DNA of 64,000 nucleotides from a virus (Duplodnaviria; Caudoviricetes): the IMG/VR virus record IMGVR_UViG_2574179795_000001, positions 23,063 through 87,062 of that record, one strand, 5' to 3'. The notes beneath the pieces are model-generated. The model did not search any database, was not told where the DNA came from, and saw only the letters and a list, made by a program, of their open reading frames with translations. How positions within the stretch are numbered: position 1 is the first letter of the stretch; each line of letters opens with the position of its first letter. Of the stretch, positions 1 to 64,000 are shown one piece after another. The translations under genes were made by a program, and so were the position numbers.

Positions 1-4
1 GCCC

Positions 5-538
5 GTGCTCGAACGTGAACCCGGCCGTTCCATGTCCGTTCACCCGGGGATGCCCGGCAACGCGACGATCATCAACCTGACGGCGGGCGGTGACGACACC
101 CCGCTCGGCCGGCTGCGGACGGTGGAGGACGACTGGCGGCGGGCGCGGGGCTTCACGGTGCAGACGTGGCGGCCGACCGCGGACGTGATGGCCGGCGTGC
201 TGCGGTTCCTGCGGGTGCAGTTGCCGTGGGCGTGCGCGCAGCACAAGAACCCCCGCCTCGTCGACGGTGAGCCGCTGCTCCCCGACGTGCTGCTGCTGTC
301 CGAAGCGCTCCACCGCACCGTCGCCGACCTCCAGGCCGCGGTCACCGGTGAACCCCGCGCCCGCACCATCCCCGTCCGCTGCCTCGCCGAATGGGACGAC
401 GGCGTCCGATGTGGCGCGGAGATGCGCGTCGGCGCCAACACCCTGCGAACCATCTGCCCGGGCTGCTCAGCGGTCTGGACGAGGGACGCGTTCATCCGGC
501 TTGCCGAGTCGGCCAACCAGTTCGGAGCTGCAGCGTGA
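5..538 (+). CDS. Actinophage conserved protein with C-terminal Zn-ribbon (possibly 5' truncated)
   Basis: C-x10-C...CPGC-x3-W C-terminus typical of actinophage proteins found next to the late HTH regulator; GTGA overlap with next gene. Confidence 0.7.
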   Translation: MLEREPGRSMSVHPGMPGNATIINLTAGGDDTPLGRLRTVEDDWRRARGFTVQTWRPTADVMAGVLRFLRVQLPWACAQHKNPRLVDGEPLLPDVLLLSEALHRTVADLQAAVTGEPRARTIPVRCLAEWDDGVRCGAEMRVGANTLRTICPGCSAVWTRDAFIRLAESANQFGAAA

Positions 539-783
539 TCGAGACCGCCATTGAGGCCGTACTCGCCGAACCCATTACCCATTGGCCGTGCAGCTGGGAG
601 GACTGCCCCAAGCCTGCCGTGGCAGCTGCCCGCTTCCACGATCAGGTCGGCCACGTCCACGACTGCTCGCAGCACATCGCTTGGCTGAGGGAATGGAGTG
701 ACGTTGCCGAGATCGTCCCGCTGCCCTGTCCGTTCGCGCACGGTGACGTCACATGGGTCGACCAGCCGAAGGAGCTGACATGA
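535..783 (+). CDS. Small Cys/His-rich hypothetical protein (82 aa)
   Basis: GTG start overlapping upstream stop; within ORF 391..783. Confidence 0.7.
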   Translation: MIETAIEAVLAEPITHWPCSWEDCPKPAVAAARFHDQVGHVHDCSQHIAWLREWSDVAEIVPLPCPFAHGDVTWVDQPKELT

Positions 784-992
784 CGGGTTTTCAGCAGACG
801 GCGGTGTGGCTGTTCGTCACGTTCTGCGGATCAGTGACGGTGCGCACGGTCGTGAAGGCGTGGGCCGGCGCGCGGGTTGATGTGGCCCGTGAGCATGCCC
901 GCGTGTATCTCGAAGCGAACCGTGCCGTGATCGACGCCCAGCACGGGCCGCAGTTCGTACCGCCTGCGTGGACGACGGACGGTGAGGCATGA
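780..992 (+). CDS. Small hypothetical protein with N-terminal hydrophobic helix (70 aa)
   Basis: ATGA overlap, GGAG SD; TAVWLFVTFCGSVTV. Confidence 0.7.
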   Translation: MTGFQQTAVWLFVTFCGSVTVRTVVKAWAGARVDVAREHARVYLEANRAVIDAQHGPQFVPPAWTTDGEA

Positions 993-1345
993 GCGGCGAG
1001 CACTTCTACGTCTCGACCGGATGTCTCCACGGGGACCTGGTCCTGCCGGACGGGCGGGACGGGCATGGCTACTGCCAGTCGGATACGGGTGCGGTGGGGA
1101 CGAAGACGCCCGCGCGTTGCAAGTTCTGCCCTGCCCCGTGCCGGTGCCCCTGTCATGAGGGCGTGGACATGGCTGGCACCGCGGCGCCGGAGTTTCGGGA
1201 GGACGTCAACGGCGTGTGGTCGTGGCAGTGCAACGGCGGCCCGGGGTGTGTCGGGTGGTACCGGTTCGGCTGGGCCTCCCAGGAGGCGGCTCGCGCTGAG
1301 TGGGACGAGCACGTGAAGCGTGACCACAAGGAGGCAGCGCGGTGA
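989..1345 (+). CDS. Cys-rich hypothetical protein (118 aa)
   Basis: Coupled starts/stops; CKFCPAPCRCPCH motif. Confidence 0.75.
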   Translation: MSGEHFYVSTGCLHGDLVLPDGRDGHGYCQSDTGAVGTKTPARCKFCPAPCRCPCHEGVDMAGTAAPEFREDVNGVWSWQCNGGPGCVGWYRFGWASQEAARAEWDEHVKRDHKEAAR

Positions 1346-1857
1346 CCGTTCATGAGGTTCCGCAGCCGGGCGATATCGGCCTGACCAGCATTGTTGGCGC
1401 GGTCGGCTGGGGCATACGCCTCGGTGAGTTCCTGCTCGGCGACGGGGTGACGCCGTACGAGCACGCGTTCATCGTCCTCGACGACAACACGCTGTTGGAG
1501 GCTGAGCCGGGTGGTGCGCGGATCGCCGGCCTGGACGAGTACGCGGGCCGGCACGTCGAGTACGTTTCGCCCGAGCTCAGCACGGAGCAGCGGTACGCGA
1601 TCTGCGCGGCGGCTCGCAACCTGATCAACACCCCGTATTCGGCTGCGGACTACTTCGCGATCGCCGCGCACCGGTTCCACATCCCGGCGCCCGGGTTGCG
1701 CCGCTACATCTCGGACCGGGGCCACATGATCTGCTCCCAGCTTGTCGATCAGTGCTACCAGGACGCGGGCGTGCAGCTGTTCAACGACGGTCGGTGGCCA
1801 GGATTTGTGACCCCGGCCGACCTGGCGCTGCTGCTCGGACGGGAGGGGCAGCGGTGA
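1342..1857 (+). CDS. Permuted papain-like NlpC/P60 amidase (YiiX/YebB/LRAT-type)
   Basis: His (YEHAFIV) precedes EAEPGG, PYS and catalytic Cys in ICSQLV. Confidence 0.8.
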   Translation: MTVHEVPQPGDIGLTSIVGAVGWGIRLGEFLLGDGVTPYEHAFIVLDDNTLLEAEPGGARIAGLDEYAGRHVEYVSPELSTEQRYAICAAARNLINTPYSAADYFAIAAHRFHIPAPGLRRYISDRGHMICSQLVDQCYQDAGVQLFNDGRWPGFVTPADLALLLGREGQR

Positions 1858-2177
1858 GCAGTTTCCCTGTGGTCCTGCTGCGGGCGCTCGCCTCGCCGGC
1901 TTGGAAGGCAGCGGAGGACTTCAAGGCTGGGATGCAGCGGCTCGTGTCCGAGCCGGGACCGTCCGCTGAGAAGGTAGCGGCTGCGCGTGCCGGTATCGAG
2001 GCGCTCGCTGCTGGTGCCGCCCGCTGTCCGTGCGGTCATCGCCTGGACTCTGATCGGGCGTGTCTGAACGGCCGTATCTACGGCCCGTGCGGCACCTCTG
2101 GCTGCGACGGTCCGTGCACCGACACGTACGGGTACTGCAACGCCGATGTCTGCGCGTGCCCCGAGGAGGACGAATGA
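1854..2177 (+). CDS. Cys-rich hypothetical protein (107 aa)
   Basis: GTGA coupling; several Cys pairs. Confidence 0.65.
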   Translation: MSSFPVVLLRALASPAWKAAEDFKAGMQRLVSEPGPSAEKVAAARAGIEALAAGAARCPCGHRLDSDRACLNGRIYGPCGTSGCDGPCTDTYGYCNADVCACPEEDE

Positions 2178-2494
2178 GCGGCGAGTTCGACGGGATCGGC
2201 GGCCTGCTGGCCGGCTCGGAAGCCGAGCGGTCGCCGGAGCAGTGGGCCCAGCAGTTGGAGGCCGAGGTGATGCGGGACTACGACGAGTGGATGGCTGGGG
2301 AGCGGCTTGCTGCCGCCGAGGAGCGGGCCCGGGAGACGCGCTTGTACTGGTCGGGGCGTCCGGATCCGATCACGCGTCAGATCTTGCGGGCGTACGGGTT
2401 GAGGGCGGCGGACGTCGGCTTGGTGCAGCGGTCGGCGTTCTCGTCGGGGTACAGGCGCCGGCAGCGGGCCCGGGTCAAGCGGAGGCGACGGTGA
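2174..2494 (+). CDS. Hypothetical protein (106 aa)
   Basis: ATGA coupling, GAGGA SD. Confidence 0.7.
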   Translation: MSGEFDGIGGLLAGSEAERSPEQWAQQLEAEVMRDYDEWMAGERLAAAEERARETRLYWSGRPDPITRQILRAYGLRAADVGLVQRSAFSSGYRRRQRARVKRRRR

Positions 2495-2760
2495 ACGGGC
2501 GCTGGTCGGCGCCGTGGCTGGACAGCCGGCTGGATGCGGTCAGGGCGGACCCCGTGACGGCGTTCGCCATGGCGCTCGCTGAACGGATCCAGGTGGTGGA
2601 CCTGCTGGTGGAGGAGGCGTTCTTGTACGGCGTGACGAGCCGTCGACAGCAGCTGCGGGATGAGGGTTGGTCGGGTTGGCTGTTGGATCTGGACGCGCCG
2701 GTGCGGGTGGCGCCGGCCGGGGTGCGGGCGCCGAAGGGCGAGAAGCGGAGGCGGCGGTGA
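2491..2760 (+). CDS. Hypothetical protein (89 aa)
   Basis: GTGA coupling, GGAGG SD. Confidence 0.65.
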   Translation: MNGRWSAPWLDSRLDAVRADPVTAFAMALAERIQVVDLLVEEAFLYGVTSRRQQLRDEGWSGWLLDLDAPVRVAPAGVRAPKGEKRRRR

Positions 2761-3155
2761 GCGAGCGGCCGGTGGTGTTTGTAGCGTGCCCTGGCCAGCC
2801 GGCGTGCCCGGATCGGCTGTTCAAGGTCGCTGGCCATCGGCACTTCAGCCGGGCCGTTGTTCGGGTTCGCCGGGTGGTGTCGTGCTGCTGGGAGGTGTGG
2901 TGTCCGTGCTGCCTGTCGGCCCCGGTGGTGGCGCAGGCGTCGTCGTGGGAGCGGGCGATGCTGCGCGCCGGCAAGCACGTGGCGGAGGTCCACGGTGACG
3001 GGCGGCCGGCGGCACTCGGCGAGCCGTTGCCGGCCGACTTCGCGCATCTGCCGTGCGGCGGCTGGTGCCTCGGGGACTGCCCGGGCTGCTGCGCGTGCGG
3101 GACAGTGCGCTGTTCAGGGTGCGCTCCGGGCCGTGAGATGGGGGAGTTTGTGTGA
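2757..3155 (+). CDS. Very Cys-rich hypothetical protein (132 aa)
   Basis: GTGA coupling; WCPCC, CPGCCACG motifs. Confidence 0.65.
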   Translation: MSERPVVFVACPGQPACPDRLFKVAGHRHFSRAVVRVRRVVSCCWEVWCPCCLSAPVVAQASSWERAMLRAGKHVAEVHGDGRPAALGEPLPADFAHLPCGGWCLGDCPGCCACGTVRCSGCAPGREMGEFV

Positions 3156-3610
3156 GTAAGCATCCGGCAGTGCAGTTCCTGACGGCGGCTCTGGCGCGCG
3201 CCGAGGAGACCGCGAAGCCGGCGACGCCGGGGCCGTGGGGGGTTCGGCCTCCAAGCGATCACGGCGATGGCTGGGAGGTTTGTGGCCGCGGCCCAGGCCA
3301 CAATGGGAGCAGGTGGGTCGTTGGGGCGGAGTCGGGTGGCGGTGTCTACGACGAGGCCGATGCGCGGCACATCGCCCTGCACGATCCGGGGGCGGTGCTG
3401 CGCCGTGTCGCCGCGGACCGGCAGATCCTCGCCGAGCACCAGCCAGTCAAGGCCGTGGGTTACGACGGCTACGGGGTTGCGGTGATCGACACATGCATTC
3501 TTTGCGGCTCGCAGTACGCGCCCTACCCGTGCCGGACGGTGCTGCTGCTCGCGCAGGCCTGGGGCTGGGAGGCCTCGCATGCTGTCAGCCCGCAGCCCGA
3601 AATTGAATGA
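3152..3610 (+). CDS. DUF6221-like actinophage protein
   Basis: ATPGPW...ARHIALHDPGAVLRRVAADRQIL...PCRTVLLLA pattern recognised from memory. Confidence 0.75.
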   Translation: MSKHPAVQFLTAALARAEETAKPATPGPWGVRPPSDHGDGWEVCGRGPGHNGSRWVVGAESGGGVYDEADARHIALHDPGAVLRRVAADRQILAEHQPVKAVGYDGYGVAVIDTCILCGSQYAPYPCRTVLLLAQAWGWEASHAVSPQPEIE

Positions 3611-3659
3611 CCCGATCGGGCTCTGGCCGGGATTTTCCGCATCGGGCAGCGTGGTCGCC

Positions 3660-3857
3660 ATGACGACCTTCCAGCCGCTCACCGCGGCGCACCTGCCCAA
3701 CTTCTTCGACGCGGCCGGCCAGCCGCTCGGCTCGTCCAGCAAGTGTCCGGCCTGCAACCGAACGATCCGGTTCGACCTGAAGCTGTCGAACGGGAAGACG
3801 ATGCGCTTCGCGGGGACGTGCGGTCACGCGTTCGAGGTGCCGACGCCGAGCAAGTAG
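3660..3857 (+). CDS. Small Zn-ribbon protein (65 aa)
   Basis: CPAC...CGH; ATG 7 nt after CAGCGT, no SD. Confidence 0.6.
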   Translation: MTTFQPLTAAHLPNFFDAAGQPLGSSSKCPACNRTIRFDLKLSNGKTMRFAGTCGHAFEVPTPSK

Positions 3858-3870
3858 CCGGGCAGCACGA

Positions 3871-3901
3871 GGCCCCTGCCGCGTTGCGTGCGACAGGGGC
3901 C
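3871..3901. terminator. Stem-loop at the convergence of the rightward and leftward operons
   Basis: GGCCCCTG / CAGGGGCC inverted repeat. Confidence 0.5.
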
Positions 3902-4061
3902 AGGGCTCACATCCTCCGGGGGCGTCAGCCACCTTGCGGCGGGAGGGTCCGACAGCGGACCAGGCCTTGTCCCGGCAGACTGCGCCGCCCGGCTATGCCG
4001 GCGTCCCGGGTGCCACGGTTTCCCGGTGGCAGACGAGCGGCGCAGCACCAGGGTACGCCGG

Positions 4062-4256
4062 TCACATGACATCGGGTTCGCACGCCAGCAGCTCATGCCC
4101 ACGCTGCCGGTACCAGGCGTCGACGGCCCCCTGGACGGTCTCGCGTAGTTCCTCGCTGACGTCGTCGGCGTACATGGGCTCGCCGCCCTTGAGTGGCAGG
4201 TGTTCGGGCTTGTCGACGGTGAACGCGACCTCGATGTGCCGCCGCTCCCGGCTCAC
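4062..4256 (-). CDS. Hypothetical protein (64 aa)
   Basis: GTG start overlapping upstream stop. Confidence 0.65.
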   Translation of the reverse strand: MSRERRHIEVAFTVDKPEHLPLKGGEPMYADDVSEELRETVQGAVDAWYRQRGHELLACEPDVM

Positions 4257-4924
4257 GGTTGCCCGCCCGGGTTGTTCGCGGTGTTGCTGCTGGTCGGCGG
4301 GTTGTTCGGCATTGTTCGCGGGCCGGCGAAGACCTGGGCGCCGCATGCGCACCACAGGGACAGGTCGCCGACCCTGGCCCCGAGTTGCTTCGAGTCGAGG
4401 TGGTAGCAGGGTTCGCGGCTCACGTGCTGTTCGAAGAGGCCGCCGCAGGTGCTGCCGGCGGGTCCGTCCTGGCAGCGCTGCCCGAAGGTCGGGGTGCCGA
4501 CGTAGTTGTGGCCGTCGATCCGAGCGTTGTTCAGGTCGACCGGGGGTTCGCCTGAATGGCCGCCGCGACGTTCAGGTCCACTGCCGAGGACGCGCCGGAG
4601 GTCACCCCCGATGCCGTCCATGGCCTGCCGGAATCCGAGGCTGGCGTGGGCGTTCGCGAACCAGCGGGTCCACATGGCCTCGACGCCAGTACGGAGGCGG
4701 TCCCGTTCGGCTTCAGCCCTCCGGAGTCGCGCGTATGCCTTGAGCGTCTCCTCGTTGCCTTCCTCGATGTGCTGTTCGGCGATGGCCAGGTCGTCAACGA
4801 TCGGCTGCACCACGGTCATGACCGCTGCCAGCGTCTCGGGGGCAACCGAATCCGGGTCGGCCTGGGAATACCAAAGGCCATGGCTGATAGCAGCAGCGAT
4901 GCGGGCCTTCAGGTCTTCGGTCAC
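4253..4924 (-). CDS. Hypothetical coiled-coil/Cys protein (223 aa)
   Basis: Coupled operon; AEAERDRLR coiled coil. Confidence 0.7.
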   Translation of the reverse strand: MTEDLKARIAAAISHGLWYSQADPDSVAPETLAAVMTVVQPIVDDLAIAEQHIEEGNEETLKAYARLRRAEAERDRLRTGVEAMWTRWFANAHASLGFRQAMDGIGGDLRRVLGSGPERRGGHSGEPPVDLNNARIDGHNYVGTPTFGQRCQDGPAGSTCGGLFEQHVSREPCYHLDSKQLGARVGDLSLWCACGAQVFAGPRTMPNNPPTSSNTANNPGGQP

Positions 4925-5328
4925 CGCTGCTCCTCGGCCAGGAAGTCGTGCACGCCGCGGTCGATCGTGCAGCGGCTGCAGTAGTCGGCGCGGATCGCCG
5001 CGTCGTGGGTGTGCTCGTGGCGTTCGTGGCCGCAGGTCCGGCACGTCTCGTGCTGGCGCAGTTCGGCGGCGAGCCGGTCGCGTTCGGCCTTGATGCGCGT
5101 GATGGCCTGGACCCAGTCGAGCAGCCCGTGTGTCTCCAGGTGTGCCTTCACGATCACGTCAACGGCCTGCAGGGCGCCCGCTGCGGCCCCGAACGCGATC
5201 GGGTCGACACCCGCCGGCGCCGGGATGTCAGCGATCGGGTACAGCCTGTCCGGGTCGGTGAAGTCGGGGGCGGCCTGGTCGTGGTGCCAGCCACAGTCGA
5301 GCGGGCAGAAGTAGCGGGTGACGGTCAC
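4921..5328 (-). CDS. Hypothetical Zn-binding protein (135 aa)
   Basis: CPLDCGWHH and CRTCGH...CSRC motifs. Confidence 0.75.
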   Translation of the reverse strand: MTVTRYFCPLDCGWHHDQAAPDFTDPDRLYPIADIPAPAGVDPIAFGAAAGALQAVDVIVKAHLETHGLLDWVQAITRIKAERDRLAAELRQHETCRTCGHERHEHTHDAAIRADYCSRCTIDRGVHDFLAEEQR

Positions 5329-5522
5329 TGCCGCTTCCCTTCGAGTTCGCTTGCGGTGTCCCGCAGCACGGTGATTGTGGCCAGCACGGACGGCAGGAGC
5401 GTCCCGTCTTCGAGGGCGGCTTCGAGCCGGTTCGCCAGGTAGATCAGCCGTCCGGCTGGGGCGCGCCGGCCGAGGTGCACGGCCCGGACGATCCCGGCTG
5501 CACGCTCTTCACTGGGGTTCAC
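5325..5522 (-). CDS. Hypothetical protein (65 aa)
   Basis: GTGA coupling. Confidence 0.6.
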   Translation of the reverse strand: MNPSEERAAGIVRAVHLGRRAPAGRLIYLANRLEAALEDGTLLPSVLATITVLRDTASELEGKRQ

Positions 5523-6163
5523 GGCTGCTCCCTCCGAGCTGCGGCGCGCTGCTCCGCGACCCACGTCTCGTACCGGCGGGTCTCCTCGGTGGCCAGGCGC
5601 TGCGCCTCGGCGATCGCTTCGTCGCGGGTCCAGCGGTAGATCACGCCGATGTGGAGGTTCCCGCGGTAGACCCACCCGTCACCGGTCCACACGTGGTCGC
5701 CGGGCTGGAGGTTCGGGTTGAGGATCAGCCAGCCATCTGGGAACCGGTCGGCCCAGTTGGCGGTGACCTTCTGGACGATCAGCGGCTCGGGCTGCAGCAC
5801 CGGGCCGCTGTCGGAACGGTCGGGATCTGCGGCCTCGGGGCAGGGGATGCGGAACTCCGTGGCGAACAGGAGCTGTTGGAGCGCTTCGTGGCCGCGCTGG
5901 TTCTCGGCTCGGACCTTCGCCATGAAGTCGCGCGGGTCCGGTGGTGGTGGCGATGCTGCCATGAAGGCGTGCGCCCAGTCTTGCGTGTAGTCGCAGCCGT
6001 CGGCGGGGCAGTGCCAGCCGTTCTCGGTGGCGACGAGGACGCCCTCGTTGTTCGGGTGTTGGTCGCGTTGGCCGCACGTGAACGGGTGTATGCGGCCGGA
6101 CTGCTGGTAGTCGTTGAGGTGGGTGACCTGCTCGGCGGTCCACGGGGTGGTGAAGGAGGTCAT
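5519..6163 (-). CDS. Phage protein with HPFTC...LVAT..GW.C domain (214 aa)
   Basis: ATGA coupling; Cys/His motif domain. Confidence 0.75.
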   Translation of the reverse strand: MTSFTTPWTAEQVTHLNDYQQSGRIHPFTCGQRDQHPNNEGVLVATENGWHCPADGCDYTQDWAHAFMAASPPPPDPRDFMAKVRAENQRGHEALQQLLFATEFRIPCPEAADPDRSDSGPVLQPEPLIVQKVTANWADRFPDGWLILNPNLQPGDHVWTGDGWVYRGNLHIGVIYRWTRDEAIAEAQRLATEETRRYETWVAEQRAAARREQP

Positions 6164-6363
6164 GTCTGGTCTCCGGTGATGGCCCTTGCGAGGGCGACGG
6201 TTTCGGGGCCGCCGACGCGGTGCAGCGGGTCGGGGTCGAGGCCGGCCATGCGGGCCCAGCGGGTGAGGATGGCGGCGATCAGCGGGTTGCAGGAGACGGG
6301 GAGCCCGGACGGGCGTTCGCCGAGCTCCTTGACGGCGGCGAGCAGCACCTCGGCGTCGGTCAT
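6160..6363 (-). CDS. Hypothetical protein (67 aa)
   Basis: TGATG coupling. Confidence 0.65.
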   Translation of the reverse strand: MTDAEVLLAAVKELGERPSGLPVSCNPLIAAILTRWARMAGLDPDPLHRVGGPETVALARAITGDQT

Positions 6364-6749
6364 CAGAATCGCCACCAGCCGTCGAACGACGCCGGGATCT
6401 CGGGGTAGTTGGCGAGCATCGGCAGCAGTAGGTCGAGGTGCTGGGCGATGACGTCGGGTTCCTGCGCGCGCCAGTACCGTTCGCCCGCGCCCCAGTACCG
6501 TTCGCCGTCCCACCGACCGAAGCAGGTGCCACCGTATCGACCGTCGTCGTGCCGACGTAGGAACTCAGCGGCGTCCGCCGGGGCGGGGTGCTGGATGTCC
6601 CACAGGTGGCCGATGCAGGCGACGGTGGCGCCGTTGCGCCGCCGGAACCAGACTGCGCCGAGAGTGACCATGTGCTCTGTGACGCGCAGACTGTTCAGGT
6701 CGACGGCGTACGGGCGGCGGGAGATCAGGAATCGGTCCTCGCGGATCAT
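6363..6749 (-). CDS. Hypothetical Trp-rich protein (128 aa)
   Basis: Coupled ORF; contains a 21-bp-period internal duplication. Confidence 0.75.
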   Translation of the reverse strand: MIREDRFLISRRPYAVDLNSLRVTEHMVTLGAVWFRRRNGATVACIGHLWDIQHPAPADAAEFLRRHDDGRYGGTCFGRWDGERYWGAGERYWRAQEPDVIAQHLDLLLPMLANYPEIPASFDGWWRF

Positions 6750-6982
6750 CCCCGCACCTCCGTCTCGCAGGTGTCGCAGAGCGGGTGGTCACCTGGTGTG
6801 GCGCCGTAGTTGCCGCAGCGCTCACATTCGGTGTTGGCGTGGGCGGACCTGACCTTGCGGGCGAGGCGGACGACGGTGGCGGCGAGTTCCTCCTCGTCGT
6901 GCTCGCGGAAGAGGTGGTCTTCGAGTTCGGCGTCGTCGTACAGGTCGTCGAGGTCGCATCCGGTTACGGGACAGGCGATCAC
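6746..6982 (-). CDS. Small Zn-finger protein (78 aa)
   Basis: CPVTGC...H...H and CERC...CDTC. Confidence 0.7.
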   Translation of the reverse strand: MIACPVTGCDLDDLYDDAELEDHLFREHDEEELAATVVRLARKVRSAHANTECERCGNYGATPGDHPLCDTCETEVRG

Positions 6983-7128
6983 AGGGTCTCCTGGGCGTGG
7001 AAGCGGTCAAGGTTGAGGGAGGGCAGCGCCGCGATCTCGGCGTCGGTGGTCGGCCGGGCCGGGATCTCGAAGCACCAGGTCGGGTCGTGGGCGGCGAGTT
7101 GCTGACCGCAGGTCTCACAGTTGGTCAT
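6979..7128 (-). CDS. Microprotein (49 aa)
   Basis: ATGA coupling to thg1; CETC...H...C. Confidence 0.6.
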   Translation of the reverse strand: MTNCETCGQQLAAHDPTWCFEIPARPTTDAEIAALPSLNLDRFHAQETL

Positions 7129-7919
7129 GCCGCCGTCTCCTCGGTCTTGGTCAGGGTCGGCGGTGCGGGGATTGTCTGGGCGAGCCAGCCGCTGGGTTCG
7201 GTGGTGAAGTGCGGTGCGCCGGCGGTCTCCCACCAGGTGCGGACCGCAGTTGCCTGGACGGTCTGGCCGCTGCGCTTGTCGACGTACTCGACCTGGCGCT
7301 CGCCGACCTGCCGGACGGTGACCCGGCCGCGCTTGAACCCGTCGGGGTAGTCGTTCCAGTTGATGCCGTGCTCGGACCAGAGCATGTCCTGCATGCGGCC
7401 GGTGTTGACGCCGTGGAGTTGCCGGTGGGAGAAGCGGGCCTGCGCGGCCATGCTGATGCTGTTGCGGACGGCATCACGCTGGCGCCACAGAAAGTAGTTG
7501 GCGACCTCAACCGGGTCGGCGACGGTGAACACGCGGGCGTCGAACAGGGCGCGCTTCCCGGGCCGGCGGGCGTTCAGTTCGGCGGTGGCGAGTGCAGCGG
7601 CGATGCTGATCTGCTTGGCAGCGATCCCGCCGAACCACGGCTGCGTGTTGACGCTCCCGAAGTCGGTGTACAGGACGCTGATCTCGTCGGACTGGGTGTA
7701 CGCCATGACGGCGCCAGTGATCTCGGCGCACAGAGCCTCGGCGACCGCATCCATGTCGGCGGCGAACTGGGCATCGAAGGGGCACTCGGCGCCGCGCAGG
7801 TAGGCGTGGAAGGAGCGTCCGTCGACCCGCAGGATGGAGAAGGTGCGGCGGGGCAGCATGCTGCGGTAGGCGGCTTCGTGCTGCTTCATCCTGTCGCCGA
7901 GCGCGGTCGAGTCGGTCAT
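7125..7919 (-). CDS. thg1: tRNA(His) guanylyltransferase Thg1-like 3'-5' nucleotidyltransferase
   Basis: LRVDGRSFH, YTQSDEIS, FDARV, YFLWRQRDAVRNS motifs; catalytic Asp/Asp-Glu intact. Confidence 0.93.
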   Translation of the reverse strand: MTDSTALGDRMKQHEAAYRSMLPRRTFSILRVDGRSFHAYLRGAECPFDAQFAADMDAVAEALCAEITGAVMAYTQSDEISVLYTDFGSVNTQPWFGGIAAKQISIAAALATAELNARRPGKRALFDARVFTVADPVEVANYFLWRQRDAVRNSISMAAQARFSHRQLHGVNTGRMQDMLWSEHGINWNDYPDGFKRGRVTVRQVGERQVEYVDKRSGQTVQATAVRTWWETAGAPHFTTEPSGWLAQTIPAPPTLTKTEETAA

Positions 7920-8037
7920 GAGGGTGCCTCTCGGGCTGGGTGGTATGCGTCGATTATCTCATTTGTGCCACTTGATCGCACCTGCCTTGCGGGCCCAATC
8001 AGCGCCGTGAGCAGGCAAGTTGGGCCCAGGCCAGGCG

Positions 8038-8241
8038 CTACGCGTCGCCTAGTCGGTAGCCGACGGCGAGTTCACCGGGCGTGATCCATGCGCGGAGCCG
8101 ACCGGTCTCCACGTCGGTGATCCTCGCGGAGTTGTGGCGGACCTCGTCGTAGTCGGTCCAGTCGCCGACCGGGGTGAGGATGACGATCTGGGGCTGGCTG
8201 GGGTCGTTCGGCTGGTAGGTCTGGCCGGGCTCGACGCTCAC
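8038..8241 (-). CDS. Small phage protein (DUF6354-like), paralogue of 9638-9811
   Basis: EPGQTY...ARITDVETG...GYRL. Confidence 0.65.
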   Translation of the reverse strand: MSVEPGQTYQPNDPSQPQIVILTPVGDWTDYDEVRHNSARITDVETGRLRAWITPGELAVGYRLGDA

Positions 8242-8474
8242 AACTCCCCCTCTCGGCAGCCGATCTGGTGGTCGCCGTCGGTCCCGTCACACGTCGGGCA
8301 CTCGGCGTTGCGCCGCTCGATGCGGTCAAGGCCGGCGCGCACCCCGTCGAGGATCGTGCTGGCGTTCGTGGTGTGCTGGCGCATGGCGTCCAAGTTGCCG
8401 CGGGCTTCGGCGATGGCAGCCTTGCTGGCGGCGATGTCGGCTCGGATTGCGGAGAGCGGGGTGGTGTCGGTCAT
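8238..8474 (-). CDS. Coiled-coil microprotein with CPTC...H...C (78 aa)
   Basis: Coupled ORF. Confidence 0.7.
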   Translation of the reverse strand: MTDTTPLSAIRADIAASKAAIAEARGNLDAMRQHTTNASTILDGVRAGLDRIERRNAECPTCDGTDGDHQIGCREGEL

Positions 8475-8484
8475 CGTGCTGCCC

Positions 8485-8673
8485 CTACGAGTTGATGCGG
8501 CTGAGGATCTCGGCGACGCGGCCGTTGGCGTATGTGTCGTAGGTGACGCGCTCGTCGGGGGTGGCGTGCCACGGGTTGTAGTCCGGGTTCGCTTCCGTGA
8601 ACTCGTTGTGGGCCTGGGCGTGCGCGTGGCAGCGGGCGTTGTAGGCGTCGTCTTCGGGGTGGCTGGCGTTCAT
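8485..8673 (-). CDS. Hypothetical protein (62 aa)
   Basis: AAGGAG SD. Confidence 0.65.
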   Translation of the reverse strand: MNASHPEDDAYNARCHAHAQAHNEFTEANPDYNPWHATPDERVTYDTYANGRVAEILSRINS

Positions 8674-8724
8674 GTGCTGCTCCTTCGGGTTGGGCCGGCC
8701 GCCGGGAAGACAGCCGGGGGCGGG

Positions 8725-9246
8725 TCAGGGGTTGAGGAGTTCGCGGAGCTCGTCGACGGCCTTCTCAGCGTTGGGCTCGTCGCTGATGATGAGCCGGGCC
8801 TGCCGGGTGATGTCGAGGAGGAGTTCCGCCTCACGCTTCCACGCGGCCAGGAGAACATCCTCCGGCTGCTCGTCGGGCCAGATGATGCGCGGCTCGACCC
8901 GCACGGCCTTGCCGTCACGGATCACGACCCGCCACAGGTCCGCGTTCTCCTCCCCCTCGCAGTCCAGCCGGCCAGACCACTCGTGTCCGGGGAAGTCGTC
9001 GACGGCCTTCTGGACCTGGGCCATGAGGTTCCGGCAGTTGTACTCGCTGATCTCCCGCATGACCAGGGCCGAGGCGGACTTGCGGACAAGCTGCCCGTCT
9101 TCGGTGTCGACCGCGGTCGCCTCGACGCGCAGGACCAGGTCGCTCGCGTCCCAGCGCGGGGAGGCGAACGGACTGTCCTTGATCTCGCGCCAGGACAGCG
9201 GCGGCGTGATCGTGAACTGGCCGCTGACTTTGGTTGTGTAGCCCAT
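8725..9246 (-). CDS. DUF6205-like actinophage protein (173 aa)
   Basis: MGYTTKVSGQFTITPPLSW...GRLDCEGEE..DLWRV pattern; GAAGGA SD. Confidence 0.75.
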   Translation of the reverse strand: MGYTTKVSGQFTITPPLSWREIKDSPFASPRWDASDLVLRVEATAVDTEDGQLVRKSASALVMREISEYNCRNLMAQVQKAVDDFPGHEWSGRLDCEGEENADLWRVVIRDGKAVRVEPRIIWPDEQPEDVLLAAWKREAELLLDITRQARLIISDEPNAEKAVDELRELLNP

Positions 9247-9269
9247 GGCTGGTCCTTCCGGCTGGGTGG

Positions 9270-9566
9270 TCAGGTGCGGGGCTGGATGTGCGAGATGGTG
9301 GCCGGCGGACGTTCGCGGTTTACGGGGATCGCGGGCGGCTGCTCGGCTCGGCGCTGCTCGGCCTGCTCCCGGATCACGTCCAGTTTCCGCCGGCCGCAGC
9401 AGTGACAGCTCAACAGTCCGGCGAAGAACTCCAGCTCCGGGTTGGCGGCGATGAGCCACGCCGGGTCGGAGCTGAAGCCGGGCCTCCATGTGGCGCCGCA
9501 GGTGCAGGTTCGGCCGGTTGGGCGGGGAGGAGTGGGGCGGGTGAAGCGGATGACGTTGTCGCCCAT
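9270..9566 (-). CDS. Hypothetical Cys protein (98 aa)
   Basis: GAGGAGG SD; CTCG...CHCC. Confidence 0.6.
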   Translation of the reverse strand: MGDNVIRFTRPTPPRPTGRTCTCGATWRPGFSSDPAWLIAANPELEFFAGLLSCHCCGRRKLDVIREQAEQRRAEQPPAIPVNRERPPATISHIQPRT

Positions 9567-9637
9567 CGGGGCCTCCTCGGGTGGGTGGGCCCGGCCGCAG
9601 GTGACGGCCGGGCGGGGGTCAGCTGGTGGTTTCGGCG

Positions 9638-9811
9638 CTACTGCTCCAGGACGTATCCGGTGTGGAGGAGCCTGGTGGTGAGGCGGACGGCCCAGTTGCC
9701 GGTGGCGGCATCCACGACATCGACGCTGGTCGAGTTCACTGTGACGATGCGGATCCGCCGGTCGTCGCGGCGGTTGCGGGACCGGTAGACCTGGTTGGGC
9801 TCGGTGTGCAT
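9638..9811 (-). CDS. Microprotein (57 aa, not in ORF track), DUF6354-like
   Basis: Manually translated MHTEPNQVYRSRNRRDDRRIRIVTV...DVVDAATG...GYVLEQ; AAGGAG SD. Confidence 0.7.
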   Translation of the reverse strand: MHTEPNQVYRSRNRRDDRRIRIVTVNSTSVDVVDAATGNWAVRLTTRLLHTGYVLEQ

Positions 9812-9874
9812 GATCTGCTCCTTGTTGGCGCTTCGGGGTTTGGGGTGGCTGCCGGGGCAGCCGGGCGGGGGCGG

Positions 9875-10165
9875 TCAGTTGAGCGGTCGAACCTGCGCGA
9901 ACTCGATGCCGTAGCGCTCTGTGGCGTCCTGACATAGCTGGTTGAGGTGCTTCCCGCAGGAGTACTTGCCAGCCGCGTTCTCACCGGCGTCGATCTGCGC
10001 CTGGGTGGCGAACAGCACCTTCCACTTCGCGTAGTCGGAGCACAGGTACTTGCCGTGGGAGAAGCCGTCGCACTTCGGGAAGCGTTGCTGCGGCTCGTGG
10101 TCGGCGGTCTTCGGCATGTTGTCGGCCCCACGCAGCAGGGTGGTGAGGGCAGTGGTGTTGGTCAT
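9875..10165 (-). CDS. Hypothetical Cys/His protein (96 aa)
   Basis: C...C...CGKH. Confidence 0.7.
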   Translation of the reverse strand: MTNTTALTTLLRGADNMPKTADHEPQQRFPKCDGFSHGKYLCSDYAKWKVLFATQAQIDAGENAAGKYSCGKHLNQLCQDATERYGIEFAQVRPLN

Positions 10166-10389
10166 CGGGACTCCAGGTGGGCGAGGACTGCGCTGGTGGT
10201 GCGGATCGGTCGGGGTGCGCCGCTGGTCCAGCGGGCGTGGCCGTTGAGGCCGAATGCCACGGTGAACGCCTTCCGGCCGCGCTTGCGGTACTCGACGGTG
10301 TTCATCAGGTCGTCGCGGGAGTGGATGGTCCAGCCGTTGGCCTGGGCGTGCGTGGTGATCCGGCGCTCGTTCGGCGTGGGGTCGGCCAT
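10162..10389 (-). CDS. Hypothetical protein (75 aa)
   Basis: In operon, GAGGA SD. Confidence 0.65.
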   Translation of the reverse strand: MADPTPNERRITTHAQANGWTIHSRDDLMNTVEYRKRGRKAFTVAFGLNGHARWTSGAPRPIRTTSAVLAHLESR

Positions 10390-10390
10390 G

Positions 10391-10735
10391 TCAGACGTCC
10401 TCGGCTTCGGCAAGGTCCCAGCAGTGGTTGCAGATGTCGGAGCCGATCGGCCAGGTGCCGTCGTTCGGCCTGGCGCAGTCAGCGCAGCCAAGTCCCTCGC
10501 CGTCTTCGATGACGGGCGGCTTGGCGAGGATCTCGTTGTTCGCCTCGGCGATGGCCGCAGCGATGGTGCTGGCGCACCAGGTGCCGAAGTGCGGGCCGCC
10601 GTACAGGTACCAGCCGGTGTCGGGGCACCCGTCGCACGGGTTCTTACGGCGCTTCTCCAGCTCGTAGCTGGTTCCTTCGTGCGTGGCGTGGTAGCGGCCG
10701 TCGTCGGCTTTGCTGAAGTCGATGCGACTGGCCAT
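10391..10735 (-). CDS. Hypothetical Cys protein (114 aa)
   Basis: TGATG coupling; CDGC, CADC, CNHC. Confidence 0.7.
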   Translation of the reverse strand: MASRIDFSKADDGRYHATHEGTSYELEKRRKNPCDGCPDTGWYLYGGPHFGTWCASTIAAAIAEANNEILAKPPVIEDGEGLGCADCARPNDGTWPIGSDICNHCWDLAEAEDV

Positions 10736-11529
10736 CAGCTCTCGTCCCCGGCCGAGCAGTCCTCGCAGGTGTCGGCGGGCTGCTCCTCGTGGTCCCGGCA
10801 GATGGCCAGCACCTTGTACTCGCCGTCGGGGTCGTAGTCGTCGTCGGCGGGGTCGGTCAGGCGCGTGACGGCTTCGGCGGCGACCTCGTACCGGCAGTCT
10901 CCGGTGTAGGTGAAGCCCCCGGCGTACTCGTCCCAGAGGCCGTAGGTTACGCCGGACTCGCAGCGGGCGGGGACGGGGATCCGTTCGGCGTAGCCGCCGC
11001 GCAGGTCGGCCCTGCCGTGGTCGCAGGGGACGTGGGCACGGAGTCGCTCGATCTGCTCCCCGCATGCGGCGGTGGTCCGGTCGAGTTCGGCGCGCAGCTG
11101 GTCGAGGCGGTCGGTGGCGTCGGTCCGCTCCGGAACGGGCTCGCAGTTGGCGGCGAGCCACTGCAAGCCGCCCTCGACCTCGACGCGCAGCGGCTCGTTG
11201 GCCCAGCGGGACATCTTGACGACGGTGTGGATGGTGCCGTCGGCGACGACGATGCGCTGACCGGGCTTGAAGTCGGTAGTCACAAGGGCCTCCTGGGTCT
11301 CGGCCTGGGTGGAGCGGGCGTTGTTGGCGGCGACAAGGTCGATGTGCGGCTGGCCGCTGCCGGGGCAGTGCTCGTGGCCGCCGGTCCACTGGCCGTTCTC
11401 CCAGACCTCGCGCTTGTGCTTGCGGATCATGCCGTCGCGGAGGCGGATGAGCTGGCCGGTGCCGCAAGTCGCGCAGACCTCGATGTCGCCGTAGTACTTC
11501 CTGACCTTGACGTCCATGAGGTCCTCCAT
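10735..11529 (-). CDS. Multi-domain hypothetical early protein (264 aa)
   Basis: First gene after leftward promoter; CATC...H...CPGSG and HEEQPADTCEDC motifs. Confidence 0.75.
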   Translation of the reverse strand: MEDLMDVKVRKYYGDIEVCATCGTGQLIRLRDGMIRKHKREVWENGQWTGGHEHCPGSGQPHIDLVAANNARSTQAETQEALVTTDFKPGQRIVVADGTIHTVVKMSRWANEPLRVEVEGGLQWLAANCEPVPERTDATDRLDQLRAELDRTTAACGEQIERLRAHVPCDHGRADLRGGYAERIPVPARCESGVTYGLWDEYAGGFTYTGDCRYEVAAEAVTRLTDPADDDYDPDGEYKVLAICRDHEEQPADTCEDCSAGDES

Positions 11530-11547
11530 GCTGCTCGCGACGAGTTA

Positions 11548-11627
11548 ATGTACCTACAGATTGCACCTATGCGAGGCCCTTGTCAAGCCCGTTCGCACAG
11601 GCGATGCTAGATTTATGCACCTACAGA
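11548..11627. promoter_or_regulatory. Divergent promoter with three TG(T/C)ACCTA boxes
   Basis: ATGTACCTACAGA 11548-60, TTGCACCTAT 11561-70, ATGCACCTACAGA 11615-27; minus-strand TTGACA-N17-CAATCT. Confidence 0.7.
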
Positions 11628-11644
11628 AACTGGGAGTCCACAGA

Positions 11645-11836
11645 ATGGCCAGGCCAGCCACCGGCGTCACGAAACTGCGGAACATCCGGGTCCCCGACGG
11701 CCTCTGGGGCGCCGCCAAGGAGAAGGCCGCGAGCGAGGGCCGAACCCTGACCGACGTGATCCTCGCCGCGCTACAGCGCTACGTCTCCACGCCGGCCAAG
11801 GCCCCACCCGGCCCCGCCGAACCCGACGGCCCCTGA
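11645..11836 (+). CDS. Ribbon-helix-helix (CopG/Arc-like) regulator
   Basis: RNIRVPDGLWGAAKEKAASEGRTLTDVILAALQRY. Confidence 0.85.
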   Translation: MARPATGVTKLRNIRVPDGLWGAAKEKAASEGRTLTDVILAALQRYVSTPAKAPPGPAEPDGP

Positions 11837-11865
11837 CCCTTCCCGCCACGACCCCGGAGACCCAC

Positions 11866-12216
11866 ATGCCCGACTTCGATCAACGTGCCCTCGCCGAAGC
11901 CCTACTCGCCGACGCCGCCAAACTCCCCGGCACCCCCAGCCGCACCGAGGTTCTCCTCGAAGCCCTCACCCGCGCCGTCCTTGCGACAACACCCAAGCCG
12001 CCAACCCACCGCGAACGACTCCTCGCGATCATCCGCGAGGCGGGCGGCCGCTGGGACGCCAAGCGGGCCAAGGCCGCCTACTCGACAGCGGACTGGATTC
12101 CCAGCGTCACCAGGGCTCGTCAGGACCTGCAACGACTGGCCGTGGAGGGGCACCTCGTACAGATCGACGGTTCCAAGCCGCCCATGTACGAACTCGCCCG
12201 GCCCGACAGCCCCTGA
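11866..12216 (+). CDS. Winged-helix DNA-binding protein
   Basis: RERLLAIIRE...SVTRARQDLQRLAVEGHLVQ..MYEL. Confidence 0.65.
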   Translation: MPDFDQRALAEALLADAAKLPGTPSRTEVLLEALTRAVLATTPKPPTHRERLLAIIREAGGRWDAKRAKAAYSTADWIPSVTRARQDLQRLAVEGHLVQIDGSKPPMYELARPDSP

Positions 12217-12267
12217 CTCCCAAGCCTCGCGCTACCCTGACCGCCCGATCCGTCCCAGGAGACCGGA

Positions 12268-12444
12268 ATGACCGACCACAGCATCATCACGCCCGGGGAC
12301 GCCGCCCTCATCCGGCGCATCAACCGCCTCTACCTGAGCGGCCTGACCGCAGAGGAAATCGCAGAAGAGCTGAACGAGGACGGCATCTCCAACGACCTCT
12401 TCTACAGGCTCAACCCCATGACGCCAAGGCCGGTCAGCTCCTGA
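12268..12444 (+). CDS. Microprotein (58 aa) resembling the serine-integrase Recombinase-domain HTH
   Basis: Manually translated ALIRRINRLYLSGLTAEEIAEELNEDGI; CAGGAG SD. Confidence 0.6.
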   Translation: MTDHSIITPGDAALIRRINRLYLSGLTAEEIAEELNEDGISNDLFYRLNPMTPRPVSS

Positions 12445-12637
12445 CCCTTCCCGCCGGCCCCGCCCGGGCGTACGGTGGCGTCTCCACCTGGGGACTCCCG
12501 GACAGTCCGTCCGCAGCACCACCGTTCACAGCACGCCCCCGCCAGCCACGCGGGGAATTTCTGCTGCCCGGTCCCGGACATGAGTGAGGCCCCAACGGCA
12601 AACGCCGCGGGGCCCCGATATCGCAGATGCGGGTACG

Positions 12638-13195
12638 TCAGTCCCTGCTGGTGATCTCGCGTGGGTCGCGGCCGAGGTCAGCGCCGTCGACCCAGGTCAC
12701 CTCGTAGCCGAGCCGGTCGGCGTAGTCCCGCGCGGCGGCGGCCTGCTGCTCCGGGCCGTCCTGGTCGATCGGTTCGGGGTTGCGGCGGCGGTACGAGACG
12801 CGCCGCGGGCTCTCGGCCGCACTGCCGGCAAGGGCGGCAGCCCACTCGGCCGTTACCTGCTCCCACGAGTCCGACTGGGGCCACCCCTCGACAAAGCCGA
12901 GTTGGCCGCCCGCCGCGCGCACCTTGCTCTTCCACGCCTGGTACTCGACGAGATGCCGGGAGACCCTGGCGGGTGCGACGGCGACGATCAGCCTGCCGTG
13001 GCAGCGTGCCACGACCCGCTCGAACGCGGAGCCGGCACGGCTGACGCCGATCTCCTCGACCCACTCGGTGATCTCGTGACCGGTCGCGGCCGCCCATTCT
13101 TCGATCCGGCGCTTCTGCAGCTCCCCGGCCCGGGTGTTCGGGTCGGGGGAGCCGACGCGGATGTAGCCGATCACGGGAGGCGGTGGGGTCGTCAT
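12638..13195 (-). CDS. Degenerate serine recombinase/resolvase catalytic-domain protein (185 aa)
   Basis: YIRVGS (YxRxS altered), LQ..RIEEWA...GHEI, ARVSR; second partial repeat SYRR...EQQ..ARDYADRLGYEV. Confidence 0.7.
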   Translation of the reverse strand: MTTPPPPVIGYIRVGSPDPNTRAGELQKRRIEEWAAATGHEITEWVEEIGVSRAGSAFERVVARCHGRLIVAVAPARVSRHLVEYQAWKSKVRAAGGQLGFVEGWPQSDSWEQVTAEWAAALAGSAAESPRRVSYRRRNPEPIDQDGPEQQAAAARDYADRLGYEVTWVDGADLGRDPREITSRD

Positions 13196-13340
13196 GGATT
13201 CACGGTAGCGGCCGGCGCCGTCAACGGAGCCCGAATCCCGGGGCGGCCCCGTAGCGGCCCGTTCCCGGCCTGGGAGTCCCGGAGTGCCAGCCGGGCCCGT
13301 GCGGGCGCCTACGGGGCGATGCGCGACGCCGCACGGGGCA

Positions 13341-13721
13341 TCAGGACCGGAGCAGCCCATGCGCATGCAGAGCCGCGCCGCCGAACTCCCTCGCGACGCC
13401 GTCGCAGAAGCAGCACCGCATATCGCACGCCAAGCCCCGCATCACCAGACCGCTGGGCAACGCCCGCAGGCAGTCACGGCACGCGTACGCACCCGCCGAA
13501 ACCCCCCAGTACATGCCGTCCCCCGGCGCGCCCTCCCTCGGCCCGCACGGGCAGTACCGCGGCGTCCCGTCCTGGTCGTTCCAGTGGACGCGCCACGCCG
13601 ACGGGGCATCGTACGGGCAGGCGCACACCTCGATCAGATGGTCGCCGCTCCAGCGGTCATACCAGGGCACGACCTTCGGGTTGGGGCAGTTCCGCAGGAC
13701 GACGATCGGCAGGTCGGGCAT
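13341..13721 (-). CDS. Cys-rich hypothetical protein (126 aa)
   Basis: GAGGAG SD; many Cys pairs. Confidence 0.55.
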   Translation of the reverse strand: MPDLPIVVLRNCPNPKVVPWYDRWSGDHLIEVCACPYDAPSAWRVHWNDQDGTPRYCPCGPREGAPGDGMYWGVSAGAYACRDCLRALPSGLVMRGLACDMRCCFCDGVAREFGGAALHAHGLLRS

Positions 13722-13868
13722 CTCGTTCTCCTCAGTCGCTTCGGTCACTGCCCGGCCGGCTGACCGACACGGCCCGGTCGAGCACGTCGAGGTGCGCCGG
13801 CAGCCGCTCGTCGAAAGGCAGGGAGGGGAGATGGGGCCGGCCGGGCGGGTCACAGCCGGTCCCTGCGA

Positions 13869-14273
13869 TCAGACCTGGGCGGCCCGGCGTGCCTGCATCC
13901 GGCCGAGACGCTGCTTGTCACTCGGCTGCGCCCACTGGTGCTCGCCGATCCCCGGCGTGAACTGGCGGCCGTGATGGTCCGGGCTGCCACCGCACCAGCG
14001 GCAGCCGTCCGGCGTGGCAGCCTTGTCGTCGACCGGCGTGACTTCCACCCAGCCGGCGAAGTCCGGTGTGGTGTACGAGCCGAGGGCCTCCCATTCGCCG
14101 TTCGGGCCGATTCCTTGCTGCCAGCCGAACGCGACGCCGAGGGTCTCGGAGTAGTGCTCGTACGGTTCGGGCGCGGTACCGGCGTAGGCGACGGTGAACA
14201 GGCCCTCCTTGGACGGGGAGCCATCTTCGAGGTAGTGACGGTAGGTGCGGTCAGCGATGAAGAACTCGGGCAT
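13869..14273 (-). CDS. Phage protein with C-terminal CRWC...H...H domain (134 aa)
   Basis: AAGGAG SD; PDGCRWCG...HGRQF...EHQW..PS..QRLGRMQARR. Confidence 0.7.
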   Translation of the reverse strand: MPEFFIADRTYRHYLEDGSPSKEGLFTVAYAGTAPEPYEHYSETLGVAFGWQQGIGPNGEWEALGSYTTPDFAGWVEVTPVDDKAATPDGCRWCGGSPDHHGRQFTPGIGEHQWAQPSDKQRLGRMQARRAAQV

Positions 14274-14345
14274 GTCACGCTCCTTCGTGCGGTGGTGGGT
14301 TGATTGTGCGCCGCGTGCCCGACCAGGCACACGCAGCACGGCGGG

Positions 14346-15113
14346 TCAGGCGGACTCATCGAACATGATGACCTGATTAGAAAGCCGACGGGCCGCAGCC
14401 TCGGCATACCGCTCATCGGCCTCGATGCCGACCGCACGCCGGCCACACTGCCGGGCCGCGTCCAACGTGCTGCCGGACCCGGCAAACAGGTCCAGCACCA
14501 GACCGCCAGGCGGGCACCCGTACCGGATCAGCGGATCCAGCAGGCCAGCAACAGGCTTCTCTGTCGGGTGAATCGCCCCGTGATGCATCGACCGCGCCTG
14601 AAGCACCGACGTCAGCAGCCGGGTGCCGTCGTCGGCCCACGTCGTCCGCTCGCTGTACGTGCCGAGGTGCTCGGCGCGACTGTCCCGGCTAGCTGCGACA
14701 CGGCTTCGGCGGTCCACGCCCGTGGCCGTGCGCGGCGTCTCGTGGTGCACGTCGCCCCACTTGCCGCGATACCAGTGCAGGGCGTGCTCGTGGATGCGGC
14801 GGAACCGGTCTGCGGCCCGGCTTGAGCCGTTGTGTTTCTCCCAGACGATGTCCTGACTCATGCGCCAGCCGGCTGCGGTGAACTCCGGCCCGTGGGTGAG
14901 GAACATCCGCATGGAGCCGAAGCACCACATGCTGCTGGCCGTGGTGGCGGCGAGGGTGGGCCAGCCGTCGGGCCACCGGTCCCAAGCGAGTGCAGTGTCG
15001 CCGTAGGGCGGGTCGACGACCAGCAGGTCGGCCTGCAGGCCGAGTCCGGGCAGGACCTCGCGGCAGTCACCGAGGTAGAGCCGCACGGTCTCGTCCTGGT
15101 AGTACGGCTCCAC
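14346..15113 (-). CDS. Site-specific DNA methyltransferase (N6-adenine/N4-cytosine, beta class)
   Basis: DPPY before HPTEKP and DLFAGSGST. Confidence 0.93.
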   Translation of the reverse strand: MEPYYQDETVRLYLGDCREVLPGLGLQADLLVVDPPYGDTALAWDRWPDGWPTLAATTASSMWCFGSMRMFLTHGPEFTAAGWRMSQDIVWEKHNGSSRAADRFRRIHEHALHWYRGKWGDVHHETPRTATGVDRRSRVAASRDSRAEHLGTYSERTTWADDGTRLLTSVLQARSMHHGAIHPTEKPVAGLLDPLIRYGCPPGGLVLDLFAGSGSTLDAARQCGRRAVGIEADERYAEAAARRLSNQVIMFDESA

Positions 15114-15208
15114 TGTGGGCCTGCTTTCTCCGGGTTTATTAGCTATTGTCCTGCAGTTTCAGGCGTGACGCTAGGGCTGTGGCAGTGGCAAAACACCTGG
15201 CAGAAGGC

Positions 15209-16603
15209 CTAGTTGGGCTCGTCGCGGGTCATGTCGACGAAGCGGGAGAGATGCCCCTGAAAGGCGACGGTGATCGTCGGCGTCGGCCCGTTGCGGTTCT
15301 TCCCGACGATCAGATCGGCTTCGCCGGCCCGCGGCGACTCCTTCTCGTAGGCGTCCTCGCGGTGGATCAGGATGACCATGTCAGCGTCCTGCTCGATCGA
15401 ACCGGACTCGCGCAGGTCACTCACCACCGGCCTCTTATCTGTGCGCTGCTCCGGCCCGCGGTTCAGCTGCGACAGAGCGATCACTGGGCAGTCCAGCTCC
15501 TTCGCCAGAGTCTTCGAGCCGCGGGAGATGTCCGACACCTCCAGCTGCCGGTTCTCCGCCTTCGAGCCGCCGGAGTTCATCAGCTGCAGGTAGTCGATCA
15601 CGATGCCGCCGAGCTTGTGCTTCTGTGAGAGCCGACGGGCCTTCGTACGGATGTCCATGCCGGTCAGGTGCGAGGACGAGTCGATGTACATCGGCGCCTC
15701 GGTGATCTTCGGCATGACGCGGGCCACCTTGGTCCAGTCGTCGTCGGTCATGTTGCCGGACCGGATGTGATGCAGCGGCACTCGGGCCTCGGCAGAGATG
15801 ATCCGGTCGAGGATTTCGCCGCGCTGCATCTCCAGCGAGAAGATCACCATCGGCAGCTTCTGGCGGATCGTTACCTCCCGAACGATGTCGATCGCCAGCG
15901 TCGACTTGCCCATCGCGGGCCGGGCTGCGATCACGATCATCTGACCGCGGCGCAAACCACCCGTAAGCTCATCCAGGTCCGCGAAGCCGGTCGGGATGCC
16001 TACCAGTTTGTTCTCACGATCGGCGCGGGCCTGCATCTCATCGAGGTGCCCTTCCATCGCGTCAGCGACAAGGACGATCTCCTCGTCCGCCTGCTGATCG
16101 GCGACCTCGAACAGCTCCTTCTGTGCGGCATCGACGAGCTCCGCGACGTCACCCTCCCCCTTGCGGCCCATGTCGACGATCCGCATCCCCGACTCGACAA
16201 GGCGCCGCAGGACGGCCTTGGCGTGGACGATCTCGGCGAAGTACTCGGCGACCGCGCCGACCGGCATCGCGTCGGCGCAGTGATGCACGAACGCGGGGCC
16301 ACCGGCGCCGGCAAGATCCCCGGAGCGGCCGAGTTCGTCGCACACCGAGATCGGATCGGTCGGCTTGCCTGCGGCGAACAGCCGCACGATCGCGGAGAAG
16401 ATCTTTTGATGGACGGGCTTGTACAAGTCCCGCAACTTGATGATCGCGCAGACGTCGCCGATGATGTCGCGGTCGTGCATCATCGCGGCAAGGACGGCGA
16501 GTTCAGCGTACGGGTCATGGGCCGAGTTGTCCGGGATGGTCTGCCCGTCGGGGTTCTGCTCGTGCGGGTCCTCGGGCGGGGGTCCCACCAGGTACATGGT
16601 CAT
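15209..16603 (-). CDS. dnaB: Replicative DNA helicase DnaB
   Basis: IAARPAMGKST, IDYLQL, LSQLNR, DLRESGSIEQDAD, KNRNG. Confidence 0.97.
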   Translation of the reverse strand: MTMYLVGPPPEDPHEQNPDGQTIPDNSAHDPYAELAVLAAMMHDRDIIGDVCAIIKLRDLYKPVHQKIFSAIVRLFAAGKPTDPISVCDELGRSGDLAGAGGPAFVHHCADAMPVGAVAEYFAEIVHAKAVLRRLVESGMRIVDMGRKGEGDVAELVDAAQKELFEVADQQADEEIVLVADAMEGHLDEMQARADRENKLVGIPTGFADLDELTGGLRRGQMIVIAARPAMGKSTLAIDIVREVTIRQKLPMVIFSLEMQRGEILDRIISAEARVPLHHIRSGNMTDDDWTKVARVMPKITEAPMYIDSSSHLTGMDIRTKARRLSQKHKLGGIVIDYLQLMNSGGSKAENRQLEVSDISRGSKTLAKELDCPVIALSQLNRGPEQRTDKRPVVSDLRESGSIEQDADMVILIHREDAYEKESPRAGEADLIVGKNRNGPTPTITVAFQGHLSRFVDMTRDEPN

Positions 16604-16619
16604 GCGGGTCTCCGGTTCG

Positions 16620-17573
16620 TCAGGCCGCGGTGGGCGCGGCGTGGTCGGGGTGGCATGCGCTGCAGGGGCGGCCCGCGGGCAGGCCACTGTGCGTGCGGAA
16701 CCGCTTGTTCAGCTGGGCGGCCGGGTTAGCGGCCAGGCAGGCCGGACAGGCGGGCGGCAGAGCGCCGGGCTTGGCCGCAGCCGGTCGCAGGTTGGGGATC
16801 CGCTTCGTCTCGATCACCGACGCGAAGTTGTTGACCCCGAAGTCGTTGAACGCGATCTGGCCGGCGAGGTGGTCGTCGTAGTCGAGGCCGAGCCGGGTGA
16901 CTGCGGCTGCGAGCGTCGGGGCGACCTTCGCCGCGTCAGCAGGACCGAGCGTCCACGGTGCGGGGAGGCGCATCAGGAACAGGCGGGCTTGTTGCTGTTC
17001 GGGGGTTGCGCACCTTCCCTCCTCCTCCGCCTTGACCGGGGCTGGCGCGCGGCGCGGCTTCGGCATGCGGGAGGAGGAGGTGTTCTCCAACTCAACTGTG
17101 TTCTTTACTCCTAGGTCATTTTTGACCTGGGGGTAGGGCTCATTTTTGACCTCCACCCCCAGGTCATTTCTGACCTGCACCGGCGGGTGCGGGTCACTTT
17201 TGACCTCCACCGCGCGGTCGAAGTCGAACGGCTTCATCGGCGCCAGCGCGTACTCGTTGCTGCTGCGCCCCTTCACCCCGTACGTGGCACCCCACGTCAG
17301 CGCACCAGCCGCCTTCAACGCTGTGAGCTGGCGTTTCACCGCGCTCTCCGACTGCCCGGTCTCCTCGGCGAGCTTGGCGTACGACGGGAAGACCCGCCGG
17401 CGCCAGGCGTAGTTCCGGTGGATGTGCGCCCAGAGCATCGCTGCGGGGGCGTTGACCGGGCTGGCCGGGTCGAAGACGGCCTCGAGCAGGTACACGGGCA
17501 GCGGGGTGAACCAGTAGCCGCCTCCGGCCGGGAGGGCGCCCTCGGGCGGTTCCGCGGCGGGGATGATGCTCAA
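16620..17573 (-). CDS. Phage replication initiator (N-terminal wHTH, lambda O-like role)
   Basis: FPSYAKLAEETGQSESAVKRQLTALKAAG...SNEY; directly upstream of dnaB; internal iterons; C-terminal CPAC/CSAC. Confidence 0.85.
   Translation of the reverse strand: MSIIPAAEPPEGALPAGGGYWFTPLPVYLLEAVFDPASPVNAPAAMLWAHIHRNYAWRRRVFPSYAKLAEETGQSESAVKRQLTALKAAGALTWGATYGVKGRSSNEYALAPMKPFDFDRAVEVKSDPHPPVQVRNDLGVEVKNEPYPQVKNDLGVKNTVELENTSSSRMPKPRRAPAPVKAEEEGRCATPEQQQARLFLMRLPAPWTLGPADAAKVAPTLAAAVTRLGLDYDDHLAGQIAFNDFGVNNFASVIETKRIPNLRPAAAKPGALPPACPACLAANPAAQLNKRFRTHSGLPAGRPCSACHPDHAAPTAA
17113..17206. repeat. Four 16-bp palindromic iterons (probable ori)
   Basis: AGGTCATTTTTGACCT 17113, GGCTCATTTTTGACCT 17137, AGGTCATTTCTGACCT 17161, GGGTCACTTTTGACCT 17191; AT-richer flank. 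Confidence 0.85.
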
Positions 17574-17657
17574 CGGGTACTCCAGCTGAACTTGCCGCTG
17601 TGCTGCGGCAGATGGGTGCAGGGGGTGCCGCCCGACGTGGGTCGGGCGGCGGGGGGC

Positions 17658-18212
17658 CTATCGGCCGCAGGGGATGGCAGCGTGCTCGACGGCCTGCTCG
17701 TAGCTGAGCCGGCCATGCCGGTTGAGCGCCCCGGCGAGGCGCAGCACACTGGGCCAGAGTCCGTCCAGGAGCGTGTCAACCTCGTCGTGCAGAGCCGTCA
17801 GATCGTCGGCCGGCGCGTATTCGGCGATGCCCTGACGGTCGGTGTACGCCAGGATCTCGGTCGCCCATGCCCGGATCGGCGTCCACAGGCCCTGTTCGCG
17901 CAGCCACCGGTCCTGCGCGCGCTCCCCGGCGGCGAAGAAGTGGATGTACGTTTCGAGGGTGCCGGTGAATGTGCACTTGACGTACCCGGCTTGGGGTGCG
18001 GCCGTGTTCGGGTGCTGGCCGAGCGACATGTGGTCGAACGGGATTCCGGCGGCGAGGAGGACGGCGGCGTGTCCGGCTTCGTGAATGGTGGTCATCTGGC
18101 GGTGGTGGGAGTCGGGAAGCCCGTAGAGCCCGCGGACGTCGAACCGTCCGTCGATGTCGGGTGCGGGGTGGCGGGTGAAGATGCGGGTGGTGGGTTCGTA
18201 GTGCCAGCTCAT
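17658..18212 (-). CDS. Stand-alone zincin, peptidase M41 (FtsH protease domain)-like
   Basis: TIHEAGHAAV, AAGERAQ, D, VLRLAGAL...GRL. Confidence 0.75.
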   Translation of the reverse strand: MSWHYEPTTRIFTRHPAPDIDGRFDVRGLYGLPDSHHRQMTTIHEAGHAAVLLAAGIPFDHMSLGQHPNTAAPQAGYVKCTFTGTLETYIHFFAAGERAQDRWLREQGLWTPIRAWATEILAYTDRQGIAEYAPADDLTALHDEVDTLLDGLWPSVLRLAGALNRHGRLSYEQAVEHAAIPCGR

Positions 18213-18394
18213 CGCGGGCTCCCGGGGTGGTTTGGGACGGCGGGCGGTGTGCCGGTGACGACGTGCGTGGCGCTGGGCGGTTCGTAGCCGGTGGTGACGT
18301 TGGTGTAGCCGAAGTCGCGGGCCTGCTCGGCGAGGTGGACGACCTGGGCGGGTGCGGACGGGGTGGTGGCGGGGATCCGGGCGAGGATGCTCAT
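18209..18394 (-). CDS. Hypothetical protein (61 aa)
   Basis: ATGA coupling. Confidence 0.55.
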   Translation of the reverse strand: MSILARIPATTPSAPAQVVHLAEQARDFGYTNVTTGYEPPSATHVVTGTPPAVPNHPGSPR

Positions 18395-18585
18395 GCGGCA
18401 CCGACCTGTCCGCTGGCCTGGACGCGGGCGATGGCGTGCCGCAGCAGGTTCGCGCCGGCGTGGTCGTGGCGGCGGACGGCGTGGGCCAGGAGCGCGAGCA
18501 GCCGGTCGATGCCGGCGAGGACCCGGTCGTGGACGCGGCCGATCGCTGTGTTCTCCGTCGGGCGGTGCACGGTGGAGGCGCTCAC
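18391..18585 (-). CDS. Hypothetical protein (64 aa)
   Basis: GTGA coupling. Confidence 0.6.
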   Translation of the reverse strand: MSASTVHRPTENTAIGRVHDRVLAGIDRLLALLAHAVRRHDHAGANLLRHAIARVQASGQVGAA

Positions 18586-18815
18586 AGCTGCTCACCGCCG
18601 TCGATGTCCTCGTAAGCGCCGACCGCGCGGGCGACGATCAGGGCGGCCAGGTCGCGGGTCAGCCGGGCCGGGTCGAAGCCGACCATCAGCGTGTCCGGGT
18701 CGAGCCAGACGGAGCGCAGCGGGTGACTGTCGGCCGGGAGGGACACGGCGACGATGCCGACGCGCGGCAGATCCGGAGCAGGGGCGATGGTGCTTTGGGC
18801 AGCCAGAGCTGTCAT
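18582..18815 (-). CDS. Hypothetical protein (77 aa)
   Basis: GAGGA SD. Confidence 0.65.
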   Translation of the reverse strand: MTALAAQSTIAPAPDLPRVGIVAVSLPADSHPLRSVWLDPDTLMVGFDPARLTRDLAALIVARAVGAYEDIDGGEQL

Positions 18816-18879
18816 GATGTCCTCATTCCTTCTTGCACGCCTCGGTTACCAGGCCAGGTGGCGTGCACGACGGTTCAGG

Positions 18880-18905
18880 CGGCCCCGCTTCTGCGGGGCC
18901 GTTTT
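18880..18905. terminator. Stem-loop just downstream of the Cro-like gene (T-tract on + strand)
   Basis: CGGCCCCGC-TTCT-GCGGGGCCG-TTTT. Confidence 0.6.
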
Positions 18906-18914
18906 CGTTTTCGG

Positions 18915-19130
18915 TCAGGCTGCAGCCGTGTCGCCGTTGAGCCAGGCGTCGACTGCGCTTCGGCGGTACCGGACGTGGCCGGTGCGGCCCGGAGAGAGCT
19001 TGAGGAACGCCGGCCCAGTGCCCCGCCAGCGCTTGTCGGCCAGGGTTCGGGGCGAGAGCTTGGTCATGAGCCCGACTTCTGCAGGAGTCAGAAGCTCGTC
19101 GTTCGCCGAGACGACTGTTGCATCAGTCAT
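18915..19130 (-). CDS. Cro/AlpA/excisionase-like HTH protein
   Basis: LLTPAEV...LSPRTLADKRWRGTGPAFLKL...VRYRRSAVDAWL. Confidence 0.9.
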   Translation of the reverse strand: MTDATVVSANDELLTPAEVGLMTKLSPRTLADKRWRGTGPAFLKLSPGRTGHVRYRRSAVDAWLNGDTAAA

Positions 19131-19153
19131 CGCGTGCAACTCCTTAGATCGTG

Positions 19154-19234
19154 GATGCTGTCTATTACGCAGCATACACGCGCATGACTGGACGGTCCAT
19201 CGCCAGACCAAAGCACGCATGAGATGCTGCGACT
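19154..19234. promoter_or_regulatory. Repressor/Cro divergent control region with candidate operator half-sites
   Basis: ATGCTG-N9-CAGCAT (19155-75); CGCAGCAT/ATGCTGCG inverted pair (19168, 19224); CGCATGA twice. Confidence 0.45.
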
Positions 19235-19714
19235 ATGGCCGCAACTGACACCAATGCAGAAAGCCCAAGAGGGGCGCTGACCAGGAAGACCAACGACCTG
19301 GGGCCCACTGGGCGCTGTGTGGCGGCCAACATCGCCAGGCTTCGCAACGCCCGCGGCCTGTCGACCTACCGGCTATCCGACGCCCTGGCTGCTCTCGGGC
19401 GCCACGTCCCACCAAGCGCGATCACCCGCATCGAAGGCGGCACTCGCCGCGTGGACGTTGACGACCTGATGGCCTTCGCTGTAACCCTCGACGTCAGCCC
19501 GATTGCCCTTCTACTGCCTCCCACCATCGACGGGCAGACGCAGATCACCGGAGCGGGCGAAGTGCCTGACCCCAACGCTTGGGCCTGGGCCATGGCTGAA
19601 CAGCCCCTGTCGCTCCCTGACGACGACGACGGCCAAGCCTGGAACGACTTCCAGACCTACTCTCGGCCGCCGGGGCTACGGCATTACCGCGGGTCGACCC
19701 CCAGCCGCCAGTAG
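19235..19714 (+). CDS. XRE-family phage immunity repressor
   Basis: VAANIARLRNARGLS..RLS...SAITRIEGGTRRVDVDDL..FAVTLDVSP..LL; divergent from Cro-like gene. Confidence 0.9.
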   Translation: MAATDTNAESPRGALTRKTNDLGPTGRCVAANIARLRNARGLSTYRLSDALAALGRHVPPSAITRIEGGTRRVDVDDLMAFAVTLDVSPIALLLPPTIDGQTQITGAGEVPDPNAWAWAMAEQPLSLPDDDDGQAWNDFQTYSRPPGLRHYRGSTPSRQ

Positions 19715-19800
19715 CGTCACGGTTCGGCAACTCCCTGACGGCGCTTGGTCTCGCCTGGAACGCTGGCCCCCGGATCGCCACGTCAACCCCGGGACACGCC

Positions 19801-20262
19801 ATGATCGAAGCCGAGAACCGAACCGCGACCGTCACCTTCGACGGCCACGCCGTCACCATCACCCGGCACCGAGACGGGTTCGTTCCCCGCGGCACCCGCA
19901 CCATCCCCATCAGCCAGATCTCCGCGATCCGCTGGAAGCCCGCATCCAAGTGGCGAGGCCCCGGGCACCTCCGGTTCGTCCTCGCCGGCACCGTGGAGCG
20001 CCGGTACAGCCAGACCGCGATCCTCAAGACCGACGTCCTCAAAGACGAAAACGCGGTGCCGTTCAGCCACACGCAGCAACCAGCGTTCCAAGCCCTCAAG
20101 GCGGCGATCGAGCAGGCACTCGCACAGCCGCAGGCCGGCCTTGTGCATCCCGCTCGCGGATCGCTGGCCGACGAGCTCGGCAAGCTGCAGCAGCTCGTCC
20201 AGGCCGGCGCTCTGTCCCCGCAGGAGTTCGAGCAGGCGAAGGCTCGGCTCCTTCAGGGTTGA
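19801..20262 (+). CDS. DUF4429 (bacterial PH-like) + SHOCT protein
   Basis: TVTFDG..VTI...IPISQISAIRWKPA...G.LRF; C-terminal LADELGKLQQLVQAGALSPQEFEQAKARLL. Confidence 0.85.
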   Translation: MIEAENRTATVTFDGHAVTITRHRDGFVPRGTRTIPISQISAIRWKPASKWRGPGHLRFVLAGTVERRYSQTAILKTDVLKDENAVPFSHTQQPAFQALKAAIEQALAQPQAGLVHPARGSLADELGKLQQLVQAGALSPQEFEQAKARLLQG

Positions 20263-20298
20263 CCGTGGCTGTCGGTCGGTTCTGGCATCATCGGCGCC

Positions 20299-20736
20299 AT
20301 GACGAACCCTCCCTCCTGGTATCACGATGGCCAGCTCAGTCTTGATCGGCAGCGCATGGCGCAGGCCCACGCCGTTGTTACCCGCGTGGCGGACGAGATC
20401 CCCGTCGGCGACCCGGCGACCCCCCGGCTTCAGGCGGCCCGCGGGGAAGCCTGGGCGGCGGAGCGGCTGTTCGCCGAACGCTTCGTCGAGCTGGCCGGCA
20501 CCGACGGCCGGGGCGCCGGGACCGACTGGCAGACCGGGGACCTGGTCCTCGCCGCGGACGGCCACCTGTGGGTGCGTGCCTACCCGGAGGATGTCGCGAA
20601 GGGCTGGGCGTGGGCGCACTCGACCGAGCAGGTCGGGGCCAGTTCGGGGGCCGTTGAGGAGGAGTACCCGGAGCGGCCGCTCACACTCCTCGTTCGCGAG
20701 GGCAAGCCCGTCGGCGGCGTCCGGGTCGTGGAGTAG
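20299..20736 (+). CDS. Hypothetical protein (145 aa)
   Basis: ORF; WQTGDLVLAADGHLW; candidate leaderless start. Confidence 0.7.
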   Translation: MTNPPSWYHDGQLSLDRQRMAQAHAVVTRVADEIPVGDPATPRLQAARGEAWAAERLFAERFVELAGTDGRGAGTDWQTGDLVLAADGHLWVRAYPEDVAKGWAWAHSTEQVGASSGAVEEEYPERPLTLLVREGKPVGGVRVVE

Positions 20737-20799
20737 CCGCCGTCCGCTCCCGGCGCCTGTCCGGCCTGCGCTACCGTGGCTGGTGACGAAGGGGGCACT

Positions 20800-20955
20800 A
20801 TGAGTGAACAGGTCTGCCCGCGGTGCGCCGGCCAGCGCGTCACCGAGAAAGTCCGATACACCGTCGAGATCGACGCCGACGGCCAGCACGTCTCCAAGCA
20901 GGAGAACTACCTGTCGCCGTGCGACCACTGCGGCGGCCGAGGATGGGTGAGCTGA
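20800..20955 (+). CDS. Zn-finger microprotein (51 aa, not in ORF track)
   Basis: MSEQVCPRCAG...PCDHCGGRGW (DnaJ-like CxxCxGxG); GAAGGGG SD. Confidence 0.7.
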   Translation: MSEQVCPRCAGQRVTEKVRYTVEIDADGQHVSKQENYLSPCDHCGGRGWVS

Positions 20956-21261
20956 ATGCGCATGATCTTCCACTGTGTCGAGTGCGGCGTGCACTACCTG
21001 CCACCCGAGGACATGCACTACGCCGACGGCCAACCCGCCAGCCCGCTATGGTGCGCCGCCTGTCACGCCACGATGCGCGAGCTCGGCATCACCGAACCCC
21101 CCGCAGCCGCAGCCGTCGCCCTCCACGCCGCCCGGGCCGCACTGAACAACTGGGCGCCCACAGTTGAGGAGCCGACCCGGCCCGACGTACGACCCTCCCG
21201 GCCGGCACGAACCCGGCGCGCCAGCAGCGCACCCGGCGGCTCACGGAGCAAGCTGCACTGA
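20956..21261 (+). CDS. Zn-ribbon hypothetical protein
   Basis: CVEC...CAAC; abuts previous gene. Confidence 0.6.
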   Translation: MRMIFHCVECGVHYLPPEDMHYADGQPASPLWCAACHATMRELGITEPPAAAAVALHAARAALNNWAPTVEEPTRPDVRPSRPARTRRASSAPGGSRSKLH

Positions 21262-21274
21262 CAGCCCACAACGA

Positions 21275-21305
21275 AGGCGCCCACCGCAGCTCGCGGTGGG
21301 CGCCT
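21275..21305. terminator. Bidirectional terminator between convergent genes
   Basis: Perfect 13-bp stem AGGCGCCCACCGC/GCGGTGGGCGCCT. Confidence 0.75.
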
Positions 21306-21318
21306 CTTGCGTTCGAGG

Positions 21319-22620
21319 TCAGGCCGGGACGGCCCCGGTGCGCTGCGCGAACTCCCGCAGCCCGGGCAGGGAGACCGGCCCGTACAGCAGGCCTGCGGCC
21401 AGTGCCCGCAAGGCTGGGCGCCGTGCCTCCTCCGGGGCGGCCTGCTCGACGGTTCGCAGCGCCGCGAACGTGCGACGCGGGTCGCCGAGCTGGTTCCACA
21501 TCCTGGCGGTGTCCGTACCGGCCCGGGCCTGGCGCTCCGCCGACGGCCACGACACGCCGGCCAGGCGCTTGGCGTACGGAACGCCCTCGTCCGGGGTGCC
21601 GAGGGCGTTGTGGACGCCGATCCAGTACAGGTCGGCCTGCGCGGTCGTCGCGTCCACCGTGAACAGCGCGCGGCGACCTGCCGACGGCAGTGCCCGCACG
21701 GCTTCCTCGGCGCCGGCCATCAGGTCCAGGGCGTCACCGCGCTGCGCGTTGCACGCGGCCGTGTACGCGGCGGTCATGAGGAGTGTTGCGGCGACGGCCC
21801 GCTGCTCCGCGGCGGGGTCCGCTCCGAGCTGGGCGGCGGTGCGGCGCAGCAGGTCCACCGCAGCGCCCGTGCGGCCGGCGCGGCGCATCGTGATCGCCAG
21901 GACCCGGGCGGCCTCACCCAGAACAACAGGGTCGCCCGACGCCCGGGCCGCGGTCAGGGCCCGGTCGGCGGTCGCCCACGCCACGTCGGCATGCTGCTTC
22001 ACCGCGAGCTCCGTCGCGAGGACATACCCGCGGGCGACAGCAGCGTGCGCCTCTTCCCGGGCCCGGCCGGACGAGGCGTCGCGGGTGGCCTCGGCTGCGC
22101 CCAGTAGGCCGGGCAGGTGCTGGCCGAGGGATCCGTACCGGGCGGCAGTGAAGTCGGCTCTGGCGGCGCCCAGGCCCTTGGCGAGGCGGGGCAGTGTGGT
22201 CGGGGTGGCAGGCGCGGGCTCGAACAGTGCCTGCTCCAGCCCGGCCGCAGGGTCGACGGCAGCGTTGCGGGGGGCCGCAACAGCAGGCGCACCGGCTGCC
22301 AGGGTGATGCCGATGCCTGCCGCGCCGGCGAGTAGTTCTCTGCGGAGCACCGCATCCTCCTGAGGGTGGTGGGCCGATCGATCCACCGTAGCGGCCCCGC
22401 GTGGCCCACGGTCGCCAGTGAGCCCTAACTGGCCGGGCGGGATGCCGAGCTGCGTGGCGATCAGTGCGACCGTCTCCCAGCCCGGCCGCAGCTCCCCCGA
22501 CTCGATCCGTGAGATCGCCGACGGCGAGTAGCCGACCTGCGCACCTAGCTGACCTTGGGTTAACCGGGCAGCAGCGCGTGCTCCCCGAATCACTGAGCCG
22601 ACGTCAATCCCGGTGTCCAT
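21319..22620 (-). CDS. XRE HTH + helical (TPR-like) regulator of Streptomyces type (433 aa)
   Basis: IRGARAAARLTQGQLGAQVGYSPSAISRIESG; LRRELL linker; helical C-terminus. Confidence 0.85.
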   Translation of the reverse strand: MDTGIDVGSVIRGARAAARLTQGQLGAQVGYSPSAISRIESGELRPGWETVALIATQLGIPPGQLGLTGDRGPRGAATVDRSAHHPQEDAVLRRELLAGAAGIGITLAAGAPAVAAPRNAAVDPAAGLEQALFEPAPATPTTLPRLAKGLGAARADFTAARYGSLGQHLPGLLGAAEATRDASSGRAREEAHAAVARGYVLATELAVKQHADVAWATADRALTAARASGDPVVLGEAARVLAITMRRAGRTGAAVDLLRRTAAQLGADPAAEQRAVAATLLMTAAYTAACNAQRGDALDLMAGAEEAVRALPSAGRRALFTVDATTAQADLYWIGVHNALGTPDEGVPYAKRLAGVSWPSAERQARAGTDTARMWNQLGDPRRTFAALRTVEQAAPEEARRPALRALAAGLLYGPVSLPGLREFAQRTGAVPA

Positions 22621-22817
22621 GTGTCCTCCCCAGGCAGGCGGCCCGACGCTACTACCTGACGCAGTGTGCCGCCAGCATGCACACCGCGTGCGGGTCCCGC
22701 ATGCCGCATGCGGCACTGGCTGGCACCCCTTCACCGCCTGCCCGGGCTGCGGTTACCTGAGAACAGCCCCGGCCGGGACACCCCAGACAACCAGCCCTCC
22801 CCAGAGGAGAACCAGGC

Positions 22818-23270
22818 ATGACCACCTGCTCCAGCCTCAGCGCCACCGAGTTCGACTCGGTCGTCGCCACCGTCATCGACAACAACCCCGGCATGGCCAA
22901 CGAGGTCGCCGCCCGGATCGTGTCCGAGGGCGTCAAGTTCGTCATCGCCGGCGCCCGGTACCCGCAGCTGGCCCTCGCGCCGTCCCGGGTCGTCGACGAG
23001 GGCTGGCACGCCCTCATCCTCCACACCCAGCTGTACGCCCGCCTGTGCGCCGAGCACGGCCAGTTCGTCCACCACAGCCCCGGCTACGACCCGACGAACT
23101 ACGACCCGGCGATCCTCGGCCGGACGCAGGACAGCATCGGGCACGCCGGGTTCGCGGTCGACCGGGAGCTGTGGGCCGGGCCGTCCGACGACCGTGTTCC
23201 GGTCGCGGCGAAGTGCCAGCACGCGCCGACGTGCGCGATCCGGCCGATGCCGAAGCCCGAGTGGCCGTGA
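22818..23270 (+). CDS. Glycine-rich-domain-containing (DUF1399-like) protein
   Basis: PSRVVDEGWHALILHTQLYARLC...FVHHSP. Confidence 0.8.
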   Translation: MTTCSSLSATEFDSVVATVIDNNPGMANEVAARIVSEGVKFVIAGARYPQLALAPSRVVDEGWHALILHTQLYARLCAEHGQFVHHSPGYDPTNYDPAILGRTQDSIGHAGFAVDRELWAGPSDDRVPVAAKCQHAPTCAIRPMPKPEWP

Positions 23271-23304
23271 CCGCTACGCTGCCCTCCGGAGACAGGAGGC
23301 AGCG

Positions 23305-23469
23305 GTGAAGTGGATCGATCCCAGGTACGCGGACCTCGTGGCGCAGTACGAGGCCAGTGGCGGAGAGGTCTTCGACGAGCAGCTGGTCGGGCTCGTTGTT
23401 GAGGCTCCGCGCGAGGGTCAGCCGGCTGTTGGGCTGCGCGGCTTCGTGATGGATGCGCCGTCCAGCTGA
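23305..23469 (+). CDS. Microprotein (54 aa)
   Basis: CAGGAGG SD before GTG. Confidence 0.55.
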   Translation: MKWIDPRYADLVAQYEASGGEVFDEQLVGLVVEAPREGQPAVGLRGFVMDAPSS

Positions 23470-23526
23470 GGCTGCACATGGCTGCGCCCCGCCTGGTTGA
23501 GTGATCAGGCGGGGCGCAGCTGCAGC

Positions 23527-23823
23527 TCAGTCGACTTGCTCCTCACTCTTCTTGGGCCGCTTCGAGCCGCGGATGCCCTTGGAGATCTGCTGGGCTCGCG
23601 TGAAGTGGATCCCGAGGACATCGCCAATCTCCTGCCAGGTCTTTCCCTGGTCTCTCATGCGCTGGACACGGACCTGGCGGATCTCGCGTAGCCGGGCGTG
23701 GCTGTTGGGCCAGTCCTGCAGAACGTCAGTGATGGCCTTCGCGCAGGCGGCATCGTCAGTGATCTCCTCCAGCGCCTGAATGGCGTCCAAGAACCTCAAC
23801 ACCTCCTCGGGTTGATCTCCCAC
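23527..23823 (-). CDS. HTH regulator of the transfer module (98 aa)
   Basis: RVQRMRDQGKTWQEIGDVLGIHFTRAQQISKG; divergent from the tra operon. Confidence 0.8.
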   Translation of the reverse strand: MGDQPEEVLRFLDAIQALEEITDDAACAKAITDVLQDWPNSHARLREIRQVRVQRMRDQGKTWQEIGDVLGIHFTRAQQISKGIRGSKRPKKSEEQVD

Positions 23824-23865
23824 TTCGCCGCTCCCTTCCGTTGGGAAGCGTGACTCTTCACGAAT

Positions 23866-23910
23866 GTTAGACCCCCGCTCTTGCGTTCTTCTAGACCCGG
23901 GGTCTAACTT
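23866..23910. promoter_or_regulatory. Operator inverted repeat overlapping the rightward promoter
   Basis: GTTAGACCCC 23866-75 / GGGGTCTAAC 23899-908, plus TCTAGACCC; TTGCGT-N18-TAACTT. Confidence 0.7.
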
Positions 23911-24026
23911 GTTCAGTGTGAGGCCACGCACCTTGGTCTCAACAGCAAGATGCCCCGACCGGCGCTCGAACGCCATTGGCCGGGGCCAGCCCCACCCTCA
24001 CGCCGCTAAGCCACGAGGACAAGACC

Positions 24027-24266
24027 ATGAAGAAGAGTACCCAGAACACCCACGCCAGCGGCACCCCCGCGCCCGCCTCGACCAGCGGCGACGCCCTCGC
24101 CGCAGCCGCAGACCGTTTCGTCGCCTCGGCCGACGCGAGCTACGACGAGCGGACCGACCTGATCCAGAACCTCCGTGTCACGGCCGCGCAGCTCGCTAAG
24201 GCCGAGCAGCAGGTCCTCGACGCGCCCGGCCAGTACCGCGTCGCCGACGACGAGGCCGGCCGGTGA
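24027..24266 (+). CDS. Hypothetical protein (79 aa)
   Basis: GAGGA SD; first gene of tra operon. Confidence 0.65.
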   Translation: MKKSTQNTHASGTPAPASTSGDALAAAADRFVASADASYDERTDLIQNLRVTAAQLAKAEQQVLDAPGQYRVADDEAGR

Positions 24267-24466
24267 GCGCGGACCAGGCCCGGACGATGGGCCTCACCGC
24301 GCGTGAGATCGCCGAAGCCATCGCGACCGCGTCCACCGACGACCTCGGTCTCGGCGAGTCCGCACCGACCCGCCCGTACGGCGCACCCGACATCGGCACC
24401 GCGTGGCTCGACAACCGGCCGGCCGCGTGGAACGCGTTCGGCGAACCCCGAGAGGACCAGCAGTGA
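24263..24466 (+). CDS. Hypothetical protein (67 aa)
   Basis: GTGA coupling. Confidence 0.6.
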   Translation: MSADQARTMGLTAREIAEAIATASTDDLGLGESAPTRPYGAPDIGTAWLDNRPAAWNAFGEPREDQQ

Positions 24467-24573
24467 GCAGCCAGATCAACACCGGCTACGGCAACGGCAC
24501 CACCACGCTGGCCAACGGCAACACCACCCCGATCAAGCCGACCCCCGCACCGAAGCCGAGGAGCAGCAAGTGA
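24463..24573 (+). CDS. Peptide (36 aa) VSSQINTGYGNGTTTLANGNTTPIKPTPAPKPRSSK
   Basis: GTGA coupling at both ends, GAGGA SD. Confidence 0.5.
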   Translation: MSSQINTGYGNGTTTLANGNTTPIKPTPAPKPRSSK

Positions 24574-24857
24574 GCACCGACACCAAGCCCGTGGCCCAGT
24601 ACCTGACCGTCGGCGGCGCCACCGTCGAACTTCGGAGCCACCGCTTCAGTACCAACTACACCGGGCGGGGTCGTCTTGGCGACAGCTGGCACGAGGTGGA
24701 TGGCTTCACCTGGAAGTGCCTGGGCTGCGACACCCGCGGCGGCACCGGATTCCTGAGCCAGGAGCCGTACCTGCCTACCGAGCGGAAGCTGGCCAACAAC
24801 GACGCGAACAGCCACGCCGAGACGTGCCGCGCCATGCCGCTCGGGGGTGCGAAGTGA
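24570..24857 (+). CDS. Zn-binding hypothetical protein (95 aa)
   Basis: YLTVGGATV...CLGC...ANSHAETCRAMP. Confidence 0.7.
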   Translation: MSTDTKPVAQYLTVGGATVELRSHRFSTNYTGRGRLGDSWHEVDGFTWKCLGCDTRGGTGFLSQEPYLPTERKLANNDANSHAETCRAMPLGGAK

Positions 24858-25036
24858 GCACCCAGCATGAGCGGATCCAGGACACCGTCGTCCTGCTCGG
24901 CGCCACCGGCGTCACTGGCACGCCGGCCGAGATGAAGGCGTGGGCTGAGGAGGCCATGGCTGACCCGGAGACGTGGCGCCGCCTGAACGAGGACCTGCAC
25001 CGCGGCTACGGCGCCACCCTCGACGCCGCCGCCTGA
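24854..25036 (+). CDS. Hypothetical protein (60 aa)
   Basis: GTGA coupling. Confidence 0.6.
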   Translation: MSTQHERIQDTVVLLGATGVTGTPAEMKAWAEEAMADPETWRRLNEDLHRGYGATLDAAA

Positions 25037-25245
25037 ACCCTCCCCACGGCTGGGGTGTTGCGGATACACCCCAGCCAACCCATGTCATGCACACCACAAG
25101 GACCCTCGTGCCCGACCAACCCGACACCGACCAAACCCCCACCCCGCAACCCCCGCCCGACCTCAACCAACGCGCACGAGACACCGCCGAACGCGACTGG
25201 CGCGTCCACCCCCTCACCGAGAGCTGATCACCCGAAAGGCAACCA

Positions 25246-25497
25246 ATGAGCCACGAATACGACCCGTTCGAGGGCCGCCTCCTCCCCATCCACGAGATCC
25301 AGATCCGCAGCAGCGACGGAACACCCCACCACTGCAACCGCCCCATGGCCGACGACTTCGAGATGTTCCTGTGCGAGCCCTGCGGCAAGGTCGCCCGCCT
25401 CCGCGACATCCGAGCCGCCAGGGAGGGCCGCGGCTTCAGCAACCAGGGCTGGCAGACCAGCCACCACAATCTGCGTCCGCCGTTCGCCGGCAACTGA
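25246..25497 (+). CDS. Hypothetical Cys/His protein (83 aa)
   Basis: GAAAGG SD. Confidence 0.6.
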   Translation: MSHEYDPFEGRLLPIHEIQIRSSDGTPHHCNRPMADDFEMFLCEPCGKVARLRDIRAAREGRGFSNQGWQTSHHNLRPPFAGN

Positions 25498-25540
25498 CCG
25501 GCACACCGAGAGCCCTCCCGACCCCCTTCCAGGAGCCCCG

Positions 25541-25954
25541 ATGACCAGCCTCCTCAACCACCTCGCCGCCGGCATCCGCGGCCAGCACGCCTACCGCCAG
25601 ATCCGGGCCGAGCACGACGCCTGGGCCCGCGACGCGAAGCTCGGCACCACCTACTACACCCTCGCCGCCGACGCCCGCGGCGCCCACACCACCTACGTGT
25701 TCACCAAGATGGCCCGGTTCGGCCCGCACACCGGCCAGCTCATCGAAGCCGGCGGCGCCGCGTCCTGGACCCTCTGGTACCAGAACGGGCCGCTCACCAC
25801 CGCCCGCCAGACCACCCAGGCCGACCTCAACGCCATCGACCAGCGCGCCGAGAAGGCCGCCATGGCCCGCGCCCAGCAGACCGTCACCGACGCCGTCCTC
25901 GCCGAGATCGCAGTCCTCTACCCCGAGTCGGCCCGCGCCCTCCAGGCGGCCTGA
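25541..25954 (+). CDS. Hypothetical protein (137 aa)
   Basis: CAGGAG SD; strong C-ending codon bias. Confidence 0.75.
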   Translation: MTSLLNHLAAGIRGQHAYRQIRAEHDAWARDAKLGTTYYTLAADARGAHTTYVFTKMARFGPHTGQLIEAGGAASWTLWYQNGPLTTARQTTQADLNAIDQRAEKAAMARAQQTVTDAVLAEIAVLYPESARALQAA

Positions 25955-26018
25955 CGCGGGCTGGAGCTGGGACTACCGCACCGCACCCGAGAACTGACCA
26001 CCCATCCAGGAGCCCCGC

Positions 26019-26201
26019 ATGAGGAACTTCAGCTACCACGCCACCGTCCGCGACTTCCACGGGCGCATCCTCTACCAGCTCAGCAACCCCAACATCCCCG
26101 TCGCCAACGACCGAGCCACCGACGAACAGATCCGCGAAGAGATCAAGCGCATCCTCATCGACGGCCAGCAGTGGGAGATCAACCTCACCCGCGTCAGCTG
26201 A
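26019..26201 (+). CDS. Hypothetical protein (60 aa)
   Basis: CAGGAG SD. Confidence 0.65.
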   Translation: MRNFSYHATVRDFHGRILYQLSNPNIPVANDRATDEQIREEIKRILIDGQQWEINLTRVS

Positions 26202-26305
26202 AAGCCCCACCGGCCTGACCGCCGTACGGCGCCGCACAGCCCAGCACCTCTGTGCGGCAGCCGCAGGCACTCAGACCCCGACCGGCCATCCCGAAGGAGA
26301 CCGCC

Positions 26306-26569
26306 ATGCGCGCCGTCATCGCCCTCATCCTCCTCACCATCGCCTGGCCCGCCCTCACCGGCGTCGCCATCGGCACCAGCGCCTACCTCACCACCCACCT
26401 CGCCGCCACCCTCACCATCGCAGCCGCAGTACTCCTCGCCCGGCACAAGCCCCACCGCTCCCACCCCGTCATCACGTTCCTCATCGGCGCCAGCATCGCC
26501 ACCTGGATCACCGGCCACCACGGCCAGACCACCCAGGCCCCCGCGTCCGGCCCGCAGATCCCCGCCTAA
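26306..26569 (+). CDS. Small membrane protein, Spd/mobile-element-transfer-like (87 aa)
   Basis: Two to three hydrophobic segments; AAGGAG SD; directly upstream of the SpdB2-like gene. Confidence 0.7.
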   Translation: MRAVIALILLTIAWPALTGVAIGTSAYLTTHLAATLTIAAAVLLARHKPHRSHPVITFLIGASIATWITGHHGQTTQAPASGPQIPA

Positions 26570-26601
26570 CCCAACCCGCCACCGAAAGGCCAACCGCCGC
26601 C

Positions 26602-27606
26602 ATGACCAAGAACAACGACGGCACCGACAAGCTCACCCGCGGCGCCCTCATCCTCGTCATGGGCGCAGCACTCACCGTCGGCACCTGGTCCATCTACACC
26701 CTCCTCACCACCCACTTCCACGCCCCCCGAATCGTCGCCCTCTTCGGCGCTGGCATGTTCGACCTCGCCGCGTTCTTCTTCGCCCGCCTCGCCCAGCGCT
26801 ACGCCGCCAGCCCCGACTCCGGCCTCGTCCCCCGACTCGCCATGCTCGCCATGGTCACCGCCAGCTCCTGGGTCAACTGGACCCACGCCCACATGGAGCA
26901 CTGGGGCACCGTCGGCGCCGTCATCCTCGCCGCCGCCCCCGTCATCGCCGAACTCGCCTTCGAGATGTGGCACCGCTACGAACACCGCGAAGCGCTCCGC
27001 CGCCAAGGCCGCGTCGCCGAAGCCCTCCCCGTCATCCCCGGGCTCGCGTGGCTGCTGTTCGCCCCGACGTCGTGGCGCGTGATGCGCGCATCAGTCGGCT
27101 CGCGTCTCAGCGTCATCGAGGACGAAGCGATGCGCATCACCGCATCAGTCGGCGATGCGCATCGTGAAGCGCTCGACGCCGCACCCGCCCGCGCTGCCGT
27201 CGCATCAGTGGCGGACGATGCGCAGCACATCGTCATCACCCTGCAGCAGCCGCGCGCCATCACCGCCGCACCCGCTGATACGTACCGCCAGACGGCGAAT
27301 GATGCGCCCGGTGAAGCCGCACGTCAGCGCAGTGATGCGCCGCCACGCATCATCACCGTGCCGCAGCCGGCGACGGCTGATGCGGGCCCCGCAGAAGCCA
27401 CCGTATCGCTGGGCGAGGTGGACTTCGCTTCGCTCTCCAAGGCTGCCGCGATCAAGGCGATGCGTGATGCGTTGCCAGACGCGACGGCGCCGCAGATCTC
27501 TGATGCGCTCGCATCACACGGCATCACCGCTGATGCGGCGTACGTCCGCACGGTGCTGTCCCGTGCAGCGAAGACCCCGCCGCAGGGCACCGGCGGATAC
27601 CTGTAA
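26602..27606 (+). CDS. SpdB2/DUF2637-like membrane spread protein
   Basis: Four N-terminal TM helices, charged helical linker (HRYEHREALRRQGRV), low-complexity region, C-terminal helical domain; upstream of TraB. Confidence 0.75.
   Translation: MTKNNDGTDKLTRGALILVMGAALTVGTWSIYTLLTTHFHAPRIVALFGAGMFDLAAFFFARLAQRYAASPDSGLVPRLAMLAMVTASSWVNWTHAHMEHWGTVGAVILAAAPVIAELAFEMWHRYEHREALRRQGRVAEALPVIPGLAWLLFAPTSWRVMRASVGSRLSVIEDEAMRITASVGDAHREALDAAPARAAVASVADDAQHIVITLQQPRAITAAPADTYRQTANDAPGEAARQRSDAPPRIITVPQPATADAGPAEATVSLGEVDFASLSKAAAIKAMRDALPDATAPQISDALASHGITADAAYVRTVLSRAAKTPPQGTGGYL
27080..27537. repeat. Array of 18 GATGCG/CGCATC hexamers in both orientations
   Basis: GATGCG at 27081,27129,27154,27217,27301,27334,27379,27459,27466,27502,27532; CGCATC at 27087,27133,27141,27158,27201,27346,27510. 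Confidence 0.85.
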
Positions 27607-27656
27607 TCCCGGCGCGCCCGCCCTACTGACCTTCCCTCAGCAAGGAGACCCCTCTC

Positions 27657-29567
27657 ATGGCCCAGTACATCGGCTTCGCGCCGGCCCCGGCCGACCTGCC
27701 GGGCCCCCGTCCGACGATTTTGACGGTCTCGGCGACGACGACGGACAACCTGTCACCTACTGTGACAAATCAGGACAGTGATCGGAACTCTCCGCGCACG
27801 TCGCCATCGTCGTCACCGACCCGCCGCACCCGATTCCTCGCCTCCTGCGCCGCCGTCGCCCTCCGCGCCGCCACCTGGGTCCACACCTACCGCTACGAGA
27901 TGGCACCCGGCGCGGCCGTCAGCGTCCTCACGATGCTCGGCTGGTGGCAGCACACCACCCACGGAGCCGCCGACTGGGCGACCGGCTACACCGTGCTCGG
28001 CGCCGGCGCCGCACTCGCGGCCAGCCACGGCCTGAAGCACAAGCACGACCACCTGTACGGGACCGGCGCCGGCGTGGCAATCGCCCTCGGCGACGTCGCC
28101 GCCGCCACCGCCGCCGGGCCCGGCCCGGTGTCGTTCGTCGTCTTCTCGCTCGCCAGCGGGCTGGCGTACGTGGCGTACGTGCCGTGGCTCGCCGGGCACC
28201 GCAAGACCCACAGCAAGCCGACGGCACAGAAGGAGACCACGCAGCAGGCCGACATCGAGGACACAGTCGAGCCCGCCATAGAGGCAGCAGCGGAGTTCGA
28301 CGAGCTGGACGACAACATCTACGAGGAGCCCCAGCACAACCCGTTCGGCACCCCGGTCATCCCCTACGCGGACGACGAAAGCGACGACGTCCGTGCCCCG
28401 ATCCGCCTGGGCTGGGACGAGAACGGCCAGCGCGTCCCACTCACGCTCCTCTACCGGCACACCCTTGTCGCCGGCGCCTCAGACTTCGGGAAGTCCGGCC
28501 TCGTCAACCTGATCATCAAGAAGCTCCTCAAGAAGAAGGAGGAGCAGCGCGAACTGTTCGGCATCGACATGAAGCCCGGCTCCCCCGAACTCGGGCCCTG
28601 GGAGCCGAAGATGCGCAAGCTCGCCCGCACCCCCGAGGAGGCCCGCGACCTCCTTCAGCTCGTCCGGGCCGAGTGCGACCGCCGCGGAGCATTCCTCGCC
28701 GACCTGTCGGCCAGTTCGATGGCCTCCGGCCGCGGCCCGGTCCGCAAGTGGATCCCCGGCGTGCACGGACCCGCCTGGTGGATCATCACCGACGAGCTCG
28801 CCGAACTGATCCGCCAGGACGAGGAACTCCGCAAGCGGGAAGCCGAAGCCCGCAAGGTCAGCGAGGACCCGGAGCCAGCCGAGCAGGACATCGCCACGGC
28901 GTACGAGAGCCTCCTTGCGATCGCACGCTTCCTCGGCATCCAGTTCGTGTCCGCCACGCAGCAACCGTCCGCCAAAGTCTTCGGCGGCAACACCGACGCC
29001 CGCGGCAACTACGCGAACCGGATCTCTACCCGGGTCGGGGAGGCCGGTCACACGCCGTTCATCTTCGGCCGGGGCTGCACCGCGAAGGGCTGGAAGCCGG
29101 AGGACCTGCAGCGTCCTGGGGAGTTCTACATCGGCGCCCCGGAGCTGCCGCTTGTGGATCCGCCGAAGTGCCAGGCGGAGTACGTGACCGACGAGGACAT
29201 CGCGGCTGATGTCGGCCACTACTTCCAGGCCGGCCATCGCGGGCCGTCGGCGGGGCAGTCGGAGCCGCCAGTTCGGATGCTGAAGTCTGTGCCAGTCGCG
29301 CAGGCGGCGCCTGCCCAGCCGAAGCTGACGTTCCCAGACGGCTCCACGGTCGGCCGCAACGACTGGCCTGACCTGTACCGGGTGTTCTGCCGGCTGTGCG
29401 AGGAGCAGGGCTTCGCGACGAAGGACGACCTGGTGAAGGACGGGCCGTTCGATTCGCGGGACACCGTCCGCCGGGCGCTCGACGCATGGCTTGACCGAGG
29501 CGTCCTGGTCCGCAAGCAAGGACGCGCCGAGCAGTTCCACCTCCCCACCGCTGATTCCGATGACTGA
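27657..29567 (+). CDS. traB: FtsK/SpoIIIE-family conjugative DNA translocase TraB
   Basis: N-terminal TM helices; HTLVAGASDFGKS (Walker A), IDMKPG, IITDELAEL (Walker B), ARFLGIQFVSATQQPS; C-terminal wHTH. Confidence 0.88.
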   Translation: MAQYIGFAPAPADLPGPRPTILTVSATTTDNLSPTVTNQDSDRNSPRTSPSSSPTRRTRFLASCAAVALRAATWVHTYRYEMAPGAAVSVLTMLGWWQHTTHGAADWATGYTVLGAGAALAASHGLKHKHDHLYGTGAGVAIALGDVAAATAAGPGPVSFVVFSLASGLAYVAYVPWLAGHRKTHSKPTAQKETTQQADIEDTVEPAIEAAAEFDELDDNIYEEPQHNPFGTPVIPYADDESDDVRAPIRLGWDENGQRVPLTLLYRHTLVAGASDFGKSGLVNLIIKKLLKKKEEQRELFGIDMKPGSPELGPWEPKMRKLARTPEEARDLLQLVRAECDRRGAFLADLSASSMASGRGPVRKWIPGVHGPAWWIITDELAELIRQDEELRKREAEARKVSEDPEPAEQDIATAYESLLAIARFLGIQFVSATQQPSAKVFGGNTDARGNYANRISTRVGEAGHTPFIFGRGCTAKGWKPEDLQRPGEFYIGAPELPLVDPPKCQAEYVTDEDIAADVGHYFQAGHRGPSAGQSEPPVRMLKSVPVAQAAPAQPKLTFPDGSTVGRNDWPDLYRVFCRLCEEQGFATKDDLVKDGPFDSRDTVRRALDAWLDRGVLVRKQGRAEQFHLPTADSDD

Positions 29568-29580
29568 CCAGGAGACGACC

Positions 29581-30069
29581 ATGTACCAGGACCTGACGAC
29601 CACCGACACCGTCCAGCCGACCGCCGTCTACCCGGCGCAGCTCGCCCCCTATATCCCCGCCCCGCAGCCCGTGTTCATGCCCGCAGCAAGCCCCGCCATA
29701 CCGGGCGTCGTCATCAACCCGGACGGCAGCGTGCACTACGGGCACCCGCCGATCATCTACGCCCAGCAGCAGCCGCAGCTGACCGTCGACCCGCGGGCCA
29801 GTCTCATGGCCGGGTACGGCGTGGCGGCGGCCGGGGTCGGCTTCGGCGCGTCGGAGCTGATCGGTGCCGTCGCCGGCGCGAGCGTCGGCACTCTCATCGC
29901 CACTGCGGCGGTCATCGCCGTCGCCAAGTTCAAGGCTCCGCGGGTGTCTACGGTCAACCACATCCGGGAGGAGTACCACCAGCACGTCACCACCATGGCG
30001 ACCGGATGGTTCGGCCGCGCCAACGGCGAGATCCGCAACGAGAAGACGTTCAACAGCGGCCAAGCCTGA
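29581..30069 (+). CDS. SpdD-like membrane protein (162 aa)
   Basis: Pro-rich N-terminus, Gly/Ala TM hairpin; directly after traB; CAGGAG SD. Confidence 0.65.
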   Translation: MYQDLTTTDTVQPTAVYPAQLAPYIPAPQPVFMPAASPAIPGVVINPDGSVHYGHPPIIYAQQQPQLTVDPRASLMAGYGVAAAGVGFGASELIGAVAGASVGTLIATAAVIAVAKFKAPRVSTVNHIREEYHQHVTTMATGWFGRANGEIRNEKTFNSGQA

Positions 30070-30128
30070 ACTGCCCACGTCCAGCGGCGCGGTGCACCAG
30101 AATGGTCCCGACACTTTGGGGGCATCCT

Positions 30129-30734
30129 GTGGCACCGCGCCGACGTCGTAGCACCACCAGCTCGGGCCCGCTCCTGGCGATCGCCGTCGTGCTGATCGTC
30201 CTGGTGGGGATCTTCCGTGCGATAGCCGCACACCCGGTTGTCTTCGTCCTGCTGCTGCTCGCGGCCGGCGCCATCCTGGTCGCGGTGATGGTTCGGCGCA
30301 CCAAGCGGCACCAGGCGCAGCAGCAGATCCGGGCAGCCCGGTCGTTCGAGATCGCCCCGTATCACCGCATGTCGGCGCTGGAGTTCGAGCACGCCCTCGC
30401 GTTCCTGTGTCAGCGGGACGGCTGCCGGGACGTGCAGGTAGTAGGCGGCGCCGGCGACCTCGCCGCAGACGTCATCGCCACCACCCCCGACGGGCGCCGC
30501 ATCGTCATACAGGCCAAGCGGTACGGCCCGACCACCACCGTCGGCTCCGGAGACGTGCAGAAGGTCAACGGCACATACCGGGATTTCCACGGCGGACACT
30601 TGGCGGCGATCGTCACCACCTCGCGGTTCACGAAGCCCGCGCTCACCGCCGCCGACAAGGTCGGCATCCGCTGCTACGACCAGCACGACCTCGCTGGCTG
30701 GGCCAGCCGAACCGGACCAGCGCCCTGGCACTGA
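30129..30734 (+). CDS. Membrane-anchored Mrr-family (Mrr_cat) restriction endonuclease
   Basis: Two TM helices, then MSALEFEHALA...GGAGDLAADV...IVIQAKRY...VGSGDVQ...IVTTSRFT. Confidence 0.9.
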   Translation: MAPRRRRSTTSSGPLLAIAVVLIVLVGIFRAIAAHPVVFVLLLLAAGAILVAVMVRRTKRHQAQQQIRAARSFEIAPYHRMSALEFEHALAFLCQRDGCRDVQVVGGAGDLAADVIATTPDGRRIVIQAKRYGPTTTVGSGDVQKVNGTYRDFHGGHLAAIVTTSRFTKPALTAADKVGIRCYDQHDLAGWASRTGPAPWH

Positions 30735-30747
30735 CAGGATGGACACC

Positions 30748-30867
30748 ATGATTCGCATCCTCCGCTCGTGGATCAAGGCGCCCGGTTTTGCCGAGGCGTT
30801 CGGCCTGAGCGTGTTCGCCGCCCTGATCATCATCGCCCTCAACCTCACGCTACGGTCTCTGTCGTGA
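30748..30867 (+). CDS. Single-TM microprotein (39 aa, not in ORF track)
   Basis: MIRILRSWIKAPGFAEAFGLSVFAALIIIALNLTLRSLS; GGA SD. Confidence 0.55.
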   Translation: MIRILRSWIKAPGFAEAFGLSVFAALIIIALNLTLRSLS

Positions 30868-30923
30868 GCGCCAGCTCCGCGCGTTGAGCAGGTCCGGATC
30901 GGCGGCCGCGAGACACTGAAGCC

Positions 30924-31064
30924 ATGACCCACTGCACCGCCACCGGCACCATCACCCTCGACGGCCAGCCCGCGACCGTGATCTGCAACCGCACCCCGCA
31001 CGACCCCGACGAGCAGCACAACGACGCCGTCCACGGCGACTGGGACGACGAGAACGGGCACTGA
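30924..31064 (+). CDS. Cys/His/Asp microprotein (46 aa, not in ORF track)
   Basis: MTHCTATG...ICNRTPH...H...HGDW; candidate leaderless start. Confidence 0.55.
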   Translation: MTHCTATGTITLDGQPATVICNRTPHDPDEQHNDAVHGDWDDENGH

Positions 31065-31116
31065 CCAATCCGCCCCCGGGCCGACCGGGCGGCCGTACCC
31101 GCGAGAGGGTTGCTCC

Positions 31117-31299
31117 ATGGAAATCACGAAGCACTTCCTGGTGGAGTCCATGCCCACTGGCGAGATCAGGGTGAGCGCCGAACTCTTCCCAGAAGAGACG
31201 AAGCACGCGGCCGTGATGCGTGGCTTCTCCACTACCGAGGCCCGCGTCTTCGCCGCTCAACTGATCGACGCCGCGAAGGCCGTCGAGGATGCTGAGTGA
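31117..31299 (+). CDS. Hypothetical protein (60 aa)
   Basis: GAGAGG SD. Confidence 0.6.
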   Translation: MEITKHFLVESMPTGEIRVSAELFPEETKHAAVMRGFSTTEARVFAAQLIDAAKAVEDAE

Positions 31300-31369
31300 C
31301 CTCCGCTTGATCTTTGACAGATCTGGTGTCACACTCCCATCCAGCAGGACTACTGCGCCCAGAACCTGG

Positions 31370-31402
31370 AAGGCCCCCACCAACATGGGGGCCTTTTCGC
31401 AT
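31370..31402 (+). promoter_or_regulatory. Hairpin followed by TTTCGCAT at the start of the late region
   Basis: AAGGCCCCCA/TGGGGGCCTT stem then TTCGCATG; similar to 43948 and 61106. Confidence 0.5.
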
Positions 31403-31410
31403 GTCCGGGG

Positions 31411-31653
31411 GTGATCGTGGACCGCATCCTCCTCGAAGTCGTCCCCGAGCACCTGGTGTTCGCTCACGAGGCCGAAGCTGTAACCGGCGTACCGCAGCAG
31501 GTACTCCGGCAGTGGGCTCGGCGCGGAAAGATCCACCGGTTCCCGGGTGACGGACGGCCGTCCGGCCAGGGGCACCTTTACCGGACCATGTACTCGCTGC
31601 CCGAGGTTCGCGAGGCCGCCGAGTCGTATCAGCCTCGCGCCGCTGCCGCCTGA
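31411..31653 (+). CDS. MerR-like HTH DNA-binding protein (candidate late regulator)
   Basis: AEAVTGVPQQVLRQWARRGKI...MYSLPEV. Confidence 0.8.
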   Translation: MIVDRILLEVVPEHLVFAHEAEAVTGVPQQVLRQWARRGKIHRFPGDGRPSGQGHLYRTMYSLPEVREAAESYQPRAAAA

Positions 31654-31814
31654 TGCTCCCGCCGGTCTGCACTCCCCCGCGGCTGGCGGGACGGCCGCCA
31701 CGTCCTGAGGGTGGCGTGTGCGGCCGAGGGGTTCCGCTGGCTGTCCGGCCCTGGGCTGACGCCGGCCAGCGGAACCCCCACCACCCTCCCCGCCGATCCT
31801 GACGGAGCACCCGC

Positions 31815-31994
31815 TTGACCCTCGACGAGCAGCGCGCCTTGGATGCCCCGTTCACCCTCCCCGACGAGTGGGACCCGATCCCCGGGACCTGTTCCCGCTG
31901 CGGCCAGGACGCGTGGCTGGGTGAACGCAGGTGGTGGCACGACAAGGAACTGTGCCCCTCGCGTGGCCTGCCCGCCGAGTTCCTACCCGACTGA
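31815..31994 (+). CDS. Microprotein (59 aa, TTG start, not in ORF track)
   Basis: LTLDEQRALD...CSRCG...WWHDKELCP; GGAG SD. Confidence 0.55.
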   Translation: MTLDEQRALDAPFTLPDEWDPIPGTCSRCGQDAWLGERRWWHDKELCPSRGLPAEFLPD

Positions 31995-32017
31995 CCCTCA
32001 CACCTCGGAGCACCCTC

Positions 32018-32188
32018 ATGCTCGTTCTCCCCACCCGCTCGCAGCGCCGGGCCGCGTCCCGCAAGCTGTCCCGCCAGTACGCGTTCTACAACGGACCCGC
32101 GCCGCGCCACGAACCCGCACGGGACCTGTCCTGCCACGTGCATCACCGGCAGGCGCCGTGCAAGCGGTGCGCTGGCGACACCAACTGA
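32018..32188 (+). CDS. Microprotein (56 aa)
   Basis: CHVHH...CKRC; GGAG SD. Confidence 0.55.
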   Translation: MLVLPTRSQRRAASRKLSRQYAFYNGPAPRHEPARDLSCHVHHRQAPCKRCAGDTN

Positions 32189-32211
32189 CCTTCACCCTCA
32201 AGGAGTTCCGC

Positions 32212-32490
32212 ATGTCTGCATTCACTGACCTCACCGCCAAGTTCCACGAGCTCGTCGCCGAGGCCGAGGCGGCCGGCCTGCGGGGCAAGGCCGAGCTGGT
32301 CGCCGTGTGGCACAAGCTCGTCGGCGACGAGCAGCAGCTGGCCACTGAGGCGACCGCTGACGTCCACCAGGTCGAGGCGGACGCGGCCCCCGTCGTCGCC
32401 GAGGCCAAGCAGGACGCCGACAACCTCGCCGCGGAGGCCGTCGCCGACGTCAAGGGCGCCACCATGCCGCCGGCCGCGCCCACCGCCTGA
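32212..32490 (+). CDS. Ala-rich helical protein (92 aa)
   Basis: AAGGAG SD. Confidence 0.7.
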   Translation: MSAFTDLTAKFHELVAEAEAAGLRGKAELVAVWHKLVGDEQQLATEATADVHQVEADAAPVVAEAKQDADNLAAEAVADVKGATMPPAAPTA

Positions 32491-32512
32491 CCCGAGCAGC
32501 CCCGGGAGGGCA

Positions 32513-32893
32513 GTGACCATGCCAACGCTGCCCAACCAGCTCAACACCACCTCGGCGGCCGGAAGTCAGTGGGCCACCACCTACACCCTGCAGAACGACG
32601 ACGGCACGCTGATGAACATCGTCGGCAAGAGCTTCGAGTTCGTCGTCCGGCCATCGACGACCGACGTCGCCGAGCCGGCCCTCGTCGCCGTCAACTCCAC
32701 CACCGCCACAGCGCAGGGCTACATCACCGTCACCCCGTCCACGTCCACCGTGCAGGTCGTCCTCTCCCCCACCGCGACCGCACTCCTCGGCCAGTCCGCC
32801 TACCCGTACTCGCTGTGGATGGACCCCGGCCTCACAGACGCGACCGACCTCGTCGTGGGCACGTTCTTCTCCAGCCTCGTCGCCGCAGCCTAG
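32513..32893 (+). CDS. BppU-like beta-sandwich virion adaptor protein
   Basis: W..TYTLQNDDGTLMNIVG..FEFVVRP...VVLSPTATALL...Y.LW pattern; precedes the fibre gene. Confidence 0.6.
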   Translation: MTMPTLPNQLNTTSAAGSQWATTYTLQNDDGTLMNIVGKSFEFVVRPSTTDVAEPALVAVNSTTATAQGYITVTPSTSTVQVVLSPTATALLGQSAYPYSLWMDPGLTDATDLVVGTFFSSLVAAA

Positions 32894-32900
32894 GAGGCAC

Positions 32901-35900
32901 TTGATGGTCAACGTCATCGTCTCCTCCGCAGGCACCTCGGGACCGGCCGGCACGGGCTGGCTGTCCGGAGTCGGCGCGCCCTCCAACTCCCTGGGCGTGG
33001 ACGGGGATTTCTACCTCGACACCTCCAACACGTCCGTCTACTACGGGCCGCGGACCGGCGGTGTCTGGGGTACGAGCCACGCGTTCGGTGGCGGTGGCGG
33101 TGGGGCGGTCGCCTCCGTCAACGGCCAGACCGGCGTCGTGGTCATCACCGCGGCCGGCCTCGGCGCGCTGCAGGTTGCCGACGACCTGAGCGACGTGGCG
33201 TCGCCGTCGACGGCCCGGACGAACCTCGGCCTGGGCGGAGCAGCCGTCCTCAACGTCGGCACGACTACCGGGACCGTGGCCGCAGGCGACGACTCCCGGA
33301 TCACCGGCGCAGCACAGAAGAGCGCCAACCTGTCCGACCTCGCGAGTGCCTCAACCGCCCGAACGAACCTGGGTCTTGGCGGCTCCGCCGTGCTCAACGT
33401 CGGTACCGGCGCCAGTACGGTCGCGGCTGGCAACGACACGCGAATCACCGGCGCACTGCAGGCCAGCAACAACCTCGCCGATGTCGCATCCGCCGCCACA
33501 TCGCGCACCAACCTCGGCCTGTCCGCTCTCGTCACCGCGAAGTCCAACCTGACCGCGACGACCAACCCGGCCGTCGGCAGCGACAACACCCTCGGCTACG
33601 CGGTCGGATCCGTGTGGATCAACACCGTCAGCACCATCGAGTACGTGTGCACCAACGCCGCGACCGGCGCCGCCGTGTGGACGCCGATCCTCCCCGTCGG
33701 CACCACCTCCGGCACCGTCGCGTCGGGCTCCGACTCCCGCATCACCGGGGCTCTGCAGGCCGCGAACAACCTGTCGGACGTCGCCAGCGCCGGTACCGCG
33801 CGCACCAACCTCGCCGTCCCGCCCGCCTCCCGTCAGGTCATTGCCGGGACCGGCCTCACCGGCGGCGGGGACCTCACCGCCGACCGGACCCTCGCCGTCA
33901 CCTATGGCGCCACCGCCGGCACTGCCGCGCAGGGCAACGACGCCCGCTTCGTCACGCCCGCAACGACGGTCGTCGCGGGGACCAGCTACGGCCAGTCCTC
34001 CACCGTCGGCGTCGACACCACCTACGCGCGTGAGGACCACACGCACGGCAGCCCCGCCCTGACGAGCAGCGCCCCCGCCGTGACCGAGGGCGTCGGCCAG
34101 GCGGCCGCTGTCGGCACCGCGACGACCCCGGCCCGTGCCGACCACGTGCACCCGCTCGCGGCGGCCGGAGCGCCCGCCGCGTCCGCGGTGACCAGCACCC
34201 AGACGACCGGCGTGGCAACGACGTTCTCCGCGTCTGACCACGTCCATGCCCGTGAAGGATTCGGCGCCGTCACCGCACAGACGAGCTTCGGCGCATCGTC
34301 GACCACCGGCACGGCAACGACCGTCGCGCACTCCGACCACGCCCACGGCACCCCGACGCTGACCCGCACCTGGGCCGGCCTGCTGACCCCGACCGCGGTG
34401 AAGACCGGCGCATACTCGGCCGCCGCGGGTGACTTCGTGCCGGTCGACACCACCGCAGGTGCCGTCACTGTGACCCTGCCGGCCGCGCCGGCGGACCTGA
34501 CGGTCGTCGCCGTGAAGCTGATCGCCACCGCAACCGTCCCAAACGCTGTCAGCGTGGTGACCGGCGGCTCGGACGTCTACAACAAGACCGGCGGCGCCAC
34601 CAGCCTGAGCCTGCAGCTCACCAGCCAGGCCGTACAGGTCCAGTACTCCGCAGGCCCGGCGATCTGGTACGTCCTCGACGACGACCTGCCTCTCGGCCAG
34701 CTCGACGCCCGCTACCAGCGGGTGATCACCGTGGCGACGGCGACCGGCGTGTCCGCGACGGACGCGGCGAACATCGCGGCCGCAGTGACCGCGGCCGGGA
34801 CCGGCGGGACGATCTACTTCCCGCAGGGCACCTACGTCGCCGACAGCCTCGCGCCGCTCAGCGGCCAGACCTGGTACGGCCCCGCGACGATCCAACGCCC
34901 CGCGTCCTCCACCAACTCGGTGATCACCGCGACCGGCATCAGCGGCTTCACGATGCGCGGGCTCACCGTCGACGGCAACCGATCCAACAGCACCGCAACC
35001 AGCAACGCCGCGATCTACCTCATCAACACCACCGGCACGCAGCTCATCGGCCTCACCATCCAGAACACGCCGGCGGCCAACGCCGGCATCATCCTGCGCG
35101 GCAGTGTGCGCGGCATCGTCGACGCATGCCAGCTCACCACCGTCGGCTACGGCATCCTGATCGGCCTCAACCACGGTGACGCGTACGCCTGCAACGCGAA
35201 CGTCATCCGCAACTGCCTGATCGACACGACCGACGCCGATGCGATCTTCCTCAGTGAGAACCTCGGCTCGACGACCAGCATCTCCGTGACCGGATCCGTA
35301 ATCGGCACCGTCGTGAGCGGCTGCACCGTCCGCAACTTCGGCGACTGCGGCATCGAGATCGGCAGCGGCACCGTCTACACCGAGGTCACCGGCTGCACGT
35401 TCGTCGGCATCAGCAACGGCGTCGGCAACAACGGCGTGCTGTTCCGCGACGCCGTCCACGGGTCCGTCACCGGATGTACCGTCTCCAACTTGACCAAGAC
35501 CGGCTCCACCGGCGTCTACATGGTCAACTTGAACGGTTCCAACCAGCACAACTCCGTCAACAACGTCGACTGCTACAACGTTGGCTACGGCTACATCGTC
35601 GTCGGCGGCACCTCCGGCGGCAGCGTCGGCACCGCCGCGATCGACATAGCGTTCAACGGCGGCGTCATCGACACGACCGCGATCGACGGGATCCACCTCA
35701 ACAACGTCAACGGCTTCAGCATCACCGGGACCCGGGTCCGCTCCGCCGGCCAACAGGGCATCAGCGTCGGCAAGTTCTCCACCTCGTCCGCGACCGACGG
35801 CGCGATCACCGGCGTCTCCGTCTTCAACTCCTCGCAGCTGACGACCGGCGACAGCGGCATCATTTTGTTCCAAAGCAGCGCCGACATCGTCATCAGCGGC

Positions 35901-36662
35901 TGCCGCATCGGTGACACCCAGGGCGGATCCAAGACGCAGGCGTACGGGATCAGGCTGTTCGACACCACCGTGTCGAACGTGACGATCAGCAACTGCGACC
36001 TGACCAACGGCGGCACCACCAGCAACTTCACGTCCGCGCCGCCCGCCGGCTCCGGCATCCAACTCCTCAACTGCATCGGCACCACCCCATCCGCGCTACC
36101 GACCGTCGTCACCCAACCCGGCGCCGCCGCCGAACCGTCCGACCACGGCCTCATCGCCTGGTCCTACGACGCCGGACTGGCCAGCCAGAGCAGCACCACC
36201 GTCTCCGGCGGCACCCTGTACCTCACCGCCGTCTACCCCAGGACGGCCTTCAACTCCACCAAGGTCTACTTCTCGGTCGCCACCGTAGGTGTCACCCCCA
36301 CCGCGGGCAACAACTGGATCGGCCTCTACAACCAGTCCGGGACCCTCCTCGCGAGCAAGGGCATCGACGCCAACGTCACCGCAGGCGTCGGCCTCCAAAC
36401 CATCACCTGGACCACCGCCACCGGCACCCAGCCCGCCGGCCAGTACTGGATCGGCTTCTTCTTCAACGCCGGAACCGAGCCGACCCTCTACAGGGCGCCA
36501 ACCCCGGCCGACAACGCCACCCAGAACGTGAACCTCACGACCACCAACTACCGCATGTGCCAACAGGCGTCCGGGTTCACCACCGCCCTGCCATCCCCAC
36601 TCACCGTCGCCAGCAACTCCATCAGCGGCTCCCCCCGCCTGTGGTGGGTCGCCCTCGGCTGA
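32901..36662 (+). CDS. Large fibre/tailspike-like protein with right-handed beta-helix (1253 aa)
   Basis: GPAGTGWLSG..DGDFYLD head; four NLSDxASxxTARTNLxL-type repeats; four DHxH repeats; GTIYFPQGTY and beta-helix repeats; C-terminal domain shared with 59025-61085. Confidence 0.85.
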   Translation: MMVNVIVSSAGTSGPAGTGWLSGVGAPSNSLGVDGDFYLDTSNTSVYYGPRTGGVWGTSHAFGGGGGGAVASVNGQTGVVVITAAGLGALQVADDLSDVASPSTARTNLGLGGAAVLNVGTTTGTVAAGDDSRITGAAQKSANLSDLASASTARTNLGLGGSAVLNVGTGASTVAAGNDTRITGALQASNNLADVASAATSRTNLGLSALVTAKSNLTATTNPAVGSDNTLGYAVGSVWINTVSTIEYVCTNAATGAAVWTPILPVGTTSGTVASGSDSRITGALQAANNLSDVASAGTARTNLAVPPASRQVIAGTGLTGGGDLTADRTLAVTYGATAGTAAQGNDARFVTPATTVVAGTSYGQSSTVGVDTTYAREDHTHGSPALTSSAPAVTEGVGQAAAVGTATTPARADHVHPLAAAGAPAASAVTSTQTTGVATTFSASDHVHAREGFGAVTAQTSFGASSTTGTATTVAHSDHAHGTPTLTRTWAGLLTPTAVKTGAYSAAAGDFVPVDTTAGAVTVTLPAAPADLTVVAVKLIATATVPNAVSVVTGGSDVYNKTGGATSLSLQLTSQAVQVQYSAGPAIWYVLDDDLPLGQLDARYQRVITVATATGVSATDAANIAAAVTAAGTGGTIYFPQGTYVADSLAPLSGQTWYGPATIQRPASSTNSVITATGISGFTMRGLTVDGNRSNSTATSNAAIYLINTTGTQLIGLTIQNTPAANAGIILRGSVRGIVDACQLTTVGYGILIGLNHGDAYACNANVIRNCLIDTTDADAIFLSENLGSTTSISVTGSVIGTVVSGCTVRNFGDCGIEIGSGTVYTEVTGCTFVGISNGVGNNGVLFRDAVHGSVTGCTVSNLTKTGSTGVYMVNLNGSNQHNSVNNVDCYNVGYGYIVVGGTSGGSVGTAAIDIAFNGGVIDTTAIDGIHLNNVNGFSITGTRVRSAGQQGISVGKFSTSSATDGAITGVSVFNSSQLTTGDSGIILFQSSADIVISGCRIGDTQGGSKTQAYGIRLFDTTVSNVTISNCDLTNGGTTSNFTSAPPAGSGIQLLNCIGTTPSALPTVVTQPGAAAEPSDHGLIAWSYDAGLASQSSTTVSGGTLYLTAVYPRTAFNSTKVYFSVATVGVTPTAGNNWIGLYNQSGTLLASKGIDANVTAGVGLQTITWTTATGTQPAGQYWIGFFFNAGTEPTLYRAPTPADNATQNVNLTTTNYRMCQQASGFTTALPSPLTVASNSISGSPRLWWVALG

Positions 36663-36675
36663 CAGGGAGGCGATC

Positions 36676-37446
36676 GTGACCCTCGCCCACCCCGTCCCCG
36701 AAGAACGCCGCTGCAAAGCCACCCTCAGCCCAGACCACCCCACCAGACCAGGCGAGCGCTGCTCCAAGCGACGCGTGGACGGCGAAGAGTACTGCTGGTC
36801 GCACGGCCCCGACGGGCCCCCGCCCGACCACCGCCGCTGCAAGGGCAACTACAGGCCCAGCCACAAGACGTACCCCGGCGAGCGCTGCCGACAGCCCGTC
36901 ATGAGGTACCAGACGGTCTGCATCGCCCACGGCGGCAGGCTGCCCAACAATCTCCTGGGGGCCCGCAGGCGGGCCACCGAGGAGCGCTGCCGGAAGTTGG
37001 TGACGATGTACGGCCGAAAGATCGAAACGACCGCCACTGAAGCGCTCCTCGACGAAGTCCAGTGGACTGCCGGGCACGTCGCATGGTTGCGCGAACGCGT
37101 CCAGGAACTCGAAGCCGGCACGCCCATCACAGCAGGCCCCGAACATCCCCTCGTCTGGGGCACCGTCCGCCGCAAGACCGGCGGCCAGGACTGGGGCGAG
37201 ACCGAAGAAGCAGGCCCGACCGTCTGGGTCAAGCTGTACCAGCAGGAACGCGCCCACCTCGTCAAGGTCTGCGGCGAGGCCATCCGCGCCGGCATCGAAG
37301 AACGCCGCGTCAAGTTGGCCGAGAGCCAAGGAGCGCTGGTCGCCCAGGCCATCCGCAAGATCCTCGACGACCTCGACCTCACAGCCGAGCAGGCCGCCCG
37401 CGTTCACGACATCGTCCCCCGACACCTACGCGCCATCGCAGGCTGA
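36676..37446 (+). CDS. terS: Terminase small subunit (two Cys3-His fingers, HGG motif)
   Basis: RC...RC...C.SHG and RC...RC...CIAHGG; WVKLYQQERAHL...GIEERRV; directly before TerL. Confidence 0.8.
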   Translation: MTLAHPVPEERRCKATLSPDHPTRPGERCSKRRVDGEEYCWSHGPDGPPPDHRRCKGNYRPSHKTYPGERCRQPVMRYQTVCIAHGGRLPNNLLGARRRATEERCRKLVTMYGRKIETTATEALLDEVQWTAGHVAWLRERVQELEAGTPITAGPEHPLVWGTVRRKTGGQDWGETEEAGPTVWVKLYQQERAHLVKVCGEAIRAGIEERRVKLAESQGALVAQAIRKILDDLDLTAEQAARVHDIVPRHLRAIAG

Positions 37447-37461
37447 CCCAGGGAGGCGGAG

Positions 37462-38856
37462 GTGACCGCCACCCAGGACTGGCTTGAGTACGCAGCCAAG
37501 GACTTCGAGGTTGCCCGGCCCCCGCAGTGGCGGAAGATCGCCCGCCCCGAACAGCTCGCCCCGGACGGTATCTGGCTCACCTGGGCCTACGTCGCAGGAC
37601 GCGGCGCCGGCAAGACCCGCTCCGCCGCCGAGTGGGTCCACGAGAAAGCCATGCTCAACCCGGGCGTACGCATCGCCCTCGTCGGCCGCACCCCCGCCGA
37701 CGTCCGCGACGTCATGATCGAAGGCGAATCGGGAATCATCGCCATCGCGCACGGCGACGCCCCCAACTACCAGTCCACGAAGCGTCGGCTGACCTGGCCC
37801 AACGGCTCCACCGCCCACACCTACTCCGCCGAGGTCCCCTCACAACTCCGCGGCCCGCAGCACCACTTCGCCTGGTGCGACGAACCTGCGGCCTGGACCG
37901 ACGCCCCCAAGGGCGACGCCCTGGACACCGCCTGGAACAACCTCGTCCTCGGGCTACGGCTCGGCCAGTCGCCGCAGTGCGTGTTCACGACCACCCCGAA
38001 GCCCAACGCCCTGATCCGCACCATCCTCGGACGCCGCTCCACGGTCGTCACCCGCGGCTCGACCTACGACAACCTCGGGAACCTCGCACCGAGCTTCCGC
38101 GAGGAAGTCCTTGCCACCTACGAGGGCACCCGCATCGGCCGCCAAGAACTCCTCGGGGAACTCCTCGACGACGTCGAAGGCGCCCTTTGGACCATCGGCC
38201 TCCTCGACGAAGACCGCGTCACGGCGCCACCGGACATGCGGCGCATCGTCGTCGCCATCGACCCCTCGGGCGGCTCCGGCCCCAACAACGACGAACAGGG
38301 CATCATCGTCGCCGGCCTCGGCATCGACGGCGCCCTGTACGTCCTCGCCGACCGATCCTGCTCCCTATCACCCCACGGCTGGGCATCACGAGCTGTCGGC
38401 GCCTACCGCGAGTTCAACGCGGACCGGATCATCGCCGAGAAGAACTACGGCGGCGACATGGTCGAATCGACGATCCGCCAGGTCGACACCAACGTCCCCG
38501 TCAAGGTCATCACCGCGTCCCGCGGCAAAGTCCAACGCGCCGAACCCGTCGCCGCCCTCTACGAGCAGCACCGCGTCCACCACGTCGGCGCCATGCCCAA
38601 GCTCGAAGACCAGATGACGACCTGGACACCACAGGACGGCACCAGTCCCGACCGGCTCGACGCTCTCGTCTGGGCGGTGACCGAACTGACCGACAACTTC
38701 CAAGCCCAGGCATGGATCGAGTACATGCGCCGCCACGCCGAAGCCCAGCAGGTGACACCTGTGGAGCCTCAAGAGCAAACCGAGCCTGCGGTCGAAGACC
38801 CCGCCACCGTCCAGCAGCGAGCCCGAGACGCCGCCTTCCGAGCTGCACGCCGATAA
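37462..38856 (+). CDS. terL: Terminase large subunit
   Basis: AGRGAGKT (Walker A), LRGPQHHFAWCDE (Walker B), VAIDPS and SPDRLDALVWA nuclease motifs. Confidence 0.95.
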   Translation: MTATQDWLEYAAKDFEVARPPQWRKIARPEQLAPDGIWLTWAYVAGRGAGKTRSAAEWVHEKAMLNPGVRIALVGRTPADVRDVMIEGESGIIAIAHGDAPNYQSTKRRLTWPNGSTAHTYSAEVPSQLRGPQHHFAWCDEPAAWTDAPKGDALDTAWNNLVLGLRLGQSPQCVFTTTPKPNALIRTILGRRSTVVTRGSTYDNLGNLAPSFREEVLATYEGTRIGRQELLGELLDDVEGALWTIGLLDEDRVTAPPDMRRIVVAIDPSGGSGPNNDEQGIIVAGLGIDGALYVLADRSCSLSPHGWASRAVGAYREFNADRIIAEKNYGGDMVESTIRQVDTNVPVKVITASRGKVQRAEPVAALYEQHRVHHVGAMPKLEDQMTTWTPQDGTSPDRLDALVWAVTELTDNFQAQAWIEYMRRHAEAQQVTPVEPQEQTEPAVEDPATVQQRARDAAFRAARR

Positions 38857-38870
38857 CCAAGGGGGTCCCC

Positions 38871-41800
38871 GTGCCCGACCCCCGCCGCCTCGCCAAGACC
38901 TTCGGGTCAAGCGTGCCCGCCACAATGTCCGCTGGCGAGAGCGCCGCGCTGATGACGCCCGCCAAGCCGTTCTCGCCCGGCATACCCATCAGCCCGTACG
39001 ACGGCTACTCCCGCACTCCCCGCGCCCACGAGTACGTCACCAACTACAACACCAGTGCCCGCCCCCGCTCCCATGAGCGGGTCAGTTTCGACACCCTCCG
39101 CGGTCTCATCGAGTCGTACGACGTGGCGCAGATGTGCATCTGGCACCGGATTGACTCGATCCGGTCTCTGGACTGGTCGCTGGTCGCTGCCCCGCACTTC
39201 GACGGCGACGTGGCTGACGCAATCAACATCGGCATGGCCGCCCTGTCCAAGCCCGACCGTCAGACCCCTTTCTCCAGCTGGCTGTCCGCCTACCTGTACG
39301 ACGTACTCGCCTACGACGCAGGCGCCCTCTACCGGCTCCGCAACCGGCGCGGCGACGCGATCGGGCTCATGAACGTCGACGGCACCACGATCGCACCCCT
39401 GCTGGACTACTGGGGTCGCTCTCCCGGGGACGGCGCGGAAGCCTATGTGCAGTACGCGAACGGGCTGCCGTGGAACTGGCTGACCCGATCCGATCTGATC
39501 TACGAGCCGTTCCGGAAGCGCCCGAACTCGCCGTACGGGTTGGCGCCGCTCGAAACAATCATCTTGAATGCCAACACGGACATCCGCTTCCAGGTCTATT
39601 TTTTGGAGCGGTTCACCGAGGGCAACATCCCTCAGGCATTCGCCTCAGCGCCCGAATCCTGGTCGCCCGACCAGATCGAGCAGTGGCAGACGCTGTGGGA
39701 CTCCTTCATGGCCGGCGACCAGGCCGCCAAGCACACCATCAAGTGGATGCCCGGCGGCTCCACGATCGCCTGGTCGAACGAGAAGGACTTCACCGACGCC
39801 TTCTCACTCTTCCTCATGAGGAAGACCGCGGCCGCCTTTCACGTCGTCCCGTCCGACCTCGGGTTCACCGAGAACGTCAACCTGTCTTCCGGCGAGTCGC
39901 AGGCCGACGTCCAGCACCGCGTCGGCGACCTGCCGCTGATCCGCCACATCCAGCACATCCTCACCAGCTTCCTGCAAGACGACCTGCACCTCCCCGTCGC
40001 GTTCACGTTCGATCTCGGCGAAGAGCAGGCCGACCGCCTCCAGCAGGCCCAAGCCGACCAGATCTACATCCAGAATGGCGTGATCGGCGCATCCGACATC
40101 CGCGCCATGCGGTACGGGCTGGAGGAACCCGAGGGCGTGCCCGTCCCCCGGTACATCTTCACGGCCCACGGCGGCCCCATCCCGCTGGCTTCCCTGTATG
40201 CAGTCGCAGGACAGCTCGACCCTGCAACTGCCGCGCCGCTGCCGGGCGCCGCGCTGCCGCACACCGCCTTCGCCGGCGCCGAGGGGGTCGTGCCGAACCC
40301 GCCGATCATGGTGGCGCCGCTCGCCGAGCAGGAGTACGGTCCGGCCGCTCTCCCGCCGGCCCCGCCTCCGCAGCCCGCAGCGCCCGAGCCTGTGGCGAAA
40401 AGCGAAACTGCGGGCATCACCAGCACGACCGGCATCACCGGTTACGACCTCGACGACGACGAGGACGAGCAGAGCAAGGAGCAGCTCACCAAGGCCGAAC
40501 TCGCCGCGTTCCGTAAGTTCGCCAAGTCCCGCCTACGGGCAGCGAAGTGGCGGGACTTCGAGTTCCGCACCATCAGTCCCGTCCGCGCGCGGCGCCTCAA
40601 CCAGGCCGGAAGGCTCACCCTTCGCAAGGCGGAGGGCGACGTCGCCGTCGCAGGACTCGCAATCCAGGCCGCCGACACCGGCCGCGTGCTGATGCTGCAG
40701 CGGGCCCTCGACCCCGACGATCCGGCAGCCGGCACGTGGGAGTTCCCCGGAGGTCACCTCGAAGGCGAGGAGACCCCACTCCAAGGGGCGTGGCGGGAAT
40801 GGGCCGAGGAGACCAACCGCATCCCGCCCCCCGGCATCCAGACCGGCTCATGGGCCAGCGCCGATGGCATCTACCAGGGCATCGTCTGGAGCGTCGACTC
40901 CGAGAACTGCGTGCCCCTGGACGGCCGCGGCCAGGTGTCGAACCCGGACGACCCGGACGGCGACTGCATCGAGGCGATCGCCTGGTGGTCACCCGACCAG
41001 CTCGCCGGGAACCCGGCGGTGCGGCCGGAACTGCTGGCCAGCCTGCCGGATGTGCTCACTGCCCTCGGCATCGAGGCGGACGACAGCTCGGCCGAACTGG
41101 CGAAGGCGGCTGCCAACCCAAAAGGCTCGGCCCCTGACGGGGCCTGGCCTGGATGGGAACTGGACCTGGCAGTCGCCGCGCACTGGGCGCCGCTCATCGC
41201 CGAGGCCATCACCGGGGTCCTGACTGCCGACAAGGCGCGCCAACTGGTCACCAGCTACGCCGCCCAGGCGAACACCAGTGACGCCCTCACCTGGCTCAAC
41301 GGGCAGGGCATCGACCTGGCCGCCCCGCTCGTCCCCGTCCTGGCCGGGCTCGCCACCGACGCCTACCTCCTCGGGACAGCTTCGGCACAGGCTGCCGCCA
41401 GCGGCGGCGAGATGCAGCTCGGCGACTGGGAGCCAGGCCGCACCGATACGGCCCAGGATCGGATCGAGGAACTCGGGGCGGCGACCGGACTGGCCGCCGT
41501 CCTCGCCGCGGTGCCAGCCCTCGCCGACCGGGTCGCCGCCTCACGGATGAAGGACGCCGCCCGCGCCCTGTCCTCGGGCGCGGCCGCCGGAGACACCCCG
41601 GATGCCATCACCGACGCAGTCACCACCGCAGCCTCAGCCCCCAGCACAGCCGAGGCCGTGACCGTCACCGAGACCACCCGCGGATCCGGCGCCGCAGCCC
41701 TCGACTACTACACCCAGCAGGGCATCACCACCACACGCTGGCTCACCGAGCCGGACGGCCGCGTCTGCCCGGCATGCGACGCCAACGCCGCCGCCGGCCG

Positions 41801-41885
41801 CCAGGCCGTCGGGGCAACTTACCCGAGCGGCGACACTTCGCCGCCCGCCCACCCGAACTGCCGGTGCGCCCTCGCCCCCGCCTAG
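38871..41885 (+). CDS. Portal protein fused to NUDIX hydrolase and MuF-like head morphogenesis domain (1004 aa)
   Basis: GTG after AAGGGGG; portal motifs (VLAYDAGALY, YGLAPLE, AAFHVVPSDLG); Nudix box GGHLEGEETPLQGAWREWAEET; WLT...VCPAC...PPAHPNCRC. Confidence 0.88.
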   Translation: MPDPRRLAKTFGSSVPATMSAGESAALMTPAKPFSPGIPISPYDGYSRTPRAHEYVTNYNTSARPRSHERVSFDTLRGLIESYDVAQMCIWHRIDSIRSLDWSLVAAPHFDGDVADAINIGMAALSKPDRQTPFSSWLSAYLYDVLAYDAGALYRLRNRRGDAIGLMNVDGTTIAPLLDYWGRSPGDGAEAYVQYANGLPWNWLTRSDLIYEPFRKRPNSPYGLAPLETIILNANTDIRFQVYFLERFTEGNIPQAFASAPESWSPDQIEQWQTLWDSFMAGDQAAKHTIKWMPGGSTIAWSNEKDFTDAFSLFLMRKTAAAFHVVPSDLGFTENVNLSSGESQADVQHRVGDLPLIRHIQHILTSFLQDDLHLPVAFTFDLGEEQADRLQQAQADQIYIQNGVIGASDIRAMRYGLEEPEGVPVPRYIFTAHGGPIPLASLYAVAGQLDPATAAPLPGAALPHTAFAGAEGVVPNPPIMVAPLAEQEYGPAALPPAPPPQPAAPEPVAKSETAGITSTTGITGYDLDDDEDEQSKEQLTKAELAAFRKFAKSRLRAAKWRDFEFRTISPVRARRLNQAGRLTLRKAEGDVAVAGLAIQAADTGRVLMLQRALDPDDPAAGTWEFPGGHLEGEETPLQGAWREWAEETNRIPPPGIQTGSWASADGIYQGIVWSVDSENCVPLDGRGQVSNPDDPDGDCIEAIAWWSPDQLAGNPAVRPELLASLPDVLTALGIEADDSSAELAKAAANPKGSAPDGAWPGWELDLAVAAHWAPLIAEAITGVLTADKARQLVTSYAAQANTSDALTWLNGQGIDLAAPLVPVLAGLATDAYLLGTASAQAAASGGEMQLGDWEPGRTDTAQDRIEELGAATGLAAVLAAVPALADRVAASRMKDAARALSSGAAAGDTPDAITDAVTTAASAPSTAEAVTVTETTRGSGAAALDYYTQQGITTTRWLTEPDGRVCPACDANAAAGRQAVGATYPSGDTSPPAHPNCRCALAPA

Positions 41886-41893
41886 GAGGTGCC

Positions 41894-42277
41894 GTGAACG
41901 ACCAACCCCAGCGCTACGTCCTAGGGATCGCCTACCAGGCCGGCCCCGACCCGCGGATCCAGCGGGGCGCCGACGGCGGCCGCGACTTCTTCTCCGAGGA
42001 CGAACTGGAGAAGGCCGCATGGGGATTCCTGCAAAAGGGCGCCCAAGTCGGCCTCTTCCACGGCCCCGAGGAGTCGATCGGGGCCGCAACCGTCGTCGAG
42101 TCATACATCTGGCGCGCCGAACCCTGGGACCTCGGCAACGGCACCGTCGTCCGCAAAGGTGACTGGCTGATCGGCGCGATCCTCGACGAGCCCGCCTGGC
42201 AGCTCTACAAGTCCGGGCGCGTAACTGGCTGGTCGCCCCAGGGCTCAGCACGCCGCATCACGAACCGGAGCAGCTGA
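41894..42277 (+). CDS. XkdF-like prohead serine protease core (127 aa)
   Basis: YVLGIAYQA, ELEKAAWGFL, LFHG, VVESY, KGDWLIG, TGWSPQG. Confidence 0.85.
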   Translation: MNDQPQRYVLGIAYQAGPDPRIQRGADGGRDFFSEDELEKAAWGFLQKGAQVGLFHGPEESIGAATVVESYIWRAEPWDLGNGTVVRKGDWLIGAILDEPAWQLYKSGRVTGWSPQGSARRITNRSS

Positions 42278-43926
42278 TGACCACACCAGCAGATGACTTC
42301 ACGGAACTGCGTGACGCCGACATCCCCCGCGTTGACCTCGTGGACAAGGCGGCGAACGGCACCACGTTCCTGATTGCCAAGCGCGCCGACGGCGAGGGCC
42401 TCATGGACCCCGGCTTCGTCCGGGACCTGATCGGCAAGGCCGCACCCGAGCCCACCCGCGAGGAAACCGTGACCATGACTGGCAGCCCCAGCGCACTCAT
42501 GAAGCTCATCCACGAAGCCACAGTGCGCCGCGAGGCCGCGCCGATCGCCAAGGCCGACCACTCGGCCTCGCAGGACGAAGAGGTAACCAAGATGGTCGGC
42601 GGAGAACTGGACGACGGCGTCGACGGCATGGACCCCACCGTGGTCCTCGCCGCACCCGAGAGCGACGACGCCCCAGGCGATCCCAACGAGCCCGGCAGCC
42701 CCGCCTGGGAAGCCGTGGACGCGGCGACCGCCCAGAAGTGGACGTCGATCGCGGTCCGCCTCAAGAACGCCCTCGGGGTCCTCGCGGACCGGGAGATGCT
42801 CGAAGCCGCCACCGCCGACCCCGACGACGCCGACAACGCCTGGGACCTGCAGGACGCGCAGGCCGCCCTCGACTACGTCATCGACATCCTCGCCGGGTTC
42901 GCCGTCGACGAGCAGGCCGAAGCCGAACTGTGCACCGAAGCGATGGAGCAGGTCGGCAAGGCACTCGGCGGGTTCGACACCGCCCCGCTCGACACGTTCG
43001 AGGCCCTCGCTCCGGTCGCCAAGGCCGGCCGCAGCCTGTCCGCGGCGAACGAGCAGGCCATCCGTGACGCCGTCAGCAGCCTGCAGAAGGTACTCGCCTC
43101 CCTGCCCGCCGCGCCCATCGAGAAGGACAGCGGCCCCCTGGCCGCCAACGCCGCCCGCGAGGAGCCGACCATGACCGAGCCGACCACGGCCGCCGACACC
43201 ATCGAAGCCGCAGGCGCGGCACCCGCCATGGGCGCCCAGAAGCCGATGGCCAAGGCTGACGCCGACAAGCCCGAAATGGTCGCCGTCTACGACCAGAACG
43301 GCAACCTCGTCGGAGTGGTCGACCCCACCGACATCACCGTGATCCAGGGCGCCGGATCCAACAAGGCGTCGGACGACGGCACTTCCGAGGCAGGCGACGC
43401 CGACACTTCGGACGACGCCGACGCCACCCAGACCACCGACCTCGAACCGCAGCCCGCGGACCAGGCCGGAACCCCCGCCGACGCCGCCCCCGACAACGGC
43501 GACGACGACACCGTCACCAAGAAGACCACCGACGAGAACAACACCTTCTCGGACATGTTCAAGAGCAGCCTCCTGGCTGCGGTCGAAGACGTCATGACGA
43601 AGCACAGCGCCTCGCAGACCGCGGAGATCGCCAAGACCGGCGATGCGGTCATCGAACTGGCGGAGCTCGTCGAGACGCTCAAGGGCCGCATCGGGACGCT
43701 GGAGGAGCAGCCCGCCGAGCCGAAGATCTTCACCCAGGGGGCCGGCCCCACGCCGCAGAATCTGCGCGGCCAGGACCGAGACGCCCCCGCGATCGACGTC
43801 ACGAAGGCCCAGGAACTCAAGAAGAGCCTCATGGCCTCCACCGACGCCGTCGAACAGCGCAACATCGCGGCCCTCATGAACCAGCAGGCCCGACTCGCGT
43901 TCGACCAGCTCCAGCAGCGCAGCTGA
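42277..43926 (+). CDS. Scaffold protein carrying an N-terminal protease-derived segment
   Basis: ELRDADIPRVDLVDKAANGTTFLIAK, then long acidic Ala-rich coiled-coil; between protease and capsid. Confidence 0.75.
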   Translation: MTTPADDFTELRDADIPRVDLVDKAANGTTFLIAKRADGEGLMDPGFVRDLIGKAAPEPTREETVTMTGSPSALMKLIHEATVRREAAPIAKADHSASQDEEVTKMVGGELDDGVDGMDPTVVLAAPESDDAPGDPNEPGSPAWEAVDAATAQKWTSIAVRLKNALGVLADREMLEAATADPDDADNAWDLQDAQAALDYVIDILAGFAVDEQAEAELCTEAMEQVGKALGGFDTAPLDTFEALAPVAKAGRSLSAANEQAIRDAVSSLQKVLASLPAAPIEKDSGPLAANAAREEPTMTEPTTAADTIEAAGAAPAMGAQKPMAKADADKPEMVAVYDQNGNLVGVVDPTDITVIQGAGSNKASDDGTSEAGDADTSDDADATQTTDLEPQPADQAGTPADAAPDNGDDDTVTKKTTDENNTFSDMFKSSLLAAVEDVMTKHSASQTAEIAKTGDAVIELAELVETLKGRIGTLEEQPAEPKIFTQGAGPTPQNLRGQDRDAPAIDVTKAQELKKSLMASTDAVEQRNIAALMNQQARLAFDQLQQRS

Positions 43927-43947
43927 CGCCAGCGCCCCACCCACTTC

Positions 43948-43985
43948 AAAGCCCCTGCCGGCCACGCCGACAGGGGCTTTCGCAT
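43948..43985 (+). promoter_or_regulatory. Hairpin plus TTTCGCAT upstream of the capsid gene
   Basis: AAAGCCCCTG/CAGGGGCTTT stem. Confidence 0.55.
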
Positions 43986-44003
43986 ACCCAGAGGTAGGCA
44001 CTC

Positions 44004-45497
44004 ATGAACAACCAGCAGGAAATGACGGAGGCTACCCTGGCGGCAATCGCCAAGGCCTCGACCACCGGCATCACCAGCGCGACCGGCCTGTACTCCTACG
44101 ACCTCGGACCGCTCGTCCAGCTCGTCCCCGTCGTCACCCCGGCCCGCGACGCCATCCCCCGTGTCACCGCCACCGACGGTAACCCGTACGCCGTGTGGCG
44201 TGCCATTCTCAACAACACCAGCGCCCAGCCCAGCCCGTTCATGGGCCTGGACTTCGCAGCGAACGTCTCCAAGGTGTCCGAGCAGGACTTCCAGGCGAAG
44301 TACATGCGCTCCGGCATGGGCGGCACCGTCACCCTCGACGCGCAGGACTTCTCCAAGGGCTACTCCGATGCCAACGCCGTCGCCACGTTCCAGACCCTGA
44401 ACCAGGTACTGATCGGAGACGACAGGGCCCTCGTCGGCGCCCAGTCCTTCCCGCTGGCCCGGCCCGCCGCCCCCACGCTGACCCAGCACGCCACCGGTGG
44501 CAGCATCGGCGCCGTCCAGGTGTACGTGGGCGTCGCCGCCCGAACCGGGATCGGCTACTACTACGGCACCGGCAACAGCCGTGGCAACAGCGGCAGCACC
44601 ACGTTCGGATCCGGCACGGCCAACAGCATCACCGGCACCGTCGCCGCCGTGCGGGGCGCCGTCTGCTACGACTGGTTCCAGTCTGCCGACGGCTCGACCT
44701 GGTACTACTACACCACCACCACGGTCAACACGGTCACCATGACCGCGGTCATCAGCTCCAACAACGCGCTGCCGTCCGGCCTCGCGGTCCCCGACCTGTC
44801 CGTGAACTGGAAGGGCACCGCGAACGCCGTCCCGACCATCAACACGTCCGCGGACAACAACTCTGGCGACCCGACCCAGTACGACGGTCTCCTCGCCTCG
44901 CTCGCCGGGGACTACTCCTCGACCGGCCAGTGGGTGCAGTCCGGCACCGCCAACGCGAACCCGTCGACGTTCAGCTCACTCGACGGCGCGTCGCTGACCC
45001 TGGGCGGCGGAAGCGTCAACGAGTTCAACCAGTACCTGTTCCTGCCGCTGTGGAACGCCGTCAAGTGCTCCCCGACTGCGCTGATGATGAACGCGGCGCA
45101 GGCCCAGGAGACCGCAACCCTGATCCTCGGGTCGACCGGTGCGACGACGTTCCTCAACACCGACGCCTCCGGACGTCTCAACGTCACCGCCGGTGGCCGG
45201 GTCGGCAGCGTCATCAACGCCCCGGCCGGCGGCATCGAGGTCCCCATCGAGGTTCACCCGTCGGTTCCGCCCGGCACCATCGTCGCGCGAACGGACAGGG
45301 TGCCGTTCCCGCAGGCCAACGTCTCCAACGTGCTCGAATACCGGGCACTGCGCGACACCTACCGGTACGACTACGCCAGCGCTCGTCTGGCGAACACCGC
45401 CGGCGGCGGCCCTCGGGTCGACTACGAGATCGAGTCGCTCGGAGCCTTCGTGAACCGTGCGCCGGTCGCAATGGCCGTTTTGTCCAATGTGGGCTAA
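44004..45497 (+). CDS. Major capsid protein with internal beta-rich insertion
   Basis: TGLYSYDLG..PVVTPARDAIPRV, QYDGLL, IEVHPSVPPGT; position after scaffold. Confidence 0.85.
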   Translation: MNNQQEMTEATLAAIAKASTTGITSATGLYSYDLGPLVQLVPVVTPARDAIPRVTATDGNPYAVWRAILNNTSAQPSPFMGLDFAANVSKVSEQDFQAKYMRSGMGGTVTLDAQDFSKGYSDANAVATFQTLNQVLIGDDRALVGAQSFPLARPAAPTLTQHATGGSIGAVQVYVGVAARTGIGYYYGTGNSRGNSGSTTFGSGTANSITGTVAAVRGAVCYDWFQSADGSTWYYYTTTTVNTVTMTAVISSNNALPSGLAVPDLSVNWKGTANAVPTINTSADNNSGDPTQYDGLLASLAGDYSSTGQWVQSGTANANPSTFSSLDGASLTLGGGSVNEFNQYLFLPLWNAVKCSPTALMMNAAQAQETATLILGSTGATTFLNTDASGRLNVTAGGRVGSVINAPAGGIEVPIEVHPSVPPGTIVARTDRVPFPQANVSNVLEYRALRDTYRYDYASARLANTAGGGPRVDYEIESLGAFVNRAPVAMAVLSNVG

Positions 45498-45514
45498 GTG
45501 ACCCACCTGGCAAC

Positions 45515-45545
45515 GGAGGCCGGGGGCGACCAACCCTCGGCCTCC
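45515..45545 (+). terminator. Stem-loop after the capsid gene
   Basis: GGAGGCCGGGGG/CCCTCGGCCTCC imperfect stem. Confidence 0.55.
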
Positions 45546-45571
45546 CGCGCACCCAGCAAAAGGGGCTCCTG

Positions 45572-46018
45572 ATGGTGATTCCACCGCCGCGCGCGGCTGT
45601 TCCGCTGCCGCATTTCGTTCCGACGCAGGAGCTGTTCCGGGCGGATGGCCTGACGCTGACTGGCACGTCGAACACGGTGACGGCGAACGTCACCAACCAG
45701 GTCAACGGCGCGACTGGCGGTCTGATCGATGTGTCGTCAGTAGCAAACGGCCTGCTGGTCGTCAACGCGAGCATCGCGCCGACTGGCACCACGCCTGGCC
45801 TGGCAGTGTTCTTCGATGTTCAGGACGCGTACGGCAACTGGTGTTTGGTGTCGAATTCGACGGCGATCTCGGGCGCGGTCCTGAACTCCAGCGGCACGGT
45901 ATACGGCCAGATCTCCAACGGCTACAACCTGTCCTTCGCAGGCCGGATCCGCTGGGTCGTCACAGGCACGGCGACGCCGACGTTCAGTGGCGTGAGCTTC
46001 AGCCTGTACGGCCGCTGA
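45572..46018 (+). CDS. Beta-rich virion (capsid decoration-like) protein (148 aa)
   Basis: AAGGGG SD; Thr/Ser/Gly/Val beta strands, RIRWVVTG..PTF. Confidence 0.7.
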   Translation: MVIPPPRAAVPLPHFVPTQELFRADGLTLTGTSNTVTANVTNQVNGATGGLIDVSSVANGLLVVNASIAPTGTTPGLAVFFDVQDAYGNWCLVSNSTAISGAVLNSSGTVYGQISNGYNLSFAGRIRWVVTGTATPTFSGVSFSLYGR

Positions 46019-46058
46019 CCCACCTATCCACCCGATCTACACCCTCTAGGAGAGCAGC

Positions 46059-46391
46059 ATGCGCCTGTACACGCGCACGGGCGCGACCGCGCTCGACGAC
46101 CCCGAATGGGGCCACTTCGAAGCCGACGAGCAGGGCGGCTTCGACCTTCCCGACCAGCTGGCCGAGCAGCAGCGGGCATTCGCGGTGCGCGGGAGCCACG
46201 CCTGGGAGACCGACATCGAGCGTCAGCACCGGCTTGTCACCGAGGAGCGGGAGCGGCGCCAGGATCCGGCGACACTGTTGCAGGCCGTGGAACAGCTGGT
46301 GAAGGCCCAGGTTCCATCCCCATCGGTCGAGAACGCTGCGCCGGTCAAGCGCACCTCGAAGCGCGCTCCTTCGACCCCGGCTGGCAACTAG
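46059..46391 (+). CDS. Hypothetical head-associated protein
   Basis: AGGAG SD; position after capsid. Confidence 0.7.
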   Translation: MRLYTRTGATALDDPEWGHFEADEQGGFDLPDQLAEQQRAFAVRGSHAWETDIERQHRLVTEERERRQDPATLLQAVEQLVKAQVPSPSVENAAPVKRTSKRAPSTPAGN

Positions 46392-46616
46392 TCAGCGCCA
46401 GGCGGCCAGTGCCCGCTGTCCGAGCCGCCACCCGGCAACGGCAGCCCAGGCAATGCCCTGGTACGTCCAGACGAAGAGCATGACCATGAGCCAGACCATC
46501 AGCTCAAGCATCCGCCACAGCAGCAGGATCGGGCCCACCAGCATCCAGCCGACCGGGCCCATGCTGACCCACTGACGTCGGCCTCTGCCTGCACGCCAGG
46601 ACATGCCAACTCTCAT
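46392..46616 (-). CDS. Antisense small membrane protein (moron, 74 aa)
   Basis: Long Trp/Met/Leu TM region; GGAGGGGAG SD and TACGCT -10-like hexamer upstream. Confidence 0.7.
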   Translation of the reverse strand: MRVGMSWRAGRGRRQWVSMGPVGWMLVGPILLLWRMLELMVWLMVMLFVWTYQGIAWAAVAGWRLGQRALAAWR

Positions 46617-46699
46617 GCTCGTCTCCCCTCCACTTGAGCTGCGGGCAGCGTAGCGGCCATATGCCGCCCGCACCACGAGTTCCGATCAGATGAACGGCG

Positions 46700-47635
46700 G
46701 TGACGGCGATGCCCGCTACGCCCTACATCACACCAGCCATGCTCACTGCCGCCCCGGCAGGATTGTCCTGGTCGGTCGTCCCCACTCTCACGGCCGGCGC
46801 CCCCGCCCAACTGGCGCAGCTCGCCCAGGTCTGCTGGCAGGCGACGTCGGCGGTCGACCGGTACTGCCGGCAGCCGCTGCGGGCCGTCATCAACACGGAG
46901 ACCAGTGCGGGTCCGGGCCTGCCGCGCATCACCTCGGACCGGAACACCCGTAGAGGCACGATCGTGACGCGGCGCTGGCCCGTCACGTCTGTGGCCGCCA
47001 TCCAGGTGTCGCCCTCGATCGCTTTCCCGGAGCAGTGGACGCTGGTTCCGCCCGGCCAGTGGAGGATCCGACACCCAGTGATCCTCTCGGCTGCTCCCAC
47101 CCCGGAGACGGGCCCATCGGGCGGAAACGCCATCGACGTGGCACCCGGATACATCACCTGGGACCGCGGCAAGGGCGGCTGGGACGTGATGACGTCTTAC
47201 CAGTCCGGGCACCCGCACGCCGGACTCGCCGCGTCTGCCACCTCCGGGGCCCAGACGCTGACCGTGGACGACGTCACCGGCTGGGCGGACACCGTCGGGT
47301 TCCTGTACGACGGGGTGTCAACCGAACTGGTCGAGGTGAACGCTGCCGCGGCAACAACCCCCGTGCAACTGCCGGGCATCGGCGGCACTGTGCAGGCCGG
47401 ACCAGGACAGCTGACACTCTCCCAGCCGCTGGCATTCAGCCACGGCGCCGGAGCCGTACTTTCCGCGCTGCCGCCGGACGTCATTCGCGCCACCGCCCTG
47501 CAGGCCTCGGTCATGGCCTTGGAGAACATCGACGCAATCGCCACCCAGTCCCTGTCCGGGCAAATGGCCGGCGGCACCACCATCCTCGCCGAGGAAGTCG
47601 AGCTGATCCTCGACGACTACCGGCGGGTCGCCTGA
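46700..47635 (+). CDS. Head-tail adaptor (connector) with insertion
   Basis: YITPAML...ATSAVDRYCRQPL...Y.SG...LPPDVIRAT...LILDDYRRV. Confidence 0.8.
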   Translation: MTAMPATPYITPAMLTAAPAGLSWSVVPTLTAGAPAQLAQLAQVCWQATSAVDRYCRQPLRAVINTETSAGPGLPRITSDRNTRRGTIVTRRWPVTSVAAIQVSPSIAFPEQWTLVPPGQWRIRHPVILSAAPTPETGPSGGNAIDVAPGYITWDRGKGGWDVMTSYQSGHPHAGLAASATSGAQTLTVDDVTGWADTVGFLYDGVSTELVEVNAAAATTPVQLPGIGGTVQAGPGQLTLSQPLAFSHGAGAVLSALPPDVIRATALQASVMALENIDAIATQSLSGQMAGGTTILAEEVELILDDYRRVA

Positions 47636-48042
47636 TGGCCAGGGCCCGAACCGCCCGCGGCGGCAGCGGGGCAAGCGGAGCCGACGCGGTCCTCAAATTC
47701 CGCAACCGGCTCCTCAACACCTACCGCGGGACCGCCGCGAACACATACGGCGACCTCACCGACGTCGGCACCCTGTACCTCACCGGCGTGCCGGCCGCCC
47801 TTGCCGAGACCACCCAGACCTACTTCGACGCGGCGACCCAACGCAACCAGATCACCCGCGAGATCACCTGCCGCGTCGACTCGTGGGTGGACATCATCAC
47901 CACCGACACGATCGAGGACACCACCACGGGCCTCTACTACCTGATCGAGGGCATCAAATCCGAGCCCGGGATCGGCTACTACCCGCCGCCGAAAATCCTC
48001 ACCCTGCGGATGCGCTCCGGCGTCAGCATCCAATCCGACTGA
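47635..48042 (+). CDS. Head closure/stopper protein
   Basis: TGATG coupling; position; beta-rich. Confidence 0.7.
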   Translation: MARARTARGGSGASGADAVLKFRNRLLNTYRGTAANTYGDLTDVGTLYLTGVPAALAETTQTYFDAATQRNQITREITCRVDSWVDIITTDTIEDTTTGLYYLIEGIKSEPGIGYYPPPKILTLRMRSGVSIQSD

Positions 48043-48056
48043 CGAGGAGCACAGAG

Positions 48057-48434
48057 GTGGGACGCGTTGAGATCGACGACCAGTGGCAGCCGCAAGTCGA
48101 GGACGAACTCCTGAAGCTCTTCAAAGACCGACTGGGCCCGGACATCGCCCGCGACGCCCAGCGGTACTGCCCGGAACGCACCGGCGCCCTCAAGGAGTCG
48201 ATCGAGAACCACATGGAGGACCGGGACCTCATCATCTCCGCCACCGGAGGCGACGACGGCCGCTCCTACGCCGCCTACGTCGAACTCGGCACCAGACCGC
48301 ACATCATCCGCTCACACGGACCGTGGCCACTGCGCAGCGCGGACGGCGAAGTGTTCGGCCCAGTGGTGCACCACCCCGGCACTGTGGCGAAACCGTTCCT
48401 GCGCCCAGCCCTTTTCCAGGAGCGCGGCGACTAA
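48057..48434 (+). CDS. HK97 gp10-like neck protein
   Basis: CPERTGALKESI, YAAYVELGT, PFLRPAL. Confidence 0.85.
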   Translation: MGRVEIDDQWQPQVEDELLKLFKDRLGPDIARDAQRYCPERTGALKESIENHMEDRDLIISATGGDDGRSYAAYVELGTRPHIIRSHGPWPLRSADGEVFGPVVHHPGTVAKPFLRPALFQERGD

Positions 48435-48451
48435 CCACAGGGGGGTGACCG

Positions 48452-48949
48452 GTGGCCAGTCCCCTGCCGCTGGAGGCCAACGACGAGCTCGTCGCAGTCG
48501 CCTGGCTAGCAACGGTGCCGGGCCTGTCCGCCGCGATGGTGGGTACCCAGCTCCCACCGGATGTGAACGCGGACGGCTCCCAAGCCGACTGGATCGAGAC
48601 CGGGTTCGTCACTGTGACCGTGGTCGGCGGCAACCCAGACGACCTGCTGCCCGTCAATCAGCCGGTTCTCCAAGTGGACTGCTGGGCAACCGTGCCCGGC
48701 TCCAACAAACCACCCTGGTGGAAGGCGCACGCGCTTGCCTCCGCGATCCGCCGCGCCACGTGGGACCGGTACCGGATCCCACGCGCACTGTCGCCGGCGG
48801 CATCCGGGGTGGCGTATCCGACGGCGGTCGTGCAGTCCGCCTACATCGCCACCTCGTTCAGGCGCCTGTACGGCGACGACAGCGACTACGCGCGTCTGCA
48901 GGGCGACCTGGCGCTGAGCTGGGTCACAGCCAACGACGTCCTCGACTGA
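48452..48949 (+). CDS. Tail terminator protein
   Basis: Position; PVLQVDCWA; low-complexity-free 165 aa. Confidence 0.75.
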   Translation: MASPLPLEANDELVAVAWLATVPGLSAAMVGTQLPPDVNADGSQADWIETGFVTVTVVGGNPDDLLPVNQPVLQVDCWATVPGSNKPPWWKAHALASAIRRATWDRYRIPRALSPAASGVAYPTAVVQSAYIATSFRRLYGDDSDYARLQGDLALSWVTANDVLD

Positions 48950-48962
48950 TGAAGGAAAAACC

Positions 48963-49112
48963 ATGCCCAAGGTCAGGGTGACCCTCCTGCCGGACCCGAT
49001 CGAGGTCCCCGAGGACGAGGTCGCCGTACTGCGCGCCCAAGGCCTGCTCGTCGAGGACGACGCGCCGGCGGCCCCCGTCAAGCCAGCTCCCAGGAAGGAC
49101 GAGCAGCCGTGA
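48963..49112 (+). CDS. Microprotein (49 aa, not in ORF track)
   Basis: MPKVRVTLLPDPIEVPEDEVAVLRAQGLLV...; GAAGGA SD, GTGA coupling. Confidence 0.65.
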   Translation: MPKVRVTLLPDPIEVPEDEVAVLRAQGLLVEDDAPAAPVKPAPRKDEQP

Positions 49113-49474
49113 CCCTGCTGACTCTTAACCCCACGCAGCAGCCCCGCACGGGGTCGGCTGCCCCCGTCAATTTGACGTCGTTGATGGCAGCCGGTGTGCT
49201 CGGCTCCAACACGGGCGTCAGCTTCGCAAATACTGGCCGCGAGGTGCTGTTCGTCAACGTCGCCTCGGGCGGCTCGACGTGCTCCATCGCAATCGGCACC
49301 ACGATCGAGGGCCAGCCGGTCACGGCACTGACACCGACGCTCACCGCGTCGGCCATCAACGTCCTCGGCCCGTTCCCGTCGGATGAGAACCAACCCGGCG
49401 GCACGATGCAGATCACCTTCGGCACAACCGCGAACGTCACCGTCGCCCTGGTCCAGAACGTCGGCGTGATCTAG
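49109..49474 (+). CDS. Small beta-rich virion protein (121 aa)
   Basis: FANTGREVLFVN, LGPFP..NQP motif. Confidence 0.7.
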   Translation: MTLLTLNPTQQPRTGSAAPVNLTSLMAAGVLGSNTGVSFANTGREVLFVNVASGGSTCSIAIGTTIEGQPVTALTPTLTASAINVLGPFPSDENQPGGTMQITFGTTANVTVALVQNVGVI

Positions 49475-49537
49475 CCCGCTTTCCTGTGTGAATCCGAATC
49501 AAAGGGCCCGCATTGAGGCTCTTTCAAATCTGAGGGG

Positions 49538-50137
49538 ATGATCCCTTTGGCAGTGAATGCGGGCAATTTGGTACTCGGCCCGGCGCGTATGTATATCGCG
49601 CCGTTCGGGTCGACCGAGCCCACTGACGCTTCCGTAACTCCGAATGGCACGGTCACGCCGCCGTCGTCGCCCTGGACGGACGTGGGCGGTACGGACGGCG
49701 GGGTGATGTGGGAGGCGGACAACACCTACACCGCGCTGACCGTCGACCAGGTCATCATGGACGTGGGCGCGCGTCTCACGGAAATGAAGTTCACCGTGAC
49801 GGTCAAGCTGTCCGAGATGACGCTGGCGAACCTGCAGGCCTCACTCAACAACATCGGCACGACCAGCAGCGGTTCGGGGTACTCCACCCTGGACATCAAC
49901 GTTGGCACGTCCGCCTCCCAGCCGTCGTACGCCGCGCTGATCATCGACGGCTGGGCGCCGATGCTGTCCACCGGCCAGCCGGCCCTGCGGCGCGTCATCG
50001 TCCGCAAGGTCCTCAGCCAAGTCAAGGCACAGCTGAGCTTCGACAAGAAGACTCAGCAGTCGCTCGACTGCACGTTCCAGGCGTACTTCGTGAGCAGCAG
50101 CATCGTCCCCGTGCACATCGTGGACCAGACCGCGTAG
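49538..50137 (+). CDS. Major tail (tube) protein
   Basis: GNLVLGPARMYIAP, WTDVGGTDGGV, VTVKLSEMTLANL; start may be GTG 49553. Confidence 0.88.
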   Translation: MIPLAVNAGNLVLGPARMYIAPFGSTEPTDASVTPNGTVTPPSSPWTDVGGTDGGVMWEADNTYTALTVDQVIMDVGARLTEMKFTVTVKLSEMTLANLQASLNNIGTTSSGSGYSTLDINVGTSASQPSYAALIIDGWAPMLSTGQPALRRVIVRKVLSQVKAQLSFDKKTQQSLDCTFQAYFVSSSIVPVHIVDQTA

Positions 50138-50151
50138 GCAACCGCCTGATC

Positions 50152-50188
50152 CGGGAGCCCGGCGTCCACCCAGGGCGCCGGGCTCCCG
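50152..50188 (+). terminator. Stem-loop after the major tail gene
   Basis: 13-bp stem CGGGAGCCCGGCG/CGCCGGGCTCCCG. Confidence 0.65.
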
Positions 50189-50221
50189 CACGCCCACCCT
50201 CACCCTCGAAAGCGACCCCTC

Positions 50222-50626
50222 ATGGCAGCACAGATCTCTGCTTCGAAGAAGCCGGCGGCGAAGAAGGCCACCGCCAAAGCCGCGGCAGCCCCACCGTCCA
50301 CCATTCCGGACAGCTCCGGATTCCAGGTCCTGCGTCTCACCTCGAAGGCACCCGAAGCCCAGGACATGGTGCCACTCTTCGAGATCGACGGCGTCGAGTA
50401 CTCGGTGCCCCGAAATCCCCGCGCGAACATCGCCCTCAAGTACCTGAGCATTCTCGAAGAGCGCGGGCCGGAACTCGCGAGCGTCTTCATCTTCCGGTCA
50501 ATGCTGGGCGACGACGGCTACCGGGCTCTCAGCGACTGCGACTCCCTGACCGGGGACCACCTGGAATGGCTGCTTGAGACGCTGTCCGGCCTCGTGATGG
50601 GAACCCAGGAAGCCCCAAAAGCCTGA
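50222..50626 (+). CDS. Tail assembly chaperone (G-like)
   Basis: Between tail tube and TMP; LFEIDGVEYSVP. Confidence 0.85.
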   Translation: MAAQISASKKPAAKKATAKAAAAPPSTIPDSSGFQVLRLTSKAPEAQDMVPLFEIDGVEYSVPRNPRANIALKYLSILEERGPELASVFIFRSMLGDDGYRALSDCDSLTGDHLEWLLETLSGLVMGTQEAPKA

Positions 50627-50952
50627 GCTTCGTCCCCGAGCGCGCCCAGCAGATCGGCTGGGTCCTCGCGCACCTGGACGACGTAGCCTCCGACATGTCG
50701 GCCTTTCACCGTGTCGATGACATCACCGCCTTGAACGGGCCCACCCTGTTCAAGCTAGCGTGGCGGCTGCCCGCCTACTCCGGGGTCGTGCGCGCACTGC
50801 TCTCGGAGCAGCAGGAAGCCCCAGACCGCCCGATGCCCTACACGCCAGCCGCATCCGCGCCGGGCTCACGAAAGTGGAACCCGGGGACGAAGGCCACACT
50901 CATGGCCGACCCGGACGTCAGCGGCCTTTTCTCCTTCGGGTCCTTCGGATAG
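50614..50952 (+). CDS. -1 frameshift extension of the tail assembly chaperone (GT-like)
   Basis: Slippery C CCA AAA at 50614-20; -1 frame open from 50620 through ORF 50695..50952. Confidence 0.8.
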   Translation, partial: PKSLSFVPERAQQIGWVLAHLDDVASDMSAFHRVDDITALNGPTLFKLAWRLPAYSGVVRALLSEQQEAPDRPMPYTPAASAPGSRKWNPGTKATLMADPDVSGLFSFGSFG

Positions 50953-50982
50953 GCGTCAGACGCCGGCAGGGGGTGATGCCCC

Positions 50983-53900
50983 ATGCCTGAGGGCTTTCGG
51001 ATTGCCAAGGCCTGGGTGTCGGTTTCTCCGGACACTGAGGGCTTCCGGGAGGAGTTGCAGCAGCGCCTTGAGGAGGCGATCGCCGGTGTGCGCGCGTCCG
51101 CGCGGGTCTCCCTGGACCTGTCGGAGCTTGATGCGCGGGCTTCGGAGGCGCGCCGGCGGGTTGAGGAGCTCAGCGGGGAGCATGCCGAGGCCGAGGTCGG
51201 TCTGGACATCTCTGATCTGGAGGCCCGGGCTTCGGAGGCCCGTGAGCGGGTCGATGAGATCGGGGAGTCGCATGCGGAGGCGACTGCGGATCTGAATGCG
51301 TCGGATCTGGACGCACACGCTGATGAGGCTGAGGCGCGGCTGAATGCGATCGATGGGCGCCGTGTTACGGCTCATGTCGACGCTGACACGTCCGAACTCG
51401 ATGCGCGGGTCGCTGAGGCCCGGACCGAGCTGGACGGGCTCTCTCGGGACAGTAGCGGCCGGTTGCGTGACAGCCGCGGCCGGTTCGCCGGGGCCGGCGT
51501 CGGCGGTGGTCGCGAGGAGGGTGGCGGGAGCGGGAGCGGGAGCGGCGGCGGCGGCTTCTTCAGCCGCGTCTTCGGCGGCGGCAGTGGAGGGGGGAGCGGC
51601 AAGAGTGCAGTTGGCGAGGGCGGCGGTTTCCTCGAAGAGATGCCGGGTGGCCTCGGGAGTGTCCTTGCGGGTGTCGGAACGATGCTCCTTCCATCGGTGG
51701 GTGGTGTTGCGGCGGGTGCTGGTCTGCTGGGCGCCGCCGGCTTCGCGGGCTTGGGCGGCATCGCCAGCGCCCTGTCTGCGAAGGCGCAGGCCAACCAGAC
51801 GCTGGGTCTGACCCCGCAGCAGAAGCAACTCACCTCGTTCTCCAACAGCGTGGCGGACCGGCAGGCCCAGGAGCAGGTCACCAATGCCCGCGCCCAGGCC
51901 GCGCAGGACGCGATCACGTCCGCGCATGCGATCGAGCAGGCCCAGCAGAGCTTGACCTCCGTGGAGCGGTCCGCTGCGGAGTCGCAGGTGCAGGCCCTCG
52001 ATTCGGTGCGTCAGGCGGAGCAGGGCGTGGAGGAGGCCAACTACGGCCTCTCGGAGGCGCAGTACAACTTGAATCAGGCGTGGGAGGCGGCGCGGGAGAA
52101 CATCTCGCAGCTGAACGACCAGCTCGCCGACAGCAAACTGAATGTGCAGTCCGCGCAGTTGGCGATCAAGCAGGCGATCGTCAACCAGCGGGAGGTCAAC
52201 GAGAACGCCTACTCCACCGACCTGCAGCGCCAGCAGGCCGCGTTGGGTGTGGTCCAGGCACAGCAGCAGCTGCAGGACGCCCAGGACCAGCTGACCAGCT
52301 CCCAGTACAAGGCGAACGTGGCCAACCAGGAGGGCGTGGACGGCTCTCAGCAGATCATCCAGGCCAAGCAGCAGCTGATCCAGGCGCAGTACGGGCAGAC
52401 CGATGCGCAGGCGCAGTACGCGGACGCGCAGATGAACCTGCGCGACACGGAGTTGAACAACGCGCAGCAGATCCAGCAGGCGCAGCTCGACTTGGCGGCC
52501 ACTCAGCAGCAGGCCTCGTATCAGCAGCAGGTGGATGCGCGCACGGTCGCCGAGGCCGAGCGGAACGTCAGTGACACGTTGAAGCAGCAGCAGTTGCAGT
52601 TGGCTGCGACCGCGAGCACCGAGAACGAAGCGGCGAACATGTTCGCCCGGGACATGGCCCGGTTGACGCCCGCCGCACAGAACGTGGTGAATCAGATTTT
52701 GGGCATGCAGGGTGCCTGGCGTCAGATGAAGGCGACGGCGGAGAACGCGATCTCCCCGGGCGTGTCGGTGTTCCTCGACGGGGTGTCGAAGGTCCTGCCG
52801 TTGATCAGTGATGGTGTCGGGAAGATGGCCGGTCTGATCGGCCAGGCGTTCAGCTCGGTCGGCAAGCAGTTGCAGTCCTCGGGTGCCGGGCAGGTGCTGT
52901 CCGGTCTGATCGACAACGGGCTGAAGCTCGCGCAGGTCGTCGCCCCGGCGCTGGGCGGCTTCGTCGGGATTCTGCTGAAGGTCGGCTCGCAGTCCGGCGC
53001 GATCGACGGTCTCTCCAACTTGATCGGCGGTCTGGCGGGCGGGCTGTCGAACATCGTGAAGGCGATCTCGCCGTTCGCCGGGGTGCTGTCGCAGGTCTTC
53101 ACGACCCTCGGCAGCGCCCTGCAGCCGTTCGGCACACTGCTGGGCGGCGTGGTCGGGTCGCTGGTCTCGGCGCTGGCACCCGCCCTGCAGGCGATCCTGC
53201 CGGGTTTCCAGGTACTCGCCAGCGCGCTCGGTCAGGGGCTGACGGTCGCTCTGCAGGCGATTGGTCCGCTCCTGCTGCCGGTGGGCCAGGCGATCACCGC
53301 TGTGGCGTCGGCCGTGTCACCGCTGCTACCAGCCTTGGGCGGGCTGATCGCGAAGATCGCCTCGGCACTCACCCCGGTGCTGCAGGCCGTGGTGCCCATC
53401 ATCGGGATGCTCGCGCAGCTCCTGGTGAAGGACCTGCAGGACGGGCTGCTGAAGTTCGTCACAGCGATCCTGCCGATCCTGCCGGCTGTGGCGAAGCTGA
53501 TCGTCTCGCTGACGCCACTGCTCGGTCTCATCCTCGGGCTCGCCGGCTTCCTCCTGGACATGTCCGCGAAGATCTTGGGCCCCGTGCTGGGCGCCCTCGC
53601 GCAGCTGATCGTGTGGATCCTGGAGCTGGCGTCGAACTGGCGGCAGGTCGTGACTTGGATCGAGGATGCCGCGCTGTGGCTGTGGCACAACGTCCTCGAC
53701 CCGATGTTTCACGGCATTGCGGAAGGCGCGGTCTGGCTCTACCAGAACGGGATCCTGCCTCTCTACCACGGCTTCATGGACGTGATCGGCTGGATCGAGA
53801 CCGGGGCCGACTGGCTGTGGCACCACGTGTTCGACCCGCTGTATCAGGGTCTCACGCTGGGCGCGAGCACCTTCATCACGGACTTCTCGACGGCGTGGGG

Positions 53901-55083
53901 CAAGCTCGAAGGGATTTTCAAGGACCCCGTCAACTTCATGATCAACACGGTGTACACCAAGGGCATCGAGGAGCTGTGGAACGGGGTCGTCGGCGCAATC
54001 GGGCAGGACAGCCTCAAGCTCCCGGACATCCGGCCGTTCGCCTCCGGTGGTCTCGTGCCCGGCTACGCGCCGGGCCAGGACACGGTTCCCGCGATGCTGT
54101 CGCCCGGCGAGGGCGTCCTCGTCCCGGAAGCTGTGCGGGCGCTCGGCCCGGGCACGGTCCTGGCTCTGAACGCCGCTTACGGCGGTGGCCGCACCTCAAC
54201 GCCCGGGCACTTCAAGGGCGGCGGGATCATCGGCGGGATCACCTCGGCGTGGGACACCGTCACCGGCGGGGTCAGTAAGGCCGTCGACATCGGCAAGATC
54301 GCCGCCGCCGTCGGGACCGGCAACACCACCGCGCTGAACAACGCGCTGGCGAAGCTGGTGGGCACGAACGCGGCCGGGAACTACGCCAAGCTGCTGCTGG
54401 GCGTCCCGACCACACTGATCGGCGACCTGGTGAAGGCAGTCGTCGGCGGAAACAGCCCAGGATCCTCAGGTGGCGGCACTTCGATTCCGGCTGCCGTGTC
54501 CGGGTCGGTCGCACAGTGGTTCGCAAGCGCCGTCCAAGCCACCGGCGCCCCCACCACCTGGATTCCGGGACTGGAGACGATCGCGCACTACGAATCGGGC
54601 GACAACCCGAACGCGATCAACAACTGGGACTCCAACGCGAAGGCCGGTGACCCGTCACGCGGACTCATGCAGACCATCATGTCGACGTTCCTGGCCTACC
54701 ACCAGGCCGGGACCAGCAGCAACATCTACGACCCGGTCGCGAACATCGCAGCCGGTATCAACTACATCAAGTCCCGCTACGGGAGCGTCGACAACGTGCC
54801 CGGCATCAAGTCGCTCGCCCGCGGCGGACCCTACGTCGGCTACGACTCCGGCGGCTGGCTCATGCCCTCCGGCATGCCCGTCAACGGCCTCAGCCGTCCG
54901 GAAGCGGTACTGACACCGGACCAGTGGGAGTCGATGCATGCGATCGCCCAGCAAGCCGTGAATTCAGGATCCGCCGGCCGAGAAGTCACCGTCGTCCAGC
55001 ACTTCCACGGCACGGAGTTCCCCAACGCTGAGCAGAAAGCGGCGATGCAGCGGGAACTCGGGCTGGCACTCAGTGGCGGCTGA
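50983..55083 (+). CDS. Tape measure protein with C-terminal lytic transglycosylase domain
   Basis: Long coiled-coil and amphipathic repeats; HYESG..N..WDSNA..G.PSRGLMQ...DPVANIAAGINYI..RYG. Confidence 0.95.
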   Translation: MPEGFRIAKAWVSVSPDTEGFREELQQRLEEAIAGVRASARVSLDLSELDARASEARRRVEELSGEHAEAEVGLDISDLEARASEARERVDEIGESHAEATADLNASDLDAHADEAEARLNAIDGRRVTAHVDADTSELDARVAEARTELDGLSRDSSGRLRDSRGRFAGAGVGGGREEGGGSGSGSGGGGFFSRVFGGGSGGGSGKSAVGEGGGFLEEMPGGLGSVLAGVGTMLLPSVGGVAAGAGLLGAAGFAGLGGIASALSAKAQANQTLGLTPQQKQLTSFSNSVADRQAQEQVTNARAQAAQDAITSAHAIEQAQQSLTSVERSAAESQVQALDSVRQAEQGVEEANYGLSEAQYNLNQAWEAARENISQLNDQLADSKLNVQSAQLAIKQAIVNQREVNENAYSTDLQRQQAALGVVQAQQQLQDAQDQLTSSQYKANVANQEGVDGSQQIIQAKQQLIQAQYGQTDAQAQYADAQMNLRDTELNNAQQIQQAQLDLAATQQQASYQQQVDARTVAEAERNVSDTLKQQQLQLAATASTENEAANMFARDMARLTPAAQNVVNQILGMQGAWRQMKATAENAISPGVSVFLDGVSKVLPLISDGVGKMAGLIGQAFSSVGKQLQSSGAGQVLSGLIDNGLKLAQVVAPALGGFVGILLKVGSQSGAIDGLSNLIGGLAGGLSNIVKAISPFAGVLSQVFTTLGSALQPFGTLLGGVVGSLVSALAPALQAILPGFQVLASALGQGLTVALQAIGPLLLPVGQAITAVASAVSPLLPALGGLIAKIASALTPVLQAVVPIIGMLAQLLVKDLQDGLLKFVTAILPILPAVAKLIVSLTPLLGLILGLAGFLLDMSAKILGPVLGALAQLIVWILELASNWRQVVTWIEDAALWLWHNVLDPMFHGIAEGAVWLYQNGILPLYHGFMDVIGWIETGADWLWHHVFDPLYQGLTLGASTFITDFSTAWGKLEGIFKDPVNFMINTVYTKGIEELWNGVVGAIGQDSLKLPDIRPFASGGLVPGYAPGQDTVPAMLSPGEGVLVPEAVRALGPGTVLALNAAYGGGRTSTPGHFKGGGIIGGITSAWDTVTGGVSKAVDIGKIAAAVGTGNTTALNNALAKLVGTNAAGNYAKLLLGVPTTLIGDLVKAVVGGNSPGSSGGGTSIPAAVSGSVAQWFASAVQATGAPTTWIPGLETIAHYESGDNPNAINNWDSNAKAGDPSRGLMQTIMSTFLAYHQAGTSSNIYDPVANIAAGINYIKSRYGSVDNVPGIKSLARGGPYVGYDSGGWLMPSGMPVNGLSRPEAVLTPDQWESMHAIAQQAVNSGSAGREVTVVQHFHGTEFPNAEQKAAMQRELGLALSGG

Positions 55084-55150
55084 GCAAGCAGTACCCGGTC
55101 CGGGGTGACGAGACGACCGGCGGAGAAGCGACACAGGAGGTGGGCATCCA

Positions 55151-56398
55151 ATGACGGGCGCGCAAGCAGGGCAGCCCTGGCAGCTCTTCCTCAACTTCTA
55201 CTCCGAAACCACAGGGGCGCTCGCCGACCCGTCCTCCGTCACCCTGGACATCACCTACGGTCAGCAGGTCGGCTTCGCGCCCGACGTCGGCGGCCCGTAC
55301 ACCTACTCAGGCGCCTCAGCCCCCACACAAGGGCACGTGTGGCGGTCTGGCGTCGGCCAGTACGCGTGCATATGGAACGTCCCGCCGGGCTCCCCGCAGG
55401 GCGTGTACGTCGCCAACTGGACGTGCCGCTACGGCAGCGGCACCTTCCTCGGAGTCGAGGATTTCACAGTCACCGGCGGAGTCCCGCTGCCCGTCCCCTC
55501 CGGAGACATCGGGTACTGGACCGGAGGCATCCTCTATGGCTCCCAGGCCGTGGAGTTCGGCCAGACAGACTCCAACGGCATCACCTGGATATGGCGGAAG
55601 ATCGAAGGCTGGGACAGCCCTGACGTGCAGGGCTCAGGGGTCATCCCCCGCGCCGGCGACCACGGTGCATGGGCCTCACCCCAGTACTTCGCGGCCCGCA
55701 CCCTGACACTCACCGTGACGGCGTCAGCCCCGACGCAGGCCCTGCGGGACATCGCCCGGACGGAGCTGCAGCAAGCCGTGCCGATCAGCGACCTCGCACA
55801 GCTGCGCTACGACGAGCCGGTCCCCAAGTTCGCGTGGATCCGCCGATCGGGGAAAGTCACCGAGGCTTATCCGACCCTCACCGACGTCACGTTCACGGTC
55901 GGCCTGGTCGCACCCGACCCGCGCAAGTACGGCACCGTACAACGGTCCATCAGCATCGGCCTGCTGCCGCCCGGCGCAGGCGGCAGCATGGTCGAGCCGT
56001 TCACCGTGCCGTTCTCCCTGTCGCCCGCGCCGCCACCGGGAACCTCGACCGCGACCAACGCCGGCTCATTCCCGTCCCCGCCGGTCGCCGTCGTTGCTGG
56101 CCCAATCGCCGGGCCGGCCCTGACGAACCTCAGCTCCGGGCAGAGCGTTTCCTGGCCCGGACTCACACTGAACGCCGGCGACGTCCTGGTGGTCGACTTC
56201 CTCAACAGGCAGGGCTACGTCAACCCGACGTCAGTGTCGTACAACCCCGGCATCCCCTCCACAGGCGGCACGTTCTGGCCCGCCGACGTCGGCTCCTCCT
56301 GGTGGCAACTCGCCGCCGGCAGCAACCAGGTCGCCTTCAGCGGCTCGGCCAGCACCGGGGCGACCGCATCGTTCTACTGGCACGACAGCTACGTGTAG
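55151..56398 (+). CDS. Distal tail (Dit) protein with extra N-terminal domain
   Basis: After TMP; FGQTDSNG..W..IEGWDSP, RTLTLT, APDPRKYG, WWQLAAGSNQV. Confidence 0.8.
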   Translation: MTGAQAGQPWQLFLNFYSETTGALADPSSVTLDITYGQQVGFAPDVGGPYTYSGASAPTQGHVWRSGVGQYACIWNVPPGSPQGVYVANWTCRYGSGTFLGVEDFTVTGGVPLPVPSGDIGYWTGGILYGSQAVEFGQTDSNGITWIWRKIEGWDSPDVQGSGVIPRAGDHGAWASPQYFAARTLTLTVTASAPTQALRDIARTELQQAVPISDLAQLRYDEPVPKFAWIRRSGKVTEAYPTLTDVTFTVGLVAPDPRKYGTVQRSISIGLLPPGAGGSMVEPFTVPFSLSPAPPPGTSTATNAGSFPSPPVAVVAGPIAGPALTNLSSGQSVSWPGLTLNAGDVLVVDFLNRQGYVNPTSVSYNPGIPSTGGTFWPADVGSSWWQLAAGSNQVAFSGSASTGATASFYWHDSYV

Positions 56399-56406
56399 GA
56401 GTAGGT

Positions 56407-57486
56407 ATGGCAACCTCTGTGACGACGAGCCTGCCGATGTGGCTGGCAGGGTGCACATATGACGCCGACGGCGGCAATGACCTGCGGAACTCCGGCGTGA
56501 GCGCCTATTTCTACGATCCAGGTGTCGTGTCGGGCACCACGATCGGCCTGCTTGGCGGCGTGGTCGGTGGCGCAGGCCTGGCGGTGGCCGCCGGCTCTGG
56601 TATGACGGTGACCGCCGCGCCCGGAAGCTTCGTGGTCCCCAACACGGGGGCGCCGACGGCCGGCGGGTACGCCTCCACTCTCCCCTCGCAGGCAACCTTG
56701 ACCGTACAGACGGCCGATCCCACGAACCCGCGCATCGACATCGTCGTGGCGAACGTCGTCGACAATGGCAACAGCACCTCGCTCGGCGAGGTGCAGATCA
56801 TCACCGGCATCGCCGCGCCGTCGCCGTCGGCGCCATCCGCGCCGGCAAACAGCGTCACACTGGCGCAGCTATCGGTGCCAGCCGGGACGATGGCGATATC
56901 CAGCGGCTTGATTACCGACAAGCGCGTGTACACGACCACTACCGGCGGCATCGCGGTAGCGCCCAAGGGCAGCGTGACCGGCTACAACGGGCAGCTCGGG
57001 TACGACGCAGCGTCGGGCAGCTTCTACCACAACAGCGTCTCCGGGGCCCAGCAGATGCGCACCCTGCCGTGGGCGCCCATCACGCTGTTCAAGACCGTCG
57101 ACGTGATCTCCACCAGCGGAGCCATCGTGACGGTGCTGTCAACGACGATCACCGTCGACGGCAGCACCGACATCGGCATCTACCTCAAAGCGACCGGCAT
57201 CTACATGTCCGCGTCCCACGGCGAGTTCGCCTGCAACCTGCAGGCCTACATCGACAGCACCCTGCTCGATGAGATGGTCATTCTCAACACCGCCAGCGAC
57301 GGCGTCGTCCGAGGCGGCGGCGCCTTCACCGCCTACACGGACCCCTCACAGGGCACCACGCCGTCGGCCGGCACCCACACGATCAGCTACAAGATGCAGG
57401 GCCTCGACTCGACCGGCTTCAACGTCACACTGCGCGGGGCCAGCTACTCTCCGTCGATCCTGCGGGTCTTCCCGGTCGCGGCCTGA
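56407..57486 (+). CDS. Minor tail/baseplate protein (359 aa)
   Basis: GMTVTAAPG, NPRIDIVVA, LAQLSVP..ITDKR. Confidence 0.8.
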   Translation: MATSVTTSLPMWLAGCTYDADGGNDLRNSGVSAYFYDPGVVSGTTIGLLGGVVGGAGLAVAAGSGMTVTAAPGSFVVPNTGAPTAGGYASTLPSQATLTVQTADPTNPRIDIVVANVVDNGNSTSLGEVQIITGIAAPSPSAPSAPANSVTLAQLSVPAGTMAISSGLITDKRVYTTTTGGIAVAPKGSVTGYNGQLGYDAASGSFYHNSVSGAQQMRTLPWAPITLFKTVDVISTSGAIVTVLSTTITVDGSTDIGIYLKATGIYMSASHGEFACNLQAYIDSTLLDEMVILNTASDGVVRGGGAFTAYTDPSQGTTPSAGTHTISYKMQGLDSTGFNVTLRGASYSPSILRVFPVAA

Positions 57487-58691
57487 TGTCCATCTACACA
57501 TACCTCGCCACCGACCTCATCAGCGGCCGCGTCCTCGCCGACACCCTGCCGCTCACCGTCCAGTCCTTCGGGATGCAACTCAACGGATCCGGCACCCTGA
57601 CCGGCACACTCGCCCTCAACGAGCTGTACTCCGTGAACGCCCCCGCGGTCGCCGCACTGGAATGCCGCCGAGCGGTGCTCTGGGTACTGCAGGATGGCTA
57701 CCCCGTGTGGGCCGGCGTGGTGTGGGACTGGCCGGACACGAGCCGCCACGAAGGCACGCTGCCGATCTCCGCTCACACGCTGGACAGCGTGTGGTCGCAC
57801 CGGCTGATCACCGACACCATCGAGTACCGGGCCGTCGACCTGTACCAGGCGTTCATCGACCTCGTCACCTACGGCATGTCCAAGCAGTCCCCGTACATCG
57901 CCAGCTTCTCCCCCGCCGCCTCCCGGCCACCCGACTACCTAGCCATGGTCGCCACCAACGGGGCGGTCTCACGCCTCGTCACGCCCAGCGGCTCCGAGGC
58001 GATTCTCGGCGTGCCGTGGACCGCATCGCACACGTACTCCGACCTGACGCAGGTCTCCAGCGCCTGGGCCGACATGTGCGCCTCAGGAGCCCTGGAGTAC
58101 GCGTTCGTCCCAGGCCTCGACGGCGCCGGCAACATGGTGGTGTTCCTGCGGCTCGGCTACCTGCAGTTGGGGCGCACCGCAGCGTCAAGCGGATACACGC
58201 TGACGTACCCCGGCAACGTCCTCGACTACGGCTACCAGCGCACGGGAAGCCAGTCCAGCAACTACGTGTGGGCCACCGCGCCACCCAACGGGGCTGCCCT
58301 GCAATGGGAGTCGGCGTATCCGCACGGCGCGGACCTCGCCGACCTCGCGTCGGGCTACCCGCTGATGGAGACCACAGTGACCTGGCAAGGGTCCGTCGTG
58401 ACCTCCCAGGCCCAGATCGACGGATTCGCCGCCGGCCAGGTGATGATGCGCACCCAGGCCATGACACTGCCCGTCGTCAACGTGGGCGGCGGCGGCCGCC
58501 CACGGATCCGGGACATCATCCTCGGCGACACCACCACGCTGGTGGCCACCTCCCCACTGCATCCCCCACAGCCCAACGGCGCCCCCGGCCTGCAGCAGCA
58601 GGTACGGGTCATCGGGTGGACCGCCTACCCGCCCAAGCCGTCCCAGTCCGAGTACATCCAGCTCACTACCTCCGGAGTCATCTCCGGCTGA
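57486..58691 (+). CDS. Tal/baseplate hub-like minor tail protein (Gp37-like)
   Basis: YTYLATDLISG..LPL..SF...LNGSG.L; VWAGVVW. Confidence 0.8.
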   Translation: MSIYTYLATDLISGRVLADTLPLTVQSFGMQLNGSGTLTGTLALNELYSVNAPAVAALECRRAVLWVLQDGYPVWAGVVWDWPDTSRHEGTLPISAHTLDSVWSHRLITDTIEYRAVDLYQAFIDLVTYGMSKQSPYIASFSPAASRPPDYLAMVATNGAVSRLVTPSGSEAILGVPWTASHTYSDLTQVSSAWADMCASGALEYAFVPGLDGAGNMVVFLRLGYLQLGRTAASSGYTLTYPGNVLDYGYQRTGSQSSNYVWATAPPNGAALQWESAYPHGADLADLASGYPLMETTVTWQGSVVTSQAQIDGFAAGQVMMRTQAMTLPVVNVGGGGRPRIRDIILGDTTTLVATSPLHPPQPNGAPGLQQQVRVIGWTAYPPKPSQSEYIQLTTSGVISG

Positions 58692-58706
58692 ACGGGGGGA
58701 GACACG

Positions 58707-59012
58707 GTGCCTCTGCATCCGCCCTCCCTTGGGCAGCGGTTCGCCTCGGTGATGAAAGACCTCCAATTGCGAGTCACGAAGCTGGAGTCCCGTACCGCGT
58801 CCATCGACTCCGGCTGGCCGCTCGCCGTACTGCCCGCCGTTGTCGACGCCGGCTACACGACGGGCGACCCGCAGGTCTACATCAACGGCGCCACGGCCCT
58901 GTCAGGCCCCTATCAGTACCTCTCCTCATACACCCCCGCCGCCGGCGACAACGTCCTCGTCGCGCCCGTCGGCGTCACCAGGACCTACGTCGTCCTCGGC
59001 AAACTCGCCTGA
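58707..59012 (+). CDS. Small minor tail (spike OB-fold-like) protein
   Basis: YLSSYTPAAGDNVLVAPVG..YVVLGKL. Confidence 0.75.
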   Translation: MPLHPPSLGQRFASVMKDLQLRVTKLESRTASIDSGWPLAVLPAVVDAGYTTGDPQVYINGATALSGPYQYLSSYTPAAGDNVLVAPVGVTRTYVVLGKLA

Positions 59013-59024
59013 CTGGAGGCTGCG

Positions 59025-61085
59025 GTGACTGCGAACGTCTACGGCGTGACCCTGACGGACCTGCTCGGCTGGATCAACGTCCAGTCGATGCCGTACGGCG
59101 CGAAGGGCGACGGTGTCACCGATGACACTGCCGCCCTGCAGGCCGCTCTCAGCGCGGCCGGCTCCAGCGGTGTGGTCTATTTCCCGGCCGGAACCTACAT
59201 GATCTCCTCCGCCCTGGCAGTGCCAAGCAGCGTGACCCTCCTCGGATCCGGTTTCAACACGACGGTCATCAAGCAGACCTCGACGACCGCGAACGGCTTC
59301 ACGGCGACGAGCACGACGGCGCTGAAGATCAGCGACTTGCAGGTCTACGGTCCGTCCAGCGGCAGCGGCATGGGCATCTTCATCTCCGGTTCGCCCACCA
59401 GCTACGTGTACCTGCGGAACGTGAGGGTGGCGCACTTCGGGTCGGATGGCATCAACGTCGTCGACCCGATCATCTCGCGTTTCGATGACACCATCTCCGC
59501 GCTCAACGGCGGCCACGGCTTCAACGTCGGCGGCGCCACCAGCGCGACGGGCGGCACCAGTTGCTCGTTCACCGCCTGCTACGGGCTCGGGAACGCCCAG
59601 GCGGGCTTCTACCTGAACAACCTGCAGTACTCGAACCTGTCGGGCTGCGGCAGCGACACCAACGGCACGGGCTATTACCTGAACGCGTGCGTGTGCGTGA
59701 CTCTCACCGGGTGCGGAGCGGAGTCCTCGCAGGTCAATACGGCCCCGTACGTCGGTAACTCGTTCGTGGTCAACGGCGGCTACGGCAACTCGATCATCAG
59801 CGCCTTCGTCTACCAGAACCCGGCGATCTCATACTGGGTGACGGGCAGCGCCACGAAGATCATGATGTTCGCCTGCTCAGACAACGGCCCCACCGGAACC
59901 GCCACCAACTCGATCAAGGTGGATTCCAACTCGCAGGCAACCATCACCGCCCCCGTCACCACATCCCCGGTCAGCTACTCAAGCACCTCCCAGCTACTGA
60001 ACGACGGCAGCGGAAACCTGCAGACCTGGGGCCAGATACTGGCAAAGACATCCGGAACAATCGCGCTCGCCGCCATGCAGAGCGGCACGGCCAGCAACAT
60101 CAACTGGATCGTCACCAACACCGGCCAAGTCCAGTTCGGCTCCGGCTCGGCAACCGTCGACACCCAGATCGCCCGCACAGCGGCAGGCGCCCTCGCGATC
60201 ACCAACCGCACCACAGCGCACGGCGCAGCCCTCGCCGTCGACGGGCCGATCACCAACACCGGCAGCACCGCATCCGGCGCGGTCCTTGGGATCAGCAACG
60301 CCACCAGCGCACCCACCACCGCGAACGCGACGATCACGTCCGCCGCCTCGACGGACAAGACCCTCGCGCTGCAGGCCAGCGGCGACACGGTGCCGCGCCT
60401 CTCCTCTGATGCCACCGGCAAGCTGCAGTGGGGCCCGGGCGGGTCCACCGCCCTGGACACCGACCTGTACCGGTCCGGCGTCGGCGCCCTGGCCACCGAC
60501 GGATCCCTCGCGGTCGGCACCAGCCTGACCGTCAACGGCGCGCCCGCACCCGGCGCGACCTGGCTGCCAGCCGACCTGGGATTCATCGGGTGGACGTACG
60601 ACCCGAGCGGCACTACCAACACCACGCTGACCGTGTCCGGCACCGTCTACCTCGCACGCGTGCCCGTCCGTACCGCCCAGACGATCAGCAAACTCGCGAT
60701 CGGCATCACCACCGCCGCCGCGACGGCGACCGCCAACCAGAGCTACCTCGGCCTGTACAGCAGCGCGGGCACGCTGGTGGCGTCCACCGCGGCGGGCGCC
60801 CTCGACACGCTGATCACGTCCGCCGGGATCCTCAATGTGGCCGTCGCGACACCGTACGCTGCCGCGGCGGGCTACTACTGGGTGGCCTTCGTCAACAACG
60901 CCACGACGGCCGCGACCGTCGCCCGCGCGAGCGGCGTGTCCCTGTCGATCTCCAACGGCGGCGCGGCCGCCTCCAGCTTCCGGTACGCCGCCAACGGCAC
61001 CTCCCAGACGAGCCTGCCAGGCAGCATCACCCCCGGCTCGAACACCGTCTCCGGCGCCACCACGATGTGGGCAGCCGTCAGCTGA
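59025..61085 (+). CDS. Tailspike/receptor-binding protein with pectate-lyase-3-like beta-helix
   Basis: [26 protein letters not shown]...VYFPAGTY; beta-helix repeats. Confidence 0.9.
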
Positions 61086-61105
61086 CCGCAAGCACCCAAC
61101 CCTCC

Positions 61106-61133
61106 GCCCCGCCAGCGTGCGGGGCTTTCGCAT
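61106..61133 (+). promoter_or_regulatory. Hairpin plus TTTCGCAT upstream of the lysis region
   Basis: GCCCCGC/GCGGGGC stem, then TTTCGCATG and GGAGG SD. Confidence 0.55.
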
Positions 61134-61146
61134 GCCTGGAGGCACC

Positions 61147-61977
61147 ATGACTACCCGCTATCCGCTCGGTCGCTTGGTCGAGCACGACCCCCGTTCGCTC
61201 GCGTACGCGCACGGCGTGCTGCCCAAGTCCGCGATCAGCAGCGTGGATTGGACGCGCAGGGCCCCGATCCTCGACCAGGGACAGCTCGGCTCGTGCACAG
61301 GGAACGCGGCCACGGGCGCACTCGGTACGGACTCGGCCGGCCGGACCGCGAGCACCTCGGTGACCGTCAGCGCTGCGGGCGCAACAGCGTCGCACGGCCT
61401 GTTCACCGCCGGCCAGCACGTCCTCGACGAGGCGTTCGCGGTCGCCCTGTACTCCCTCGCGACGCTGCTGGACGGAATTCCCGGCCAGTACCCGCCCACC
61501 GACACCGGCTCTTCCGGCATCGGCGTCGCGAAGGCCCTGCAGGCGCTGGGCCTCGCGCAGTCCTACACGCACGCGTTCAGCCTCGCTGCCCTCAACTCGG
61601 CGCTGCAGCAGGGCCCGGTGCTGATCGGCATCGAGTGGCTCAACAGCATGTTCAACCCCGCCTCGGACGGGCGGATCCCCGTCGACCAGACGTCTGGTGT
61701 CGCCGGCGGCCACGAACTGGAGCTGTGCCGCTTCGACGCGACCGCGGGAGAGTACTGGATCGCCAACAGCTGGGGGACCTCGTGGGGGCAGGCCGGGTGC
61801 GGCTACCTGACGGCCGCGGACCTTACGTGGCTGCTGTCCCAGCAGGGTGACGTCACCATCCCGGCCTGGGTGAGCGCGCCGACGCCGACCCCCACTCCTG
61901 TGCCGACGCCGGCCCCGGTGACGGCGCAGCAGCTCGCCACCGGGATCCGCAACTACCTCACGTCGCAGGGGGTCTGA
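61147..61977 (+). CDS. Papain-family (C1A-like) cysteine peptidase (276 aa)
   Basis: [13 protein letters not shown] (Gln/Cys), GGHEL (His), ANSWGTSWG (Asn). Confidence 0.88.
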
Positions 61978-62522
61978 TGGCCCTCGCCGACCTCACCGCC
62001 CTGGACGTACACAAGACCGGCGGGTTCCCGCCCGGCTACCCGACGGCGGTCCGTACGTTCTACAGCCCCGTCGACGACGTCCACGGAGCACTGCGGGACC
62101 TCGTCGCCTCTGCCCAGCGCTCCCTCGCCATCGCGATGTACGGGTTTGACGACCCGGAGCTCGCCGACATCATCAAGGCGAAGCTCGCCGACCCGACGCT
62201 CGTCGTTCAGCTCACGCTGGACTCTTCGCAGGCGGGGGGCGTCCACGAGCGGGAGATCCTCACCCACGAGGCCTACCCAGCGAGTTCGGTCGCTGTCGGT
62301 CGCTCCGAGCGGGGACAGATCATGCATCTCAAGGAGGTCGTCGTCGATGGCCTCGACACGCTCACCGGGTCAACGAACTGGTCAGCGTCCGGTGAAGGTC
62401 TGCAGGACAACGCCCTGGTGGTGATCCGGGATCCGCTGGTCGCTGCCGAGGCTCGGGCTCGAATCGACGCGATCCACGTGCACATGCTGGCCGCCAAGGC
62501 GGCGAAGGGGGTCTCGTCGTGA
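61977..62522 (+). CDS. Phospholipase D/Nuc-family protein with a single HKD motif
   Basis: [17 protein letters not shown]...TGSTNWS...QDN. Confidence 0.88.
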
Positions 62523-62812
62523 AGCGCATCAACGCAGGCGTCGACCGGGTTCTCGCCACGGTGGAGCGCCTGGCGATCGGCCGGTGGCACATCCTCGCGC
62601 TGCTGTTCCTCGGCGCCGGCCTGCTGACGCAGGGCCACAATCAGTCGTTCGAGCTGATCGGCGGGAACTACACCAACGTCATCTCGGCAACGGTGTCGCT
62701 GCTGGTCCTCGCGGAGCAGAAGGCGTCCGAGGCGCGGCAGGCCAGCCGGCACGAGGACCTGAAGGAGCACGTCACCACTGCGGTCGCACAGGACGAGGAG
62801 GACTCCCCGTGA
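62519..62812 (+). CDS. Two-TM membrane protein (holin-like candidate)
   Basis: [14 protein letters not shown] and [14 protein letters not shown]; charged C-terminus. Confidence 0.6.
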
Positions 62813-63636
62813 CGCGCACGATGTACGACAGCGTCAGCGTCTCCAGCCTGCCGGCGGACGCGACGATGGTCGCCGGGTACGCCGACGGCCTGTACGCCAA
62901 CCTGACCGCAATGCGGGCCCGGTTCCCGCACGCCACGGTCGTGTCGATCGCGGTCCGGTACACCACCCGCGCCCAGGTTCTCGACGTGGAGACGGGGGAT
63001 GCCACCCCGGCGCAGGCGGTGGTGTGGTGCCGGCAGACGATGGCGGACACCCCCAACAGCCAGCTCACGGTGTACTGCAACACCAGCACGTGGCCAGCGG
63101 TCCGGGCCGCCCTCGCTGCGGCCGGCGAATCCCCCCCGCAGTACTGGGTCGCGCAGTACGACGGCGTCGCGAGCATCCCTGGCGGCGCGATCGCGAAGCA
63201 GTACCGGACCACGCCGGGCTGGGACGCGAGCATCGTCGCCGACTACTGGCCCGGCGTCGACGCGGCCCCCACACCCGCACCCCCCAGCCCCCCACCTGTA
63301 CCGCCGGAGGACATCGTGACACCTGAGGACATCGCCGCGGTCGCTGCGGCCGCCGCCACCGCCGTGTGGAACCACACCGAGCCCGACCCGTTGTCGGGCG
63401 GCACCGCCCGCATGGGCACGGTCCAGGCGTGGCGCGACCAGGTCGCGCAGAACAAGACCAGCGAGTTGGAGCGGCAGATCGCCGCGAGCACCGCTGCGAT
63501 CACCGCCCTCGTCAACCAGCTCGGCGCCCAGCACGGCACTGTCGACACGGCGGCTGTCGTCGCCGCGGTGCAGGCCGCGATCGCCGCCGCGGTCGTGCAC
63601 GTGGACGTCAACGTGACCGGGCCGACCGCTGCGTGA
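62809..63636 (+). CDS. Endolysin, GH25-like muramidase with C-terminal coiled-coil
   Basis: MYD...AGYADG, LDVETGD, TVYCN, YWVAQY, AKQY; GAGGAGG SD. Confidence 0.8.
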   Translation: MTRTMYDSVSVSSLPADATMVAGYADGLYANLTAMRARFPHATVVSIAVRYTTRAQVLDVETGDATPAQAVVWCRQTMADTPNSQLTVYCNTSTWPAVRAALAAAGESPPQYWVAQYDGVASIPGGAIAKQYRTTPGWDASIVADYWPGVDAAPTPAPPSPPPVPPEDIVTPEDIAAVAAAAATAVWNHTEPDPLSGGTARMGTVQAWRDQVAQNKTSELERQIAASTAAITALVNQLGAQHGTVDTAAVVAAVQAAIAAAVVHVDVNVTGPTAA

Positions 63637-63667
63637 GGTGGCGCACTGAGCCGCCAGGAGGTCGCCC

Positions 63668-64000
63668 GTGACTGAGCTGCTCGGCCCCGGCGCCATCCAA
63701 GGCGGCGCCGCGGCGATCGTCGTCATCGTGATCCTCCTCGTCCTGAAAGGCAAGCTGGTGCCGCGGGCCCAGGTCGACGACCTCCGCGCGGACCGGGACG
63801 CCCGGATCGCCGCCATCACCGAGGAGCGGGACACGTGGCGCCGCGCTTTCCTGACCAGCGAGGAGGCCCGTCACGTGGCGCAGGCACAGGTCGGGGAGCT
63901 CCTGGAGACGTCCCGCACGATGGAGCATCTGCTGCGGTCCCTACCTAGGCCCGGGCAGGGGGTGGGGCATGCTCCGGCGGATCGCGGCGTGGTGTCGTAG
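63668..64000 (+). CDS. Single-TM + coiled-coil lysis (holin-like) protein
   Basis: GGAAAIVVIVILLVLKGKLVPR...ERDTWRRA; follows endolysin. Confidence 0.7.
   Translation: MTELLGPGAIQGGAAAIVVIVILLVLKGKLVPRAQVDDLRADRDARIAAITEERDTWRRAFLTSEEARHVAQAQVGELLETSRTMEHLLRSLPRPGQGVGHAPADRGVVS

Follow-up and report, generated by a model that had tools for sequence, protein, structure and literature searches.

Does a tailed phage of a mycelial actinomycete carry a DNA-transfer apparatus of the kind known from Streptomyces plasmids? The locus that raises this question lies in a 64-kb window (the whole stretch of DNA analysed), for which a preliminary description had proposed a TraB/Spd-type conjugation module within a phage genome. 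The window sits wholly within a single 92.7-kb insertion in a Kitasatospora genome. One host gene is split by this insertion, which thus has a single pair of ends, with a serine integrase at the left one; no tyrosine or large serine integrase besides the terminal one was found within the 92.7 kb, and GC content is uniform over the whole insertion. The packaging genes follow shortly downstream of the module (Table 1). Its downstream neighbours include, in addition to TerL, an XkdF-type protease, an SLT-bearing tape measure and Dit, and genes for DnaB, a methylase and an HTH_36 protein lie upstream on the minus strand, bearing out the phage context that had been claimed. The tape-measure and Dit tail genes identify the host element as a temperate siphovirus-type prophage.

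Table 1. Features of the putative transfer module and its surroundings (positions in the window).
Feature	Position	Strand	Description
Small HTH protein	23527..23976	-	Divergent; ORF as listed, to 23976
Inverted repeat GTTAGACCCC...GGGGTCTAAC	23866..23908		Divergent intergenic region; candidate operator
137-aa protein	25541..25954	+	Present in most related phages
Small membrane protein	26306..26569	+	Two TM segments by hydropathy
DUF2637 / SpdB2-like protein	26602..27606	+	Pfam, PHROG and AF2 model
Array of 18 YGATGCG copies	27081..27537		Within the part of the DUF2637 gene that encodes linker and tail; candidate clt-like site
TraB-like membrane-anchored FtsK-family dsDNA translocase (predicted)	27657..29567	+	636 aa
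169-aa protein	29560..30069	+	One Gly/Ala-rich TM segment (hydropathy); accessory
Mrr-type (type IV restriction-like) nuclease	30102..30734	+	Two TM segments; accessory
TerL	37462..38856		Downstream of the module

The ATPase matches Pfam PF01580 (FtsK_SpoIIIE) above the cut-off (3.5e-6), and its Walker A (G273-G281, GASDFGKSG) and Walker B (D379-E380) motifs are invariant in 19 homologues. It has one motor domain (residues 249-530), which in the AF2 model is preceded by an N-terminal five-helix hydrophobic bundle (56-185, pLDDT 70-83), in agreement with hydropathy, and followed by a C-terminal wHTH (571-628, pLDDT 84-92) composed of H571-584, H589-595, H601-612 and a two-strand wing. Foldseek searches with this model returned the FtsK motor on dsDNA as the top match (6t8g, E 5.6e-9), and the solved folds closest to the motor are FtsK, then EccC and the conjugative coupling protein TcpA. 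At the sequence level, the ATPase had no match in the PDB at E 0.01 or in NCBIfam, and tblastn against PLSDB plasmids recovered nothing beyond five Streptomyces plasmids of ~130 kb. The modelled architecture of TM bundle, single FtsK-type motor and wHTH suggests a TraB-like protein; the FtsK-type TraB with intact Walker motifs and wHTH of the preliminary description is retained as TraB-like. Chromosomal FtsK was ruled out as its identity by the weak PF01580 score (29 bits, against 223.8 for the FtsK of the same genome) and by its length (636 aa, against a 989-aa ORF). The ATPase is 27% identical to this FtsK over the motor, and its identity to both FtsK and an AICE Tra is 26-27%; AICE-type Tra proteins of the same genome score 33-37 bits on PF01580, near the score of the ATPase. 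A T7SS EccC/EssC identity was likewise ruled out by the presence of one motor domain in 636 aa, with no tandem ATPase domains: the EccC proteins of the same genome comprise 1359-1373 aa and several domains, and score 148 bits. The ATPase thus groups with neither family.

The DUF2637 protein matches PF10935 (1.8e-7, 31.7 bits against a cut-off of 22.8) and phrog_10376 (7e-41). In its AF2 model, four long TM helices are joined by a disordered linker (residues ~187-269) to a three-helix HTH-like domain at the C terminus (280-324), where the homologue P0177 has HTH_17/MerR_1; Foldseek with the whole model gave no significant match. The 4-TM SpdB2/DUF2637-like protein expected at this locus is therefore present. 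Its SpdB2-like character is suggested by way of phiC31 gp25, which matches the DUF2637 HMM built here at 1e-5, but not the Pfam DUF2637 model.

The remaining genes of the plus-strand ORF run, which reaches 30734, are mostly more sporadic. The 137-aa protein is the sole upstream operon member kept in most related phages (tblastn identity of 36-45% in G318, G372, G140, G129 and G374, and 34-40% in L063-L065); it has no match in Pfam, NCBIfam, PHROG or PADLOC. The small 2-TM protein, present as described previously, is shared with G318 only (60%). The same applies to the 169-aa TM protein (57%), whose gene overlaps the ATPase stop by 8 nt, and to the Mrr nuclease (48%), the predicted TM-Mrr, which matches Mrr_cat (PF04471, 6e-21) and PADLOC mREase_IV (3e-6) and has two TM segments by hydropathy. 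Because the 169-aa protein matched no family above threshold in Pfam and NCBIfam scans, the label "SpdD-like" once given to it is unsupported. On the minus strand, the divergent ORF likely starts at a GTG at 23823, preceded by an RBS-like GGAAGGGAG, which gives a protein of about 98 aa; its match to Pfam HTH_23 is weak (E 0.0029, below the cut-off), and no counterpart was found in the relatives. A repeat search showed that the arms of the nearby inverted repeat are 16 nt long and 88% complementary, with a 10-nt perfect core, which makes it a candidate operator. Of the proposed HTH regulator and operator, then, the divergent ORF and the inverted repeat are present, and the HTH assignment is weak and the operator a candidate only.

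Comparison with related elements revealed which part of the module is maintained. The DUF2637-ATPase pair lies between the DnaB module and the head/tail genes in three related Kitasatospora prophages (G318, G129 and G374), and DnaB is also upstream of the pair in G372, G320 and G140. The closest relative, G318, has both an integrated copy and a free copy of 93,235 bp. Among nine Streptomycetaceae genome relatives, DUF2637 is directly upstream of the ATPase in eight, namely six Kitasatospora prophages, G092 from another genus and the window itself; the exception is G098, in which the upstream protein has no Pfam match. Seven of the eight upstream proteins of genome relatives that were scanned match Pfam DUF2637, the G098 one being the exception. 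In IMG/VR, 19 viral contigs encode homologues of the ATPase, one of them a 100%-complete genome of 91,887 bp bounded by DTRs, and the DUF2637 gene adjoins the ATPase on these contigs. The ATPase matches all 19 at 50-57% identity, whereas any other protein of the window matches at most 4 of the 19; homologues of the ATPase or of DUF2637 occur on ~30 contigs of 85-100 kb. Plasmid-like relatives also exist, which have DTR ends and a ParA-type gene and lack a serine recombinase, and the window copy and several relatives are integrated, with no ParA nearby, and keep the module. The DUF2637-ATPase module is an integral, conserved part of the phage genome. "Complete-looking", as the module had been called, holds for this pair and the 137-aa protein, which are kept across relatives, but is otherwise overstated, as the Mrr nuclease, the TM protein after the ATPase, the small TM protein and the HTH regulator each occur in at most one relative.

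The DUF2637 gene also contains a dense array of short repeats. Eighteen of the 85 YGATGCG copies in the window fall within 457 bp, where the window background predicts ~0.5 and the genome-wide rate (0.53 per kb) predicts ~0.24, and no other such cluster exists in the 8.68-Mb genome. The copies lie on both strands (11 on the plus and 7 on the minus), some forming palindromes, and they occupy several reading frames. Within the array, Asp codons are GAT rather than GAC at a ratio of 9:5, compared with 23:201 elsewhere. Since the copies occur on both strands and in several frames and use rare GAT codons, the array of the window is not a by-product of a peptide repeat; it is real and under DNA-level selection. 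The linker of L076 encodes TDR repeats, and the array of that element may have a peptide-repeat origin. Where relatives have DNA upstream of the ATPase, their most clustered k-mer nearly always sits directly ahead of that gene; the cluster is weak in L069 and L077, and L080 and G229 depart from the pattern. These arrays use at least eight different motifs, GGCGC, CCGAAGC and CGGWCCG among them, and copy number is kept while individual copies turn over. The 3' end of the ATPase gene contained no shared or clustered 8-mers and no repeat cluster, which rules out a classical clt at that site.

Further comparison indicated what changes together with the array. The tail of the DUF2637 protein is 72% identical in pairs that share a motif, compared with 13% in pairs with different motifs. 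On either flank L076 and L078 share 86-88% identity, but they are unrelated over the ~780 bp that hold the array and the tail, and between the window and G318 the whole DUF2637 gene is swapped, with flanking DNA collinear up to the gene borders. The array and the HTH-like tail are thus exchanged as a cassette between conserved flanks. By contrast, the wHTH of the ATPase is nearly invariant across motif classes, ATPases that are 87-91% identical carry different array motifs, and not one column, in the wHTH or elsewhere in the ATPase, discriminates motif class. Co-variation between wHTH and motif is thereby ruled out, and on these alignments the array motif apparently tracks the C-terminal tail of the DUF2637 protein instead. 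Because the wHTH is nearly invariant, the array is probably not read as pSVH1 TraB reads TRS, and it does not appear to behave as a classical TraB clt. The co-variation of tail and array is confounded by their physical adjacency; the cassette boundaries nevertheless argue for a functional unit. DUF2637 with an array also occurs without an FtsK-like neighbour, both in a lytic 132-kb phage and beside a relaxase in the same host genome, and strictly lytic Streptomyces phages of 130 kb have DUF2637 genes with arrays as well. The purpose of the array/tail unit may therefore be another one, such as tethering or stability.

The combination of a putative pump with an SpdB2-like protein and its array suggests that the phage may move DNA between hyphal cells without virions. 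We consider it somewhat more probable than its negation that the module is a virion-independent DNA-transfer apparatus of a temperate phage; its gene content, architecture, ends, conservation in the lineage, array and cassette co-variation are observed, and from these we infer DNA binding by the tail, pumping and transfer. After excision of the phage genome, or during its replication, the DUF2637 tail would bind the array, marking the phage's own DNA, which would be kept at the membrane or at a septal cross-wall. A hexameric ATPase would then pump the double-stranded genome into the adjoining hyphal compartment, and possibly also into contacting mycelium. The outcome would be virion-independent spread resembling plasmid spreading and conjugation in Streptomyces. 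The copy studied here is integrated, and the need for excision before pumping counts against transfer.

Several other explanations were weighed against transfer. The TraB-like and SpdB2-like genes, a hallmark of AICEs, and a small resolvase-domain protein at 12638-13366 bring to mind a distinct AICE, or an integrated plasmid, with its own ends inside or beside the prophage. Such an element is already contradicted and very improbable: there is one insertion with one pair of ends in a split host gene, the terminal integrase is the only one, no Rep gene was seen inside or beside the module, the module keeps its place in related phages and IMG/VR contigs, including the complete genome, and the flanks are collinear with G318 in an insertion of uniform GC content. 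A nested AICE with its own integrase, Rep and att ends is thus ruled out, in keeping with the earlier claim that the module is not a separate AICE. A defence or superinfection-exclusion moron, in which the membrane ATPase and Mrr would expel or destroy foreign or modified DNA and so protect the lysogen, could explain the weak PADLOC matches (the ATPase to mad8, 1.1e-6, and SspH; the nuclease to type IV REase models) and the position of the module among early and accessory prophage genes. However, the PADLOC matches of the ATPase span the generic P-loop motor only, Mrr and its neighbouring TM protein are shared with one relative, the phage carries the dense cis array on its own DNA and the presence of the ATPase on all 19 viral contigs is unlike a moron; such a function appears improbable.

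Maintenance or segregation is rather unlikely but bears more closely on transfer. Here the tail and array would act as a centromere, and the pump would clear or distribute phage genomes across cross-walls and sporulation septa, keeping the free or plasmid form in every compartment and spore instead of carrying it into new hosts. SpdA2/sps alters segregational stability and not transfer, and an SLP2 spdB2 mutant is less stable (PMC4170104). Swappable specificity cassettes also recall the incompatibility-driven diversification of partition sites, many homologues lie on contigs of 85-99 kb, some relatives are plasmid-like, and DUF2637 with an array occurs without the ATPase in a lytic phage. On the other hand, plasmid-type relatives already possess ParA, whereas the window copy and several relatives are integrated, lack ParA nearby and still keep the module. 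As the authors of PMC4170104 noted, stability and spreading are hard to tell apart in mycelia, so segregation overlaps with the transfer explanation. A role in the lytic cycle apart from cell-to-cell transfer, such as anchoring replicating DNA at the membrane or processing it before packaging, would fit the strictly lytic phages with DUF2637 and arrays and the location just upstream of the packaging genes, which the tra locus of pZL12 shares. We regard it as having a low probability: the phage has a complete terminase, FtsK is the solved fold nearest to the ATPase motor, with EccC and TcpA next, and both proteins are predicted to be membrane-anchored, which fits transport across a membrane.

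Returning to transfer, if it occurs, a widespread family of ~90-kb Streptomycetaceae phages would have a second, receptor-independent route through mycelia, which would change the view of phage spread, host range and defence in filamentous bacteria. The co-variation of HTH tail and array also bears on the role of Spd proteins in Streptomyces conjugation. We tentatively propose, as a possibility, that SpdB2-like DUF2637 proteins are membrane-anchored, sequence-specific DNA receptors whose swappable C-terminal HTH reads an "address" array in their own gene, so that in this phage lineage the clt role would be delegated from the pump to its partner, and these large temperate phages could spread from hypha to hypha without virions. 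Since the tail and array are also found in lytic actinophages and beside a relaxase, they could form a general self-DNA tethering module of actinobacterial mobile elements. The proposal predicts sequence-specific DNA docking by the SpdB2-like partner, for which natural cassette swaps provide ready specificity variants.

The array/tail cassette is what is new here, and precedents for the remainder already exist. In Streptomyces, TraB together with clt is sufficient for transfer, and spreading requires SpdB2, an interaction partner of TraB (PMC4447253, PMC4170104). Like the TraB-clt-Spd systems of pSVH1 and pIJ101 (Thoma et al. 2015, PMC4447253), the module combines a single-motor FtsK-like membrane ATPase ending in a wHTH with an SpdB2-type 4-TM gene immediately before it, short repeats beside the pump and a divergent regulator, and it too belongs to a mobile element from a mycelial actinomycete. 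Unlike those systems, it resides on a 93-kb tailed phage, its regulator is not of the GntR type, its ATPase has no detectable similarity to PLSDB TraBs beyond the five large Streptomyces plasmids, and its array, with copies in both orientations, is contained in the SpdB2-like gene ahead of the pump and co-varies with the SpdB2-like tail, not with the pump wHTH. For pIJ101, SpdA2 is likewise an Spd-class DNA-binding protein with its site (sps) within its own coding sequence (PMC4170104); however, SpdA2 is small and soluble and affects stability, not transfer, and sps is a 12-bp palindrome, present one to three times and conserved from plasmid to plasmid, whereas the phage arrays contain 11-53 copies of a 6-8-bp motif that is hypervariable between elements, and lie in the gene of a membrane-anchored protein.

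Among phages, pZL12 (GQ919031; Zhong et al. 2010, cited in PMC3583192 and PMC4487206) is a ~90-kb tailed Streptomyces phage; it has an FtsK-like tra gene and neighbours just upstream of packaging/head genes, and its conjugal transfer reportedly requires tra and two neighbouring genes (PMC3583192). By tblastn (1e-4), HMM and k-mer scan, its tra locus has no similarity to the module, no DUF2637 match and no dense array. A relationship is rejected at the thresholds used: the two phages have only seven weak or partial protein matches, to which SSB and a portion of TerL belong, and the tra locus contributes no match; in addition, pZL12 is a ParAB plasmid, whereas the window phage is integrated by a serine integrase. 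As a precedent, pZL12 therefore stands functionally, but at the thresholds used it is unrelated in sequence over the tra locus. The SpdB2 homologues of the temperate Streptomyces phages phiC31 (gp25) and VWB are also membrane proteins related to plasmid spread proteins and have been proposed to help phage DNA spread (PMC4447253); in contrast to the module, phiC31 lacks an FtsK-like partner, and its gp25 has no array nearby. FtsK-KOPS and SpoIIIE-SRS resemble the module in motor fold (the best structural match), a gamma-like wHTH and short motifs, but the motifs of the window form one unpolarised 0.5-kb array and are not genome-wide and skewed. The closest annotated relatives are the "FtsK-like DNA translocase" gp10 of Streptomyces phage Gilgamesh and the ~130-kb plasmids, which are 30-40% identical to the ATPase across the motor; in the stretches examined, these relatives have neither a DUF2637 gene nor an array beside them, and in Gilgamesh a membrane protein follows gp10.

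Open reading frames were called with GC3 guidance and then subjected to family scans, which confirmed the gene list of the preliminary description (see the table below). On the plus strand, a tightly packed run of ORFs leads up to the 2-TM protein that precedes the DUF2637 gene. The minus-strand ORF matching HTH_23 probably starts at the GTG at 23823; with this start, the divergent intergenic region spans ~200 bp and contains an inverted repeat. The family scans gave no match for the 1-TM protein downstream of the ATPase gene.

Features of the module region and of other window genes discussed (window coordinates)
Feature	Position	Strand	Family match
Small protein, weak HTH_23 match	23527-23976	-	E 0.0029
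Inverted repeat	23866-23908
2-TM protein	26306-26569	+
DUF2637 protein	26602-27606	+	Pfam 1.8e-7; phrog_10376 7e-41
GATGCG array (within DUF2637 gene)	27081-27537
FtsK_SpoIIIE protein, 636 aa	27657-29567	+	Pfam 3.5e-6
1-TM protein	29560-30069	+
2-TM Mrr_cat nuclease	30102-30734	+	6e-21
TerL	37462-38856
242-aa protein, resolvase N-terminal domain	12638-13366	-	4.6e-8

Walker A (G273-G281) and Walker B (D379 E380) were invariant in an alignment of 19 ATPase homologues, and in the AlphaFold2 model the RecA-like motor (249-530) stands between an N-terminal hydrophobic bundle of five helices (56-185) and a winged HTH at the C-terminus (571-628, pLDDT 84-92). In Foldseek, the top matches were FtsK motor domains on dsDNA (6t8g, 5.6e-9), followed by EccC and the conjugative coupling protein TcpA. 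PF01580 scores within this genome set the protein apart from the chromosomal FtsK and from EccC: the phage ATPase scored 29 bits, near the two Tra proteins adjoining integrases (33-37 bits; one also adjoins a DUF2637 gene), versus 224 bits for the chromosomal FtsK and 148 and 142 bits for the two EccC proteins. By BLASTP, the phage ATPase was equally distant from FtsK and from an AICE Tra (both 26-27% identity), so that its assignment to the TraB class is based on its architecture and context rather than on similarity in sequence. Searches with the ATPase matched only five ~130-kb Streptomyces plasmids in PLSDB and, in a phage collection, solely Gilgamesh gp10.

The window corresponds to C4:1139161-1203160 of the 8.68-Mb Kitasatospora genome (72% GC) and lies in an island of ~69% GC. 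The module is followed by genes for TerL, an XkdF-type protease, an SLT-bearing tape measure and Dit; upstream, on the minus strand, are genes for DnaB, an HTH_36 protein, an N6 methylase and Thg1. An intact 643-aa gene in the closest relative, G318, aligned with the host genome in two pieces (residues 15-511 to C4:1208683-1207193 and residues 501-636 to C4:1114500-1114072), indicating that a single 92.7-kb element (C4 ~1114501-1207192) splits a conserved host gene of ~640 aa into a 559-aa 5′ part at the right end and a ~146-aa 3′ part at the left end. Both end regions (C4:1114012-1116081 and C4:1207124-1208803) are outside the window. A large serine recombinase of 519 aa is encoded at the left end, and no further tyrosine or large serine integrase was found inside the 92.7 kb. 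The 242-aa protein of the replication module may be a small serine recombinase that resolves multimers or catalyses inversion.

Strong ATPase homologues were present in 6 of 134 genus genomes sampled, with weak or partial matches only in 2 more, and a Pfam DUF2637 gene lies immediately upstream of the ATPase gene in all six and in G092, from another genus. In three of these relatives (G318, G129 and G374), the ATPase gene is located between the DnaB module and homologues of the head and tail genes of this phage; G372, G320 and G140 retain the DnaB side, with weaker tail-gene matches also in G372 and G320. The DNA of the window and G318 is collinear on either side of the DUF2637 gene. This collinearity, together with the conserved placement in related phages and the single split host gene, led us to reject the alternative that the module is a separate AICE nested in the prophage. 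The packaging side differs: the fibre-like 1253-aa protein, the following 256-aa protein and the preceding 126-aa protein (32513-32893) are missing from G318, G129 and G374 and shared with G092 (51-61%), and TerL had no match in these relatives. The stretch 32513-38856 is a mosaic packaging-side module.

G318 carries an integrated copy on C2, with an integrase-ATPase spacing of 54 kb as in the window, and a free contig (C4) of 93,235 bp with the same integrase and ATPase. Three identical ATPase gene copies were found in this genome (prophage C2:804153-860091, the phage-sized C4, and C1:8485185-8487143, 28 kb from the chromosome-contig end), which suggests that the element is active or that replicon ends are shared. 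A scan of IMG/VR yielded 19 viral contigs (8-135 kb) encoding ATPases 50-57% identical; apart from the ATPase, each window protein was found on at most 4 of the 19. One of them is a 91,887-bp, DTR-bounded, 100% complete genome with a ParA-like gene and without a serine recombinase. Database searches placed about 30 homologues of the ATPase or DUF2637 protein, a count in which one contig may enter via both proteins, on 85-100 kb contigs of Streptomyces and Kitasatospora draft genomes, which suggests that a family of phage-sized elements that assemble separately is widespread; some of these elements have ParA (G401, G403).

The DUF2637 gene contains an array of short repeats. Of 85 GATGCG copies in the window, 18 fall within it, and it is the sole cluster genome-wide at ≥6 per 500 bp. 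The extended motif, YGATGCG, occurs on both strands and in several reading frames, and Asp codons (GAT:GAC) are 9:5 within the array stretch versus 23:201 in other phage genes. In the AlphaFold2 model, the residues encoded by this stretch form a disordered linker and, at the C-terminus, a domain of three helices. An unbiased scan for clustering of 6/7-mers located the most locally clustered k-mer within the gene upstream, in its 3′ half and right before the ATPase gene, in 8 of 9 related genome neighbourhoods (not G229) and in most IMG/VR loci with upstream DNA; clusters were weak in L069 and L077, and none was obtained before the ATPase gene in L080.

Array motifs (WIN, element of the window; G, genomes of relatives; L, loci or contigs compared)
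Motif	Found in
YGATGCG	WIN, G320, G140, L065
GGCGC(C/T)	G318, G372, G092, L063, L064
CCGAAGC	G129, L073
TGAGCGC	G374
GGAGCGC	L078
TGTTCGC	L070-72, L081
TGAGCCG	L068
CGGWCCG, 53 copies	L076
TCCGGAC	L074
CGGAAC	G098

Members of the YGATGCG class have 11-18 copies each in array regions 69-75% identical; mostly only about half of these copies (4-11 per pair) occupy homologous positions. The most extreme array (L076:8885-9400) holds its CGGACC/CGGWCCG copies, an RsrII-type palindrome, in ~0.5 kb; the linker encoded there has TDR-type repeats, so that DNA-level and peptide-level repetition are entangled.

Two domains were compared as possible readers of the array. The ATPase winged HTH (S[RL]DTVRRA...) is nearly invariant from one motif class to another, no ATPase columns separating motif class A from class B were found, and different motifs accompany ATPases 87-91% identical to each other. 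In the DUF2637 protein, by contrast, the final 70 residues share 72% identity in same-motif pairs (minimum 40%) versus 13% in different-motif pairs. Since this tail is encoded beside the array, such covariation could be mere linkage. Between L076 and L078, however, flanks including the TM domain and ATPase are 86-88% identical on both sides, with nothing in common across the ~780 bp holding array and tail, and between the window and G318 similarity is lost exactly between 26607 and 27653. These breaks argue for a functional array-tail cassette instead of linkage. At the corresponding C-terminal place, the homologue P0177 carries a true HTH_17/MerR_1 domain, and the L068 tail gave several HTH matches, all sub-threshold. 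That the SpdB2-like tail could be the sequence-specific reader of the array is the stronger reading, which we rate as somewhat less likely than not.

In Streptomyces plasmids, TraB and a clt with 8-bp TRS repeats are enough for transfer; SpdB2, a 4-TM pore former with non-specific DNA binding, interacts with TraB and is required for spreading (PMC4447253, PMC4170104). SpdA2, which affects stability, has its palindromic binding site within its own gene (PMC4170104). Conjugating plasmid-phages are a recognised category, and pZL12 requires a tra gene plus two adjacent genes for its transfer (PMC3583192, PMC4170104). pZL12 has its own FtsK-like locus immediately upstream of the packaging genes. 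It lacks the array, and its sequence is unrelated to that of this phage save for weak or partial matches of seven proteins, all outside its tra locus. In the literature searched on DUF2637, TraB/Spd in prophages and Streptomyces conjugative phage-plasmids, neither this lineage nor a pairing of array and tail was described; what is new here is a hypervariable array coupled with an SpdB2-like tail. Gene content, phage context and conservation in relatives bear out the observation of a TraB/Spd-type module in a tailed phage, and we consider it likely that the phage carries it as an integral module for DNA translocation of the TraB/SpdB2 type. That it serves to move phage DNA from one compartment or mycelium to another independently of virions is a closer call, towards which we lean slightly; the preliminary description's proposal of movement both as virions and from hypha to hypha has precedents and is plausible but unproven.

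DUF2637 genes also occur outside this lineage. Relatives of the window's DUF2637 protein are encoded in 91 Streptomyces phage records; phiC31 gp25 was matched by the DUF2637 HMM built here, and no array was found in it. A second DUF2637 gene in the host genome (569 aa, C5:2047135-2048844) contains an even denser array, 33 × CGGTCA in ~500 bp of its 3′ half; this gene is preceded by one for an IstB-like ATPase and followed by one for a MobA/VirD2 relaxase. Gene 31 of BlueOtter, a lytic Streptomyces phage of 132 kb (L006:5944-6813), encodes a DUF2637 membrane protein and carries GTGACA ×13 and GGACAA ×10 in its 3′ half. Neither gene has an FtsK-like neighbour, indicating that the tail-array unit can exist without the pump. 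An AICE-like element on C5 (tyrosine integrase at 2253070, Tra at 2258852-2261155, DUF2637 at 2263679) carries a separate array of 12 × TGACGCA (2254413-2255186), ~4 kb downstream of tra, which may be its clt or iterons.
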